In this document: positions 1-64,000 of the stretch, one piece after another
Position numbering within the stretch: position 1 is the stretch's first letter
Layout of the letters: every line of letters starts with the position of its first letter
Assembly: GCF_035594765.1 (NCBI RefSeq)
Contig: NC_085846.1
Location: 10,465,190 to 10,529,189, forward strand
Reading direction: 5' to 3'
Source: Anolis carolinensis
Taxonomy: Eukaryota
DNA: 64,000 nucleotides
Notes under the pieces: generated by a model
The model's input: the letters and a program-made list of their open reading frames with translations, nothing else
The model's database searches: none
Told to the model about the DNA's origin: nothing
Made by a program: the position numbers and the translations under genes

Positions 1-492
1 CTTGTTAATAACATTGCACAAAATAGATTACATAACTCAGGGAAACATGAATTATCACTTGCAGTTTCTCCTGAACTTTACATATCACAGTAAACAGCAT
101 GTTATGAGCATGTTGCCTGGAAAATGCTTTGCTCTGTGTAAAACAACCATGTGTTAATTTTGCACAGAATATGGTCTTAGATGTGAATATGCTTTGAACA
201 ACTGCAGCAAGAAGAGTATTGCTCAAATTGGGTATTACATCTTCCAAGAAGAAAATGAATCAAGAATTCCATCTCTAGTCATAATAACGACAAGAAAAAC
301 TATTACAACAAAAATCTCTACTACAACTACAATTACTACTACTATATGTCCAAGAAGTGGCTGAGTCCTTTCCTGTCAGTCTTTCTCAGTCCCAACAACG
401 TTGCAGCCCATCAACCTAGCATGCCTATCTATATTATTGTATCTATCTAGCCTGAAACATGATTTATATAAGAATATTAAATATTAACTCAC

Positions 493-710
493 ACGATATC
501 ATCAACCAGTTCTTCAGAGGGATGTCTTTTGAATGTTATCAGGTCGGAGAACATGTAGAGCTGAGAAATAATCCCACCAACGAGGAGATCTCCAGAATGA
601 TAATACTTGTACTTAATGGGAAGTGGCCTACCAATGACACATTTAGCAACAGAAGTAAGGCTCACCGGTTTAGACAGTGCCACTAACACCAGGGCTATGA
701 ATGGTACCAT
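493..710 (-). CDS. Vmn2r: V2R gene A, exon 1 only (signal peptide and start of Venus-flytrap domain); gene continues off the left edge
   Basis: [13 protein letters not shown]...[15 protein letters not shown]...[13 protein letters not shown]; 218-nt phase-2 exon ending at donor GTGAGT (492-487); close paralog of exon 1 of gene C (27506-27723). Confidence 0.88.
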
Positions 711-2519
711 CTTGTACTAAAATGCACTAGACATGAATGCACGCTTCCAACATGGCTTATAAAATGTTACAGGTAATGACATCCTGGCAAGTACGCTATG
801 CATTCATGTACAGGATCCAACAAAGGGATGTCTGCTAATCTCTAACCCAGCTCTTAACAACATGGAGACTATTAATAGCATTCTTTGCCATTCTTTTGCC
901 ATGTTTGTTAGACTTCCTCAGGGATTTGAGAATGCGCAAAATCAATCGTGGTTATTTTGATAATTGCAGGGCAGGTAAAAATGGATTGTTATTAATTCTC
1001 CATGTTAATTCAAAAGAAAGCATATGGCATTGAATCCATATGAAGTAATACTTTGAATTGTCTCTCTAAAATAGCTGAGAATTATGTTTGTAATTGTTAA
1101 TCTTTGTATCATTCATTTCCCTGGGATTCATTTGGGAGTTCTCTGGGCTCATCTTTTGAATTACAAGGAAAGAATTGCTAGTCCCAACAAGAGTAAGTAA
1201 CACTGTTGTTTACTAAGGAAGTTCTTGTTGTTTCAGTTATTTCATTGTAGTTAGGACTGCTATTGACTTTATGCTGAAACAAATCTTTAGGATTATTCCA
1301 GACCAGGTGCCTTCAATACACTGACCTCAATCGAGACATGAGATACTTGAATCCAACTTTATTAACATTTTACAGGGAATATTTGCGTTATTAAAAACTG
1401 TTTAATTGTCAAATCATCCTTTCTACTTGCAAGTAAATACTTATATGTTCTTCTCAAGTAAAAAATAGAAAGTCAGAATGCCCAAAACATCTTATGGCCC
1501 ACTGCATTTGCACAAAATTGAACATACAGTAATGGGCATTATGGGTCCTGTCTGACCATATTCTCAAGCTACACACAATCCATCACACAATGTGCTGATG
1601 GTTTTCAGCACATTGTACCCAGACCTAGAAGCAGCAGGAAGGGGAGATTATTTTCTGTTTCCCAACAATGTGTTAGTTTCAGTTCTTATCGTATTCTCTC
1701 ATTCTTAAACGGGCAGATGTGTTTAAACCGCACGGTTACAACACTATTGTGGTTGGACCCGGGCGACCATCTGCATCTAGTCTAATCTGACCTGCAGCGA
1801 TGAGTTCCGCAGATCAGGAAGAGTCACGCTGAGACCAATTTGACTGTGCAAACATGCCCAGCAACCGCTTAAAAACTGTATCTTTTGCTTCCTCTCTGTG
1901 CCTTTCTAAGCCCTGGGCTTTGTAACCATCTCAAATAAGAGCTATTTTGTATCCCCTATGGCATGAGAGCATGAATTCCCTCTCGCGGCTCAGCCCTCCT
2001 TCCCTTTCCTCCCTCGCTGGGCGAGTCACGGAACAACAGGCTACCCCCAGCTTCTATTTCTGGCCATATCTCCTTTGTTTTGAACCCTAGCATGTTCATC
2101 TTTCATATTCCTTTCTAAAAACGCCTCACTGTCAAAAGGAGAGCACCTGCTCGCAAATTGATAAGGTTTTCGGACGCGGATCAGCTGATTGTCATCTGTC
2201 AAAAAACTGTCAAAACAGAGTTCCCTTGCATTGCGGCACAGTTTTCTCTGCAAGCGCAGGCATGCCAAAGTTCGGACTGCATGCGGGGGCCACCCAGAGC
2301 CCCTGCCCCCATCCATGAACTGCCCCCATCCCTGGAGTGCCCCCTCCCGCTGACCTTTTGACCCGAAGGGGTTGCTTCACCCAGAGAGCCACAGATTCGA
2401 CTCCTGTGGACTTTTATAATATTTTATGAATTCCACACCATAAAAGGCTTGGGAAACGAAGGCAAAATATTGTTCTTATATATGAATTATGTATCCTACC
2501 TGTTCCTTTTCTTTATCCT

Positions 2520-3202
2520 TGTGAAAAATGTCTTATATTAAAGAATGACCGAAACCTGACCTAGGAATTAAATGGACAAGTTGCAACACACCCCAGAGGG
2601 AGATAATTCCTCACACCAGGAAACTGTCAGATTCCCCTTGCATGGACAATAGATTAGGTTTTTTTCCCATTAAGACATCGGAGCAGGGCCATCTTTTGGG
2701 AAATCAGCCGTCCGGCTTCCAGGACCACTTAACAACAGGGACAATCCACAATCACCTCGGCTGTCAAAAACAAATGCAGCCCATCTGACTCACCACCGTC
2801 TGGCAGAGCCTGCCAGACAAAAATGTATATTTACACCCCAAGAAGCAGTCTAGAAACCCCTTCTGGACATTTACTCAATGACTCAATCATAATCCCTTGT
2901 TAATCCCCGGCAAGTCCATTGTTCCTATATAAGCCCGTCTCCTCATCCCTGATTGATGGGGGACCCCGAGGCGTAGGGAGTCCTCTGATTGGCCGAGGGT
3001 TCCCACCACCATCTTAAGGACCAATCAGCGCATAGGAGGGCGGGGAAAGGGGTAGCGCGAAATTCAACCCGTGCCTCCCATATTTTTTGTTATAAAAGTT
3101 GTTGATCTGTAAATGTATGTTATGAGTTCTTGACGAGCGATTGCAGATGTTATCCTTTTCAGCTGAAACTGAATAAAACAACTCTGTATTCTTTCTTCAA
3201 CA
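2520..3202 (+). mobile_element. Solo LTR (ERV-like), 683 bp
   Basis: TG...CA ends (TGTGAAAAA / TTCTTCAACA), 4-bp TSD TCCT at 2516-2519 and 3203-3206, CCAAT boxes (~2988, ~3021), GC box (~3039), TATAAAA (~3092), AATAAA (~3172). Confidence 0.8.
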
Positions 3203-3496
3203 TCCTGAGGGTGAGAAATTCTTTGGCTAAACCTTGATTGATCTATAGCGGCTCCCCCTCTTGCCAGGATCCTCAGACTCACACCCGAGAGAGGAGCAGG
3301 GGATTCCCTTCAAGAAGGAAATCCCTAACTAAAAGAGCTCGTTATCACTATGATTCCATCTTGCAGCAAAAACAATCTGTTCCCCTACCACATCATTAAT
3401 TCCATGCAAGCGTGGAGTCATGTCAGCATAGCTTCGCATTTTGATTAATCCCGCCCAGAGGAGAGCTTTGGTGACTGCAAGGTTACCAAATACCAA

Positions 3497-4090
3497 TGCA
3501 TAAATAGGGGTATAGCATCTAGATCCAGGGAAGTCATGCTACCCCTCTATTCCGCTTTGGTCAGACCACACCTGGAATACTGTGTCCAATTCTGGGCACC
3601 GCAATTGAAGGGAGATGTTGACAAGCTGGAAAGCATCCAGAGGAGGGCAACTAAAATGATCAAGGGTCTGGAGAACAAGCACTATGAGGAGCGGCTTAAA
3701 GAACTAGGCATGTTTAGCCCGCAGAAGAGAAGGCTGAGACATGATAGCCATGTAGAAATACGTGAAGGGAAGTCATAGGGAAGAGGGAGCAAGCTTGTTT
3801 TCTGCTGCCCTGGAGACTAGGACGCAGAATAATGGCTTCAAACCACAGGAAAGGAGATTCCACCTGAACATCAAGAAGAACTTCCTTACTGTGAGGGCTG
3901 TTCAGCAGTGGAACTCTCTGCCCTGGAGTGTGGTGGAGGCTCCTCCTTTGGAGGCTTTTAAGCAGAGGCTGGATGGCCATTTGTCGGGGGTGCTTTGAAT
4001 GCGAATTCCTGCTTCTTTGCAGGGGGTTGGACTGGATGGCCCATGAGGTCTCTTCCAACTCTATTATTCTATGATTCTATGATTCTATGA
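3497..4090 (+). mobile_element. CR1 LINE 3' fragment
   Basis: RT C-terminus [17 protein letters not shown]..., frameshifted; (ATTCTATG)n tail at ~4066-4090; near copy of the 3' end of the CR1 at 16390-19490. Confidence 0.92.
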
Positions 4091-4312
4091 ATGTTTTGTC
4101 ATCAGCTCTTTTGGATGGGAGATATAAAAAACTGGAAATTTCCAATAGGGTTTGTTCTTGTGCCTTGGTTTCTGTTGAAAAACTTCATCATTCTCTGTTT
4201 GTTTGCCCCAAATATGATAATATACAGATGAAATATAGGAATTAAATATACAAGGATCCAATATCTCTTCAACCCTGATAAGTCATTCATTGTAGACATG
4301 ACTGATTTAGAT

Positions 4313-4447
4313 CAGTGTTTCTCAGACTCTGCTTCTCCAGGTGTTTTGGATTTCAGTTCCCAGAAATCCCAGCCAGCTTACCAGCTGTTAAGAATTGTGG
4401 GAGTTGAAGTCTAAAACATCTGGAGGAGCACAGTTTGAGAAACACTA
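4313..4447. mobile_element. hAT-type palindromic MITE (~135 bp)
   Basis: CAGTGTTTCTCA...TGAGAAACACTA termini; 8-bp TSD ATTTAGAT/ATCTAGAT; related copies at 12297, 33492, 63648. Confidence 0.8.
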
Positions 4448-5224
4448 ATCTAGATGTACCTGTTAGAATTGATCATTTCTTAAGCAACAAGTAGTGCAGG
4501 GATCAGGGCAGCAAGCAGTAGGAGCCAGGCCACCTGACAAGCATTAAGCAGTTGCAGCCAGGATGGGGTAACTGCTGGGACAATAAAGGAGTAAAAAAGC
4601 GTTACTTCTTGTTCGTGTTTGGAGGAGTTGGTGATATTGGGAGGAATTGGAGATGTGGAAGATTTTCTGAAGGTGTTGCAAGACACGAGTTCTGAGACGC
4701 TCTGTTTAGATCTACTTTTTTTTATATAAAACTCTACTACATGCTACTTGGTCAAAGGGAAAAAGTTCTGCATCTGTGTGTGTCTACACATTAATCTTCA
4801 TTGCAACACTACCAATATTCTGATGTTAACTATTTATGCTATTCTAGGCTGTATTTTGGGATAAGGCATTTACATGACAGTTGAACATGTTAAATTTTAA
4901 AATGATAAAACATAGTAAAATTAATGACAACAGCATATAACATTGAAAGCAACAGCAGTAAAACTCCGCTGAACAATCCAATCTTGAATGCATTTGATAC
5001 AATAAGAATCTCCAGTTAAAACACCAACAAGAGCTGAGTCTATTTAGCCTTTGAGATCAGGAATGGATAGTGCCTTTAGGGTATTTCAGCTACCCAAACG
5101 TGTCTGTATATCTGAAATTTCTGATGACTTCAATACATGTATGTATATCAAAATAGCAGCAAGGCAGTCAGTCACAACTGACTAAACCCCACTCTTTAGA
5201 ATGGGACATGGCTTGAATTGAACC

Positions 5225-8200
5225 TCACTTTCTTTTCTGTATTACTAGCTGTCCTTGCTTGTTTAATGTGGGGTGCACCAATATAATGAAACATTTTGGA
5301 GAAAAAATGCAACCCAGTAAACCAACACTAGAGGCTAAGATGGAGAAGATCTCCACAGCCACTGTGTATTTTCCCTTGGTGCTCAAATAGGCTGGAACAA
5401 AGCATAACCAAACACTACAGAAGAGCAGCATGCTAAAGGTGATACATTTAGCTTCATTAAAACTGTCTGGCAATTTTCTGGCTAAGAAGGCCACGGTGAA
5501 GCTGATGAAGGCTAGCATCCCCATGAAGCCCAGGACACAGGAGAACAGAACGGTGGACCCTTCGTTACATTCCAGCACAATTTCTGTAGCCATGGAGCGT
5601 GTGTCCAAATCTGGGAATGGGGGAGAGATTGCCAGCCACACCAGGCAAATAATGGTTTGAATAAAGGAAGAGGAAATGACAATGGAGCTGGCCAGTCTTC
5701 TCCCTATCCATTTCCTCATCCTAGACCCTGGTTTGGTGGCCAGGAAAGCTAGAACCACAATGGTGGTTTTGGCCAAAATGCAAGAAACGGCCACCGAGAA
5801 GATGACCCCAAAAACAGTCTGTCGAAGGAGACAGGTCACCTTCTGAGGTTCACCAATGAAAAGGAAAGTGGAAAGGAAGGAGAGCAGGAGGGCAAGGAGG
5901 AGAGTGTAGCTGAGACTGCGATTGTTGGCTTTGACGATGGGGGTATCTGAGTATTTAAGGAAGACCGCAAGCACCAAGATGGTAATGAAAGAAAAGGAGA
6001 CTGCAAGAGTGGTCAAAGCAATTCCCAAAGGCTCTTCATAACTCAAGAAGCTTCTGCTTTTCTGAATGCAAAAGTCCTTGGCATTGTTTGAATATTGATC
6101 TTCCTGGCATTCAATACAGTCATCCATATCTGGAAAAGAAACCAAAGTGTATTTACAAGAGGAAAACCTAGCCATGACAGAAAACATTAAACATGTTTTT
6201 ATATTATACAGCTCACCTTGCTGATTTGAAATCTTTCCTTCTGGACATGGAAGGCAACTATAGCAACAAAATGGCATCCCTTCCATCTTAATCTTACTAT
6301 AGCCTTCTTGACACTTTTCATTACATATGGAAATGGGCTGCACCTATGAATAAATGGAAATAAAATGTTTTTATTTTAAAAATTATTTCTATTAGTTGCT
6401 CTAGTCTAGAGTTACACAATGGTTATATGCTGGTATTGCATGGAGAGTATTTAGAATACAGACCACAGCCTGGACATATTACTGTACTAGAATCTTTGGC
6501 CTATGCATAATATCAAATGTTAAGGAATTGTTGGGAGGGGGGCTCAAATCATGTAGAAGCTTAAACATGTAAACTTCTTCCATTCACTCATCTCTATGAT
6601 CAACAACTTAATGTGAAAGATAGGGCCAGTGAAACATGTGACATTGCTTTAAGTTCCCTTGACTGTGTAGAGTGCTCATCATGTATAGGACATTTCAAGA
6701 GAGCTAGTGATAACATGGGCCTGCAAAACCTAGGGTCATAAAAATATTTTTAATGTATATTGATTTTATAGGAATTTTGGATTCATGCTCCAAAAATGAC
6801 CTCAGATTTGGTGCATCATGGACATTTTTTCACAACTTGATTTGACATTTTGTTTCAGTGATAAGTCATTGACCAAAGAGTAAATAGTAAGAAAGTGGTT
6901 AAACTATTAAAGACTTCTAACAGATGTTCAAAACATGTTGATTTGCTGTTATAAAACACAAAAATCTGTTCGAAAGCTCTGTAACATCAGCATCAAAATG
7001 GAGTAACAACTGAATTGACAAAATATTGAATTTGTGAAAGAACTTTATGAGATATAACATTCTTTGTGTATTTTTTAAATTCAGCACCCCAAATCCATCA
7101 AAACCTGTTAAATTTTTGAAAAATGTCTTTTTTTATCATTGGAGGCCTGTGTATTAAGAATTTCATGAGCGTAAGAAGTAAGATATGGTTTGAAAAGACC
7201 TACCATGCTGGGCCAGGTGATACCACTTGAAGAAATACTTAACCTTTGCTCAAATGGAACATGCGGATCAATCGTTCCAATTTTTACTTTGAGAATGGAA
7301 AGGTTTGAAAATGTGACCCAGTTGATAATGTCAAAACCAGCTTCTATTTCTCCATTTTTGTTAAAGGAAACTTTTCTCCCAGCACTATTGTTAAATGAAA
7401 CACTTCTCAAATAGTGGTGGAGCTATGCAGAATGACAAGAAGGTAGATGATAAAGGCAACAAGAGCATGCAAAGATCCAAAATAGAGAAGATCTATTGGA
7501 TGAGCTGGGGAGATTCTTCACTGGCCACAAAATCTAGGTCCAGTTCAGAACATAAATGCTTCAGTTGGGTCTCAGAGGCCTGCTGGCAAAACCTGCTGTT
7601 GTACTGTCTACACAATCCTGCTGGCCTAAGACCATATTGATCACATTGGATCTTTACTTCAAACTTTGTGGTGTTGCCACCACACCTAGAGAACTACTGA
7701 GCTCTCAGATCCAAGTCATTGTGGGCACCCTGTTCCACATCAACTGATCTGAATGACTAGCAAAAAGGATAGCAATGTCCACTCTTTCTTGCAGGCTGTC
7801 ACCCTGTCAGAACCCTTTAAAGACTATGGTTAGGCTATGGGTAGGTGCTCAGATGGAGCTTTGTAACCATCTAACAGCAATGACATTGCCAGCATAGGCA
7901 CAAGTTCTTGTCCATTTTGCTGCATTGTCCAGGGGGTGGCAGCAGGGGAATTGGGACTTAATGGGAGGTCATCCACCTGTCTAGACTGTCCCCAAGATCC
8001 ATGATACCCCAGAATATCCCTCATATGTGCAACACTCAGTGATGACACAGTGGAGATGACAGTCCAATAGAATGAATGTGGTCTTGGGCCATCTGCACAA
8101 TGGCCCCGAATCTGGCATGTAAATCTCCTGGTGTATATGAGTCCCTAGTTGAACATCCAGATAACTCATCAGACCCTTTGAACAAAGTACAAGATGGGGG

Positions 8201-11200
8201 AAACCTAAACACCACACACAAATGCACAGGACCCTACCTGCCACAGCTGTTGCTGCATCTGTCTCTTCCCATCTTGAATTCCACTGTGTTTAACATTGTA
8301 TGAGTGCATAGCTTGCAAAGCATGGGCCACCGCATAGACAGCATTGTAGACACTGTAGCTATGAGCAGTCATGGTCATTTCGAACAAAGACCCAGGAAGG
8401 GTTTCTAATTTCTCCTCTCCAGTGCAGATGTTTCCTATGTCCTCATTTGAGGCAGTGCTTGGGAAAGAACACTGAAACGTCAGTTCCCAAAAGACCCTCA
8501 TCAAGCTCTCCTGATTCTCCAAAGCAGGGTTCATGGTCTGAAGGAATTCCTGGAATCCTGAGACCTCATTTGAGGAAACTGCAAGAGACATTGCACCATG
8601 GAAGAAGTGTAGGCTAAAATATCTTTGAAAAGGAATGGATGTAAATTCAATCTGGGCTGTCATGATCCAGACTTTGTTCTTGGATGGTCCCTCATCAAAT
8701 TCTGCACTATGGAAGACCATTCTCAAAACCACTATGCATTGATTTTCACAATATAAGATGACAACATTGGCAGTGCTTCTTGCAATAATCCCATGTATTT
8801 CATAATACCTCAATACGAGATTCTCAATGTTAGTGGAAAAAGACTCTCGAGGTAATTCTTTTATAAAATCAAAGCAGATACCTTTCTGATGGAACATGGG
8901 AAGTATGTCATGTACAAATTTTTCACCACTGTCATTACCTATATAAACCACTCCAACCCAAGTCCACTTAAAATTCAAGAGTAAATGGAGAATGCCTTCA
9001 TTCTGATGGTACTCATTGGGGAACATCTGGTGGAGTGAAGCAGCTTGGGCATTATTATTCATCACAGGAGCAGATCCATATATGATCTTAAGAAAGAAAA
9101 GCAAAAACAGAAATGAAGTAATGGATTTCGAATATAAAAGGCTCATATCTTTATTTCACAGTGTACATGTGTTATTACCATAGACAAACAGTGCCATTTC
9201 CACCCAGATATCAATAAACGTTGCATGGTCAGCCAAAGCAATATCCCTGGCCAAATATTGCACTTTCCCCCATTATTATACAATATGATTTTCAATCAAA
9301 TATTTTATTTTCCATTACTGGCTAGGGGACAAGATCTTTCCTTCCATATATACAAATCCTTCAAGAACCCTTTCCAAAAGCCTTACAAACAAAATACAGT
9401 TTGAACATTCCTTATTCAGAATTCTAAACTCGGATGTACCACAAAATCTGAAATTGTCCCCATGAGTGGCTGAGATAGGGCCATCTTTGCTTCCTGGTGG
9501 TTCAGTGTACACAAACTTTCTTTCATGCACAAAAGTATTTGAAGAATTTCTTACCATTATCTTCAGATAATATAAGGTGTATCTGAAACATAACTTAATG
9601 CCATGTTTAGATTTGTGTCCCATCTACAAGATATCTCATTATACATTTATATGCAAAAATACATATTCAAAATCCAAAATTCAAAACTCTTCTGGTTTCA
9701 AACATTACAAATAAGGGATGCTTAAAACTGAAGAGTACACAATTTTCTTCACAAGAAACATGTTGCTGCCTCCCAACATACTCAAACATAAACATAACAA
9801 TGCTGCATGAATTCCGCCAACCCATTCAAACTAGAATTGTTTCACTTTTAGCTTTATATTTATATTGATTTATGCATAAATATAGATATCATCTTTATGT
9901 ATTATATTCTAACTGAGCAGGAAGGCATTATTGGTTTTCTGAGTCAGATATATTATTTTATTTTTTTATTTTTTTTACCTTTCACCATACACGACCGGAG
10001 GCAACTCCACATTCTGCTTAATGATAGGAAAGAGACTGGAAGACTCAATCAGAGGTCAATTTGGGTCTGAAGTTGATCTTGAAAAAGTGAACAACTGAGA
10101 CATAATTTCCCATTTTAAAAATCCAGAGGGTTTTCTTTTAGAGGAATAGAGGAACATCTCATGCATTGATTATTGAAACCCCAAACAAAGACCACTGCTT
10201 TATTGATATGCAGAATAACAGGTTGCCTGATTATTTCAACTGGTTTCTATCTTGAAACCATACAAAAGTGATCTAAACAAGAAAGACGGAGTAAAGGGTT
10301 CTTGGAGTCCAAAGTTTCATGAGTGTGTCTTACCTGTGGGACCTTGTAAAGGTTCAAAATGCTTGCCACGTACTGACAGAACTGGGGGTTAGGACCCACG
10401 ATAACAGAAACGGTGTTGTCCTTGTCATCACACTTGTAATTTGGGATGAATCTGCCATGGGTGGAAAGAAGTTCCATCGAAGCTAGATAAGTCCACCTTG
10501 CCATGAAATAGTTGTTGAAGACATGGATGCCCAGGGTGATATTAGGTAAGATGTGGGAATTTGCATTGATCTCCTGCACAGCAAACGTCAAAGCCAGGAT
10601 GTGCTGATAATTTTGACTAAAGAACCTATAAAGAGAATTAAATCATTAGTCACAAAGCATCTCTTTCAGAATATGAAATCTGCAACTGATTTAATATAGC
10701 CTGTGATTGATATTGTAGAAAAATACTGAAGATGGTAAAGACAATCAAGAAATGCATGTTGGGACCAAGACTTCTGTGAATAACAGCTGACTGGCAAGAT
10801 GGATCTGAGAGCCACAAAACACAGAAACAGAACCTTATTCAAACACAGTTTCAAGCACATATTGCTTTATTTGTATTGAAATTTAAATGACTATGCAACC
10901 TTTCTTTGTTTTGTTGCATTTAGGTACTAGACAAATGATTAACTAATCATTAAATGTAAGTTAAAATGAACAAGGGTAAAGCCGAAGATAGCATGACTGA
11001 GAGCAAAAAAATGGAAATGTAACATCAATGAATGATAGTAGGAAAAAAGAGGAAATAATCAGGAATAGAGGGGGACACAGTATCCTTTCTATAAAATTAT
11101 ATGGTAACAATAGTAAGAGCAGCATAAGCAACAATGGAAACAACAGCCTTCATGATTCTCATCATTGAGACAGGTAAAGTAACAGTATATATATCAAACT

Positions 11201-11476
11201 AGTCTTCTTGAAACCAGTCTATGATCTTAAGGAATGGTTACAAATAACTACCCCATACATGAGCTCATCAGAGTGTTCTGCAGAAGGATGTCTTCTAAAT
11301 GTCATCAGCTCAGAGAATCTGTAGATCTGAGAAATAACGCCAGCAATGAGCAGATCTCCTGAATAATATTGCCTGTGCCTAATAGAGAGAGGATTGCCAG
11401 CACCACATTTAGCCACAGGCTTATTGCACAAGACATGCAGCAGGACTATGAATACAGATGATGTGAAGAGGAACAT
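5225..11476 (-). CDS. Vmn2r: V2R gene B, intact vomeronasal type-2 receptor (~869 aa), 6 exons: 11259-11476, 10334-10625, 8238-9086, 7204-7422, 6217-6343, 5225-6129
   Basis: All introns GT-AG with phases 2,0,0,0,1; summed CDS 2610 nt, open. Motifs: [36 protein letters not shown] cysteine-rich domain, [21 protein letters not shown], 7TM. Confidence 0.93.
9397..9730. mobile_element. Old Tc1/mariner (Tigger-like) MITE in intron 2 of gene B; corresponding copy at ~36635-36957 in gene D
   Basis: TA-CAG(T/C)TTGAACATTCCTTAT start and ATAAGGGATGCTTAAAACTG end; same position in both paralogs, so predates the duplication. Confidence 0.55.
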
Positions 11477-11700
11477 CTTTTATGCAAATCCACCGCCAAG
11501 TCATGGGTTCATCCTTCCAACATTGTCAATGTGTTCTATTTGCCTGAATATGTCCGCCATGGGCTTACTGATCTCAAGTACTACAAGGAATCAGGCAAAT
11601 AAAACTGTGTCTGTCTCCACTCTGAATATTAATACTAGGAGTATTAATACAAACTCTCCGCCTGAACACAGTGTTTTCCTTTGTTCTCTGATCTTTCTAG

Positions 11701-11738
11701 AGCCCTGAGAGGTAGTTATTTTCAAAATTATAGGGTAG
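11701..11738 (-). promoter_or_regulatory. Conserved upstream motif of the V2R genes (copies at 951-974, 11715-11738, 27983-28006, 40169-40192)
   Basis: GTTATT(T/A)T(G/C)A(T/A)AATT(GC/AT)AGGG(C/T)AG lies ~215-260 bp upstream of the ATG in all four minus-strand genes; function inferred only. Confidence 0.45.
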
Positions 11739-12296
11739 TAGTAACCAATTATATTCTTTTTTCCTTCGTGTGCAACAGTGAAGGAGAAACCATGTTGATC
11801 CCCATCTCAGAAGAAGTCAGCAGGGATTACCAAAGGAAAACAAGGGTTTCCAATGAAAAATGAGAAAGGGTCAAGCATTGGAATGACCAATCCAGAAAAA
11901 GTGGGAAAAGTTGCCTATGTTTGTAAACACATTTTGTTCAAGTTGTGAACTAGGCCAGATTTGCAAGATGAGAAAGCTTAAAAATCCAAATGAAAACTTC
12001 CATTAAGTTGGGATAATTAAACCTGTGGTTGGTTTCATAGAATTTTTAACTACTTCATAATGAAACTGCCTCTCTTTCTTCCTCCTCCTCTTCCGCCATT
12101 ACTATTAACAGCATTAGTGTCAGTTATAGACAGGCCTGTCTGGCATGATAGAAAGAAGGGTTTACTTTATTTGTGCATTTGTTTATTTGTTTAGTATGCC
12201 ACCAATTGTGAAACTTCGGAGATTCGAGTTAAGAATTGGAACGGGGCCCCTCTGAATCTTTACAAATCAGAGCTGGGGCCATCCAAATCTCTAAAC

Positions 12297-12430
12297 CAGT
12301 GTTTTCAACCTGTGGGTCCCCGGATGTTTTTGCCTTCAACTCTCAGAAATCCCAACAGTTGGTAAACTGGCTGAGATTTCTGGGAGTTGTAGGCCAAAAC
12401 ACCTGGGGACCCACAGGTTGAGAACCACTG
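12297..12430. mobile_element. hAT-type palindromic MITE
   Basis: CAGTGTTTTCAACCTGTGGGTCCCC...GGGGACCCACAGGTTGAGAACCACTG inverted termini, CTAAAC duplicated on both sides. Confidence 0.8.
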
Positions 12431-12444
12431 CTAAACCATACTAC

Positions 12445-12950
12445 AGGTGGACAAATGTCAACATTTCTGGAAGAAGCAAAGACCACTAGCATTGAAACTG
12501 TGATCCTCTACCATCAACTTCACTGTCCAAATACCTGATCACCATCTCTCAAAACAGTTGCTCTGCTCTCAACTCAAGAATGGAAAATGAAATTTTGGTG
12601 GACAGCAAATAGATTTAGGCTTAAAGCCAGCCTTTAAAACTGTGGCATAGACACCAAGAACTGAGAAGCCCTGGCCCTCAAGTGTTCTAACTGGAGGTCA
12701 GTTGTTACCAACAGTGCTGCAGAATTCGAAGAGACACAAATGAAGGGCAAAAAGAGAAAACGTGTCAAGGGGAAGGCACATCAAGCCAACTCTCATCAAG
12801 ACTGCCTTCCATCTGGGAACCAATGTTCCCACTGCAAAAGAACATGCAGATCCAGAATAGATCTCTACTGTCACCTACACACCCACTGCATAGACTCTAC
12901 ACTTGGAAGGCAAACATATTTGGCCGTGGGTGATAGCTTATGATGATGGT
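12445..12950 (+). mobile_element. RTE-clade LINE 3' fragment
   Basis: Degenerate C-terminal coding sequence with zinc-finger-like CSHCKRTCRSRIDLYCHLHTH and a short (TGA)n tail. Confidence 0.6.
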
Positions 12951-13025
12951 AATGACTGGGATTATATATAACTATTTGCCTTCCATGTACTTCTATATTT
13001 ATTGTGATTGCAGGAACAGACACTG

Positions 13026-13176
13026 GGGCCCCTTCCACGCAGCTGAATAAAATCCCACATTTTCTGCTTTGAACTGGAAAATATGGCAGTGTGGACTCAG
13101 ATAACCCAGTTCAAAGCAGATATTGTGGGATTTCCTGCCTTGATATTCTAGATTATATGGCTGTATGGAAGGGCCC
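13026..13176. mobile_element. Harbinger/PIF-like palindromic MITE; second copy at 42223-42369
   Basis: GGGCCCCTTCCA...TGGAAGGGCCC inverted termini with internal palindrome TCTGCTTTGAACTGG/CCAGTTCAAAGCAGA. Confidence 0.65.
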
Positions 13177-13647
13177 TGGGTCTTTCAATAGAAAACTGAG
13201 CAGATATATTGACAGCTGGATAATTGATTATACAATATTAATATTCATCAGAAGAGTGATATAGCATATTTGCTATATAACTGAAAAAGTGTAACTGTAG
13301 TATGATCGTCTGTTATTTTTAAACAAAGAAAGTGTGAGTTCAAGAGGAATAAAATAGTAGGCAATGGCTCTGGGTGACCCCTTTAACAATGAGTGAAACT
13401 TTTGTTTACCCATCTAGACAACGATGCTTTAAATTCATTTATCTCCCTCTCACGCAAATCCCATCTCAATGTTACCCATAATTTATCAACATTAAGGGAT
13501 CCTCTCTCCCCCTGGCACAATAGCTGAATGGAACTAAGCACTGTCTATATCTGAACATTTTATATATGACTTGTTATTTATAAAGTACATTTTCTTATTT
13601 AAAGACACATAAGAAAACATTGGGGTCATTTTTGGGGGGCTAGATTA

Positions 13648-13980
13648 GGAGCCTCCAGTGGCTCAGTGTGTTAAAGCGCTGAGCTGCTGAACTTGCAGAC
13701 CGAAAGGTCCCAGGTTCAAACCCGGGGAGCGGAGTGAGCGCCCGCTGTTAGCTCCAGCTTCTGCCAACTTAGCAGTTCGAAAACATGCCAATGTGAATAG
13801 ATCAATAGGTACCGCTCCAGTGGGAAGGTAACGGCGTTCCATGCAGTCATGCCGGCCACATGTCCTTGGAGATATCTACGGACAACGCCGGCTCTTCGGC
13901 TTAGAAATTGAGATGAGCACCAACCCCCAGAGTCGGACACGACTGGACTTAACGTCAGGGGAAAGCTTTACCTTTACCTT
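13648..13980 (+). mobile_element. Sauria SINE, full length
   Basis: tRNA-derived head (A box TGGCTCAGTG, B box GGTTCAAAC), Bov-B-like 3' part GAGTCGGACACGACTG, (ACCTTT)n tail. Confidence 0.92.
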
Positions 13981-14488
13981 GTCTACACTGGATTAATAGA
14001 GTTTCAATGCATTTCCATGGGGAAATTGTAGAATTTGCAGAAAATTCATAGAATGAATTAAATTATTAAGTCAAACTATCACTGTACTTAATAGACTAAT
14101 CTATCCTTCTTTGAAACTATATGTCTACTAGCGGTGCCTGGCCACGCGTTGCTGTGGCGTTGTCTGGTGGTGTTGGTGAGAAATTTGAGTTAGTGGTGGT
14201 ATTGAATGTCTGTTGTATGGTTGTCTTTATGTTTAGTATGTATTTGGTTGTTTGTGTAATGTGAAAGTGGTGAGAGTAGAGGGGGTCTTTGTCGCTGTGT
14301 AGTATTGTATAGTATGCATACGTTGTCCAAGTGTTGTGAATGGTTAGATTGTGTCTTGGTGCATAGTAGAAAGGGTTGGGGTGGATGGCCGTTAGGGGTG
14401 TCTCCAAATTATTGGATTGTATAGTTCTATGATTATTATTATTATTATTGTTGCTGTTATCATCATGATTATTATATAGTGGGTGGAT

Positions 14489-15066
14489 GGCCATCTGTCA
14501 GGAGTGTTTGGATTGTGTGGTCTTGCATGGTAGAAGGAGGTTGTACTGGATGATTCTTAAGGGTGTCTGGAAACATTAGGATTCCATGATATTGTTATTA
14601 GTATTATTATAATCAAGAGGTTGTATGGCCATCTGTTGGGAATGTTTGGATTGTGTTCTCCATGGCAGGAAGGGGTTGGACTGGATGGCCTTTAGGGGTC
14701 TCTGCTATCTCTGTGACTGTATGATTATATTATTATTTTTAGTGTGGAGATTGTGGAGATATTGGCTGGCCATCTCTCAGGAGTGTTTGGATTGTGTGGT
14801 CTTGCATGGTAGAAAGAGGTTGTACTGGATGATTCTTAAGGGTGTCTGGAAACATTAGGATTCCATGATATTGTTATTAGTATTATTATTATTATCAAGA
14901 GGTTGTATGGCCATCTGTTGGGAATGTTTGGATTGTGTTCTCCATGGCAGGAAGGGGTTGGACTGGATGGCCTTTAGGGGTCTCTGCTATCTCTGTGACT
15001 GTATGATTCTATTATTATTTTTATTGTGGAGATTGTGGAGATATTGGCTGGCCATCTGTCAGGAGT
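14489..15066. repeat. Tandem repeat of CR1-3'UTR-like units (~140-bp subunits, ~280-bp higher-order period); further units at ~15780-16030
   Basis: GGCCATCT..CAGGAGTGTTTGGATTGTGT recurs at ~14489, 14768, 15050 and GGCCATCTGTTGGGAATG at ~14627, 14909. Confidence 0.8.
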
Positions 15067-15067
15067 T

Positions 15068-15750
15068 TGTCGAAGAAATAAGCAAACACTATAAATGTTC
15101 AAAACATAAAAAGAGATGTGACATGCAAGGGCCACAGAAATAGTCAGGCCTCTCTGAGTATAGAGCTATCTTCTTTCTATGTGAATAAGATAAGCAAATA
15201 CTGTAAAGATTCAAAACATAAAATGCACTATGTTATTTAGAGCATCATATACAAACATTATTACCTGAGAGTTAACAATAATAATGAAAATAATAAGTAC
15301 AGTCAACTGTTGTAATTCACAGTAGTATCTTCCAAACTGTAATGTTTAAAGGAAACTGTAAGGATTGCCAAATCCAATTGGAGTCTTCAGAAACTGTTTA
15401 AATAGTGGAGACTACTTGATATGTTTTGACTTTAGTCCACATCTAAGCCTTGATAATTACAGTTTCCTTTAAACATTACAGTCTGGAAGATACTACTGTG
15501 AATTACAACAGTTGACTGTACTTATTATTTTCATTATTGTTGTTAACTCTCAGGTAATTATGTTTGTACATGATGCTCTAAATAACATAGTGCATTTTAT
15601 GTTTTGAATCTTTATAATATTTGCTTATCTTTCTCACATAGAAAGAAGATAGCTCTATACTCAGAGAGGCCTGACTATTTCTGTGGCCCTTGCATGTCAC
15701 ATCTCTTTTTATGTTTTGAACCTTTATGGTATTTGCTTATCTCTTTGACA
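15068..15750. repeat. Long inverted repeat / foldback element (~290-bp arms, ~95-bp spacer)
   Basis: 15068-15361 is the near reverse complement of 15457-15750; termini TGTC...GACA. Confidence 0.9.
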
Positions 15751-15874
15751 TTGTCTAGTATAGACATTTGTGTGTATTTATCATCTGTCAGGAGTGTTTG
15801 GATTGTGTCCTCCTGTGTGGTAGAAGGAAGTTTTACTGGATGATTTTTAGGGGTCTCTGCAAACCTTAGGATTG

Positions 15875-15908
15875 TATGATGATGATGATGTTGTTGTTGT
15901 TGTTGTTG

Positions 15909-15961
<53 letters not shown>

Positions 15962-15962
15962 G
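15875..15962. repeat. Compound microsatellite (ATG)n(TTG)n(TTA)n
   Basis: Direct reading; source of the poly-L/poly-N/poly-I ORFs. Confidence 0.95.
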
Positions 15963-16389
15963 AGAGGCTGGGTGGCCATCTGTTGGGAGTGCTTGGATTG
16001 TGTCCTGCATGGCAGATCGTGGGAGGTGTTAGCTGGCCCTGATTGTTTAGTGTCTGGCATTCCTCTGTTTTAAGAGTGTTGTTTTTTATTTGGTGTTGTG
16101 ATTTTAAGCTTGTTAAAATATTAGGAGTCAGATTGTGTTGATTGCCATGGTTCATAGCATATATTTAAAATATTGAGTATTAAAATGGGTTGGATATTGT
16201 AGAAGGTTGGATAAGAGAGAGTGTAGTGGAGATAAATAATTCGGATGATGGACGGGCCCTAGGACCCAGGGGACAGCTTTTTCCCATTGCCTGCCATGAG
16301 GCTTCTCTCCTTCCCTCCTGGCATGGCTCCCGATGGTGCGTTGTGGGTTCTGTCCATGTGGAGGTGCGTGACGTGATTTTTTGTTGTTT

Positions 16390-19300
16390 CATAGAATCAT
16401 AGAATCATAGAATCATAGAATAGTAGAGTTGGAAGAGACCACATGGGCCATCCAGTCCAACCCCCTGCTAAGAAGCAGGAAATCGCATTCAAAGCACCCC
16501 CGACAGATGGCCATCCAGCCTCTGCTTAAAAGCCTCCAAAGAAGGAGCCTCCACCACGGCCCCGGGGAGAGAGTTCCACTGTCGAACAGCTCTCACAGTG
16601 AGGAAGTTCTTCCTGATGTTCAGGTGGAATCTCCTTTCCTGTAGTTTGAAGCCATTGTTCCGTGTCCTAGTCTGCAGGGCAGCAGAAAACAAGCTTGCTC
16701 CCTCTTCCCTATGACTTCCCTTCACGTATTTGTACATGGCTATCATGTCTCCTCTCAGCCTTCTCTTCTGCAGGCTAAACATGCCCAGCTCTTTAAGCCG
16801 CTCCTCATAGGGCTTGTTCTCCAGACCCTTAATCATTTTAGTCGCCCTCCTCTGGACGCTTTCCAGCTTGTCAACATCTCCCTTCAACTGTGGTGCCCAA
16901 AATTGGACACAGTATTCCAGGTGTGGTCTGACCAAGACAGAATAGAGGGGGAGCATGACTTCCCTGGATCTAGACGCTATTCCCCTATTGATGCAGGCCA
17001 GAATCCCATTGGCTTTTTTAGCAGCCGCATCACATTGTTGGCTCATGTTTAACTTGTTGTCCACGAGGACTCCAAGGTCTTTTTCACACACACTGCTGTC
17101 AAGCCAGGCGTCCCCCATTCTGTATCTTTGATTTCCATTTTTTCTGCCGAAGTGAAGTATCTTGCATTTGTCCCTGTTGAACTTCATTTTGTTAGTTTTG
17201 GCCCATCTCTCTAGTCTGTCAAGATCGTTTTGAATTCTGCTCCTGTCTTCTGGAGTGTTAGCTATCCCTCCCAGTTTTGTGTCGTCTGCAAACTTGATGA
17301 TCGTGCCTTCTAACCCTTCGTCTAAGTCGTTAATAAAGATGTTGAACAGAACCGGGCCCAGGACGGAGCCCTGCGGCACTCCACTTGTCACTTCTTTCCA
17401 TGATGAAGACGACGCATTGGTGAGCACCCTTTGGGTTCGTTCGCTTAGCCAATTACAGATCCACCTAACCGTAGTTTTGTCTAGCCCACATTTTACTAGT
17501 TTGTTTGCCAGAAGGTCGTGGGGGACTTTGTCGAAGGCCTTACTGAAATCCAGGTACGCTACATCCACAGCATTCCCTGTATCGACCCAACTCGTAACTC
17601 TATCGAAAAAAGAGATCAGATTAGTCTGGCATGACTTGTTTTTGGTAAATCCGTGTTGACTATTAGCAATGACCGCATTTGTTTCTAAGTGTTCGCAGAC
17701 CACTTCCTTAATGATCTTTTCCAGAATTTTGCCTGGTATTGATGTGAGGCTGACCGGACGGTAATTGTTTGGGTCGTTCTTTTTTCCCTTCTTGAAGATA
17801 GGGACCACATTCGCCCTCCTCCAATCTGCTGGGACTTCTCCCGTTCTCCAAGAACTCTCGAAGATAATTGCCAGTGGTTCTGAAATAACTTCCGCTAGTT
17901 CCTTCAGTACTCTTGGGTGTAGCTGATCTGGCCCTGGGGACTTGAATTCGTTTAGAGAGGCCAAGTGTTCCTGGACAACTTGTTTCCCTATTTGGGGTTG
18001 GATTTCCCCCAATCCTTCGTCCATTCCGTGTTGCTGAGGTTGAAGATGGCTTTCTTTTTCTGAGAAGACCGAGGCAAAGAAGGCATTAAGTAGTTCTGCC
18101 TTTTCCCTGTCCCCTGTCGCCATCACCCCATCTTCTCCTTGCAATGGCCCTATCGCCTCCTTTTTCTTCCTTTTTCTACCAACGTAAGCAAAAAAGCCTT
18201 TTTTGTTGTTTTTTATGTCCCTGGCAAGCCTGAGCTCATTTTGCGCTTTAGCCTTGCGAACCTTTTCCCTACAGGTGTTGGCTATACGTTTGAATTCTTC
18301 TTTGGTGATTTCTCCCCTTTTCCACTTCTTGTGCATGTCACTTTTGAGCTTTAGCTCAGTTAGAAGTTCTTTGGACATCCATTCTGGCTTCGCACTTGTC
18401 TTATTTTTCTTCTTTGTTGGCACTGTTTGCATTTGCGCCTTGAGTATTTCACTTTTGAAAAACTCCCATCCATCCTTAACTCCCTTGTTTTTTAATATCG
18501 GTATCCATGGAATGCCGCTCAGTAATTCCTTCATTTTTTGGAAGTCAGCTCTCTTAAAGTCCAGAATGCGTGTTTGACTTGTCTTAGTTTCAGCATTCCT
18601 TTGTATTGCAAACTGCAGGAGCACATGGTCACTTGCCCCTAAGGATCCAACCACTTCAACTGTATTGATCAGGTCTTCCACATTTGTTAAGATTAGATCA
18701 AGAGTTGCTGATCCCCTTGTTGCCTCTTCTACCTTCTGGACCATAAAATTATCTGCAAGGCAAGTGAGGAATTTGTTGGACTTTGTACTCTTGTTTTCCA
18801 GCAGATATCGGGATAATTGAAATCGCCCATGACTACTATATCTCTTCTTTGTGCCTGTTTGGTCAGCTGTTGACAGAAGGCTTCATCAAGTCCTTCATCC
18901 TGACTCGGAGGTCTGTAGTAGACACCCACGACAAGGTCTTTTTGAGTCCCGGTTCCCTTGATTCTTATCCAGATGCTTTCAAGCTGGTTTCCTGGATTAC
19001 AGTCTTGCATTTCTTCTGCAACGTAACTGTTTTTGACATATAAAGCTACTCCCCCTCCTCTCCCCTTTGTTCTATTTCTGTGAAAGAGGTTATAGCCCTC
19101 AATGGTTAAATTCCAGTGATGGGAGTCATCCCACCAGGTTTCAGTGATGCCTATGACATCGTATGTGTGGTGCTGTGCTAGGAGTTGGAGTTCGTCTTGC
19201 TTATTTCCCATGCTGTGAGCATTAGTGTAAAGACATGTGACCTCTCCTTGAGCTGTTTATTTGGGATTATTGTGCTCTCTGTACTTGGTCCTTGCTCTGG

Positions 19301-19490
19301 CGGTTCCCTGTGGTCGTGGGTAATATAGTGTTCGCCAGGCTGTTGTTCCCCTCCCCCAGTGGATCTAGTTTAAAGTGCGCCTGATGAGGTTTGTGAGTCT
19401 GTGTGCAAAAAGATGTTTTCCTACTTGTGTGAGATGCACCCCATCGCTTGCCAGTAGTCCATCCTCTTGGAAGAGTAGACCATGGTCAAG
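16390..19490 (-). mobile_element. CR1 LINE, 5'-truncated, nearly complete ORF2 (AP endonuclease + reverse transcriptase) with one frameshift near 18790
   Basis: ORF 18729-19211 ([28 protein letters not shown]) and ORF 16489-18744 ([33 protein letters not shown]); (ATTCTATG)n tail at 16390-16420. Confidence 0.95.
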
Positions 19491-19593
19491 GACCTTTCAA
19501 CCTTAAGGCGTGGATGTTGTATTGTGTGGTGAAATTGCTAGGTTGTGGCATGTTTAGTTTTGTTGTTTTGCTCGGTGCCAGGATTCCATTACC

Positions 19594-19597
<4 letters not shown>

Positions 19598-19647
<50 letters not shown>
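19598..19647. repeat. (TA)n microsatellite at the Helitron 5' end
   Basis: Direct reading. Confidence 0.9.
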
Positions 19648-20026
19648 GAAAAATTAATGTTATGATATTTTGTCTGGAAAAGACACATAAGAAAACAGTA
19701 CCATGAAAAGGTGGACAGAAGAAGTTTGTACATTGAAACCTCCTCAACCCCTCTGGGTTTCCAATCAAACATCACCCCAGGATTTTCATGCATAGTTAAG
19801 GTCTGCTTTACAGACTCTGGGTTTTATTATTTACTTATTATTTTATCCCACCTTTCACCCCATAGGAACTCAAGGTTGCTAAAAATGGCATGACACAAGA
19901 AAACTGAATTTAAAAACAAAACAAATACATATACATATGAGTACAAAAATCAAAACACAATTAAATATTTGAGTTAATAAAATACAATGAAAATTACATT
20001 TAAAAATTAAACACCTCCCTCCAAAG

Positions 20027-21152
20027 CAGGGGTCCTCAAACTTTTGAAGCAGAGGGCCGGTCCACAATCCTTCAGACTGTTGAGGGGCCGAATTATCATT
20101 TGAAAAAAAATACGATCAAATTCCTATGCACACTGCACATGTCTTATTTTTTGTAGTGCAAAACAGCAACAACAACAATGAAAGAACAATACGATATTTT
20201 AAAATGAAAACAATTTTAACCAACATAAACCTATCAGGATTTCAATGGAAAGTGTGGATGAGATAGTCAAGTTAATTAGGGCTGTTGTTGTTGTGTGCCT
20301 TCAAGTCATTGCAGACTTTGGCCGAGCCTAAGTCTAAAATGAATTATTTATTTACTGCATTTATTTACTACATTTATATCCCACCCTTCTCACCACAAAG
20401 GGGACTCAGAGCAGCTGTATGTACATACAATATATTATATTATTAACATAGCACAATATTAGCATTATATATTACTATATTGAACTATACCACTATACTG
20501 TAATATTATATCTATATATATAAAAGAGTGATGGCATCACGGCGACCCACAAAACAACAAAACTACAGGCCCCCCAACCTCGAAATTTGACAACACAACC
20601 CATCATCCACGCCTCTAGGTTGATACAACAAAAAGAAAAGAAAAATAAAGTCCTAATTAGAGAGAGAGGAGTAATTGCTTTTATCCAATTCCTGCCTTAG
20701 AAGGCTAAGCTCCTCCAACTTGGTCTCCTAGCAACCCAATAAAAAATAATAAAAAACACTTAAAAAATAATACAATAAAATACTATAATAACAGAAAATA
20801 ACTAAAAATAATACAAGAAAATAATAAAATATAATAAATAAAAATATAACTTACAATAAAATTAATAAAAAAATGCAAATAACGTCAAATAAAAATTACA
20901 CAACAATTTTTAACCAATACCACCACCACTTTGCCACAGCAACGCGTGGCCGGGCACAGCTAGTGTAATATATAACATATAATTAATATTATTATATGGT
21001 ATTATTATTAGTATTATATTGTATAACATAATATTATTATCAATATTATATGTATATACAATATATTATATTATTAAAACTGAGGGTGGGGGCCAGGTAA
21101 ATGACCTTGGAGGGCCGCATCCGGCCCCCAGGCCTTAGTTTGGGGACCCCTG
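20027..21152. mobile_element. Non-autonomous hAT (Charlie/OC1-like) element
   Basis: TIRs CAGGGGTCCTCAAAC / GTTTGGGGACCCCTG; perfect 8-bp TSD CTCCAAAG (20019-20026, 21153-21160). Confidence 0.88.
20511..20963 (+). mobile_element. Short non-autonomous Helitron nested in the hAT element
   Basis: 5' TC(TA)n, 3' hairpin GCCACAGCAACGCGTGGC then CTAG, inserted between A20510 and T20964 with no TSD. Confidence 0.85.
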
Positions 21153-21257
21153 CTCCAAAGAAATCCCACCCACCCACAGTTTTATTAAGAAAGTCTCAGG
21201 TACCCCTTTTTGAATTGCATTTAAAGTCCTACTCAGTGGGATGGATGGCAGGTCACA

Positions 21258-24200
21258 TTAGCTGCATTTGAAAGGTAGGTGAGTTCCTTTATTCCTTCTC
21301 TTTATTAGTTGCTCCTTGCTGTTCAGCTCAGGCTTCAGCAAAATAATGTAGCATTTTGGTGAAAAGATACAGCCCAATAAACCAAAACTGGAAGCCAAGA
21401 TAGAGAAAATCTCCACAGCCACCATACTTTTGCCCCTCGTGCTCAAATATGTTGGAATGAAGCACAGCCAAACACTGCAAAAGACCAACATGCTGAAGGT
21501 GATAAACTTGGCTTCATTAAAACTGTCAGGTAACTTCCTGGCTAAGAAAGCCAAAGTGAGGCTGACAAGAGCTAGGAAACACAGGAAACCCAAGAGAGCA
21601 TAAAGCATACTGCCTGAGCCTTCGTTGCATTTGAGTACAATTTTTTTGCTCACTGAGTACATGTCAAGGTCTGGGAATGGAGGAGAGATTGCCAACCATG
21701 CAATGCTAACAGCTGCTTGGGTAAGAGAGCAAGAAAGAACTATGGAATATGCCAATCTCTTCCCCATCCACTGCCTTACCCTGGACCCTGGCTTGGTGGC
21801 TACGAAAGCCAGAATGACAGTGATGGTTTTGGCCAAAATGGAGGAAAGTGCCACTGAGAAAATCACACCAAAAGCAGTTTGTTGAAGGAGGCATGTCGCC
21901 TTTCTAGGTTGGTCAATGAATAGCAAAGCACAAAGGAAGGAAAGCAGGAGGGAGGCCAGGAGAATGTAGGTGAGGTTCTTATTGTTTGCTTTGACAATGG
22001 GAGTGTCCCTGTACTTCATGAAGATGCCCAGAATGAAGACTGTGATGAGAGAAAACTTGAGAGCAAACACAGTCAAAATGATCCCTAGGGGCTCTCCAAA
22101 GGACAAGAAGGTGATTTCTTTGGGAAGACATCCATCTTTGTCATTGTTTGGATACTGATTTCGAGGGCATTCAAAGCATTCATCAGTGTCTGAAAAACAA
22201 TGAGTTGCAAGTTGAAAACCAGCACATTCATAAGGTTAAACAAATTGAGTATTAGCTAAAAATTCCTCAAAATTGGAAGTTAACCAGCCTCTTCAGAGGA
22301 TATTTTGGCTATGAGCTGGGCCCGAGCTGTGGCGCAGGCAGGAGAGCAAGCCAGCTGCAACCAGCTGCAATTAATCACTCTGACCAGGAGGTCATGAGTT
22401 CGAGGCCCGCTCGGAACCTATGTTTGTCTTGTCTTTGTTCTATGTTAAAAGGCATTGAATGTTTGCCTATACCCTGTTTCCCCTAAAATAAGACATCCCC
22501 AGAAAATAAGACCTAGTAGAGGTTTTGCTGAAATGCTAAATATAAGGCCTTCCCCGAAAGTAAGACCTAGCAAAAATTTTGTTTGGAAGCATGTCCAACG
22601 AACAGAACACCAGAGCATGCAGGATCAGTAAATGTACGTACCGTAGAGTGTTGTACATGGAAATATTGGTAGTAACAAGAAATTCTTGATAGGATTCACA
22701 GTTTGTCTGGTTATGCTGGTTTGTGATGACAACTAATGTACAGTATATAATAAATGTTCATTTTTTTGTTCAACAATTAATGTCACTTCTTCTTCATGGA
22801 AAAATAAGACATCCCCTGAAAATAAGACCTAGAGCATCTTTGGGAGCAAAAATTAATATAAGACACTGTCTTATTTTCGGGGAAACACGGTATGTGTAAT
22901 GTCCTGAGTCCCCTTCGGGGTGAGAAGGGCGGAATATAAATGCTGTAAATAAATAAATAAATATGAGAAACAATCAGGTTTGCATCTTTTTTCTTTCTTT
23001 TTTTGCCAGGGTTAGTTCTACTGTACAACTGAAGCAATCTCAGTCAATGCTGATGTTGCACTGAGGACATACATGGACACAGATGACAGAAGCTACCTTC
23101 TCATGTTTCCACATCCACATACTTTTAAATGTACCAAATGAGCAAAACTTGAAAAATCAGAGAATCTGCTGAGGTTTAACCTCCTGCCTACTCACACAGT
23201 CCAGAGATCAATTGGTAATCACTCCAGACATAGCTAACTAGTAGTAACTGGAGGGCTTTTTCATATCAGACACCTTTTAACAAATGCAAACATCAGGTTT
23301 CAGGAATAAATATATAAGACTTGATTCAACTGATAGATAGAGAATCCTATGTTTCCTACCTGTGTGGTTTGAAATCTTGCCTTCTGGACATGGAATGCAA
23401 TCATAGCAACAAAATGGCTTTCCTTCCTTTTTTCTTTTATTAAAGCCCAACCAGCATTTATCATTACATCTAGAGAGGGGTAGTGCCTGTCCATTAAAAA
23501 AAAGAAAGAAAAGAAAACCCCTGAAAGTCTTGTGAAAATCAGAATCCCAGTGTCTCATCTAAAGAAATATACAATTCTACACAGCTTGATTCTGGAATTG
23601 AATAATAGTCTTAAGAGCAAGTGTATGACTGGCTTTGAATGGGATGCAAACTCCCTGCACCCCATTCAAAATCTCCCTACTGTAGAACCACAATCCTTGG
23701 GCGGATGCTAAACTACGTATCTGGCTGTATGAAAGAGGTATAAGGAGGTATAAGGCTGTGTGGAGTGATGGGGAAAAGGCAAAAATTAAAAAAAAAAACA
23801 CTATTACAAATGGCTGCCTCAGATATTCTGCAAAGAGGCTTAAGCAGTGAGCCCTTATTAAAAATGGCTGCTATTCTTGGATAAACACCCCAAATGATGA
23901 GTGTGCCATATTATTTACACCTACATATCCTAAAATGTGAGCAGCAAATACCTGGTTGGGCCAGGTGATGTCACCTGCAGAAATTGTTAACAGTATATCT
24001 CGAGGAGCCTTGGGGTCTAGTTTGCCGACTTTGACATGAAGAAATGACTGGTTCGGGAATGTGACCCAGTGGATAATGTCAAAACTAGCTTCTATTTGTC
24101 CATTCTGATCAAAGGATATCTTTTCACCAGCACTGTTGTTAAATGAGACGGTCCTCAGAATGTGGTGGAGCTAAACAGAAGTGGAAAAAGGCAATTAATA

Positions 24201-27200
24201 TTATTATTATTAAAGTTATTTCCAACTTACAGAGATTCTAAAGCAAGTCATCAAAACCCACTGAACCCTTGAAGCAGGGATGCTATTTAAAACCACTTCT
24301 TTCCATCAGAGGGAGTAATAATGCATTTATATAAACAGCTCTCTGCGAAGTACAATATTATAATTGGAACAATATGTTTTAAAGAAATTTGTGAGGGGAA
24401 GGAGTTATTATGACCTTCTGTAAAGAGGGATGACAGGTCGCTTCTAAGGACCACCCATTGAAGCACCTCTTTTCACCATGGCAAGCTCTGAAATCAAACG
24501 GAGACTGTCACAGACCCCATCACTTGTTTTGAGCCAAAATAATGGGTCCTTAGCACTATTTTGGCTAAATTCATGATTTCCCCCCCGTGATTACAGGTCT
24601 GCCCAATTTCACAATTGCTTTGTAGTTCTGTGATGGGGAGCAGGAGCAACAACTAGAAGTCATCTGATGGCAGTAAATTTACTGTGGCTGCCTGTAAAAT
24701 GAGGGGATGGACTATAAGTGTGATGAGGTGGTAAGACTTGATGGCTGAACAGGGATTCAAATCTTGGTCTCCTGAGCCAAAGTCCAATGTTCAAACCACT
24801 ACTGCATACTCACTTTTAGCATGACCACAAACATGTATTTACCTTCCTTACTCCTTAGCAACTAGTTGGCCACTGTGGAACTGGGATACAAAAACAGGTA
24901 GGATATGAGTTGAATCCTTTATGGCTTTTCTCATGACAAAAAGGAGTGAAAACTCTATATTTACATGGAAATGTTGTAGCAGATAGCATTTATATAACTC
25001 TAATTGTACATACAGTTGTAATGCATTATCCTGCATTCATGCACTCAGGGCTTACCTGCCACAACTGTAAATCAAGAAGCATTCTTTTCCCTCCATCTGC
25101 CATTCCTCTGTGTTTCAATTTGGATGAAAGCATGGCTTGCAATGCATGTGCCACGGCATAGACAGCATTGTAGACACTGTAGCTCTGGCCTGTCATGCTC
25201 ATTTCAAAAACAGACCCAGGAAGGGTTTCCAGTCTCTCCTCCCCACTGCAGGTCGTCCCACCATCCTCATCTAAAATAGATTTGGGGAATGAACATTCAA
25301 ACGCATGTTCCCAAAAGACTCTTATAAAGCCATCTTCTTTTTCTGAAACAGGATTTCGCATCTGGATAAATTTCTGGAATCCTAACACTTCCTTTGAGGG
25401 AACTGCTAAGGATATTGCACCATGGAGGAAGTCTATGTTCCAAGTTCTTTGAAAGGGAAGGGATGTGAATTCCATCTGGGCTGTCATAATCCAAATTGTC
25501 CCATTTCTCAGTCTTGAAATGTCCTCAAATTCTGAAATCAAAGGCAACGTCCTCAAAAATATCATGATCTGGTTTTCTCCATGTAAGAGGATAACACTGG
25601 CAGTGCTCTCCATTATAATCCTATATGTTTTAAACCAATCCGCTACCATTTCAGTGAGATCAGTAGAATATTTTTCTTTGGGTAGCCCTTCTATGAAATC
25701 AAAACAGATACCTTCACGAGTAAACATGGGTAATATGTTCTGTGCAAACATCTCTCCGCTCTCACTACTTATGTAAAATAGCCCAATCCAGGTCCAGTTG
25801 AAATATAATAGTAACTGGAGAATGCCCAAAGTTTCCTTATCCTCATTTGGAAACATGTGGTGAAAAAAAGCAGCTTGGATGTTGCCGTTCAACACAGGAG
25901 CAGAACCATATAAGAACTATGGAAATAAAGAAATGAAGCAAATTAATATATTCCTAAAATACTGTTTTGTATCTCATTTTCATTGTGTGTGGATGGGCAT
26001 TGGTGCCAAATTTCAACTTTGAGACTGTGTGTTGACTCATCCATAAGCATTCTTGGATTCTAATCCAGTGCATAAGAGCTTAAACTAGGCTAATCCATTA
26101 GTATAAAAAAATGCTTCTGGATTCCTTTATGCATTTTAAATTAAATAGATTAACAAAGTCCTCTCTTTACATAAAGGTACAAAATTCTACCATAAGTATT
26201 CATGTATTCCAGTGGTTCCCAACCTGTGGTCTGTGGACAACCAGTGGTCCTCAGGAATGAAAATATGGTCCACAGCCTCACCATTACTACACTGTTGCCT
26301 TGAAACCATGCGGCAATGAGAGCAACTGGTCTCGCGAAACCTTCTCATAGTGCCAAAGCAATGGGGATATTGAGAAAGGATAGGCAACTACCCACAAAAT
26401 ATTATTACTAGCACATCAGCTTTAGATTGGGTGAGCAGATGGCAACCTCCTGGATGGCATATGTTCTGCATCAGAAATGAGAACTGATGTGGTCTATCCA
26501 ATGCTATTTTCTGAATCAGCACCCCAAATAACCAAACTGAATCTAAAGTTGACCAAAAACTGATTCGTAACCCTTTTGGTACTAATGTTGGAGAGTGGTC
26601 CCTGGTCAAGTGGTCCTTGGTCAAAAAAGGTTGGGAACCACTGCTGTATCCCAGCCCACTTCATGAGACCAGACTGTGAAATCTTAAATAAACTATTTAG
26701 TTTCTAACGATACTACTGGTTTAGTTTCTAATGATACCCTAACACAGCTATCTCTTTCAGCATTTGTCCCCAAACATCTGAGATTCCTGACTCACATTCA
26801 TATCAAGTATCAAATATTAGTATTGATAAGCTAATAATGTGTTTTCTCTTAGAAAAGGAAAAAAGGAGGTAGACAAATGTAATAACATTAGCTTTCTTTG
26901 CATCTCGTGAGCCCATCTTGCCTGTGGAATCTTGTAAATGGAAAGAACTGCTGCCATGAAATAACAAGGATTAGGTCCTGCGATAACAGATACTGCCTTG
27001 TTCTGGACATCACATTTGTAATTAGGAATGAGTTTATCATGTGTAGAAAGAAGCGCCATTGAAGCAAGATAGATCCATCTTGCCAAGAAATAGCTGCTAG
27101 AGATATAGATGCCCAGGCTGGTATTCGGTAAAAGTCCTGGATTTCTATTTATCTCATGGATAGCAAATGCCATGGCCAGGGTGTGCTGGTAATGATGCGT

Positions 27201-27723
27201 AAAAACTCTGCAAGAAAAGTTGGAAAACTATGTCACAATGCTTCTATTTTAGTAACCGATGCCTGCTACAGTTATTTTCAGAGCATATGTAATTGCAACA
27301 ATAAAAGAAAACTGCTAAAATTACATGTTCCCTTCTTCAAGAATTCCACTACTACTGTTGCTACTACTCATAATATGGCCAAGAAGAGGTTGCTTGACTT
27401 CCTTTTGGTCATTCCCAGACCCAATAAGATAGTAGCCCATCAGCATTCTTATTTTTATTCATCTGTCTAGTCCTGAATATGGTTTACATAAGAGCATCTA
27501 CTCACATGAAATCATCAACCAGTTCTTCAGAGGGACGTCTTTTGAACATTATCAGGTTAGGGAGCATGTAGAGCTGAGAAATAATCGCACCAATAAGGAG
27601 ATCTCCAGAATGATAGTACTTGTGCTTGATAGGAAATGGATTACCAATGGCACATTTGGCAATAGGAGTATAGCACACCACTTCTGGCAGTACCACTGAC
27701 ACCAGTGCGATGAAAGATAGCAT
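21258..27723 (-). CDS. Vmn2r: V2R gene C, apparently intact (~880 aa), 6 exons: 27506-27723, 26922-27207, 25056-25916, 23952-24170, 23360-23486, 21258-22189
   Basis: Same exon architecture and phases; summed CDS 2643 nt, open; exon 4 ([24 protein letters not shown]...) is not in the ORF track but translates without stops. Intron 2 donor is GC (CAG|GCAAGA). Confidence 0.9.
22318..22962 (+). mobile_element. tRNA-headed SINE in intron 5 of gene C, interrupted by a mariner MITE
   Basis: A box TGGCGCAGG, B box GAGTTCGAGG, 3' end CTGAGTCCCCTTCGGGGTGAGAAGGGCGG followed by (TAAA)n. Confidence 0.7.
22472..22890. mobile_element. Tc1/mariner (Tigger-like) MITE; partial relative at ~55604-55690
   Basis: TIRs CCCTGTTTCCCCTAAAATAAGACA / TGTCTTATTTTCGGGGAAACACGG with TA on both sides. 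Confidence 0.85.
26210..26643. mobile_element. Non-autonomous hAT element in intron 2 of gene C
   Basis: TIRs CAGTGGTTCCCAACCT / AGGTTGGGAACCACTG; degenerate 8-bp TSD; longer relative at 42875-43431. Confidence 0.8.
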
Positions 27724-28340
27724 CTTGAGTCAAAATACACAAAATATGAATACACACTTTCAACACTGTTCCTAAGGACAGCATAGCAAGTATGACCATA
27801 CATGCATTTGTCTGGAAGCCAGTAAGCAGCGTAGAATGTGCAGAACTAAGCTGAGGGATGTCTGCCAATCTCTAACTCCACAACAAAGAGAATATTAATA
27901 GTATTTCTTTCCCCATAGTTTATTGTTTTGTCATGTTCATTGGAACCTCTTAGGGATTTGTGAGTGCATAGAATTATTCATGGTTATTATGATAATTGCA
28001 GGGCAGACAAGCATGGAGTTATAACTTCTCCATTACATTTTTAAAATAATGTATATGGCATTTGGATCCATATTTAGTGATACTTTGGGTTCCCTCTCTG
28101 AAATGAATGAGAATTCTGTTCACAATAATTAATTGGTATACCATTCCTTTCTAATTGAATTATTTGCTTCTAGACCTATCTCTTTAATTGCACTGAAATA
28201 AAGCCATGATACATGTTGCTTACTAATGACTCTGTCAATGATTTTGTGGTATGAATGTAGGTAGGACTAAAATTGACTTTACACTGAAACAATCCACATT
28301 AAGTGCCTTCAACACATTGACCTCAACTAAGTCATGAGTT

Positions 28341-29354
28341 CCCCCTGCAAAGGATCGTTACCTTGACATGGTGCTGGGGCTTGAGCGCCTCGATGATGCC
28401 ATGAGCTATACCGTGCAGGGCCACCCAAGACGGGAAGGTCATGGCAGAGAGGTCAGACTAAATATGATCCCTGGGGAAGGTAATGGCAACCCACCCCATG
28501 AAAACTACATGGATCATTACAACCAGAGAAATGTCAGTATACCATTGGAAGATAGGACTCCCAGGTCAGAAGATAGTCAAAATGCTACTGGGGAGGAGCA
28601 GAGGTCCAACTAGCCCCAGATGTGATGACGCAGTTAGGTCAAAGCTGAAAGGAAGGCTAACGGCTGATGGTGCTGAAGGTGAACGACAAATCCAATGTTC
28701 TCAACACACTATAGGAACCTGGAATGTAAGATCTATGAGCCAGGGCAAACTGGACATGGTTATTGGTGAGATGTCAAGATTAAAGATAGACATTCTGGGA
28801 GTCAGTGAACTGAAATGGACTGGAATGGGCCACTTCACAAAAGATGACCATCAGATCTACTGCGGACAAGAGGAACACCAAAGAAATGGAGTAGCCTTCA
28901 TAGTTAATAATAAAGTTGCGAAAGCAGTGATTGGATACAACCCAAAAAATGAAGATAGAAGCTTTTAAACTTTGGTGTTGAAGGAAAATCTATGATTCTA
29001 TGATTCTATGATTCTATCCTAAGAGTGCCTTGGACCGCAAGAAGATCCAACCAGTCCATCATCCAGGAAATAATGCCCGGCTGCTCACTGGAGGGAAGGA
29101 TATTAGAGACAAAGTTGAAGTATTTTGGCCACATCATGAGAAGACAGGAAAGCTTGGAAAAGATAATGATGCTGGGGAAAATGGAAGGAAAAAGGAAGAG
29201 AGGCCAACCAAGGCGAGATGGATGGATGGTATCCTTGAAGTGACTGGCTTGACCTTGAACTAGGGGCAGCGAAGGCCAACAAGAAGCTCTGGTGTGGACT
29301 GATCCATGAAGACACGAAGAATCGGAAACGACTATGTGACTGAGCAGCAGCAGC
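28341..29354 (+). mobile_element. Internally deleted Bov-B/RTE LINE retaining both 5' and 3' ends
   Basis: 5' UTR plus endonuclease start (IGTWNVRSMSQGKL...DILGVSELKWTGMG) joined at ~28952 to the RT C-terminus (PWTARRSNQSI...LKYFGHIMRR), (GCA)n tail, 12-bp TSD AAGTCATGAGTT (28329-28340, 29355-29366). Confidence 0.88.
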
Positions 29355-29432
29355 AAGTCATGAGTTGTTGTTGCTGCTGCTGCTTATTCATTGTCGCTTC
29401 CAACTCTTCATGACCTCATTTTACAAAGAGTA

Positions 29433-29766
29433 AAGGTAAAGGTAAAGGTTTTCCCCTGACGTTAAGTCCAGTCGTGACCAACTCTGGGGGTTGGTGCTCA
29501 TCAATTTCTAAGCCAAAGAGCCGGCGTTGTTCATAGACACCTCCAAGGTCATGTGGCCGGCATGACTGCATGGTGCGCCATTACCTTCCCGCTGGAGCGG
29601 TACCTATTGATCTACTCACATTGGCATGTTTTCGAACTGCTAGGTTGGCAGGAGCTGGGGCTAACAGCGGGCGCTCATTCCGCTCCCGGAATTTGAACCT
29701 GGAACCTTTTGGTCTGCAACTTCAGGAGTTCAGCGCTTTAACACACTGTGCCACCATTGGCCCCCA
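29433..29766 (-). mobile_element. Sauria SINE, full length
   Basis: Reverse complement of the 13648 copy; 12-bp TSD TTACAAAGAGTA (29421-29432, 29767-29778). Confidence 0.92.
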
Positions 29767-30336
29767 TTACAAAGAGTATCTGTAATATAATAAACTGTTT
29801 AATTGCTAGCTCATCCTACGGACTGATACAAATGAGCTGATCATACAGGCTGCCAGAATTTCCACAGATGGTGGCAACTCCAGCAGCTCCCATCAGTGGG
29901 CATGGGGAATCCATCATCCCATGCCACACATCGCCCAACTCACAAATATCCCCATCCCATGGAGGGAAGGGTCAGCCGCTCAGCTTCCCCCAATGTTGTT
30001 GGTGCTACCCGTGCTGCTGCGGGGGTAACATACACCAGTTCCACTATAGTTTAGCCACAAATCCCCACTGAAAGTAGTATTACATTGTGGGATGGGAGCC
30101 ATCAGGTTATTTAGCTAAACTGTAACAGAACCGGCATATGCCACCAAAACAAGCCCCATCCAATGAAGCCATTAAGCACAAAGTAGAAAGCAGAGACCTG
30201 AAAACCTAGTGGTTTCAACAGGCCTTTGAAAGTGATTAATCTCAGACCCTAGACTCTATCCTGGCCACCAGATAGGTCCCCGTCTTGCACTTTACCCACT
30301 TCCACAGCTCTTCAATATGTCATTGCACTAGCCTTA

Positions 30337-30600
30337 GCCGGGCTTTGGCACAGCTGGCTAGTAAACAGCTGCAATAAATCACTATGACCAAGAGGCCATG
30401 AGTTCGAAGCCCAGGTCGGGTTAAGCCCCCGACCATTAAATAGCCCAGCTTGCGTTTTACCTAAGCAGCCCGAAAGATAGTTGCATCTGTCAACTAGGAA
30501 ATTTAGGTATGCTTTATGCAGGAGGCTAATTTAACTAATTTACAACACCATAAAACTGCCAGCAGCATGCATAAAGGAATGAGAAAGTACAGTACTCGGT
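30337..30600 (+). mobile_element. tRNA-headed SINE fragment
   Basis: Head shared with the 22318 SINE (CAGCTGCAAT..ATCACT.TGACCA.GAGG.CATGAGTTCGA) but different body. Confidence 0.6.
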
Positions 30601-32139
30601 GTAACTAATGTCCCCCTGTTATTGCACTTACAGGACAGAATTTAGTTGGGGACATTTGCATATGTAGGTGGATTGGTTGATTGATTGATATTGTGGAGTT
30701 GATATTCCTTTCCTTCCTTAGCAGCATCCCTGTCCTCCCAAAGCTACTGCAAAACCACAAAGCTGTCTTGCATGGCTATTTCATACTCCAAGTTTGAAGG
30801 AAATTTGAAAAAAAAGATGCCACAGTGCTTCCATTTTAGAATCTGAAACCTGATACATTTATTTTCTCTTTATATGTCATAAACTTGTTTATTTCTGATT
30901 GAAACTTTCCCTTCAATATAATCATTCCCAAATAAAAGCAATATAATACTAGAAGAAAGAAAATAAATTCAGTATATTCTTGTTAGTAACATTGCACAAA
31001 ATAGATTACATGACTCAGGGAAATATGAAGTATCATTTGCATTCTCTCTTGAACTTTACATTTCACAGAAAACAGCATGTTGCGTGTAGTACATACATAT
31101 TATTCCTTGCTTGGAAAATGCCTTGTTCTGAGTAAAACAACCATGTGTGAATTTTGTACTATTTCTGTGATGCTTTCCCCTCGGTCTACAGAGGAGGAAA
31201 TTTCAGGCGGTCACATGGCCGGAAAAGCAGGCAAGGAAACAGCACCTTTATTTTGTTTCAAGCTTCTTTTCATTTTGGGGAAGGGGTTCCCGTTAACGTG
31301 CTCCCAACCAAAATGAAAGGAACAAAAGAACGGGTGAAACAGGACAAATGGGTACTGCTCACACACATCTCTAGTTTACATTGCACAATTTCAACACTAT
31401 GATTCCATTTTTAATTTCCAGAGTTGCATCCTACAGAATACTGAGCTTCGTTGTTTGGTGGGATGATATAACTGTCTGGTTGCAAATTCAAAAGTACTCC
31501 TTCATAAACAGCAAAACCAAGGTTTCCCTAAGATGTAAGTATGACAATTAAACTGGAACCATGCAACTATATCTGGACACAAAATGGAGAACACATTTCA
31601 AAATGCCCTAATGTGAAAGAATCCAATCTCTCTCAAATCTTGGAAAGCCATTCATTGCAGATAAAGTTGTCATTACTCATTTTTGGTATTTCTAGGATGT
31701 ATTTAGGGATAACGCATTCACGTGATAGTTGAACATGTCAGATTTTAAAATGATAAAACATAGCAAAATTAATTACAGCAATAGCAAAGAATATTGAAAA
31801 CAACAGTAGTAAAACTCCATAATACAGTAAATCAAATCTTGAGAGTACTTGATCCAACAGGACCAACCAGAACTGATTCTATTTAGGTTCAAAGATAAGG
31901 AAAGGATCCCATGTGTTTGGGGTATTATTTATCCTATATGAACATAACTACTTATTCCACATTTCTTAAAACTTAACAGCAGCAAATTTGGTCAATTTTT
32001 GTGTAAACATGCTGTAAAAATATTATCTCAACTGGTGTTCGTTTTTAGACTAAAACAACTCTTTATTGCCTATTAACTACATCAAGCAGTCAGTAACCCA
32101 AGTCATGTCTTTAGAATGGGACATGACTTGGATTGAACC

Positions 32140-33302
32140 TCACTTTTTTTTCTGTATTACCAGCTGTCCTTGCTTGTTTAATGTGGGGTGCACCAATATA
32201 ATGAAACATTTTGGAGAAAAAATGCAACCCAGTAAACCAACACTTGAGGCTAAGATGGAGAAGATCTCCATAGCCACTGTGTATTTTCCCTTGGTGCTCA
32301 AATAGGCTGGAACAAAGCATAACCAAACACTACAGAAGAGCAGCATGCTGAAGGTGATACATTTAGCTTCATTAAAACTGTCTGGCAATTTTCTGGCTAA
32401 GAAGGCCACGGTGAAGCTGATGAAGGCTAGCATCCCCATGAAGCCCAGGACACAGTAGAACAGAACGGTGGACCCTTCGTTACATTCCAGCACAATTTCT
32501 GTAGCCATGGAGCGTGTGTCCAAATCTGGGAATGGGGGAGAGATTGCCAGCCACACCAGGCAAATAATGGTTTGAATAAAGGAAGAGAAAATGACAATGG
32601 AGCTGGCCAGTCTTCTCCCTATCCATTTCCTCATCCTAGACCCTGGTTTGGTGGCCAGGAAAGCTAGAACCACAATGGTGGTTTTGGCCAAAATGCAAGA
32701 AACAGCCACCGAGAAGATGACCCCAAAAACAGTCTGTCGAAGGAGACAGGTCACCTTCTGAGGTTCACCAATGAAAAGGAAAGTGGAAAGGAAGGAGAGC
32801 AGGAGGGCAAGGAGGAGAGTGTAGCTGAGACTGCGATTGTTGGCTTTGACGATGGGGGTATCTGAGTATTTAAGGAAGACCGCAAGCACCAAGATGGTAA
32901 TGAAAGAAAAGGAGACTGCAAGAGTGGTCAAAGCAATTCCCAAAGGCTCTTCATAACTCAAGAAGCTTCTGCTTTTCTGAATGCAAAAGTCCCTGACATC
33001 GTTTGAATATTGATCTTCTTGGCATTCAATACAGTCATCCATATCTGGAAAAGAAACCAAAGTGTATTTACAAGAGGAAATCCTATCCGTGACAGATAAC
33101 ATAAAATGTTTTTATATTGTACATCTCACCTTTCTGATTTGAAATCTTTCCTTCTGGACATGGAAGGCAGCTATAGCAACAAAATGGCATCCCTTCCACC
33201 TTAATCTTACTATAGCCTTCTTGACACTTTTCATTACACACGGAAATGGGCTGCACCTATGAATAAATGGAAGTAACATATTTTGTCTAAAAATAATATT
33301 TG

Positions 33303-33352
<50 letters not shown>

Positions 33353-36300
33353 AGTGAAGGATAGCAGCAGAGAAACGTGAAATGTGGTTTTTTGACCCCA
33401 CCCCCTTTTTCTGTTTTGGAGTATTTTTGATGTACAGAACTTTTGAAAAGGCCTTCAAATCTGAGAGTTATAAAACTTATTTTATTTAATGCAGTGGTTC
33501 CCAACCTTTGGGCCTCCAGGTGTTTTGGACTTCATTTCCCATAGTTCCTAATAGCTGGTAAGATGGCTGGGATTTCTGGGATTTGAAGTCCAAAACATCT
33601 GGAGGTCCAAAGGTTGGGAACCACTGATTTAATGTCTACGGTCTTTAAAGAAATTTGACATTCTTATTTCAAAAATGATTTAGTGTATCATGTACTTTTT
33701 CACAACTTGATTTGCCATTTCTATTTTGTAATAAGTGACTCACAAAAGAATAAAGAAGTAAGGGCTTAAGTTCCTCTAAGGACTTTCAAAATACTTTAAT
33801 TCATGGATACAAAACACAAAAATGTGTTCAAAACATTAAAAGAAATCACACTGGGACATCAGCATCTGTGCCTAATCAAAATGGAGTAACAATTGAATTT
33901 TGTTAAAAATAATGAAAAAAAACTACACATGGTATGACATTTTAAATGTGTGTTTTTAGCTTCAGTAATCGAAAATACATTAAAGATAGCTTCAATATTG
34001 AAAAAAATGCTTTTTTTAATTACAGGCCTGTGTATTAAAAATTTCAGGACCATGAGAAGTAAGATATGGTTTGAAAAGCAAAGATATTCTCAATTCATCC
34101 CAAAATATGTACAAGACCTACCTGGTTGAACATGCTGGGCCAGGTAATATCACTGGAAGTAATGCTTAACCTTTTCTCGACTGGAGCATAAGGATCAATC
34201 TTTCCAATTTTTACTTTGACAATGGACAGATTTAGGACTACGACCCAGTTGATAATATCAAAACCAGCTTCTATTTCTCCATTTTGATTAAAGGAAACTT
34301 TCCCCCCAGAACTATTGTTAAATGAAACACTTCTCAAATAGTGGTGGAGCTATACAGGGTGACAGAATGACAATAAGGTAGATGATAAAGATAGCAAAAC
34401 GTGCAAAGATCTAAAATAAAGAAGATCCATCTGAAGATCTGGAGAGATTCTTCACTAGTCACAAAATCAAGGGCTTCAGATATGTTCCAGAAGCAGCTAG
34501 TCACATATGGCCAAACTTGCTATGGTATTGTCTACACAATCCTGCTGGGCTGAGACCACATTGACCAAATTGGATCTTTACCTTCATGTTACTGCATTTA
34601 CTCACAGAAAACCAAAGCTCTAGGTCATTGTGGGTACCCTGTTCCGAATCTACTGATCTGCATGCCTAGCAAGAAGGTCAAGGGCAATGTCTACTCTTTC
34701 TTGCTGGTTGCAAGGGTACCCTAGCCCGACATCACAACCCTTGAAAGGCTATGGTTAGACTATGGCAAGGTGCTCAGATAGAACACTGTAACCGTCTAAT
34801 AGCAATGACATTGCTGCCAACATAAACAAAAGTGCCTACCCTTTATTTGCATTGATCGAGGGTGGCAACCAGGGAATTGGGTTGAATGGGAGCTGATCCA
34901 GGTGTCTAGACTGCCCCAAAGTTCCAGGATACCCCAGAATTTGAACTCTGGAATCTCCTCCATCTTTGCAACACTCAGCAATGATACTGTGAAGGTGACA
35001 GTCCAGCAGGTTGGATGTGGTCTTTGGCTATCTGCACAACAGTCCTGGATCTGCCATGTAAACCTCCTGGTATACGAGTCCCTAGTTGAACATCCAGATA
35101 ACTCATCAGACCCTTTGAACAAAGTACAAGATGGGGGAAACCTAAATACCACACACAAATGCACAGGACCCTACCTGCCACAGCTGCTGCTGCATCTGTC
35201 TCCTCCCATCATGCATTCCACCGTGTTTAACTTTGTATGAGTGCATAGCTTGCAAAGCATGGGCCACCACATAGACAGCATTGTAGACACTGTAGCTGTG
35301 AGCAGTCATAGTCATTTCAAACAAAGACCCAGGAAGGGTTTCTAATTTCTCCTCTCCAGTGCAGATGTTTCCTATGTCCTCATTTGAGGCAGTGCTTGGG
35401 AAAGAACACTGAAACGTCAGTTCCCAAAATACCCTCATCAAGCTCTCCTGATTTTCCAAAGCAGGGTTCATGTTCTGAAGGAATTGCTGGAATCCTGAGA
35501 CCTCATTTGCTGAAACTGCAAAAGATATTGTACCGTGGAAGGAGCGTAGGCTAAAATATCTTTGAAAAGGAATTGATGTAAATTCCATCTGGGCTGTCAT
35601 GATCCAGACTTTGCTCTTGGGTGGTCTCTCCTCAAATTCTGCATCATGGAAGACCATTCTCAAAACCACTGTGCATTGATTCTCACAATATAAGATGACA
35701 ACGTTGGCGGTGCTTCTTGCAATAACCTCATACATTTCATAATACTTCAACACGAGATTCTCAATGTTGGTAGAAAAAGTTTCTCGAGGCAAGTTTCTTA
35801 CAAAATCAAAGCAGATACCTTTCTGATGGAACATGGGAAGTATGTCATATACAAAATTTTCACCGCTTTCATGACTTATATAAAGCACCCCAACCCATGT
35901 CCACTTGAAATTCAAGAGCAAACGGAGAATGCCTTCATTCTGATGGTACTCATTTGGGAACATCCAGTGGAGTGAAGCAGCTTGGGCATTGATATTCATC
36001 ACAGGGGCAGATCCATATATGAGCTTAGGAAAGAAAACAGAAATCGAATAATTAAAAATATATAAATGTTCACATCTTTATTTCCCAGTTTACATGCATT
36101 ATTACATAGACAAGCAGCAACATTTCCACCCAGTCATCATAAGATGTCCCATGGTCAGCCAAACAGATTTCCCTTCAAAATTGTAGAAGAAAAATGCCAC
36201 ATTCCCCCATTATAATATGAGACAAAGGTAAAACGTTTTCCTCTGACATTAAGTCCAGTTATATCTGACTCCAAGTTGGTGCTCATCTCCACTTTTAAGC

Positions 36301-39300
36301 CAAAGAGCCGGCGTTGTCAGTAGACATCTCCAAAGTCATGTGGCCAGCATGACTGCATGGAGCGCCGTTACCTTCCCACTGGAGCAGTACCTATTGATCT
36401 ACCCACATTTGCATGTTTTCGAACTGCTAGGTTGTTAGACGCTGATGCTCCTTTTTTGTCAGCAAGTTCAGCAGCTCAGTGGTTTAATCTGCTGCACCAC
36501 CGGAGGCTCCGATTATAATACAATCTGACTCTTAATCAAATATTTTGTTTTTCAGTATTGGCTAGGGGATAAGATCCCTCTTTTCATATATCCAGATCCT
36601 TCTAGAACCCTCTCCGAACCCTTGAGAACAAAATACAGCTTGAACATTCCTTATCTAGAATTCTGAAATCCAAAATATTCCAAAATTCTAAATTGTCCTT
36701 ATGGATGACTGAGCTAGTGACACCTTTGATTTCTGATCATTCAATGTTTCATGCACAAAATTATTCAAAATATTGTATAACATTATCTTCGGGTAATATA
36801 AGTTGTAGATGAAACATAAATAAATTTAATGCTTAGACTTGGGTCGCATCTACAAGATATCTCATTATACATTTATATGCAAATATACATATTCAAAATC
36901 CAAAATCCCAAACACTTCTGATCCCAAATATTTGAAATAATGAATACTCAATCTATAATTGGTTAAAGCTGAAGAGCACACGGTTTTCTTCATAAGAAAC
37001 ATACTGCTGCCTCTCAACATATTTAACTGTAAAATATCGTTATTCTGAGACAGATATATTATTTTTCTCTTTTTTTCATTTCTCACCATACATTACTGGA
37101 GGCAAATGCTTCATTCTGCATAATGATAGGACTGACCCTGGTAAAACCCAACAGATTGCATTTGAGTTTGCTACCATTTCCATTTTTACAAAACAGCAGG
37201 AATGAATAAAGGAGCTGCACATTTAAAATCCTAAACATAGCCCAATGCTTTACTGATAAGCAGCCCAACTGGTTGCCTGATCTAAACCACAAAGATGGAG
37301 TGAATGATTTCTTGGAGTTCAAAGTTTCATGAGTATGTCTTACCTGTGGGACCTTGTAGAGGTTCAAAATGTTGGCAACATATCGACAGAACTGGGAGTT
37401 AGGGCCCACAATAAAAGAAACTGTATTGTCCTTGTCATCACATCTGTAGTTTGCGATGAATCTGTCATGGGTGGAGAGAAGTGCCATTGAAGCAAGATAG
37501 GTCCACCCTGCCATGAAATAGTTGTTGAAAACATGGATCCCCAGTGTGATATTAGCTAAGATATTGGGATTTTCATTGATCTCCTGTACAGCAAACTCCA
37601 AAGCCAGGATGTGCTGGTAATTTTGACTAAAGAACCTATAAAGAGAGTTAAATCCTTTTTCATGGTTTGCATATTTGTTTATTTTAAATTGTGTAATACT
37701 TTTAATGTAAGCTGCTTTGAGTGTTCTTCAGGAGAGAAAAAGCAGGGTATAAAAAAACATAAGAATAAGAACAATAGTGCATCTCCTTCGGAATATGATC
37801 TCTGATACCATTTCAATGTGATGTGATTGATATTGCATAAAAATTAGAGTTGTGCGTGGAACCCGTTTTCCTTTATTACATTCATTCTTTCACTAATTTC
37901 ATTTCTTCAGGAGCATTAACAGGAAGCCCCCTCCCTGCACAAAAGCAATCAAGAGCTGATCCCGGCTCCTCGCCTGCTTTTCGTGAGCAGCCTCCTTGCC
38001 TTGGAGAGTGCATGTGTGGCATGCAGCCTGCCTGCAGCTGAGCGCCTCCTCTAGAGTAAGAAACAGAACTTACCTCCTTGCCTTGGAAAGTGCATGTATG
38101 GCGTGCAGCCTGCCTGCAGCTGAGCGCCTCCTCTAGAGTAAGAAACAGAACTTACCTCCTTGCCTTGCAGAGTGCATGTATGGCGTGCAGCCTGCCTGTA
38201 GCTGAGTGCCTCCTCTAGAGTAAGAAACAGAACTTGCCTTAGAGAGTACGTGTGTGGTATGGAGTGAGCACTTCCCCTCTAGAGTAGAGAAACAGGTAAA
38301 AGGCCTCCTTAAAGTGCACACCAGTGCCTGCAGCTGAATGTCTGAGTCGAAACAGTTTAAATGCCTATGGTGGGAAGGGGAGTCTGGTTAGCCTCCTCTC
38401 CATGGGCCGATAGAAAACAGGGAAAACAGATATCTGCCCTCCTGATTTCAGGAGGCTCCCAAAAACATGAATGAGAGCCCCCAACAAAATCGAAGGCACA
38501 AAACGGGTCAGGGTTTACCCTGAAAGTATAACCCTAATAAAAATACTGAACATAGTAAAGAGAATCAGGTAATGGATGCTGGAACCAGGACTTCTGTGAA
38601 TATAGCAGACAGATTTGGGGGCCATAAACACAGACATGGCATCACGTTAAATTAGAACACATACTGCTTTATTTGACATTTTAATGTCTATGTAATCTCT
38701 CTTTTGTCTGATGGATTTCTGAACTGGACAAATTATTAAATGAGGGACTAACAGTCATATTTCAACATGAGTATGTACAAAGATAAAGCCAGAAATTGCA
38801 TTATTGCAAGGAAGTAATGGAAATACAACATTGATGAAAGCCAGCAGAAAATACAAGGAGATATGGGTGCCAGGGAGGGTAAAAAATAGCAACAACAATA
38901 ACAGTGAGATTGCATGAAAAGCAACATTTGCTGAAATTCTTTTAACTTTCATTAAAGGGCAAGATCCTTATCCCTTATTTACTTGGAAAACCCTAGACTA
39001 TATAAAGAAGGTCTGCTTTCCTCACACAAAAATGAACTTCATTAGACTAGTAACAAGAATATACTTTAAGGTACCAATTCTGTAGCTTGAGAGAATTAAT
39101 GTTCAAAAGAGGTGGAAGTTTAGATGGAGGGTCTTTTCAGGTACTCCTATGCACACCCAAAGAATATCCTGCAAAATTGGCTTTGGTATAACTGTATCAG
39201 TGTTATGATTATATATACAATAGCCCCCTACTCACAATAAGCCTCAAAATGATCCCTTTCCATACTTGCCATTCTAATATAGGAATTTATAAAGCAATCA

Positions 39301-39954
39301 TTGTTCCAGCTTCAGGAAAAAGAGTTGGGGTATATCTACACTGTTGAATGAATGCAGTTTGAGACCATAGCTCACTGCTATGGAATCGTTGTAGCTATAG
39401 TTTTACAAGGTCTTCAACTTCCTCTGCCAAAGGGTTCTGGTGCCTCACGAAACTACAACTCCCAGTACTCCATAGCACTGAGCCATGGCAGCTAGTGGTG
39501 TCAAACTGCATTAATTTTACCCTTGAATAGCAAATATAAAGTCAACAACTGTAATAGTAATAAAAAGCATCAGCAGTTTAAATGACAACAACCATACAAT
39601 CCCAAAGCAGAATATATATAGAATGCATTTCCCCCCTCTAATTACTCACACACATAAACTAAAATTATACCAGTCCAGCTTGCTTAAAGCTTTTTTTTAT
39701 GATCTTAAGGGGTGGATACAAATAGCTACCCCATACATGAGCTCATCAAGTGGTTCTGCAGAAGGGTGTCTTCTAAATGTCATCAGCTCAGAGAACGAGT
39801 ACATCTGAGAAATAATGCCAGCAATGAGCAGATCTCCTGAACGGTATTGCTGATGCTTTATAGAGAGAGGATTACCAGCACCACATTTAGCCACAGGCTT
39901 ATTGCACAAGACGTATGACAGGACTATGGATACAGATACTGTGAGGAGGAACAT
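32140..39954 (-). CDS. Vmn2r: V2R gene D, intact (~872 aa), paralog of B; exons 39737-39954, 37344-37635, 35175-36023, 34122-34349, 33130-33256, 32140-33044
   Basis: Canonical splice sites, summed CDS 2619 nt, open; exon-by-exon similarity to gene B. Confidence 0.93.
33303..33350. repeat. (TTA)n microsatellite in intron 4 of gene D
   Basis: Direct reading. Confidence 0.95.
33492..33626. mobile_element. hAT-type palindromic MITE
   Basis: TIRs CAGTGGTTCCCAACCTTTGG / CCAAAGGTTGGGAACCACTG; perfect 8-bp TSD ATTTAATG. Confidence 0.88.
36225..36510 (-). mobile_element. Sauria SINE with internal deletion, in intron 2 of gene D
   Basis: Similar to 13648/29433 copies; ATTATAATA on both sides; absent at the matching position in gene B (~9270). 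Confidence 0.85.
37845..38536. mobile_element. Non-autonomous hAT element with an internal 82-bp tandem repeat
   Basis: TIRs TAGAGTTGTGC / GTATAACCCTA; perfect 8-bp TSD ATAAAAAT; units start at 37991, 38073, 38155; empty site in gene B at ~10715. Confidence 0.82.
39329..39520. mobile_element. Palindromic MITE family (Harbinger-like); other copies at ~51807-52071, ~55690-55888, ~62456-62635
   Basis: GGGT(G/A)CATCTACACT-type start and AGTGTAGATGCACC-type end across copies; shared AGTGGTGTCAAACTGCATT and ACTACAACT motifs. Confidence 0.6.
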
Positions 39955-41180
39955 CTTTTATGCAAATACACCTCCTACTCATGAATTTATTCCTCTGACA
40001 TTGTCAGTGGGTTCTATATGCCTGATCACAAGAACTGCAAAGAATCCAGCAAACTGAACTGTGTCTGTCTCTACTCTGAATATTAATACTAGGAGTATTA
40101 ATACCAACCGTCAGTCTGAGCACATTGTTTTCCATTTTTCTCTGATCTTTCTAGAGCCCTGAAAGGTAGTTATTTTCATAATTATAGGGTAGTAATCATT
40201 TTTTTTCCTTTGCGTGCAATGGTGAAGGAGAAATCATGTTGGTCCCTATCTCAGAAGAAGTCAGCAGGGGTTAACTAAGAAATAGCAAGAGAAACAAATG
40301 GGTTTCCAGTGAAAAACAAGACAGGGTCAAGAAGATGAATGGCCTATCAAGAAGAAGAGGAAAAAGTTCCCTGTGTTTGCAACTGTTGAGATCATGCACA
40401 TTTTGTTCAAGTTGTGAACTAGGGCAGATTTGCAAGATGAGAAAGCTTAAGTTGCGATTATCAGAGATGTGGTTGCTTCCATAGCATTTTTTCACACCTT
40501 CGTAATGAAGCTGCCTCTCTTTCCTCCCCCTCCTCTTCCTCCACTACTATCAACAGCAACACCATTCATCCAAGCTTCAGTTATAGACAGGCCTGTCTGG
40601 CACAAGAGGAAGAAGGGTTCCTCTATTTGTTTAATATACCACCATATTTCTCTCAGAGTGGTATCCAAGTTGGCTTCCAGAAAAAGTAAATTCAAAACTG
40701 TTTAGAATGAAATGTAAAAACAATTAGAATTGCACTCATGAAACATTTTGAAATAAATTGAAAACATACAAAAGTTTAAAAGATCAATTAAACATCCAAA
40801 TGACAGCCTTAGTTATAAATTAAAAGCTTGTTTGAACAAAAACATCTTTGCCTACTAATGAAAGAAAAGCAGGGAGGGGAGAGCTTAGAATAGAAAACTC
40901 CTAAGCACAGGGATAACGCTGACACACTAAAAAAACAAACAAACAAAAAAAAACAGCTGGCCAGAAGGAAAACTAGTATCTCACCCCAAGAGGAAACTAC
41001 ATTGTTCTGCATCCGTGTCCTATGCCCTGCCATGGCCTAGCACTGATATCGAACAGCCATGGCAATGTACTCACTATATCCTGGCAGAATGGGTAGCGGA
41101 AAAAAAAGTTCCTATCAGCACCCGGTGCATACTGTAGCCACCATCCCAGCCTTGAACTGGTTCTTGGGAGAATTGTGTAG

Positions 41181-42139
41181 TAGAGGTGTGCACGAAATTT
41201 GTCTCATATGTTTCAGTCATGCTTGTGTTTCATATCATCCATTAGGATAGCGCAAAACAGAAAGACCCCCAATGAAATAAAAACCGCCTTGAAACAAAAG
41301 GCAGGCAGGACGAATATCGGTTCCAAGCCTGCCTTTCGGATCAATCAGCTGTAGGCTCTGTGGGGCCTGGGTCTATAGGCCCAAAACCTGCACCCATAGG
41401 CCCGGACGCTCGGGTCTACGGGTGCAGGCTTTGGACCGGGCCTAGCCGGGCCTCGCAAGACTTACAGTCAAGTGCTGAGTAAGGATCGCGCCTTATTCAG
41501 CACTCGACTGTAAGTACTGCAAGGCACAGGTGCCTAGCCCCAAAGCCTGCACCTGTAGGCCTGGGAGCTTTGGGCCTACAGGAGCAGGCTTTGGGCCTAC
41601 GCGCTCGGGTCTCGCAGGACTGGGTGCTTAGGCCCAAAGCCTGCACCTGTAGGCCCAAAACTCCCAGGCCTAAAGGTGCAGGCTCTGGGCCTAGGCGCCC
41701 GGGCCTCGGAGGACTTACAGCTGAATGCCGAATAAGGAATGATCCTTACTCAGCACTTGACTGTAGGTCCTGCAAGACCTGGCTAGGCCCAGTCCAAAGC
41801 CTGCACCCGTAGGCCCAGACGTCTGGGTCTATGGGTGCAGGCTTTGGGCCTAGTCGCACAGGCCTGGCTGGGGGGAGGAGATTGGGGGTGGCTGAGTTAT
41901 CCTGCGCCTCCCCTCCTCCCTTGGCCTGCTCCTTACCGGGCATTTGAGCGGTGATGGCTGTTGCTGTGGCCTTGTCCGGCACCTTCCCCCCCTCAGACAA
42001 ACAAAAAAAGAGAAACAAAACAAAAACATAACTAATGTCTGACCTCCCAGTTTTGTGGGGTCGGATGAAAACAGATCAGGGCCTCGACGAAAGCCGGGAC
42101 ATGAAACAGAACAAGGTAAGTCCCGAAAGCCCATCTCTA
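41181..42139. mobile_element. Non-autonomous hAT (Ac-like TIR) element with GC-rich internal direct and inverted repeats
   Basis: TIRs TAGAGGTGTGC / GCCCATCTCTA; perfect 8-bp TSD TTGTGTAG (41173-41180, 42140-42147). Confidence 0.82.
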
Positions 42140-42874
42140 TTGTGTAGGCACTCCACAGTGGAACTGGTTCCTTTAAATCTACTTCTTAAATCAGTTTAAG
42201 TAACTGTTCAAAACCACCCTTAGGCCCCTTCTACACTGCCATATAAAATCTAGATTATCTGCTTTGAACTGGATTATATGGCAGTGTAAACTCATATAAT
42301 CCAGTTCAAAGCAGATAATGTGGATTATCTGCTTTGATAATCTGAATTACATGGCAGTGTCAAAGGGGTTTATATCTCCTGCAGAGAGGCATTCCAGAAG
42401 GTAGGAGAAGTCATTGAGTAAGCTCTCTCCTATGTCCTCACTAAGAGTCCCTGTGATGAGGGTGGGACTGAGAGAAAGGCTTTACCTGTAGATCTTAAAA
42501 CACCAGCAGATTTGTATTTAGAGATATAACTTTCTGATCATTCAGACCAAAGCATAAAGGGTTTAGGACATGACCAAAATTTTGAATTGTGCCCAGAAAT
42601 GAACTGTAGCCAATCACTGCCAGTTGGGGTATGCAGGAAATGCTTCAGGTGCTCAAGCCTAGTCTCTATCCCATTTGTCTGCCCACTTTATGGAAACCCA
42701 CTATCTGGACTGAAGAGCTTCCAGTTGGGCTACCTGTCAAAACTGGATCTTGCCCAATATATGGCCCCCACATCTTGAAATGGGCCTTCAGGTCAGAATC
42801 TTTAATGTAGCCCTTTACCAACCACTAAAGTTAAGGACAGAGAAGTGTTCTACAGGTTTTAGAATAAAATAAGT

Positions 42875-43431
42875 CAGTGGTTGTGGTCCACAAAAACTAA
42901 AATATGTCCCACCGTTACTTCACTGTTGCAACAAGAGCAACTGGTTTCACAAAACCCTCTTATAGTGCCAAGGCATTGGGGATGTAGGGAGGGGAGAGAC
43001 TGACTACCCATGAAAAGCATGACAACAAGCCTCCTGGCTGCTGCTTCTCCTTTTCCTCCCTCCCCTGAGTGGAGCCCTTCCATGTGGTGCCTGGAAGCGG
43101 GGGCACCTTGGTGTCTTCATTTTTAGGCCTGTTCCTGGGGTTATCTGGAGTGGTGATTCAGAAAATTGCATTTGATAGACCACATCAGCTCTAGATTGAT
43201 AAATATGGTTTTCTATAAGAAAGCAGATGTGACTAATGGATGGCATATGTTCTGTATCAGAAACTAGAGCTGATGTGGTCTATCCAATACAATTTTCTGA
43301 ATCAGCACTCCAGATAACCAAACCGAATCTAAAATTGACCAAAAACTGATTTGTAACCCTTTTGGTACTTATGTTGTAGAGTGGTCCCTGGTCAAAGTGG
43401 TCCCTGGTCAAAAAAAGATTGTGAACCACTG
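42875..43431. mobile_element. Non-autonomous hAT element related to 26210-26643
   Basis: CAGTGGTT...GAACCACTG ends; shared body GA.CTGATGTGGTCTATCCAAT...TGACCAAAAACTGATT. Confidence 0.75.
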
Positions 43432-44997
43432 GTTTAAATGATGACATGATTTTTTTTATTTATTAATGTAATATATTTATAATGTTTACATTTATTATGT
43501 TACACACACACATGGTTTACTCAACTTTAACTCACCACAATAAACCAACTCAGGTCTTATAGAATAAGTCTATTCTATATATTCAACCATGGCAATGAAA
43601 TGTACTTTCAAGAGAAGATGCTAGATAGTAGATACCTGTGTCACAGTCTAAATAAACTGTGTGCCCAGCATAGAGTTCAATTTGCCTTGTCCACCTATCA
43701 TGAGGCTGCCTTGTTCATGCTCAAACAGAGATTCAATATCCAAGCCCAAAAGTCATACACAGAAAGTTCTGAAATCAAAGCCTAAACCCACAGTCTGAAT
43801 GCCAGTAGTCAGTGTCCAGGTTTCGAGGTCAAACAAGTTGGTGAGTAAAAGCATAACAAAGTGCAAGATAAAATCCTATGTACTTAAGTCCAAGTCCAGT
43901 CCAGGGTTCACAAAGCCAGTCACAAAACGGGTTCATGATAACACCATCCAGCATGACGTTGCTTCCAGCAACAAGAATGCAACTTTGAAAGTCTTTTACG
44001 CTAAGGCCACCAGTGTTGATGTTGGTAGCCTGTAGCTCAGCTAACCTGGCAGGCCTGAGTAATTGGGCTTGCTCTCTGTGAAATTCCACATGAGAAGGAT
44101 CACTTGACCCTTCAGTAGCCTGCCCTGAAGTGTTGTGTCTGCATTCTCCTCCTGCTGAGACTTGGTGGCTCCTTCTGCAGGCGGCTGAAAGCTGTTGGTC
44201 TGCAGCTCCAACCACTCATCCTTGCTGTCAGAGCTAACCAGAGGACACTGCCTTTGCAAGCCTGTGCCCACAAAGCTCAAAGATTTCAACCAGTAATCAC
44301 TTTCCTATGCATACCAAAATTTTAATTGTGCTTGCAAATTTGTGTTTTATATATAAAAAACTGATAGATTTTTTTAAAAAAATGTAGCAGAACAGGAACA
44401 TGTTGTCTATTGGCATCAATAAAGCTATGAATGGTAGTAAATCTTAAAGGCAAATGAAAAAGTTGGTATGATGAGAAAATAATGTAACAGTTGATTATTA
44501 AATGGTGCGGCTAACATAGACACAAGCACACACATTAAGTGTAACTCTTGGTTTACAGACCGGTTTGATGTAGATTAATTTGGGTGTGTTTTCTTCCCTT
44601 GTATCTATTTGTCTAGATACTGTGTGCACAAACACAAGCATCCAAGTCTTCATGCACAAGGACCACATATACATCACTGATATTAACCCAGTGGGAGGAA
44701 AACATAATTTCAAAGAGATTTTTTTTTTGGGCCTAACTAGCCAGTCACAGCATCTGGTACTCACTCCTCAGAAAGACTTATTCTGGTTAATACATGGAAA
44801 ACTTATTCCAATATGACAAAGTTTATCCACCATCCAAGTACTGTTGGATCGTTTCAATTTTCCATGGAAGATTATGGACAATGTGAATACTCAAATTTCA
44901 GTTTGTATTCAGAAAAAAGTGCAACAATTCCAAATCATTGCTTCAAAACCCAATTCAAATTGATTGTAAATTCAGCTTCACCACTTCCATAAATATA

Positions 44998-45311
44998 CAG
45001 TAGAGTCTCACTTATCCAACACCCGATTATCCAATGTTCTGGATTATCCAACGCATTTTTGAAGTCAATGTTTTCAATACATCGTGATATTTTGGTGCTA
45101 AATTCGTAAATACAGTAATTACTACATAGAATTATTGCGTATTGAACTACTCTTCCTGTCAAATTTGTTGATGTTTTGGTGCTTAATTTGTAAAATCATA
45201 ACCTAATTTGATGTTTAATAGGCTTTTCCTTAATCCCTCCTTATTATCCAACATATTCGCTTATCCAACATTCTGCCGGCCCGTTTATGTTGGATAAGTG
45301 AGATTCTAATG
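44998..45311. mobile_element. Tc1/mariner (Tigger-like) MITE
   Basis: TIRs CAGTAGAGTCTCACTTATCCAAC / GTTGGATAAGTGAGATTCTAATG flanked by TA. Confidence 0.85.
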
Positions 45312-45384
45312 TACTATAGTAACATGTTTATTCTTAGATTAAGCCCACTGAGTGGATAGATATTAGATAGACAGACAGCTAGGT

Positions 45385-45391
45385 GATAGAT

Positions 45392-45447
<56 letters not shown>
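45385..45447. repeat. (GATA)n microsatellite abutting the stop codon of pseudogene E
   Basis: Direct reading. Confidence 0.95.
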
Positions 45448-45449
45448 TT

Positions 45450-46938
45450 CTACCTTCCCCTTCTTATTAGCTGTGCTGGCTTATTTAATTCAGGGTATAC
45501 CAAAATAATGAAATATTTTGGGAGAAAAATTAAGTTCAGTAAACCAGCACCTGAAGCTCCACAGCCACGGTGTATTTCCCCTTGATGCTCAAATAGGCTG
45601 GAACCAAGGTCACCCAAAACACTGCAGAAGACCAACATGCTGAAGGTAATAAATTTAGCTTCATTAAAATGACTAGGCAAGTTTCTAGCTAGGAAAGCCA
45701 TGGTGAAGTTGACAATAGCTAGTAGACTTGTGAAGCTCAAGACACAGTAGAAGAGGACAACTGAACCTTCATTACATTCCAGTACAATTTCTTCCCTCAT
45801 TGAGTACATGTCAACATCTGGGAAAGGCGGAAATGTTGTCAGTCACACAATGCAAAGAGTGGTTTGAGATAGAGAGCATGAAAGAACAATGGAACTGGCC
45901 AGTCTATTCCCCACCCATTTCCTTATTCTAGACCCTGGTTTGGTGGCCAGGAAAGCTAAAACAACAATGGTAGTCTTGGCCAATATGCAAGAAACAGCCA
46001 CTGAGAAGACAATCCCGAAAACAATTTGTTGAAGGAGACAGGTGACCTTCTGAGGTTCACCAATGAATAGGAAAGTGGAAAGGAATGAAAGTAGGAGAGC
46101 AATGAGTAACGTATAGCTGAGGTTGCAGTTGTTGGCTTTGACTATGGGAGTGTCTGAATACTTAGCAAAGATCCAAAGCACGAAAGCTGTAATGAAAGAA
46201 AAGACAATTGCAAGGGTGGTCAGACTGATCCCCAAAGGTTCTTCATAGCTCAAGAAGCTTATTTCTTTGAGGATGCATCCATTAATGCCACTGTTGGGAA
46301 ATGCATCCTCCTGACACTGAAGGCAGTTGATCATATCTAGGGGGAAAACACAAATATATGCTCATAAAATGCCTATCTAGAGTTGTTTTATACCTTCAGG
46401 TTAACTCTTGATGTTACATGGATAGATGAAGGACAAGCCAGGAGAAGATAATGAAAAGTTATAACCACACAATGCTCAGGTAACTTCTCCAAACAACCTC
46501 CCAATTTCAGGTATAAGAAGGGGGGAGAAGCAAGGAGTCATTGAAACCTGTTTAAAAATGCATTTTCAACTATTCTATAGCTGGAAAGAAAATGGATTAA
46601 ATGGTTTGTTTGGACTTTTGACATATTTAACACGATATCCCAACCACACCCCCAATCCTTCAAAACATAGGAAAAAATAAGCCTATATATTTTGTTATAA
46701 ATCATGTGCAGTTTAGTTAGATATTTTTGTACAACGAATAACAAGTGTGTACCTGCTGCTTATGTACATATTGTACAGCACAGCTAAGGTGTTCTCTTTG
46801 GCATATCATCTTACCTACTCGATCTGAAATCTTTCCATCCTGACATGGAAGGCATCTGTAGCAACAAAATGGCTTCCCTTCAATCTTCACTTTGCTATAG
46901 CCTGCTTTACACTTGTTGCACCTGGAAATAGGTCGTGT
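45450..46938 (-). pseudogene. V2R pseudogene E: only exon 5 (46815-46938) and exon 6 (45450-46336) remain
   Basis: Cysteine-rich exon ([16 protein letters not shown]) and 7TM exon; TGA at 45843-45845 where paralogs have Trp, +1 frameshift near 45617 (CSVLG for CSVW), deletion of the EIFSILA segment near 45557; no exons 1-4 visible upstream. Confidence 0.88.
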
Positions 46939-48156
46939 CTGTCAAGAAATTGAAGAATATTTTAACATAAGTAATTACATCAGGATGACACTGTTGTTTT
47001 GTTTCTTTCTTTCTGTGCCTTCTGAATGGACAGTACGAAACAGATACACAAATGAAACAAATTGAACAAATACCGCTCACAACACTACCTCTCAAGTGTT
47101 ACTCATGCTTGCCTAAAGCTGGAGTAGAGCCAGACAATTTTAGCCTTTTCTTTTGGGCCTTCTTCATAATTCTTTTGCGTGTTCAACTCAAGCTTCAGCA
47201 CAATGATAACGCATTCAAAGAAGAGGATATGGTAGGGATACAGGGAGGGGTAGAAGTGTTAAGATTATTGTCAGTAAATTAATAAATCTTAACAAATATC
47301 TAATAAATCATCAAGAGAGGAGAGTGATATGGAAGGTAAGGGAAAAACATTGTATGATGTTCCATCTATTTTTTAATCCTCCCACTTTGGGAGGAATGTG
47401 AACGGGGCCTGCCGTGCATGTGTGATGGCTCACAACAGGCCCTGTCCTTGCCGAGATTAAAAGCAGCAAAATAGGGCAAAAGTGCCCCGTGTGAAGAGAT
47501 CCTGAGTACTTCATTCTTAAATGCCCAGAAGTTTCCCAAGCTGAAGCCAGCTAAAAATTGACTGACACAAATACGAATTTTTATTTCAATGTGATTTTTT
47601 TCTTGGGAACTTTGTCCCATTATTGGAAAATTCTTGGTATTCTGGATGATGACAAAATGGAGGGAAATGTGGTAGAACAAAGTTCAACTGACATAATGTT
47701 CTATCCCTTGTGGTACTACATTGTATGCGTGTTTGCTTCAGTGCTCCAAAACTTCAGGATTATCTCTCCCTTATAATTATGATAATTGCTGTCATCATAA
47801 ATTCATTACCCCAGAGCATTATTGGCTCCAAAGAAAAAAGAGTAGCAACCACAAATATGGTTATGCTGTTTTATGAAACTCAGTTTCATCAGATCAAGCT
47901 CATGGACTAAAGATGACAGGGAATCTGTCCTTCCTGGGCTCTTACACTTTCCCCTTTAGGATAAGTTTTTACTCAGTATCATTGCTTTAAGATCAGTATC
48001 TGATGCACAACCTTCTGATGCTAAAAAGAAACTGAATATTTATCCTTTTTAGATTGTCTTTGGCAGCTTGTTTCAACCAGACCTGTGCTGGCAAGACTGG
48101 AGAAACTAGATCTCAAAGGAACACATTGCCATCAGGAAACAAAGAGTTTTTCAGTC

Positions 48157-48379
48157 ATGTTATTGCTGCTCCTGCTGTTCCTTCTCTCTTGTACAGTATG
48201 TCAAGGATATTCTGCAAAATGCTGTGGGAATGATCCCATTCTTATCCCACAGGAATGGTACCAACCAGGTGAAATTCTTATAGGAGGGATTATGTCTCAC
48301 ATCCATTTTATGGTGTTAGGAATTTCCTTCAAGAAGCATCCTTCTCAAGACTGGGTTATTGTTCCAATGTAAGGTATTC

Positions 48380-48440
<61 letters not shown>

Positions 48441-51400
48441 CCACTCTGTGGAACAAATTACGTCCAGTGAGGCAGATCCATCAATCAGACTGAGTTTGAT
48501 TGTGTTGGAGCAGTCAGGAAACATCACAGAAGATATGAAGCTTCCAAAAGTGACATTAAAACCAATACAACCAGATTCCATGTATCCTGACATTCCTCCC
48601 ATCCAACTTTTGCTTTCTCTTATCACTTTTTCAGGTCTCCAGGGACTTATGAACATTCATAAATCTTCCAGACTCACTTTCTCTCACAATCAGATTTTGT
48701 GAATTTTTGGTGAATTCAGATTAAACCTAAACTGAAATGAGATTTTTAGTGTGGACTATGGACTTCATCCCACTACTGGGGGAGAGCGGAGAAAATACAT
48801 GTTGAGAAACGCTTGGAAAAACACAGCGGGATGAAGTCCTATGATTACATCCCAAATCATTACACAGAATTATTATATCTGTCAGTATATGGTAATAATA
48901 ATATTACAGATGTTTATTACTTTGTCAACATATTCTACTCATCTATAGATTACCACACTATATTGTTAGTGCTGCTTTCCCACTTTAAATCCTATGGATG
49001 TCTCCTGTGGCATTTTGGAGTTTGTAGTTTAGTGTGAGACACAATACGTCTCTGGCTGAGATTTTTTAAGGGTCCAATTTAAAACACAAATCCCAGGATT
49101 CCACAGGAAGTAGACATAGGATTTAAATATAATGTGTAGTGTGATGATCTCCTATGGAAACAATTAGTCAGAAGGCAGTTCTTGAACGTCTTCCTGGATG
49201 GTGTCTTTTTGTTCATTAATGTATGAATAAACCATGACACAATTATTTTCTATGTATTAGATGGCATCCACCTTCATACAATCCGCTGCTTTTCCCCCCA
49301 GAGTGACAACAAAGTTCTACCAGCATGTCCTGGCCTTGGTGTTTGCCATCAATGAGATCAATGACAATCCAAAGATCTTGCCCAATGTCACTCTTGGATT
49401 CCACATCTACGACAGCTACTCCAATGCAAAGATGACTTATCGTACCACTTTGGATTTAATCTATAAATCACAACAGTTTCTTCCCAACTACCAATGTGGC
49501 ATCCAGAAAAATCTAGTAGCTGCTATTGGAGGACTTGATTCTGATACCTCCTTATATATGGCAGAAGTATTGGTCCCTTACAAGATACCTCAGGTAGAAT
49601 CTGTAGATGTGATTTAATTGCACTTATAGAATTTGCTCTTCCTGATTCTCTTTGGAAGCAAGTTCATAGATACATTTATTTGCAAATAGCCATAAAAGCA
49701 AAGGTGGGATGGAATAAAGAAAGGGAAAATGAGGGTAAAACAGATCTTGCAGCAGACGTTACTCTATATGGGGGTCCAGAGTATGGTACAAATGCATGAG
49801 ATGTTTCTTGACTGTAGTGTCACAATTGAGTGAAATTTGCAGCTCTAATGCTTCTTTAAGCATTATATATGATGCAGGGTTTCTGATAACTCCTACTAAT
49901 GTCTCAAAAGGTGTTCAGATATTAATTGTATTTCTGCTTTGAAATGGTTGCCTTTCTCCTTCTAGATTTCCTATGGCTCTTTTGAACCATCAGGGAGGTA
50001 TGAGACCGATTTGCCGCCCTTTTATCGCATGGTTCCCAATGAAGGCCTTCAGTATCAAGGAATTGTCCAGCTCCTTCTGCATTTCAATTGGAAATGGATT
50101 GGGCTCATAGTTATTGAGTATGAGAGTGGAGAACACTCCTTGATGACTCTGGAATCCATGCTTTCCCAAAATCAAATCTGCTTAGCTTTCACCGAAAGAT
50201 ATCCTCAAAATCCCCGGGTTTACCTTGGAATAAATGATATGATCAATGACATTCTCAATTATAGTCCACTTTTCATGGGCAGCACAGCCAATGCAGTGGT
50301 TATCGATGGGGACAGTGTGACCATAAGGACCCTGGCATATATCATATGGGGTAGAGCAGTGCTTTATTATCTTCTAGATCCTTGGAACAAGATGAAGACA
50401 TCCTCTGGGAAGGTGTGGATTACAACAGCCCAGATTGATTTCACATTTAATACCTTGCAAAAAGGCCTCAATATGCAAATGTTCCATGGTGCTATTTCCT
50501 TCGTAATTCACAGAAAAGAGGTTCAAGACTTCCAAGAATTTCTTCGGACTCTTGACCCAAACATGGCAAATGGAGATGGCTTCATCAGTGATTTCTGGGA
50601 ACAAGCATTCAATTGTTTGGTTTCTGGCACTACTGATCCTACAGGTTCAGATGATACATGTACTGGAGATGAGATGCTGGAGGACCTCACTGAACCATTC
50701 TTTGAAATGAGCATGACTGGCCACAGCTATAGCATCTATAACGCGGTCTATGCGGTGGCACATGCCTTGCACATCATATACTCATCTAGATCAATTCATA
50801 GAGTGATGGGTGATGGAGATAGGGGGAGACCTCTAAAAGTGGAGCCCTGGCAGGTAATGTCTTCTCGAAAACCATATGCTGATGTGGTGTGAAGTGGTCA
50901 AGCCATCGGTATGCCATTTCCCAAACCTATTTGAATTATCTCAGTTGGAGTTTATAAACCTCTTTCTCTTTTTTCTACCAAGCTCCACTCTTGGCTTCAG
51001 AGGGTTTCATTCAATAACAGTGTGGGAGATGAAATTACACTCAATGAAAAAAGAGAATTAGCAGCAGGATTTGATGTCACAAACTTGGTCACCTTCCAAA
51101 ACGATTCCTACCAGAGAGTCACAGTTGGAAAGTTGGATCCCAAGGCTCCTCCAGGGAACGAGCTCATCATTGACGAAAAGAAGATCCATTGGCATAGAGA
51201 CCTGACGCAGGTAGGGAAATGGCCATGCTTTGTTTTATAAACTATGGCCACCCCCTAAAGTGGCAAGAAACTGCATTAATTCTACAGTGTAGATGCCTTT
51301 AAAAATGTGCACACACACGCTTTGGTCAAGTTGAATCATTGTGGGATTTTTTTTGGTTATGTGTCTTCACGTTGTTTCTGAGCTATGGCACGATTTCATC

Positions 51401-53541
51401 GAAGGGGGCTGGAAGAGTATGACTTGTTCAAGGTCATCCAGTGTGTTTCAATGGCTGAGTGAGGATTTGAACTCTGGTCTCTAGCATCATAATTCAAATA
51501 CTAAAAGCAATAAACCACACTGGTCATAATCATTGCTCCTGTATCTATCAATCCTAAAACCCTAAATGTAAAGTATTTTTTGTTTATGGATAGGTGCCCC
51601 CCATTTCTCTGTGTAATGACTTCTGCCGACCTGGTTATCAAAAGATCAAGAAGGAGAATGAACAACACTTTTGCTGCTATGATTGTATTCCATGTGAGGA
51701 AGGGAAGATCTCAAATCTGAATGGTAAGTGAAATAATATATGGTCAACAACTTTAGAAAGGCAAGGAAAATGTACCTAGGAAACTGAGTTGAGCTTTGAA
51801 AGGATGGGTGCATCTACACTATAGAATTGACACCACTTTAACTGGCACTGCTCAAAGCTATGCAATACTTGCAGTTATGCTTTATCCTTCTCTGTTGCAT
51901 TATGGGATTTGTAGTTTGATGAAATCATGCTATTTGTAGCTTGGTGAGGCTCTTCTTTGGCATAGAAAGCTAAAAACCTTGCAAAACTACAACTTCCAGG
52001 AATCCAAAGCATTGAGCCATAGCAACTAAAGTGGTGACAGACCTGCATTCATTCTACAGTGTAGATTCACTCGATATCAAACACCAGCTCTACATTAGTG
52101 ATATGAATTTCAAAACTATTATTTTGAGATCAATACTATACGGTACATGACCCTATACAAATTACCTTAGCATGTCATGACATTTTTATTGTTTTCTGGG
52201 TAACTGTCATTATTGTTTACACTGGAAGTTTTAGAATCATTACCAAAAAGCTCTGTTTTTAAATCTGTCTGCAGCTGGCTGACAAAAGGAGATTTCCTTT
52301 CTCCTTTCCGCTAACCCCAAAATAATACTAATAATATATGAGATTTTTCCAAAATTGAAAAGCACGTCTCAGCCTGAAAAAAATAATCCCCTCAGTCCAT
52401 AACACTAGTCTGTGATGTCAGTATTAACATCTAATATTACTAATATGGGTGTCAAAATATCTACCATTAGCTTGCCACAGTTCCTTGTCCCCACGCCACC
52501 TTGCATCTCAAAGTTAAGGTAAAGCCTCTACTTCCTATTTGACACCAGGAACAATAGCCTCCAATTGAGCAAGAGCAACAAAAATTGCACTGAGACACTT
52601 AAGTTCTTCATTCCACAGATATGGATGCTTGTATTAAATGTGCAGAAGATCAGTACCCAAACCTGGATCAGAATGGATGCATTGCCAAGGGAGTAAGCTT
52701 TCTGTCTTATGAAGATCCTCTGGGGATCACTATCACTTTGTGTGCCCTCTTGTTTTCCTTTATCACCTCTTTGGTACTTGGAACTTTTATTAAGCACAAA
52801 GATACTCCCATCGTCAAAGCCAACAACCGAAGTCTCAGCTACACGCTCCTCATCTGCCTACTCCTCTGTTTCCTCTGTCCATTGCTCTTCCTTGGCCAAC
52901 CTGGGAAAGTGACCTGCCTTCTGAGACAAGTATCCTTTGGTATCACCTTCTCCGTGGCACTTTCTTGCATCTTGGCTAAAACTATCCTAGTGGTTCTGGC
53001 ATTTTTAGTCACCAAGCCAGGATCCAGGAAGAGCAAATGGGTAGGGAAAAGGCTGGCAGCGATCATTGTCCTTTCCTGCTCCTTTATTCAAACAGGTATT
53101 TCTGCAGTTTGGTTGGGATTCTCGCCTCCTTTCCCAGAGGTGGACATGAGATCCTTCAAAGAGGCGATCATATTGGAATGCAACGAAGGATCTGTTCTTA
53201 TGTTTTATTGTGTCTTGGGTTTGATGGGCTGTTTATCGGCGGTCAGCTTCACTGTAGCCTTCCTGTCTAGAAAGTTACCTGACAGTTTCAACGAAGCCAA
53301 GTTCATCGCCTTCAGCATGTTGGTTTTCTGCAGTGTTTGGGTGTCCTTTATTCCAACCTACTTGAGCACCAAGGGCAAATACATGGTGGCTGTGGAGATC
53401 TTCTCCATCCTAGCCTCCAGCGCTGGGTTGCTAGCTTGCATCTTTTTCCCCAAATGCTACATCATATTGTTGAAACCTGAGATGAATCACAAGGAGTATC
53501 TAATTAAGGGGAAGAAACGAAGAAGCTATAAGTCCACTTGA
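48157..53541 (+). CDS. Vmn2r: V2R gene F, intact (~890 aa), divergent subfamily on the opposite strand; exons 48157-48368, 49302-49593, 49966-50853, 50983-51210, 51594-51723, 52619-53541
   Basis: [12 protein letters not shown] signal peptide, [59 protein letters not shown], 7TM; canonical splice sites; summed CDS 2673 nt, open. Confidence 0.93.
48381..48438. repeat. (TTA)n microsatellite just inside intron 1 of gene F
   Basis: Direct reading; starts ~12 nt after the donor at 48369. Confidence 0.95.
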
Positions 53542-54347
53542 TACTCCTCTTGTAAACATTTTTATCATTGTTTAACTATCATTTCAACGTCAATCTCTCT
53601 GAGTCGCCAAGACATTTGTTACCAAACTTTTTTGGCCATGAAACTCTTCAGAAGACATTTATTCTCCACAAACCCTAATTCTCTTCCTGAATCGTTTAAT
53701 CAAAAATATATTCTAGATTATTTTACACTAATGTAAATGTGTCTCCCATTTTCTTAAATAATGTCTAGTCTTTGAATAAATCTTCTTCTGGTATTTTACA
53801 AATAATTCCAAATATGTTTTATCCCAAAAAAACTATACAAGAAAATAAATTTTAAAAAGAAACATGAATGTGAAAGACTCACTGCATATGAATAACATTT
53901 GTCCAAATTGCAAATAAAATGTTGAAAATGCATAGCAGGCAACTACATACCTGATAGTGATAGTTGTAGTGCAAAAGAGCAGTTATGAAGACTGTAAATC
54001 AAATAGTTGGACTTGTGTGGTTTTATTTTAAAATCCATTTCAAATTTAAGATTTTGTGCAGAACCCCTATAATGCTTTAACACAATTTGGGAACCTCTGA
54101 AATTGGGAGATCTCTCCTTCATAGTGTCACCATGAGGTGGAGTCGACATGACATTAGTTCACAAAAGCAACAACAATACTGAATAAAATTCTCATAAATC
54201 CATTGCTGTTGCCACTCTTGATTTACAAACCTCATAAATTCATTAATAATTGGGGATGCTTGTAAACCTGATCAGAACAGGTTTTATGGTTTTCCTGGGA
54301 ATAAAAGGAAATCCACTTCCAGGACAGAGGGTGGGTTAGAAATAAAG

Positions 54348-54395
<48 letters not shown>

Positions 54396-54988
54396 GACAC
54401 CACGACACAGTATGACACAGCAAACAAGATAGATATGCTGGATTTCATATCACAAAATCACAAGTCGAACACTTCCCAAGCGTTTAGGACTGTGTAATGT
54501 ATTTTCGGATGATGCGTGCAGATCCCAGTAAGGTGGCCTTTTGCAGTTGACAGATCGTAATTTTGTCAATGTTTATTGTTTCCAAATGCCAGCTGAGATC
54601 TTTTGGCTCGACACCCAGTGTGCCAATCACCACTGGGACCACCTGTACTGGTTTATGCCAGAGCCTTTGCAGTTCGATCTTGAGGTCCCGATAATGGCTG
54701 AGTTTTTCCTGTTGTTTTTCATCAATCCAACTGTCACCTGGGATGGTGACATCAATAATCCAAACTTTTTTCTTTTCCACAACCGTGATGTCTGGTGTGT
54801 TGTGTTCCAGAACTTTGTCAGTCTGGATTCGGAAGTCCCACAGTATCTTTGCATGTTCATTTTCCAATACTTTTGCAGGTTTGTGATCCCACCAGTTCTT
54901 TGCTGCTGGAAGGTGGTACTTGAGGCATAAGTTCTAATGAATCATTTGGGCCACGTAGTTGTGCCTCTGTTTGTAGTCTGTCTGTGCA
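54396..54988 (-). mobile_element. R4/Dong-clade non-LTR retrotransposon 3' fragment (restriction-like endonuclease domain)
   Basis: LWDFRIQTDKVLEHNTPDITVV...IIDVTIPGD...EKLSHYRDL...VPVVIGTLG...LQKATLLGS (PD-(D/E)xK REL-type); embedded between (ATT)n arrays at 54348-54395 and 54989-55042. Confidence 0.82.
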
Positions 54989-55044
<56 letters not shown>

Positions 55045-56413
55045 AGGAGAGAAAATAAAACCAATTCTGGGGAAAACCGTGTGAGCATTCCTTTCTGATT
55101 CTATGCATTTATAGTAAAATTAATGTACCCATAAAATAAGATGTAGCAGGATTTCTAAGCATTTGTGCACTATATGCCATACCCTGAAAATAAGTGATAG
55201 GCATGGCTATGCAGCATACAATGACCTGTCAAGTCCCTGTCATTCTGTGTGTGCTGCAAGCTGAGGCATAGAGGGAGACATAGAAAATAAAAGTCTCCGT
55301 GAAGTGAAGAGCAGGACGCTTTACTTATTGTGTGTCCTCAGGGGGGAGAAGTAAAGCTGTGGCTACCATTTTACTCTGCACTGTGGCTCTCTCTCCCCCA
55401 GCACCAACCAGCAAAAGTCTGAGGGTCTCTCTCATCTCCCACAAACACCAATAAAGCTGCTGCTCCCCAGCACTGACCAACAACAGTGGGTCTCTCTCAC
55501 CCCACACAAACACCAGGGGATAGGGGGAAAACTTCAGCAAGCAGTCTGCTACTGAACCCAGAGAGATCATTTCATAAATGCATATTGTTGTACCATACTT
55601 AATAAAAATAAGACATCCCCTGAAAATATGCCATAGTGTGTCTTCTTGAGGAAAAATAAATAAGTCAGTGTCTTATTTGGGGGGAAACGCGATAGTTCAA
55701 CACCACTTTGATTACCATCACTCAATGCTGTGGGATCCTGGGAGTTGTAGTTTGGTGGGGCATTAGATCTATTTAGCAGAGAAGCTGAATACCTTTTAAA
55801 ACAACAACTGCTGTGATTCCATAGCATTGAGTCATGGTAGTGAAAGTGGTGTCAAACTGCATTCATTCTTCACTGTAGATGCACCCCTGATAATTCCAGT
55901 CTATATCCAGCATTATTATCTTCTTTTTTGGTTATATCACAGCAACACTCCATGGGGACAAAACACCACTCCTGGCTTGATTACTTGATCTCACAATTTA
56001 TTCCTACCTTCCTATGTATTAACATCCATATTTTACAATATTCATATACCCTGTATCTCTAGCTGAAATGAAAACTCCTGTCATCAGCAAACTTTTTTCT
56101 TGCTAACCAGAAGCAGGCTGGAGGCTGATGTAAGGAACATAGCAACAAAAGAGGAATTGCTGATGTGATCTACATCTGTTGATGCTTCCAGTCAGCTGTC
56201 CCCAAATACTTTCTTTTTCAAGCACTGGGGTCCATCAGATCCGTGGCTGGCTTCCCTTTCAGACAGGCCTTTCCCAGCAGTGTGATTTTGTAAATCTGTA
56301 CTTCGTGACTAGTCTCAGAAGTCATTTAATAGCAGTGTGATCTGTTTTGGAAAGGATACACTGAAGGGCAGCCTCTGAGAAATCGTAGCCGGAGAGAAAC
56401 TTCAAATCTTACA

Positions 56414-59400
56414 ATGGACATTAGTCTTGTGCTTTCCATCCTAGGTATGTTGATGTTTGTTTGAAATTGTCCCTTTCGTTTCTTCTTACTAACTTCTTAC
56501 TAATCTTTTTCTATCATCTCTGTATTATGAAAACAGGTTTAAAAAAAACACCATAAAGACATAAAAATGTCCTTAGATGTAGCAAGTAGCATAGAAATTA
56601 ATGAAAATATGGTGGTGGAGGAGATGAAGGTGGTAATGGAGAAGGGGTTAAAAATAATAATCAAAACTTCATCTTGTCCATTTTTTAATATTTAGCATAT
56701 AAAGTATTTATATGCATAGGCAGATACTTTAGGTTAATCGTTCTCTCTGCTTTCTTGTTAGTACCTGGAAACCTGCTGATTGCTTATTCTGTCATAAGGG
56801 TCACCTTTGAGCTATTCAACAGTGGAACTCAGTGATCCTTCCTTGGAGGTTTTTAAACAGAGACTGGATAGCCATCTGTTTGGGGTGCTTTGATTGTGCT
56901 TTTCCTGCATGGCTGAAGGTTGGACTAGATCGCCCATGTAGTCTCTTCCAACTCTAGGATTCTATGATCCTATGATTCTATGTAGGCGTGAATCACTTAC
57001 ATAGAGTGTCGAGGCTAGTCCAGCCCCCTGCCATGTAAGAAAATCACATTCAAAGTACTCCTGAGAGATGGCTATCCAGCCTCTGTTTAAAAGCCTCCAA
57101 AGAAGGAGCCCATACAATTAATGATAAAAAGTGTTATCAACTGAACTGTGCTAGGAGCTGGCCCTTTGAAAACAAAATACCCCGTCTGGAACATCTGGAA
57201 AGTTATCTTTGCAGCTTAAGCTTTTAGTCTTTGCAAATAAACTCTTCTTCTCCAGTTTCTTTCTATCTTCCAGCTGTGATGCACATTGTGGTCCTGCAAG
57301 GAGCATCTTCAGGTAACCAGATGTCTTCTCATTATTCTTTTTGCCATTTCTGGTTAAATTTAGAGAAGTGATGCCCTCTTTGACGAGGAACTTTGTTGGG
57401 TTTGGTTCAGCCATGGGCTTAGAAACTCAGACCTGCCCATGCCTGGACGACCATAAGAAGCCACATTGTATTAGATCACCCTATTTGTCACCGGATCTCT
57501 TCCTATTTTCTACTTTGACTGGCAGTAGTTTTTAGGTTCTCAGGCAGAGAGTCTTTTGTCTTCAGCGGCTATTTGAACCTTCCAGGGACTAAATTGTCCA
57601 AGAGTTGAAACTGTGATCTTCTATATACCAGACATTTTTTCTTTCACTGACTTCCAGTCCCTTCTCATATACAGAACTCTGTATAGAAGTTACATCTTAA
57701 TAAGTGAACTTCAGTATTCAGGGATTAGAATTGAGTAGATTCATAATGTTCATATCCAGTAGATGTCTGCTGTCACATGTTTCAAAGCCAACAAAGTGAC
57801 AGTTACACAGCAAAACACATGGGACTATTGTGTATTGGGCACCAGTGCTTATCAAAGCTCACAGGCACTTTTGCAAATATCCTAATGCATGTTTTTGCAA
57901 TTAATTAACAGGATTTCTTAGCACATGGTAGTAAAAGTTACCGGGCTCCCATGTATACCAAAATACACATATGCTTGAGCCATGGAAGTTGGGGTGCTGT
58001 CAGAAAGGGATTTCCAGAATGTAGAACATGTACTGAAGCTGGATGTGAAACCTAACTTTGTTGCCTTCCTTTCTGAAGCTCTGCACCCCCCAAAAATCAC
58101 TGTCAAGCCCCAATATCCTGAATATTTTGAAGGCGAGAAGGTTAAGTTCAGGTGCTCAGGATTGAAAAATAGGACTGTTGAAGAGTATAGGTTCTTCCAT
58201 AATGATGGGCAACAAATCCACAGAATGCCCCCTGATCCTTATCGAGAGGGCAGCATGGCTTTCAACGTTCAATTGACCAGCACTGGAAATTACACCTGTG
58301 ACTACTGGATGAAGAAAGATGGTACAAGGGTCATATCAGCATCAAGTGACACCATCTCCCTACATGTAACAGGTAGGTTTCTCTTTCTAAGGTTATTGAT
58401 GGCCCATGCCATCATACAGTAATGTAAGCAAATTCCTGTTTTAACCCCCCCCCCCTCCCTTTATCACAGCTTATTGAAGGCCAAAGGTGGGACTATCTAT
58501 GACTTCATTTGTTGTTGGACTACACCTCTTATCACTATTGGTTATTGGTAATTCTGGTGGAGTCAGAGCCCCAAAATGTGAGGGAGGATCCTGGTTTTCT
58601 AATTGTCATCCTTGTGGTCTACTCATTAGGTATGTGAAGAATAGTCACACATTTTCAACTCCTCAACTAAAAATCATCCCTCAATATGTTGGGACACTGA
58701 CCAGTGCAGGAAACCTTTAGTGTAGCACACATATGTGGACCTATGGTATGCTAAGCCATATAGCTCCCACCGTACTGTAAGACTCACACAGCCATGCCAT
58801 GTTTCAGTAGGAGGTGAGAAGCACTTCTCCATCATAAAATGAACAAAAGAATGTTGAGATCCCTAGATGACCCAGAGAGATCTCAGCACTGATATTATCA
58901 ATGTGCACCTGGCTGTAGGAATGAAACCAGACATTCTCCGCTCTTGCTTTCTCACCACAAAGCAAGTCATGGTCATGTGGGAGTTAGTAATTCATTGCCA
59001 ACCTATGGTGACCCGAAGGTGAACCTATCATAGTTTTCTGGGGCTAAGATTTTATGATTTACCCAAAGTCAATCAGCTGAGCAGAATTCATAGTCCAATG
59101 CTCAACAAATATGCAATACGGGGCGCAGAAATAACAGGCACAGGTTTAACTCCACTATAGCAAAAATCACATTTTAACCAAGATATTGCAACATGATAAA
59201 TACATTTATTAGGGAAAAATTCAGGAAAAACCCATACCGTTTTCAGTGCTGATTTTCAGACAGCCTCCATTCCATTTTTTTGGGACCTTCCAATAATTTG
59301 GAGGGGGAAAATACTGTTTCTCATTCAGCATGTGCTCCATTTCATCCAAGTCAATTCAAGCCCCGTCGCCCGTCCCATTTCCCGAGGTTCAGATTTAGGA

Positions 59401-62400
59401 ACTGCTGGTATTCCCAGATCCCATTTTGAAAAATGGTACCGTGCACACCCCTAACGTGGAGGCTGCACCTCCACATTTATGTCAACCAATGCTACCCAAA
59501 AAAAAAAAAACCTTGTAAGTAGCAACATGCAATGTCCAACATGGTCATTTATGTGTTTTTTGGAGAATGGAGAGATGAATCTTTACAATGAACATCTGTG
59601 CCCTTTTAACACTTTTGTTATGTTGAGGGACAACCCAAAATGCTAAATGTCCCCTTTTCTCTCACGCTCCCCTTTTCCCAATGTTATATTGCACATTCTT
59701 GCAAAAGATTAGCTCATGATGCATTTTGTCAAAGTAAAATTCCCCAGCAACCCAAAATGAAAAATTAGCTGACCTGTGCTTTCATTTTTAACAATCCAGA
59801 AACAGCAACAAGTCGTTTCCTTTTAAAACCACAACAAAGTAAACATGTTACTGGGAACTAATAAAAATAATGCAAGAATGTAGCAGCACAGGCTGACCAC
59901 TAGATGACGAGCGAAACAGCATAGGGGAAAATTATGGAGCCCTTCTGGCTTTTCTGGCAGTTTTCCTCGCCAAAGCTAGCAATTTAAATTCCAATCAATG
60001 TGAATGCACACAACAATAACAACAACAACAACAATGTGGCCACTGTTGCACACATATTTAGAATAGAAAAGTGAAGCCTCTTGGTGTCTCTGGAAATGTC
60101 AGTTTGAGGCTTTTATCTTCCCTGTTTAACTCCAGCGGCCCCTGTATTTCCATCTCTCTCTCTGAAACCCTTGGGAGACTGGGTCAACCTAGAATGTACC
60201 GTTCCACCTGAAGCAAAGGATGTCAAAGAATTCCAGTACTGTGGTGGAAGGACATGCATCTTATCCATGATGGTGAATGGAAGCAGCCACACGCATGGCA
60301 TAAACATCACAGAACCAAAAGATATGGGGGAATGCCGCTGCCGTTATGTCCTACAACTTGCTGGGAGGAGAGTAGCTTCTAAGTGGAGTAATCCTGTCTC
60401 CATTGATGTTGCAGAACTACGTAAGTTTTGGGTTGTTTCAAACAACCTCCTTCCTGTATATTAGAGATTTTCCAGAGTGGAATAGCCTGACTTGGAGGAT
60501 GGTGGGGTCTCTTTCTTTGGAGGCCTTTGAACAAAGGTTGGATGTCCATATTTCAGGAGTGCTGTAGGATATGACTACATGGAGCAAGTTAATCCAAACA
60601 GTACCCACTGAATCCGGAGCCATGTCTACAAATTGCCCCCTTACTGGACTTTCCCTTTGTCCCAGTGCTGCTGCCACTGCTCCCCACTGGCCGTGGAGCT
60701 CCCTACAAGCAGCTGGCCATCATCTGGTCTAGTGCCTTGAAACCATGTATTAGGATACTGCTTTCTAAACATCAGAGATGTCCAAGAATGAGATAGGCTG
60801 ACTTGGAAGACGGTGGAGTCTCTTTCTTTGAAGATCTTTAAATGAGATTGGATGTAAGTGCTTTAGGGAACATCTATGTGTGATGCACCCAAATCCAGGA
60901 AATTTGGGGCCTGAAGCTTCACCATATCCAGAGCATATCTCTTGAATCTGGCCATGTGTCTAAGTGGTCCAGACGATTCCTTTGTTGGCCCATCCCTATG
61001 TTGCTGCTGCCATTCCCAGTGGGCATGGAGCTCTCTGCAATCACCTGACCACCATTTCACCATGTGCCTTGAGCCCCTATATCAGGAGGAAATTAAGTAA
61101 ATAATAAATCAACCGTCTTTTGTCAGATCTGCTGAGATCATAATGAGACACCTGTGTGATCAGCAAACAGAGGATAGAGTGACCCCCTTCCTTCTTGCTG
61201 GTAACATGGGTACCCCATTCTGACAACATCAGGCATGACCGCAATGGCCAAGTGCTCACAAGGAGCCTTATGGCCCACAGACATTGGCAGTGGCAACACA
61301 GGGACAATCTGCCTTCTTTTCCTATACTGATCAGCACAAAGAAAGGGTGATGGCTGCAATATCCATCTGGATGGTAGACCTGTCAAAACAAACCCAATAT
61401 TGCTATCCAGACAGCTGGATCCTCCAACTTTCCCAGAAGCAGAGCAGAAAATCCAAGATACACTCCAGTAGTAGCTGGGCATTGTATAGTCTGCCAGTGC
61501 TGTATTTGAGGTGAGTTCAGGGGTTTTTATTTGTGCAGATAAGCCTTTAGTTTGTATTCTTGCATAGCAGGGGGTTGGACCTGGTATGCTTTTCAGTCCA
61601 ACTCTAAGATTCTATGATTCATTTAAAACGGTTAATAGCTTTCTAAAGTATGGTTGCAAAAAAAAAGAAACCACCCAAATGAAGGCCCAAACAAGGGGGA
61701 AATACATGATCATATACAGTAATACAAGCTGACTGTATTACCAAAAATGCATTTTTTTAAAAAAAATGGCATCTATAAAAATGCACATTCATATGCAGTG
61801 AAAGCCATTGAATAATACATGGAGTATGTTTATCTTTCCAACCTTGCAGTCAGTGTTTTTGCAGAAGGAAAAGGAGGTTTTTTTAAAAAAAAAAATTGTA
61901 CATCAACAAATGCCAAAAATAATTATGATCAAAATTAGTATGTAGTAATACATTCACCATGGTGTAGTGGTTTGAGCATGAGACAACAACTCTGGAAATC
62001 ATATACCTTGGACAAGTCATACCCTCTCAGCCTGGAGGAAGACAAGGGTAAACCCTTTCTGGACAGATTTTGCCAAGAAAACCCCATAATGGGGTTATTT
62101 TAGGGTTGCCGTAAACCAAAAAGACCAAAAGGATATTGGCAAGAATGACAAGAAACAATATGTCCAATCCAAAAGGAGTAACCACTGATGTGCTAACAAT
62201 CTTTCTCATGCCAAGTCAATATGGAATCATATAGACTACCAAAAAGGAGTAACTGGTGAACCCATCTAAATCATATGTTACCAAAAGCATTATCAGTATT
62301 ACATTCCCAACGTTTAGATGAAGGCAATTTATTTCAATTAAAAACTCATAATGGTATACAATGCACTTGAAACATCACCTGGATCCAACATAGCTTTAGG

Positions 62401-63206
62401 TGGATAGAGACTTTGGTACGCAAAGGTATCTTACAGCACCTTTGAGATTATTTAAGGGCACATCTATACAGACTACTTATTTCAAAATGTGGGAGAATAA
62501 TGCTGGAATTTGTAGTTTGGTGAAGCATCAGCAATTTGGTGAAGATTAAAGTGACACTTTCATGATTCCATAACATCGAATCATGGCAGTTAAATTGGTG
62601 TCAAACTGTATTAATTCTGCAGTGTAGGTGCATCTTCAATCTATGAAAGCTTATACTGTACTTTCATAGGTGCTGTAAGATCCCTTTGCATACTGATATT
62701 ACCAATGAATATACATAGTCATTTATTTGAATTCACCTCCTGTAGAGACTTTAGATATTGCAGCTAGAGAGGCTTTTGTTTCATTGTCAGCACAGTTTGC
62801 TTGAAAATCAGTGTCCTTCCACCACCACCAGTGTGCCAATTCTTGCTTTGCCAATTTTTCAAGTAGTCTTGGATGTGATCTGAATGAAAGCCTCTCTCTC
62901 AAATAATTTATCTTAGAGGTGACTGAAAATATGGATGTGATAGACTAGCTAATCTTGCCAAAGGAGCCTGAAAAATCAAGATGACAAACAAACATTGGGT
63001 TGACCAAACCAGAATCGATAAGTCTTATATGATTCCGAGCAGGAATGTTCTGACTTCCTCATGGATGTGCGAACTATTCATTACACTATATAACTGAGAA
63101 ACTCTCTTTCTGTTTAGATATTGGATGGGAACGGATGTTGGCTGTCGGAGGCTCCTTCTTCGCCATCAATGGTCTTATCTTTTCGATCTCCCATTTCTTT
63201 TTTTAA
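56414..63206 (+). CDS. Two-Ig-domain type I membrane receptor (LRC/Fc-receptor-like, ~245 aa); exons 56414-56444, 57274-57312, 58079-58372, 60136-60420, 63118-63206 (stop)
   Basis: All introns phase 1 with GT-AG sites; spliced product MDISLVLSILAVMHIVVLQGASS-ALHPPKITVKP...FRC...GNYTCDYW...SASSDTISLHVT-AAPVFPSLSLKP...LEC...GECRCRY...SKWSNPVSIDVAELH-IGWERMLAVGGSFFAINGLIFSISHFFF*. An additional small exon between 60421 and 63117 cannot be excluded. Confidence 0.8.
56810..57110. mobile_element. Two CR1 3'-end fragments in opposite orientation (56810-56982 plus, ~57000-57110 minus)
   Basis: GGAGGTTTTTAAACAGAGACTGGATAGCCATCT ... (ATTCTATG)n and its reverse complement AGATGGCTATCCAGCCTCTGTTTAAAAGCCTCC. 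Confidence 0.8.
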
Positions 63207-63269
63207 GATTCAGGTAAATGTCATTTCCTGTACAAGTCAAATGCCTAAGGGATTTGGGGATTTCCTTCA

Positions 63270-63540
63270 TTGTGTACCTTATGGAGAGTACAATGTTTTA
63301 CTTAGGAATGGCCTGAGGACATTTATGTGGTTGAAGGATCATTTGGAGTGGTGTTGTCATCAGTATCACTCCAACACACACCTACACTTGGCAGCTATCC
63401 CTTATGCCTTAGTCACATCTAGATTAGATTCCTATCAAGTGTACAATATTCTCTGGAAAAGTGCACTGAGTTTCCAAGTGTGTGGAAATGCAGTGGTAGC
63501 ATTACTATCTGATATGGGTTATATGACTTGGGCTGAATCT
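63270..63540 (+). mobile_element. Degenerate L2/CR1-group LINE RT C-terminal remnant
   Basis: Translation LAAIPYALVTSRLDSY...FQVCGNAVVALLS resembles the L2 motif HALVTSRLDYCN...LQLVQNAAARLL. Confidence 0.55.
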
Positions 63541-63647
63541 ATGCTGCCATTTGAAACTGCATTATATGGTCAAGTTCGATTCATATAATGTACTTCAATG
63601 CAGTTAAATTATATGGGTCTACACCAACTGAATTATATGGGTCTATG

Positions 63648-63774
63648 GCAGGGGCAAACTTCGACTCTCCGGGTGTTTTGGACTTCAATTCCCACAATTT
63701 CTAACAGTTTACCAGCAGTTAGGAATTCTGGGAGTTGAAGTCCAGAACACCTAGAGGGCTGAAGTTTGCCCATG
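63648..63774. mobile_element. hAT-type palindromic MITE
   Basis: GGGCAAACTTC...GAAGTTTGCCC termini and GGTGTTTTGGACTTCAA / TTGAAGTCCAGAACACC core as in the 4313 and 33492 copies. Confidence 0.7.
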
Positions 63775-64000
63775 TGGTCTACAATGATCACATAATGCAG
63801 TTCCAAACTGCATTATATGTCTGTGTGGATCCAGTCTTATGGGCAGGGGGTATAAAATGATAGCATCGCTCCTCTCAAATAAGAATGCTGTCCCCACCCC
63901 CATGTACTTGCCTTTCAATCCCCAAATGTATAGCATTGCAATGACTTAAAAATGGAGTTGAGCATTTGGGAATATAGTTTTGGTATTTAAAAAAAGCGAA

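Follow-up and report, generated by a model that had tools for sequence, protein, structure and literature searches.

A five-exon gene of the green anole encodes a two-Ig, tailless candidate activating receptor with orthologues in reptiles and birds

The green anole, Anolis carolinensis, carries a real and intact five-exon gene for a membrane protein with two immunoglobulin (Ig) domains, confirmed here in a 64,000-nucleotide stretch of contig NC_085846.1 (the window, to whose numbering all positions refer). The locus probably represents, in the anole, a sauropsid gene that is conserved and low in copy number. Its product would be a type I glycoprotein in which two Ig domains of C2/I type, from the FcR/LRC superfamily, precede a helix that ends the protein, and would act as an activating receptor that is triggered by ligand and signals via an ITAM adaptor.

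FcR/LRC family genes usually turn over too fast for orthologues to be tracked between orders. Here a two-Ig, tailless receptor has remained recognisable, and low in copy number, since the split between the bird/turtle and lizard lineages, with greater conservation in the membrane span than in the domains that would bind ligand. To comparative immunologists the gene offers a testable candidate for a receptor of a conserved ligand, a defined candidate adaptor-binding motif and a marker for the relationship between FcR and LRC. The leukocyte receptors of reptiles and birds are poorly mapped, and reviews ask which receptors arm sauropsid mast cells and phagocytes (PMC5742104).

Exon structure

The five exons are listed in Table 1. 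Every acceptor is an AG preceded by a pyrimidine tract, every donor is a GT, and each junction falls in phase 1. The exons sum to 738 nt, or 245 codons and a stop, and their translations are open throughout. The first-pass annotation, which proposed five phase-1 exons for a 245-aa protein, is thus borne out in its coordinates, splice sites and sequons, and database proteins back the model. It had also described three of the exons as invisible in the open reading frame track, and open reading frames of at least 40 aa do cover only exons 3 and 4.

Table 1. Features of the Ig-receptor gene and its surroundings, in window coordinates
Feature	Positions	Strand	Length (nt)	Remarks
Last V2R ectodomain exon	51594–51725	+		Outside the Ig-receptor gene; joined to exon 2 in XP_062813074.1
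Exon 1	56414–56444	+	31	ATG at 56414; donor GT at 56445
Exon 2	57274–57312	+	39	Signal-peptide mini-exon
Exon 3	58079–58372	+	294	Ig domain 1, 'a' type; GYRFF motif; sequons NRT, NYT
Exon 4	60136–60420	+	285	Ig domain 2, 'b' type; EFQY motif; sequons NGS, NIT
A4 run within exon 4	60317–60320	+		Read as A5 in older models; frameshift after 'EPK', protein ends before TM
Exon 5	63118–63206	+	89	Membrane span to C-terminus; Arg codon 63132–63134; invariant Asn codon 63168–63170; TAA 63204–63206
Vestigial splice donor GT	63214–63215	+		7 nt past stop; nearly at the position of the turtle donor to a short tail exon

Exon 1 opens the signal peptide with 10 1/3 codons. Its region is 88.7% identical to that of A. 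sagrei over the 71 nt compared, and the N-terminus of both older NCBI isoforms (P0001 and P0233) is identical to its product. P0233, P0232 and A. sagrei have exon 2 in its 39-nt form; P0001 instead uses an alternative acceptor 18 nt upstream, at 57256, which gives an in-frame exon of 57 nt. The product of exon 3 is a 100% match to P0001, and exon 4 of A. carolinensis encodes five cysteines.

The exon pattern recurs in relatives. The A. sagrei orthologue (P0002, 246 aa), mapped to its own genome, has exons of 34/39/294/285/89 nt, and that of the leatherback turtle, Dermochelys, has exons of 31/39/297/297/102(+38) nt, the 102-nt TM exon being spliced onto a 38-nt exon. These two patterns, the Pfam Ig domain encoded by exon 3 and the exon junctions present in the RefSeq protein XP_062813074.1 put the match far beyond chance.

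The signal peptide of KIR and LILR genes is typically split between an exon of about 34 nt and one of 36 nt; the second exon of the anole gene is one codon longer. FcR and FCRL genes follow a 30/21-nt rule (PMC2413239), from which exons of 31 (or 34) and 39 nt also depart. The 39-nt mini-exon was said to fit neither class, and this is the case; it is kept from turtle to lizards, being present in A. carolinensis, A. sagrei, Lacerta and Dermochelys.

Existing gene models

The gene had been presented as hidden. In fact NCBI has it: the old annotation gives a truncated form, and the current one a fusion to a vomeronasal type-2 receptor (V2R). The old anole model, LOC100562370, contains exons 1–3 and has a frameshift in exon 4, where both older isoforms carry an extra A in the run listed in Table 1. 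The four A residues of the window give the frame that is shared with A. sagrei and with RefSeq P0232. The extra A of the older assembly points to a frameshifted allele that lacks the TM, or else to an error of assembly, and counts against the proposed reading of the locus. P0232 is XP_062813074.1, named 'vomeronasal type-2 receptor 26 isoform X2', and its residues 396–629 correspond letter for letter to exons 2–5 and their three junctions. There is no stand-alone model of the Ig-receptor gene in current RefSeq. Since its exons are present in LOC100562370 and in XP_062813074.1, the gene is mis-modelled rather than unknown.

The fusion of the gene to the neighbouring V2R is a mistake. That exons 2–5 instead belong to a V2R fusion protein as its 3′ end, with no separate gene at this locus, is extremely improbable. 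XP_062813074.1 does exist on a chromosome-scale assembly, joining the last V2R ectodomain exon to exon 2, and the V2R lies on the same strand, 3 kb upstream of the gene. Against this, such a protein would have half a signal peptide in its interior and would lose the V2R's own 7TM exon (52621–53541), which XP_062813074.1 omits. In addition, A. sagrei has kept exon 1, which supplies the ATG and a hydrophobic beginning and which the older models used, and no V2R is found upstream of the orthologues in Lacerta, turtles and birds. The anole annotation needs correction because the gene has been merged into a V2R.

Orthologues and selection

Orthologues are present in squamates (lizards and snakes), turtles and birds, at one or two copies per species. 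In the tree the birds, turtles and squamates form one clade with support of 100/99, the order within it is that of the species tree, and A. carolinensis and A. sagrei are sisters. The description of the gene as that of a reptile receptor therefore applies to lizards, snakes and turtles but is too narrow, as birds also carry orthologues; those of crane and goshawk are separate loci labelled 'uncharacterized'. All members of the orthogroup bear that label, and a literature search on LOC100562370, on reptile LRC/FcR families and on this TM motif found nothing. The suggestion of a poorly described lineage is thus upheld.

Within the window, tblastn with exons 3 and 4 found no paralogues. The best 150 of 2594 library proteins at E 0.001 include 14 named ones, from ray, eel, caecilian, turtles, skink and birds. 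The search for mammalian orthologues covered these same best 150 of the 2594 proteins passing E 0.001, a scope within which absence from mammals is not proven.

Purifying selection acts on the gene. Compared with A. sagrei, dN/dS is 0.47 with a dS of 0.154, and dN is lower than dS by Fisher's test (p 0.0085). Introns diverge by 0.13–0.37 between the two species, and the 300 nt past the stop codon by a Jukes–Cantor (JC) distance of 0.078.

It is improbable that the gene is silent in A. carolinensis or is a segregating pseudogene. Pointing in that direction are the two older isoforms, both of which stop before the TM owing to the extra A, and the missing stand-alone model in current RefSeq. However, the frame in the window is open across five exons with canonical sites, dN/dS is significantly below 1, the sequence past the stop is more conserved than the introns, and more than 20 species have intact orthologues.

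Immunoglobulin domains

The anole exons were compared with the databases individually, P0002 and P0232 representing the full-length product. Domain 1, encoded by exon 3, is recognised by Pfam as Ig_2/Ig_3 (E 5.5e-9), and its matches in the PDB are FCRL5, FcγRII and FcεRIα. When a family profile of domain 1 is compared with the PDB, FCRL5 (E 2.3e-44, summed), FCRL4 (2.1e-15) and D2 of FcγRII (6e-9) are found, as are FcγRI and FcεRIα. FCRL5, FCRL4 and FcγRII (39 bits) score above PIR-B (31 bits, six domains) and LILRB (27–29 bits). Domain 2, encoded by exon 4, has no Pfam or PDB match as a single sequence. Its family profile matches PIR-B, D0 of KIR3DL1, CHIR-AB1, LILRB1, OSCAR and FcεRIα; CHIR-AB1 is the best single-domain match with 27 bits, and LILRB1 and FcεRIα reach 25 and 23 bits.

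An AF2 model of an orthologue (pLDDT 85) shows two Ig domains, with strands in domain 2, and a helix at residues 214–245. The nearest folds are those of FcRγ-coupled LRC receptors and of FcγRs, the latter ranking below about 39 LRC rows. The ectodomain fold matches LILR, NKp46 and KIR slightly better, and the lean of domain 2 and of the fold towards LRC is only modest. Features from the ESM Atlas fall into generic Ig-receptor clusters only. The ectodomains had been called LRC-like; put in this way the claim is not supported, as domain 1 prefers FCRL5, FCRL4 and FcγRII and the tilt of domain 2 and the fold is modest. The 'no C-strand Trp / YRF-H' feature, whose missing Trp had been counted among the LRC hallmarks, occurs in FCRL5 domains as well. 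A mosaic of one FcR domain and one LRC domain was considered and downgraded, as domains 1 and 2 are clearly relatives of each other (hhalign probability 99.3% between their profiles).

These comparisons bear on whether the gene is a true member of the LRC family, of the same cluster origin as LILR, KIR, OSCAR and CHIR, whose TM would be a diverged NxxR span. This is possible but less likely than not. Domain 2 and the fold lean that way, but with the profile of domain 1 PIR-B and LILRB score lower than FCRL5, FCRL4 and FcγRII. The neighbouring genes also weigh somewhat against it. Within 10 kb in Anolis there are V2Rs upstream and an LTB4R-like GPCR downstream, the latter being found in Lacerta as well, and the bird genes are flanked by MGAM/SI-like or MROH2B-like genes. 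No LRC marker genes are among the immediate neighbours in these lizard and bird flanks; the gene order is kept locally, as the LTB4R-like gene shows, but is uninformative on LRC or FcR paralogons.

Transmembrane span

The TM is the most conserved part of the protein, with a mean column identity of 77% in an alignment of 22 species, versus 59% for domain 1 and 53% for domain 2. W, G, F, N, I and F are invariant in the span, and R is present in 20 of the 22 sequences. In squamates and turtles the Arg at the outer TM edge is near-invariant and the central Asn invariant; both residues are also found in birds and in the TM-span variant carried by a caecilian gene. Among the best 150 of the 2594 library proteins, the motif is confined to turtles and a bird, apart from its variant in the caecilian. 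The stop codon follows 24 residues past the Arg, the helix reaches the C-terminus, and there are no tyrosine motifs in the tail. The Kyte–Doolittle mean over the final 23 residues is 1.6. Lizard proteins have 0–3 cytoplasmic residues, and the receptor therefore could not signal alone.

Activating LRC receptors have an NxxR span with one or more acidic residues at its C-end (PMC6557307). In the present orthogroup the residue three positions before the Arg is G, R, Q or S, with N in gecko only, and the C-end of the span has His or Tyr together with aromatics; these departures count against membership in the LRC family. The span of classical activating Fc receptors follows the motif (M/L)Fxx(D/N)TxL, with Asp or Asn within the span (PMC2413239). 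The anole sequence F-F-A-I-N-G-L-I agrees with it only at Phe and Asn, and Thr follows the Asn only in Pogona. A TM profile found no PDB chain at E values up to 10, in a database that includes full-length FcεRIα chains. The TM had been termed FcR-like; the central Asn agrees with this, but the classical motif fails and an LRC-style outer-edge Arg is present without NxxR.

A second affiliation would make this an FcR/FCRL-family gene that corresponds in sauropsids to an Fc receptor (such as one for IgY), with an Asn span akin to the TM of the FcγRI/FcεRIα type. It is unlikely. The best sequence matches of domain 1 (FCRL5, FCRL4, D2 of FcγRII, FcγRI and FcεRIα) speak for it, as do the two motif positions matched by the central Asn and preceding Phe, to which Pogona adds Thr (PMC2413239), and the best single-domain match of domain 2, which is to CHIR-AB1, a chicken IgY receptor. 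Reptiles and birds are said to have no direct homologues of the receptors for IgG and IgE, so a role would be open for such a gene (PMC5742104). On the other side, the second signal exon has 39 nt and not 21 (PMC2413239), the full TM motif is absent and no PDB chain is found with the TM profile, and the fold search places FcγRs below the LRC receptors.

Proposed function

The product had been described as a two-Ig, tailless type I receptor of activating type. The two Ig domains and the TM helix extending to the C-terminus agree with this, and the activating type is suggested by analogy with turtles. In turtles and alligator the same tailless span is found on multi-Ig paralogues with two to five Ig domains. 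Turtle sister genes that share the membrane-proximal domain lack a charge in the TM and bear ITIM-like tails (e.g. VLYSEV); the two sets compared are P0045, P0047, P0050 and P0059 against P0012 and P0018. From this alternation of tailless and ITIM-tailed paralogues an activating role is inferred for the TM type. An inhibitory ITIM partner was not seen for the anole gene itself.

The multi-Ig paralogues, labelled A1BG-like, IGSF1-like, FCRL5 or OSCAR by NCBI, resemble the anole gene in their tailless GGSFF-x-IN-GLIF core span and in their 'a' and 'b' domains. They differ in having two to five Ig domains, one type of which, the membrane-proximal 'c', has no equivalent in the squamate gene. They are also expanded, have ITIM-tailed partners in turtles, and lie outside the orthogroup in the tree.

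In the proposed mechanism, the Arg at the outer edge, the Asn at the centre of the bilayer and a Gly–Gly face would dock the receptor to a dimeric ITAM adaptor. The adaptor would probably be FcRγ, by analogy with LRC receptors, in which an outer-TM Arg provides coupling to FcRγ (PMC6557307); CD3ζ or DAP12 would be less likely. Binding of ligand by the Ig domains would then lead to leukocyte activation. As copy number stays at one or two and the gene tree agrees with the species tree, a self-ligand that is conserved appears more likely than fast-evolving MHC-like ligands. Such a ligand may be an antibody Fc (IgY or IgM) or a protein of the matrix.

Neither of the published adaptor-binding motifs is matched exactly by the TM, which counts against the adaptor reading. 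The Arg may do no more than flank the membrane, and the Asn may promote self-association; helix–helix association is classically driven by a central Asn and by faces of small residues. Perhaps, then, the Arg, Asn and Gly–Gly serve self-association or pairing with a non-ITAM partner, and the protein is a co-receptor or decoy. This is unlikely, although the span matches no known adaptor-binding motif and, in one turtle subfamily, is followed by a tail of that subfamily's own, 65 aa long and with tyrosines. In turtles, similar ectodomains come either with this span or with an ITIM tail, the signature of adaptor-coupled activating partners. Moreover, an outer-edge Arg on a tailless Ig receptor is the usual arrangement for FcRγ or CD3ζ (PMC6557307).

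Taken beyond the proposed adaptor-coupled receptor, the data lead to a broader speculation, itself distinctly unlikely. The W-x-R...G-G-x-F-F-x-[IL]-N span would be a third, ancient class of adaptor-coupling TM, extending from caecilians to birds, distinct from the LRC NxxR span and from the mammalian classical FcR span and perhaps ancestral or sister to the latter. Its two-Ig orthogroup would be the missing sauropsid FcRγ-coupled Fc receptor (e.g. for IgY) and a surviving intermediate between FcR and LRC.

Relation to known receptors

The activating LRC receptors (LILRA/PIR-A, NKp46, OSCAR, GPVI and FcαRI) are fast birth-and-death genes, in contrast to the conserved low-copy orthologue described here. 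The anole gene lacks their NxxR and acidic C-end and has an extra, invariant central Asn; its mini-exon is 39 nt versus 36 nt, and its domain 1 is nearer to FCRL and FcγR in sequence. With FCRL4, FCRL5, FcγRII, FcγRI and FcεRIα it shares the domain 1 profile, the 'YRF-H' C-strand (FCRL5) and a central Asp or Asn, and as in FCRL and classical FcR genes the TM and the protein end are on one exon. It differs from these in the mini-exon (39 versus 21 nt), in matching (M/L)Fxx(D/N)TxL only in part, and in a domain 2 and fold that are nearer to LRC.

The Xenopus XFL receptors are likewise non-mammalian and combine FcR-like domains with a TM type otherwise found in LRC. These paired receptors have served as an argument that the FcR and KIR families share an origin (PMC2413239). 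Activating XFL receptors carry the NxxR span, and in some the signal exons are 30/21; the anole span is not reported there (PMC2413239).

Chicken CHIR-AB1 and ggFcR are LRC-related IgY receptors, ggFcR being located outside the LRC (PMC6557307). Like the anole protein, they are sauropsid Ig-like receptors with a TM Arg and a short tail. Compared by description rather than by full sequence, CHIR-AB1 has one Ig domain and ggFcR four, versus two here. The ggFcR gene resembles that of the anole in lying away from known LRC or FcR markers (PMC6557307).

Structure of the receptor gene

The receptor gene is real; its product has a signal peptide, a pair of Ig domains and, at the C-terminal end, a membrane helix in which an Arg and an Asn are conserved. 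Exon coordinates (see table) come from a direct reading of window positions 56300-64000. All introns are GT...AG with a pyrimidine tract before the AG, all exon junctions are phase 1, and the exons sum to 738 nt, or 245 residues. When each exon is translated, no stop is found within its whole codons, and the four predicted sequons (NRT, NYT, NGS and NIT) are all present. The sequence reading and the open translations thus bear out the five-exon, phase 1, 245-aa model of the first-pass annotation, which had also remarked that three exons are invisible in the ORF track; exons 3 and 4 are indeed the only ones within ORFs long enough to be listed. Exons were searched one at a time, and whole-protein analyses were done with database proteins.

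Coordinates of the receptor gene exons and of other features in the window
Feature	Position	Strand	Remarks
Receptor exon 1	56414-56444	+	31 nt, starts with ATG
Receptor exon 2	57274-57312	+	39 nt
Receptor exon 3	58079-58372	+	294 nt
Receptor exon 4	60136-60420	+	285 nt
Receptor exon 5	63118-63206	+	89 nt, TAA at end
V2R-type gene (class C GPCR exons)	5225-10591	-	
V2R-type gene (class C GPCR exons)	21258-27173	-	
V2R-type gene (class C GPCR exons)	32140-37601	-	
V2R-type gene (class C GPCR exons)	45450-46334	-	7TM exon split over two ORFs
V2R-type gene (class C GPCR exons)	49261-53541	+	ectodomain exons joined to 57274 in P0232
LINE	16489-19211	-	751-aa reverse transcriptase ORF and upstream endonuclease-like ORF

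Database models

A word search aimed at exon 3 within its ORF returns two proteins: P0001 (XP_008113558.1, anole LOC100562370 isoform X1, 209 aa, 100% identical) and P0002, an Anolis sagrei protein of 246 aa (86%). P0002 agrees with the predicted gene model end to end, and its exons on the A. sagrei genome are 34, 39, 294, 285 and 89 nt. The older anole isoforms, P0001 and P0233, both include exons 1 and 2; the exon 2 acceptor gives the 39-nt form in P0233 and lies 18 nt farther upstream in P0001. In exon 4 each of them shifts frame past 'EPK', consistent with five rather than four A at 60317-60320 (A5 for A4), and terminates short of the membrane span. The A5 in the assembly behind these models reflects either an error of assembly or a null/secreted allele that segregates.

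The current annotation has no stand-alone receptor gene. RefSeq XP_062813074.1 (P0232, 'vomeronasal type-2 receptor 26 isoform X2', 629 aa, on a 120-Mb contig) consists of V2R ectodomain exons, the last at 51594-51725, spliced directly to exon 2 of the receptor. It contains exons 2-5 with exact junctions, and exon 4 is in the open frame of the window; three of the four junctions are therefore supported by an independent model. The fusion itself is very probably an artefact, which conceals the receptor gene and probably stems from read-through or a faulty merging of models, since P0232 omits the V2R's own 7TM exon, half of the signal peptide would be buried inside the protein, and orthologues in Lacerta, turtles and birds have no upstream V2R. 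The gene is thus known to databases, but badly modelled.

Sequence constraint

Counted exon by exon between anole and A. sagrei, dN is 0.073 and dS 0.154 (dN/dS 0.47), with an excess of synonymous changes (Fisher p = 0.0085); flanking introns diverge by 0.13-0.37. The 300 nt 3' of the stop diverge by 0.078, less than the introns, as expected for a 3' UTR. The dN/dS ratio and the 3' conservation argue against a dead gene, and at the sequence level the gene is intact, under constraint and conserved.

Genomic neighbourhood

Upstream within the window, V2R-type vomeronasal receptor genes, about five in all, form a cluster on both strands, and there is also a LINE reverse transcriptase. One V2R copy, at 45450-46334, may be a pseudogene, as its 7TM exon falls in two ORFs. 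Receptor introns 1 and 4 contain short pieces of the LINE's C-terminal coding tail (e.g. ~56832-56957 and ~60403-60567).

The A. sagrei gene is flanked by a V2R and a 7TM GPCR, the latter (7tm_1) directly downstream at 30907-32622 of sequence L001. In Lacerta an LTB4R-like GPCR is directly downstream (23839-25110 of sequence L003; E 4e-74). Judged from these two flanks, the receptor gene and the downstream GPCR look like a conserved local gene pair. Bird neighbours differ from those of lizards, and no LRC or FcR landmarks are found among the near neighbours in the short lizard and bird flanks.

Orthologues and phylogeny

Relatives were found by searches with P0002 and then with the family alignment. 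Most squamates sampled have one orthologue of 235-277 aa, and Rhineura has two; those with an orthologue include iguanians, anguimorphs, lacertids, an amphisbaenian, a cordylid, a gecko and seven snakes. Sea turtles and Chrysemys have clear orthologues, and an exhaustive profile search (2594 proteins at E <= 0.001) adds, among the matches listed, those of crane and goshawk. A second copy adjoins the first in Lacerta and in goshawk. Database names of the orthologues are all either 'uncharacterized' or automatic. The length of the second signal exon, 39 nt, which the first-pass annotation had singled out as matching neither receptor class, is shared by anoles, Lacerta and leatherback turtle.

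In a maximum-likelihood tree, computed without Lerista P0120 (a model lacking the span) and without most turtle paralogues, the bird, turtle and squamate proteins with domain 1, domain 2 and span form a single clade (support 100/99) that branches internally as the species do. Outside it are turtle paralogues, a 4-Ig protein of alligator and one protein from a caecilian.

The highest-scoring library protein in the profile search is P0069, a 2368-aa protein of the electric ray Narcine bancroftii. Seventeen of its stretches fit the family profile, the best covering both Ig domains; such domain pairs may predate bony vertebrates.

Membrane span and proposed function

The last exon has the consensus W-x-R-x-L-A-V-G-G-S-F-F-x-I-N-G-L-I-F-L-I-S-H plus three residues in 22 species. 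Six positions never vary (W, one G, F, N, I and F), and 20 of the 22 sequences have the R. Mean column identity is 77% in the span, 59% in domain 1 and 53% in domain 2. In the AlphaFold model of P0002 (pLDDT 85) the helix extends from residue 214 to the end of the protein, so that the Arg would lie at the outer membrane boundary and the Asn midway through the bilayer. Lizard proteins stop three residues past the His; those of snakes, gecko, turtles and birds have 6-17 extra C-terminal residues, with no tyrosines. The anole has a GT 7 nt past the stop, near the position of the turtles' donor to a small tail exon.

An identical span type terminates many turtle proteins with 2-5 Ig domains and the alligator 4-Ig protein. 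Turtle sister proteins share the membrane-proximal domain and have uncharged spans and long tails with ITIM-like motifs. By sequence, the tailless and ITIM-like-tailed proteins form a classic paired-receptor arrangement, which would mark the Arg/Asn span as that of the 'activating' partner. A caecilian protein named FCRL5 has a variant span (W-I-R...G-G-L-F-F-L-I-N), which takes this type of span back to the origin of tetrapods or earlier. A turtle subfamily (P0036-P0043, P0049, P0054, P0060, P0067) combines the Arg/Asn span with a 65-aa cytoplasmic tail having conserved D-Y-Y-S-V-P and N-E-Y-x-E-E, neither classical ITIM nor ITAM.

The receptor would need a membrane partner for signalling; FcRγ is the likeliest, judging from other tailless Ig receptors with an outer-edge Arg, and ligand engagement would then lead to leukocyte activation. 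With few gene copies and a gene tree in step with species relationships, a conserved self-ligand is favoured, IgY-Fc being one guess at it.

Ig domains and family placement

Pfam assigns domain 1 to Ig_2. The best PDB matches of its family profile are FCRL5 (E 2.3e-44 for nine domains combined), FCRL4 (E 2.1e-15) and FcγRII domain 2 (E 6e-9, 39 bits); FcγRI and FcεRIα score below FcγRII, PIR-B reaches 31 bits over six domains and LILRB 27-29 bits. The missing C-strand Trp had been taken as an LRC hallmark, but the 'YRF-H' strand of domain 1 aligns with FCRL5 domains and the feature is therefore not LRC-specific. Domain 2 as a single sequence has no recognisable relative in Pfam or PDB; its family profile matches PIR-B D6, KIR3DL1 D0, LILRB1 and OSCAR, as well as CHIR-AB1 (27 bits) and FcεRIα D1 (23 bits). 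The two domain profiles show clear kinship (hhalign probability 99.3%).

LRC spans have an NxxR motif with an acidic C-end (PMC6557307), and classical FcRs have the span motif (M/L)Fxx(D/N)TxL and signal exons of 30/21 nt (PMC2413239). The span here has neither motif in full, the FcR-like TM proposed at first lacks support in that form, and the signal exons depart from the 30/21-nt rule. In fold and in gene layout the receptor leans to the LRC, and in domain 1 sequence to FCRL; the LRC-like ectodomains proposed at first are modestly favoured by the fold and not by the sequence of domain 1. The mixed matches and absent motifs make the gene, as far as sequence comparison goes, a sauropsid lineage of its own within the FcR/LRC superfamily. 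The original observation of the gene and its structure is confirmed, and its interpretation partly supported.

Six residues at the start of domain 2 are absent in both anoles. In A. carolinensis this domain contains five cysteines, among them those of Y-C-G-G-R-T-C and C-R-C; A. sagrei has four and most orthologues two. The odd number in A. carolinensis could provide a free thiol for covalent dimers.
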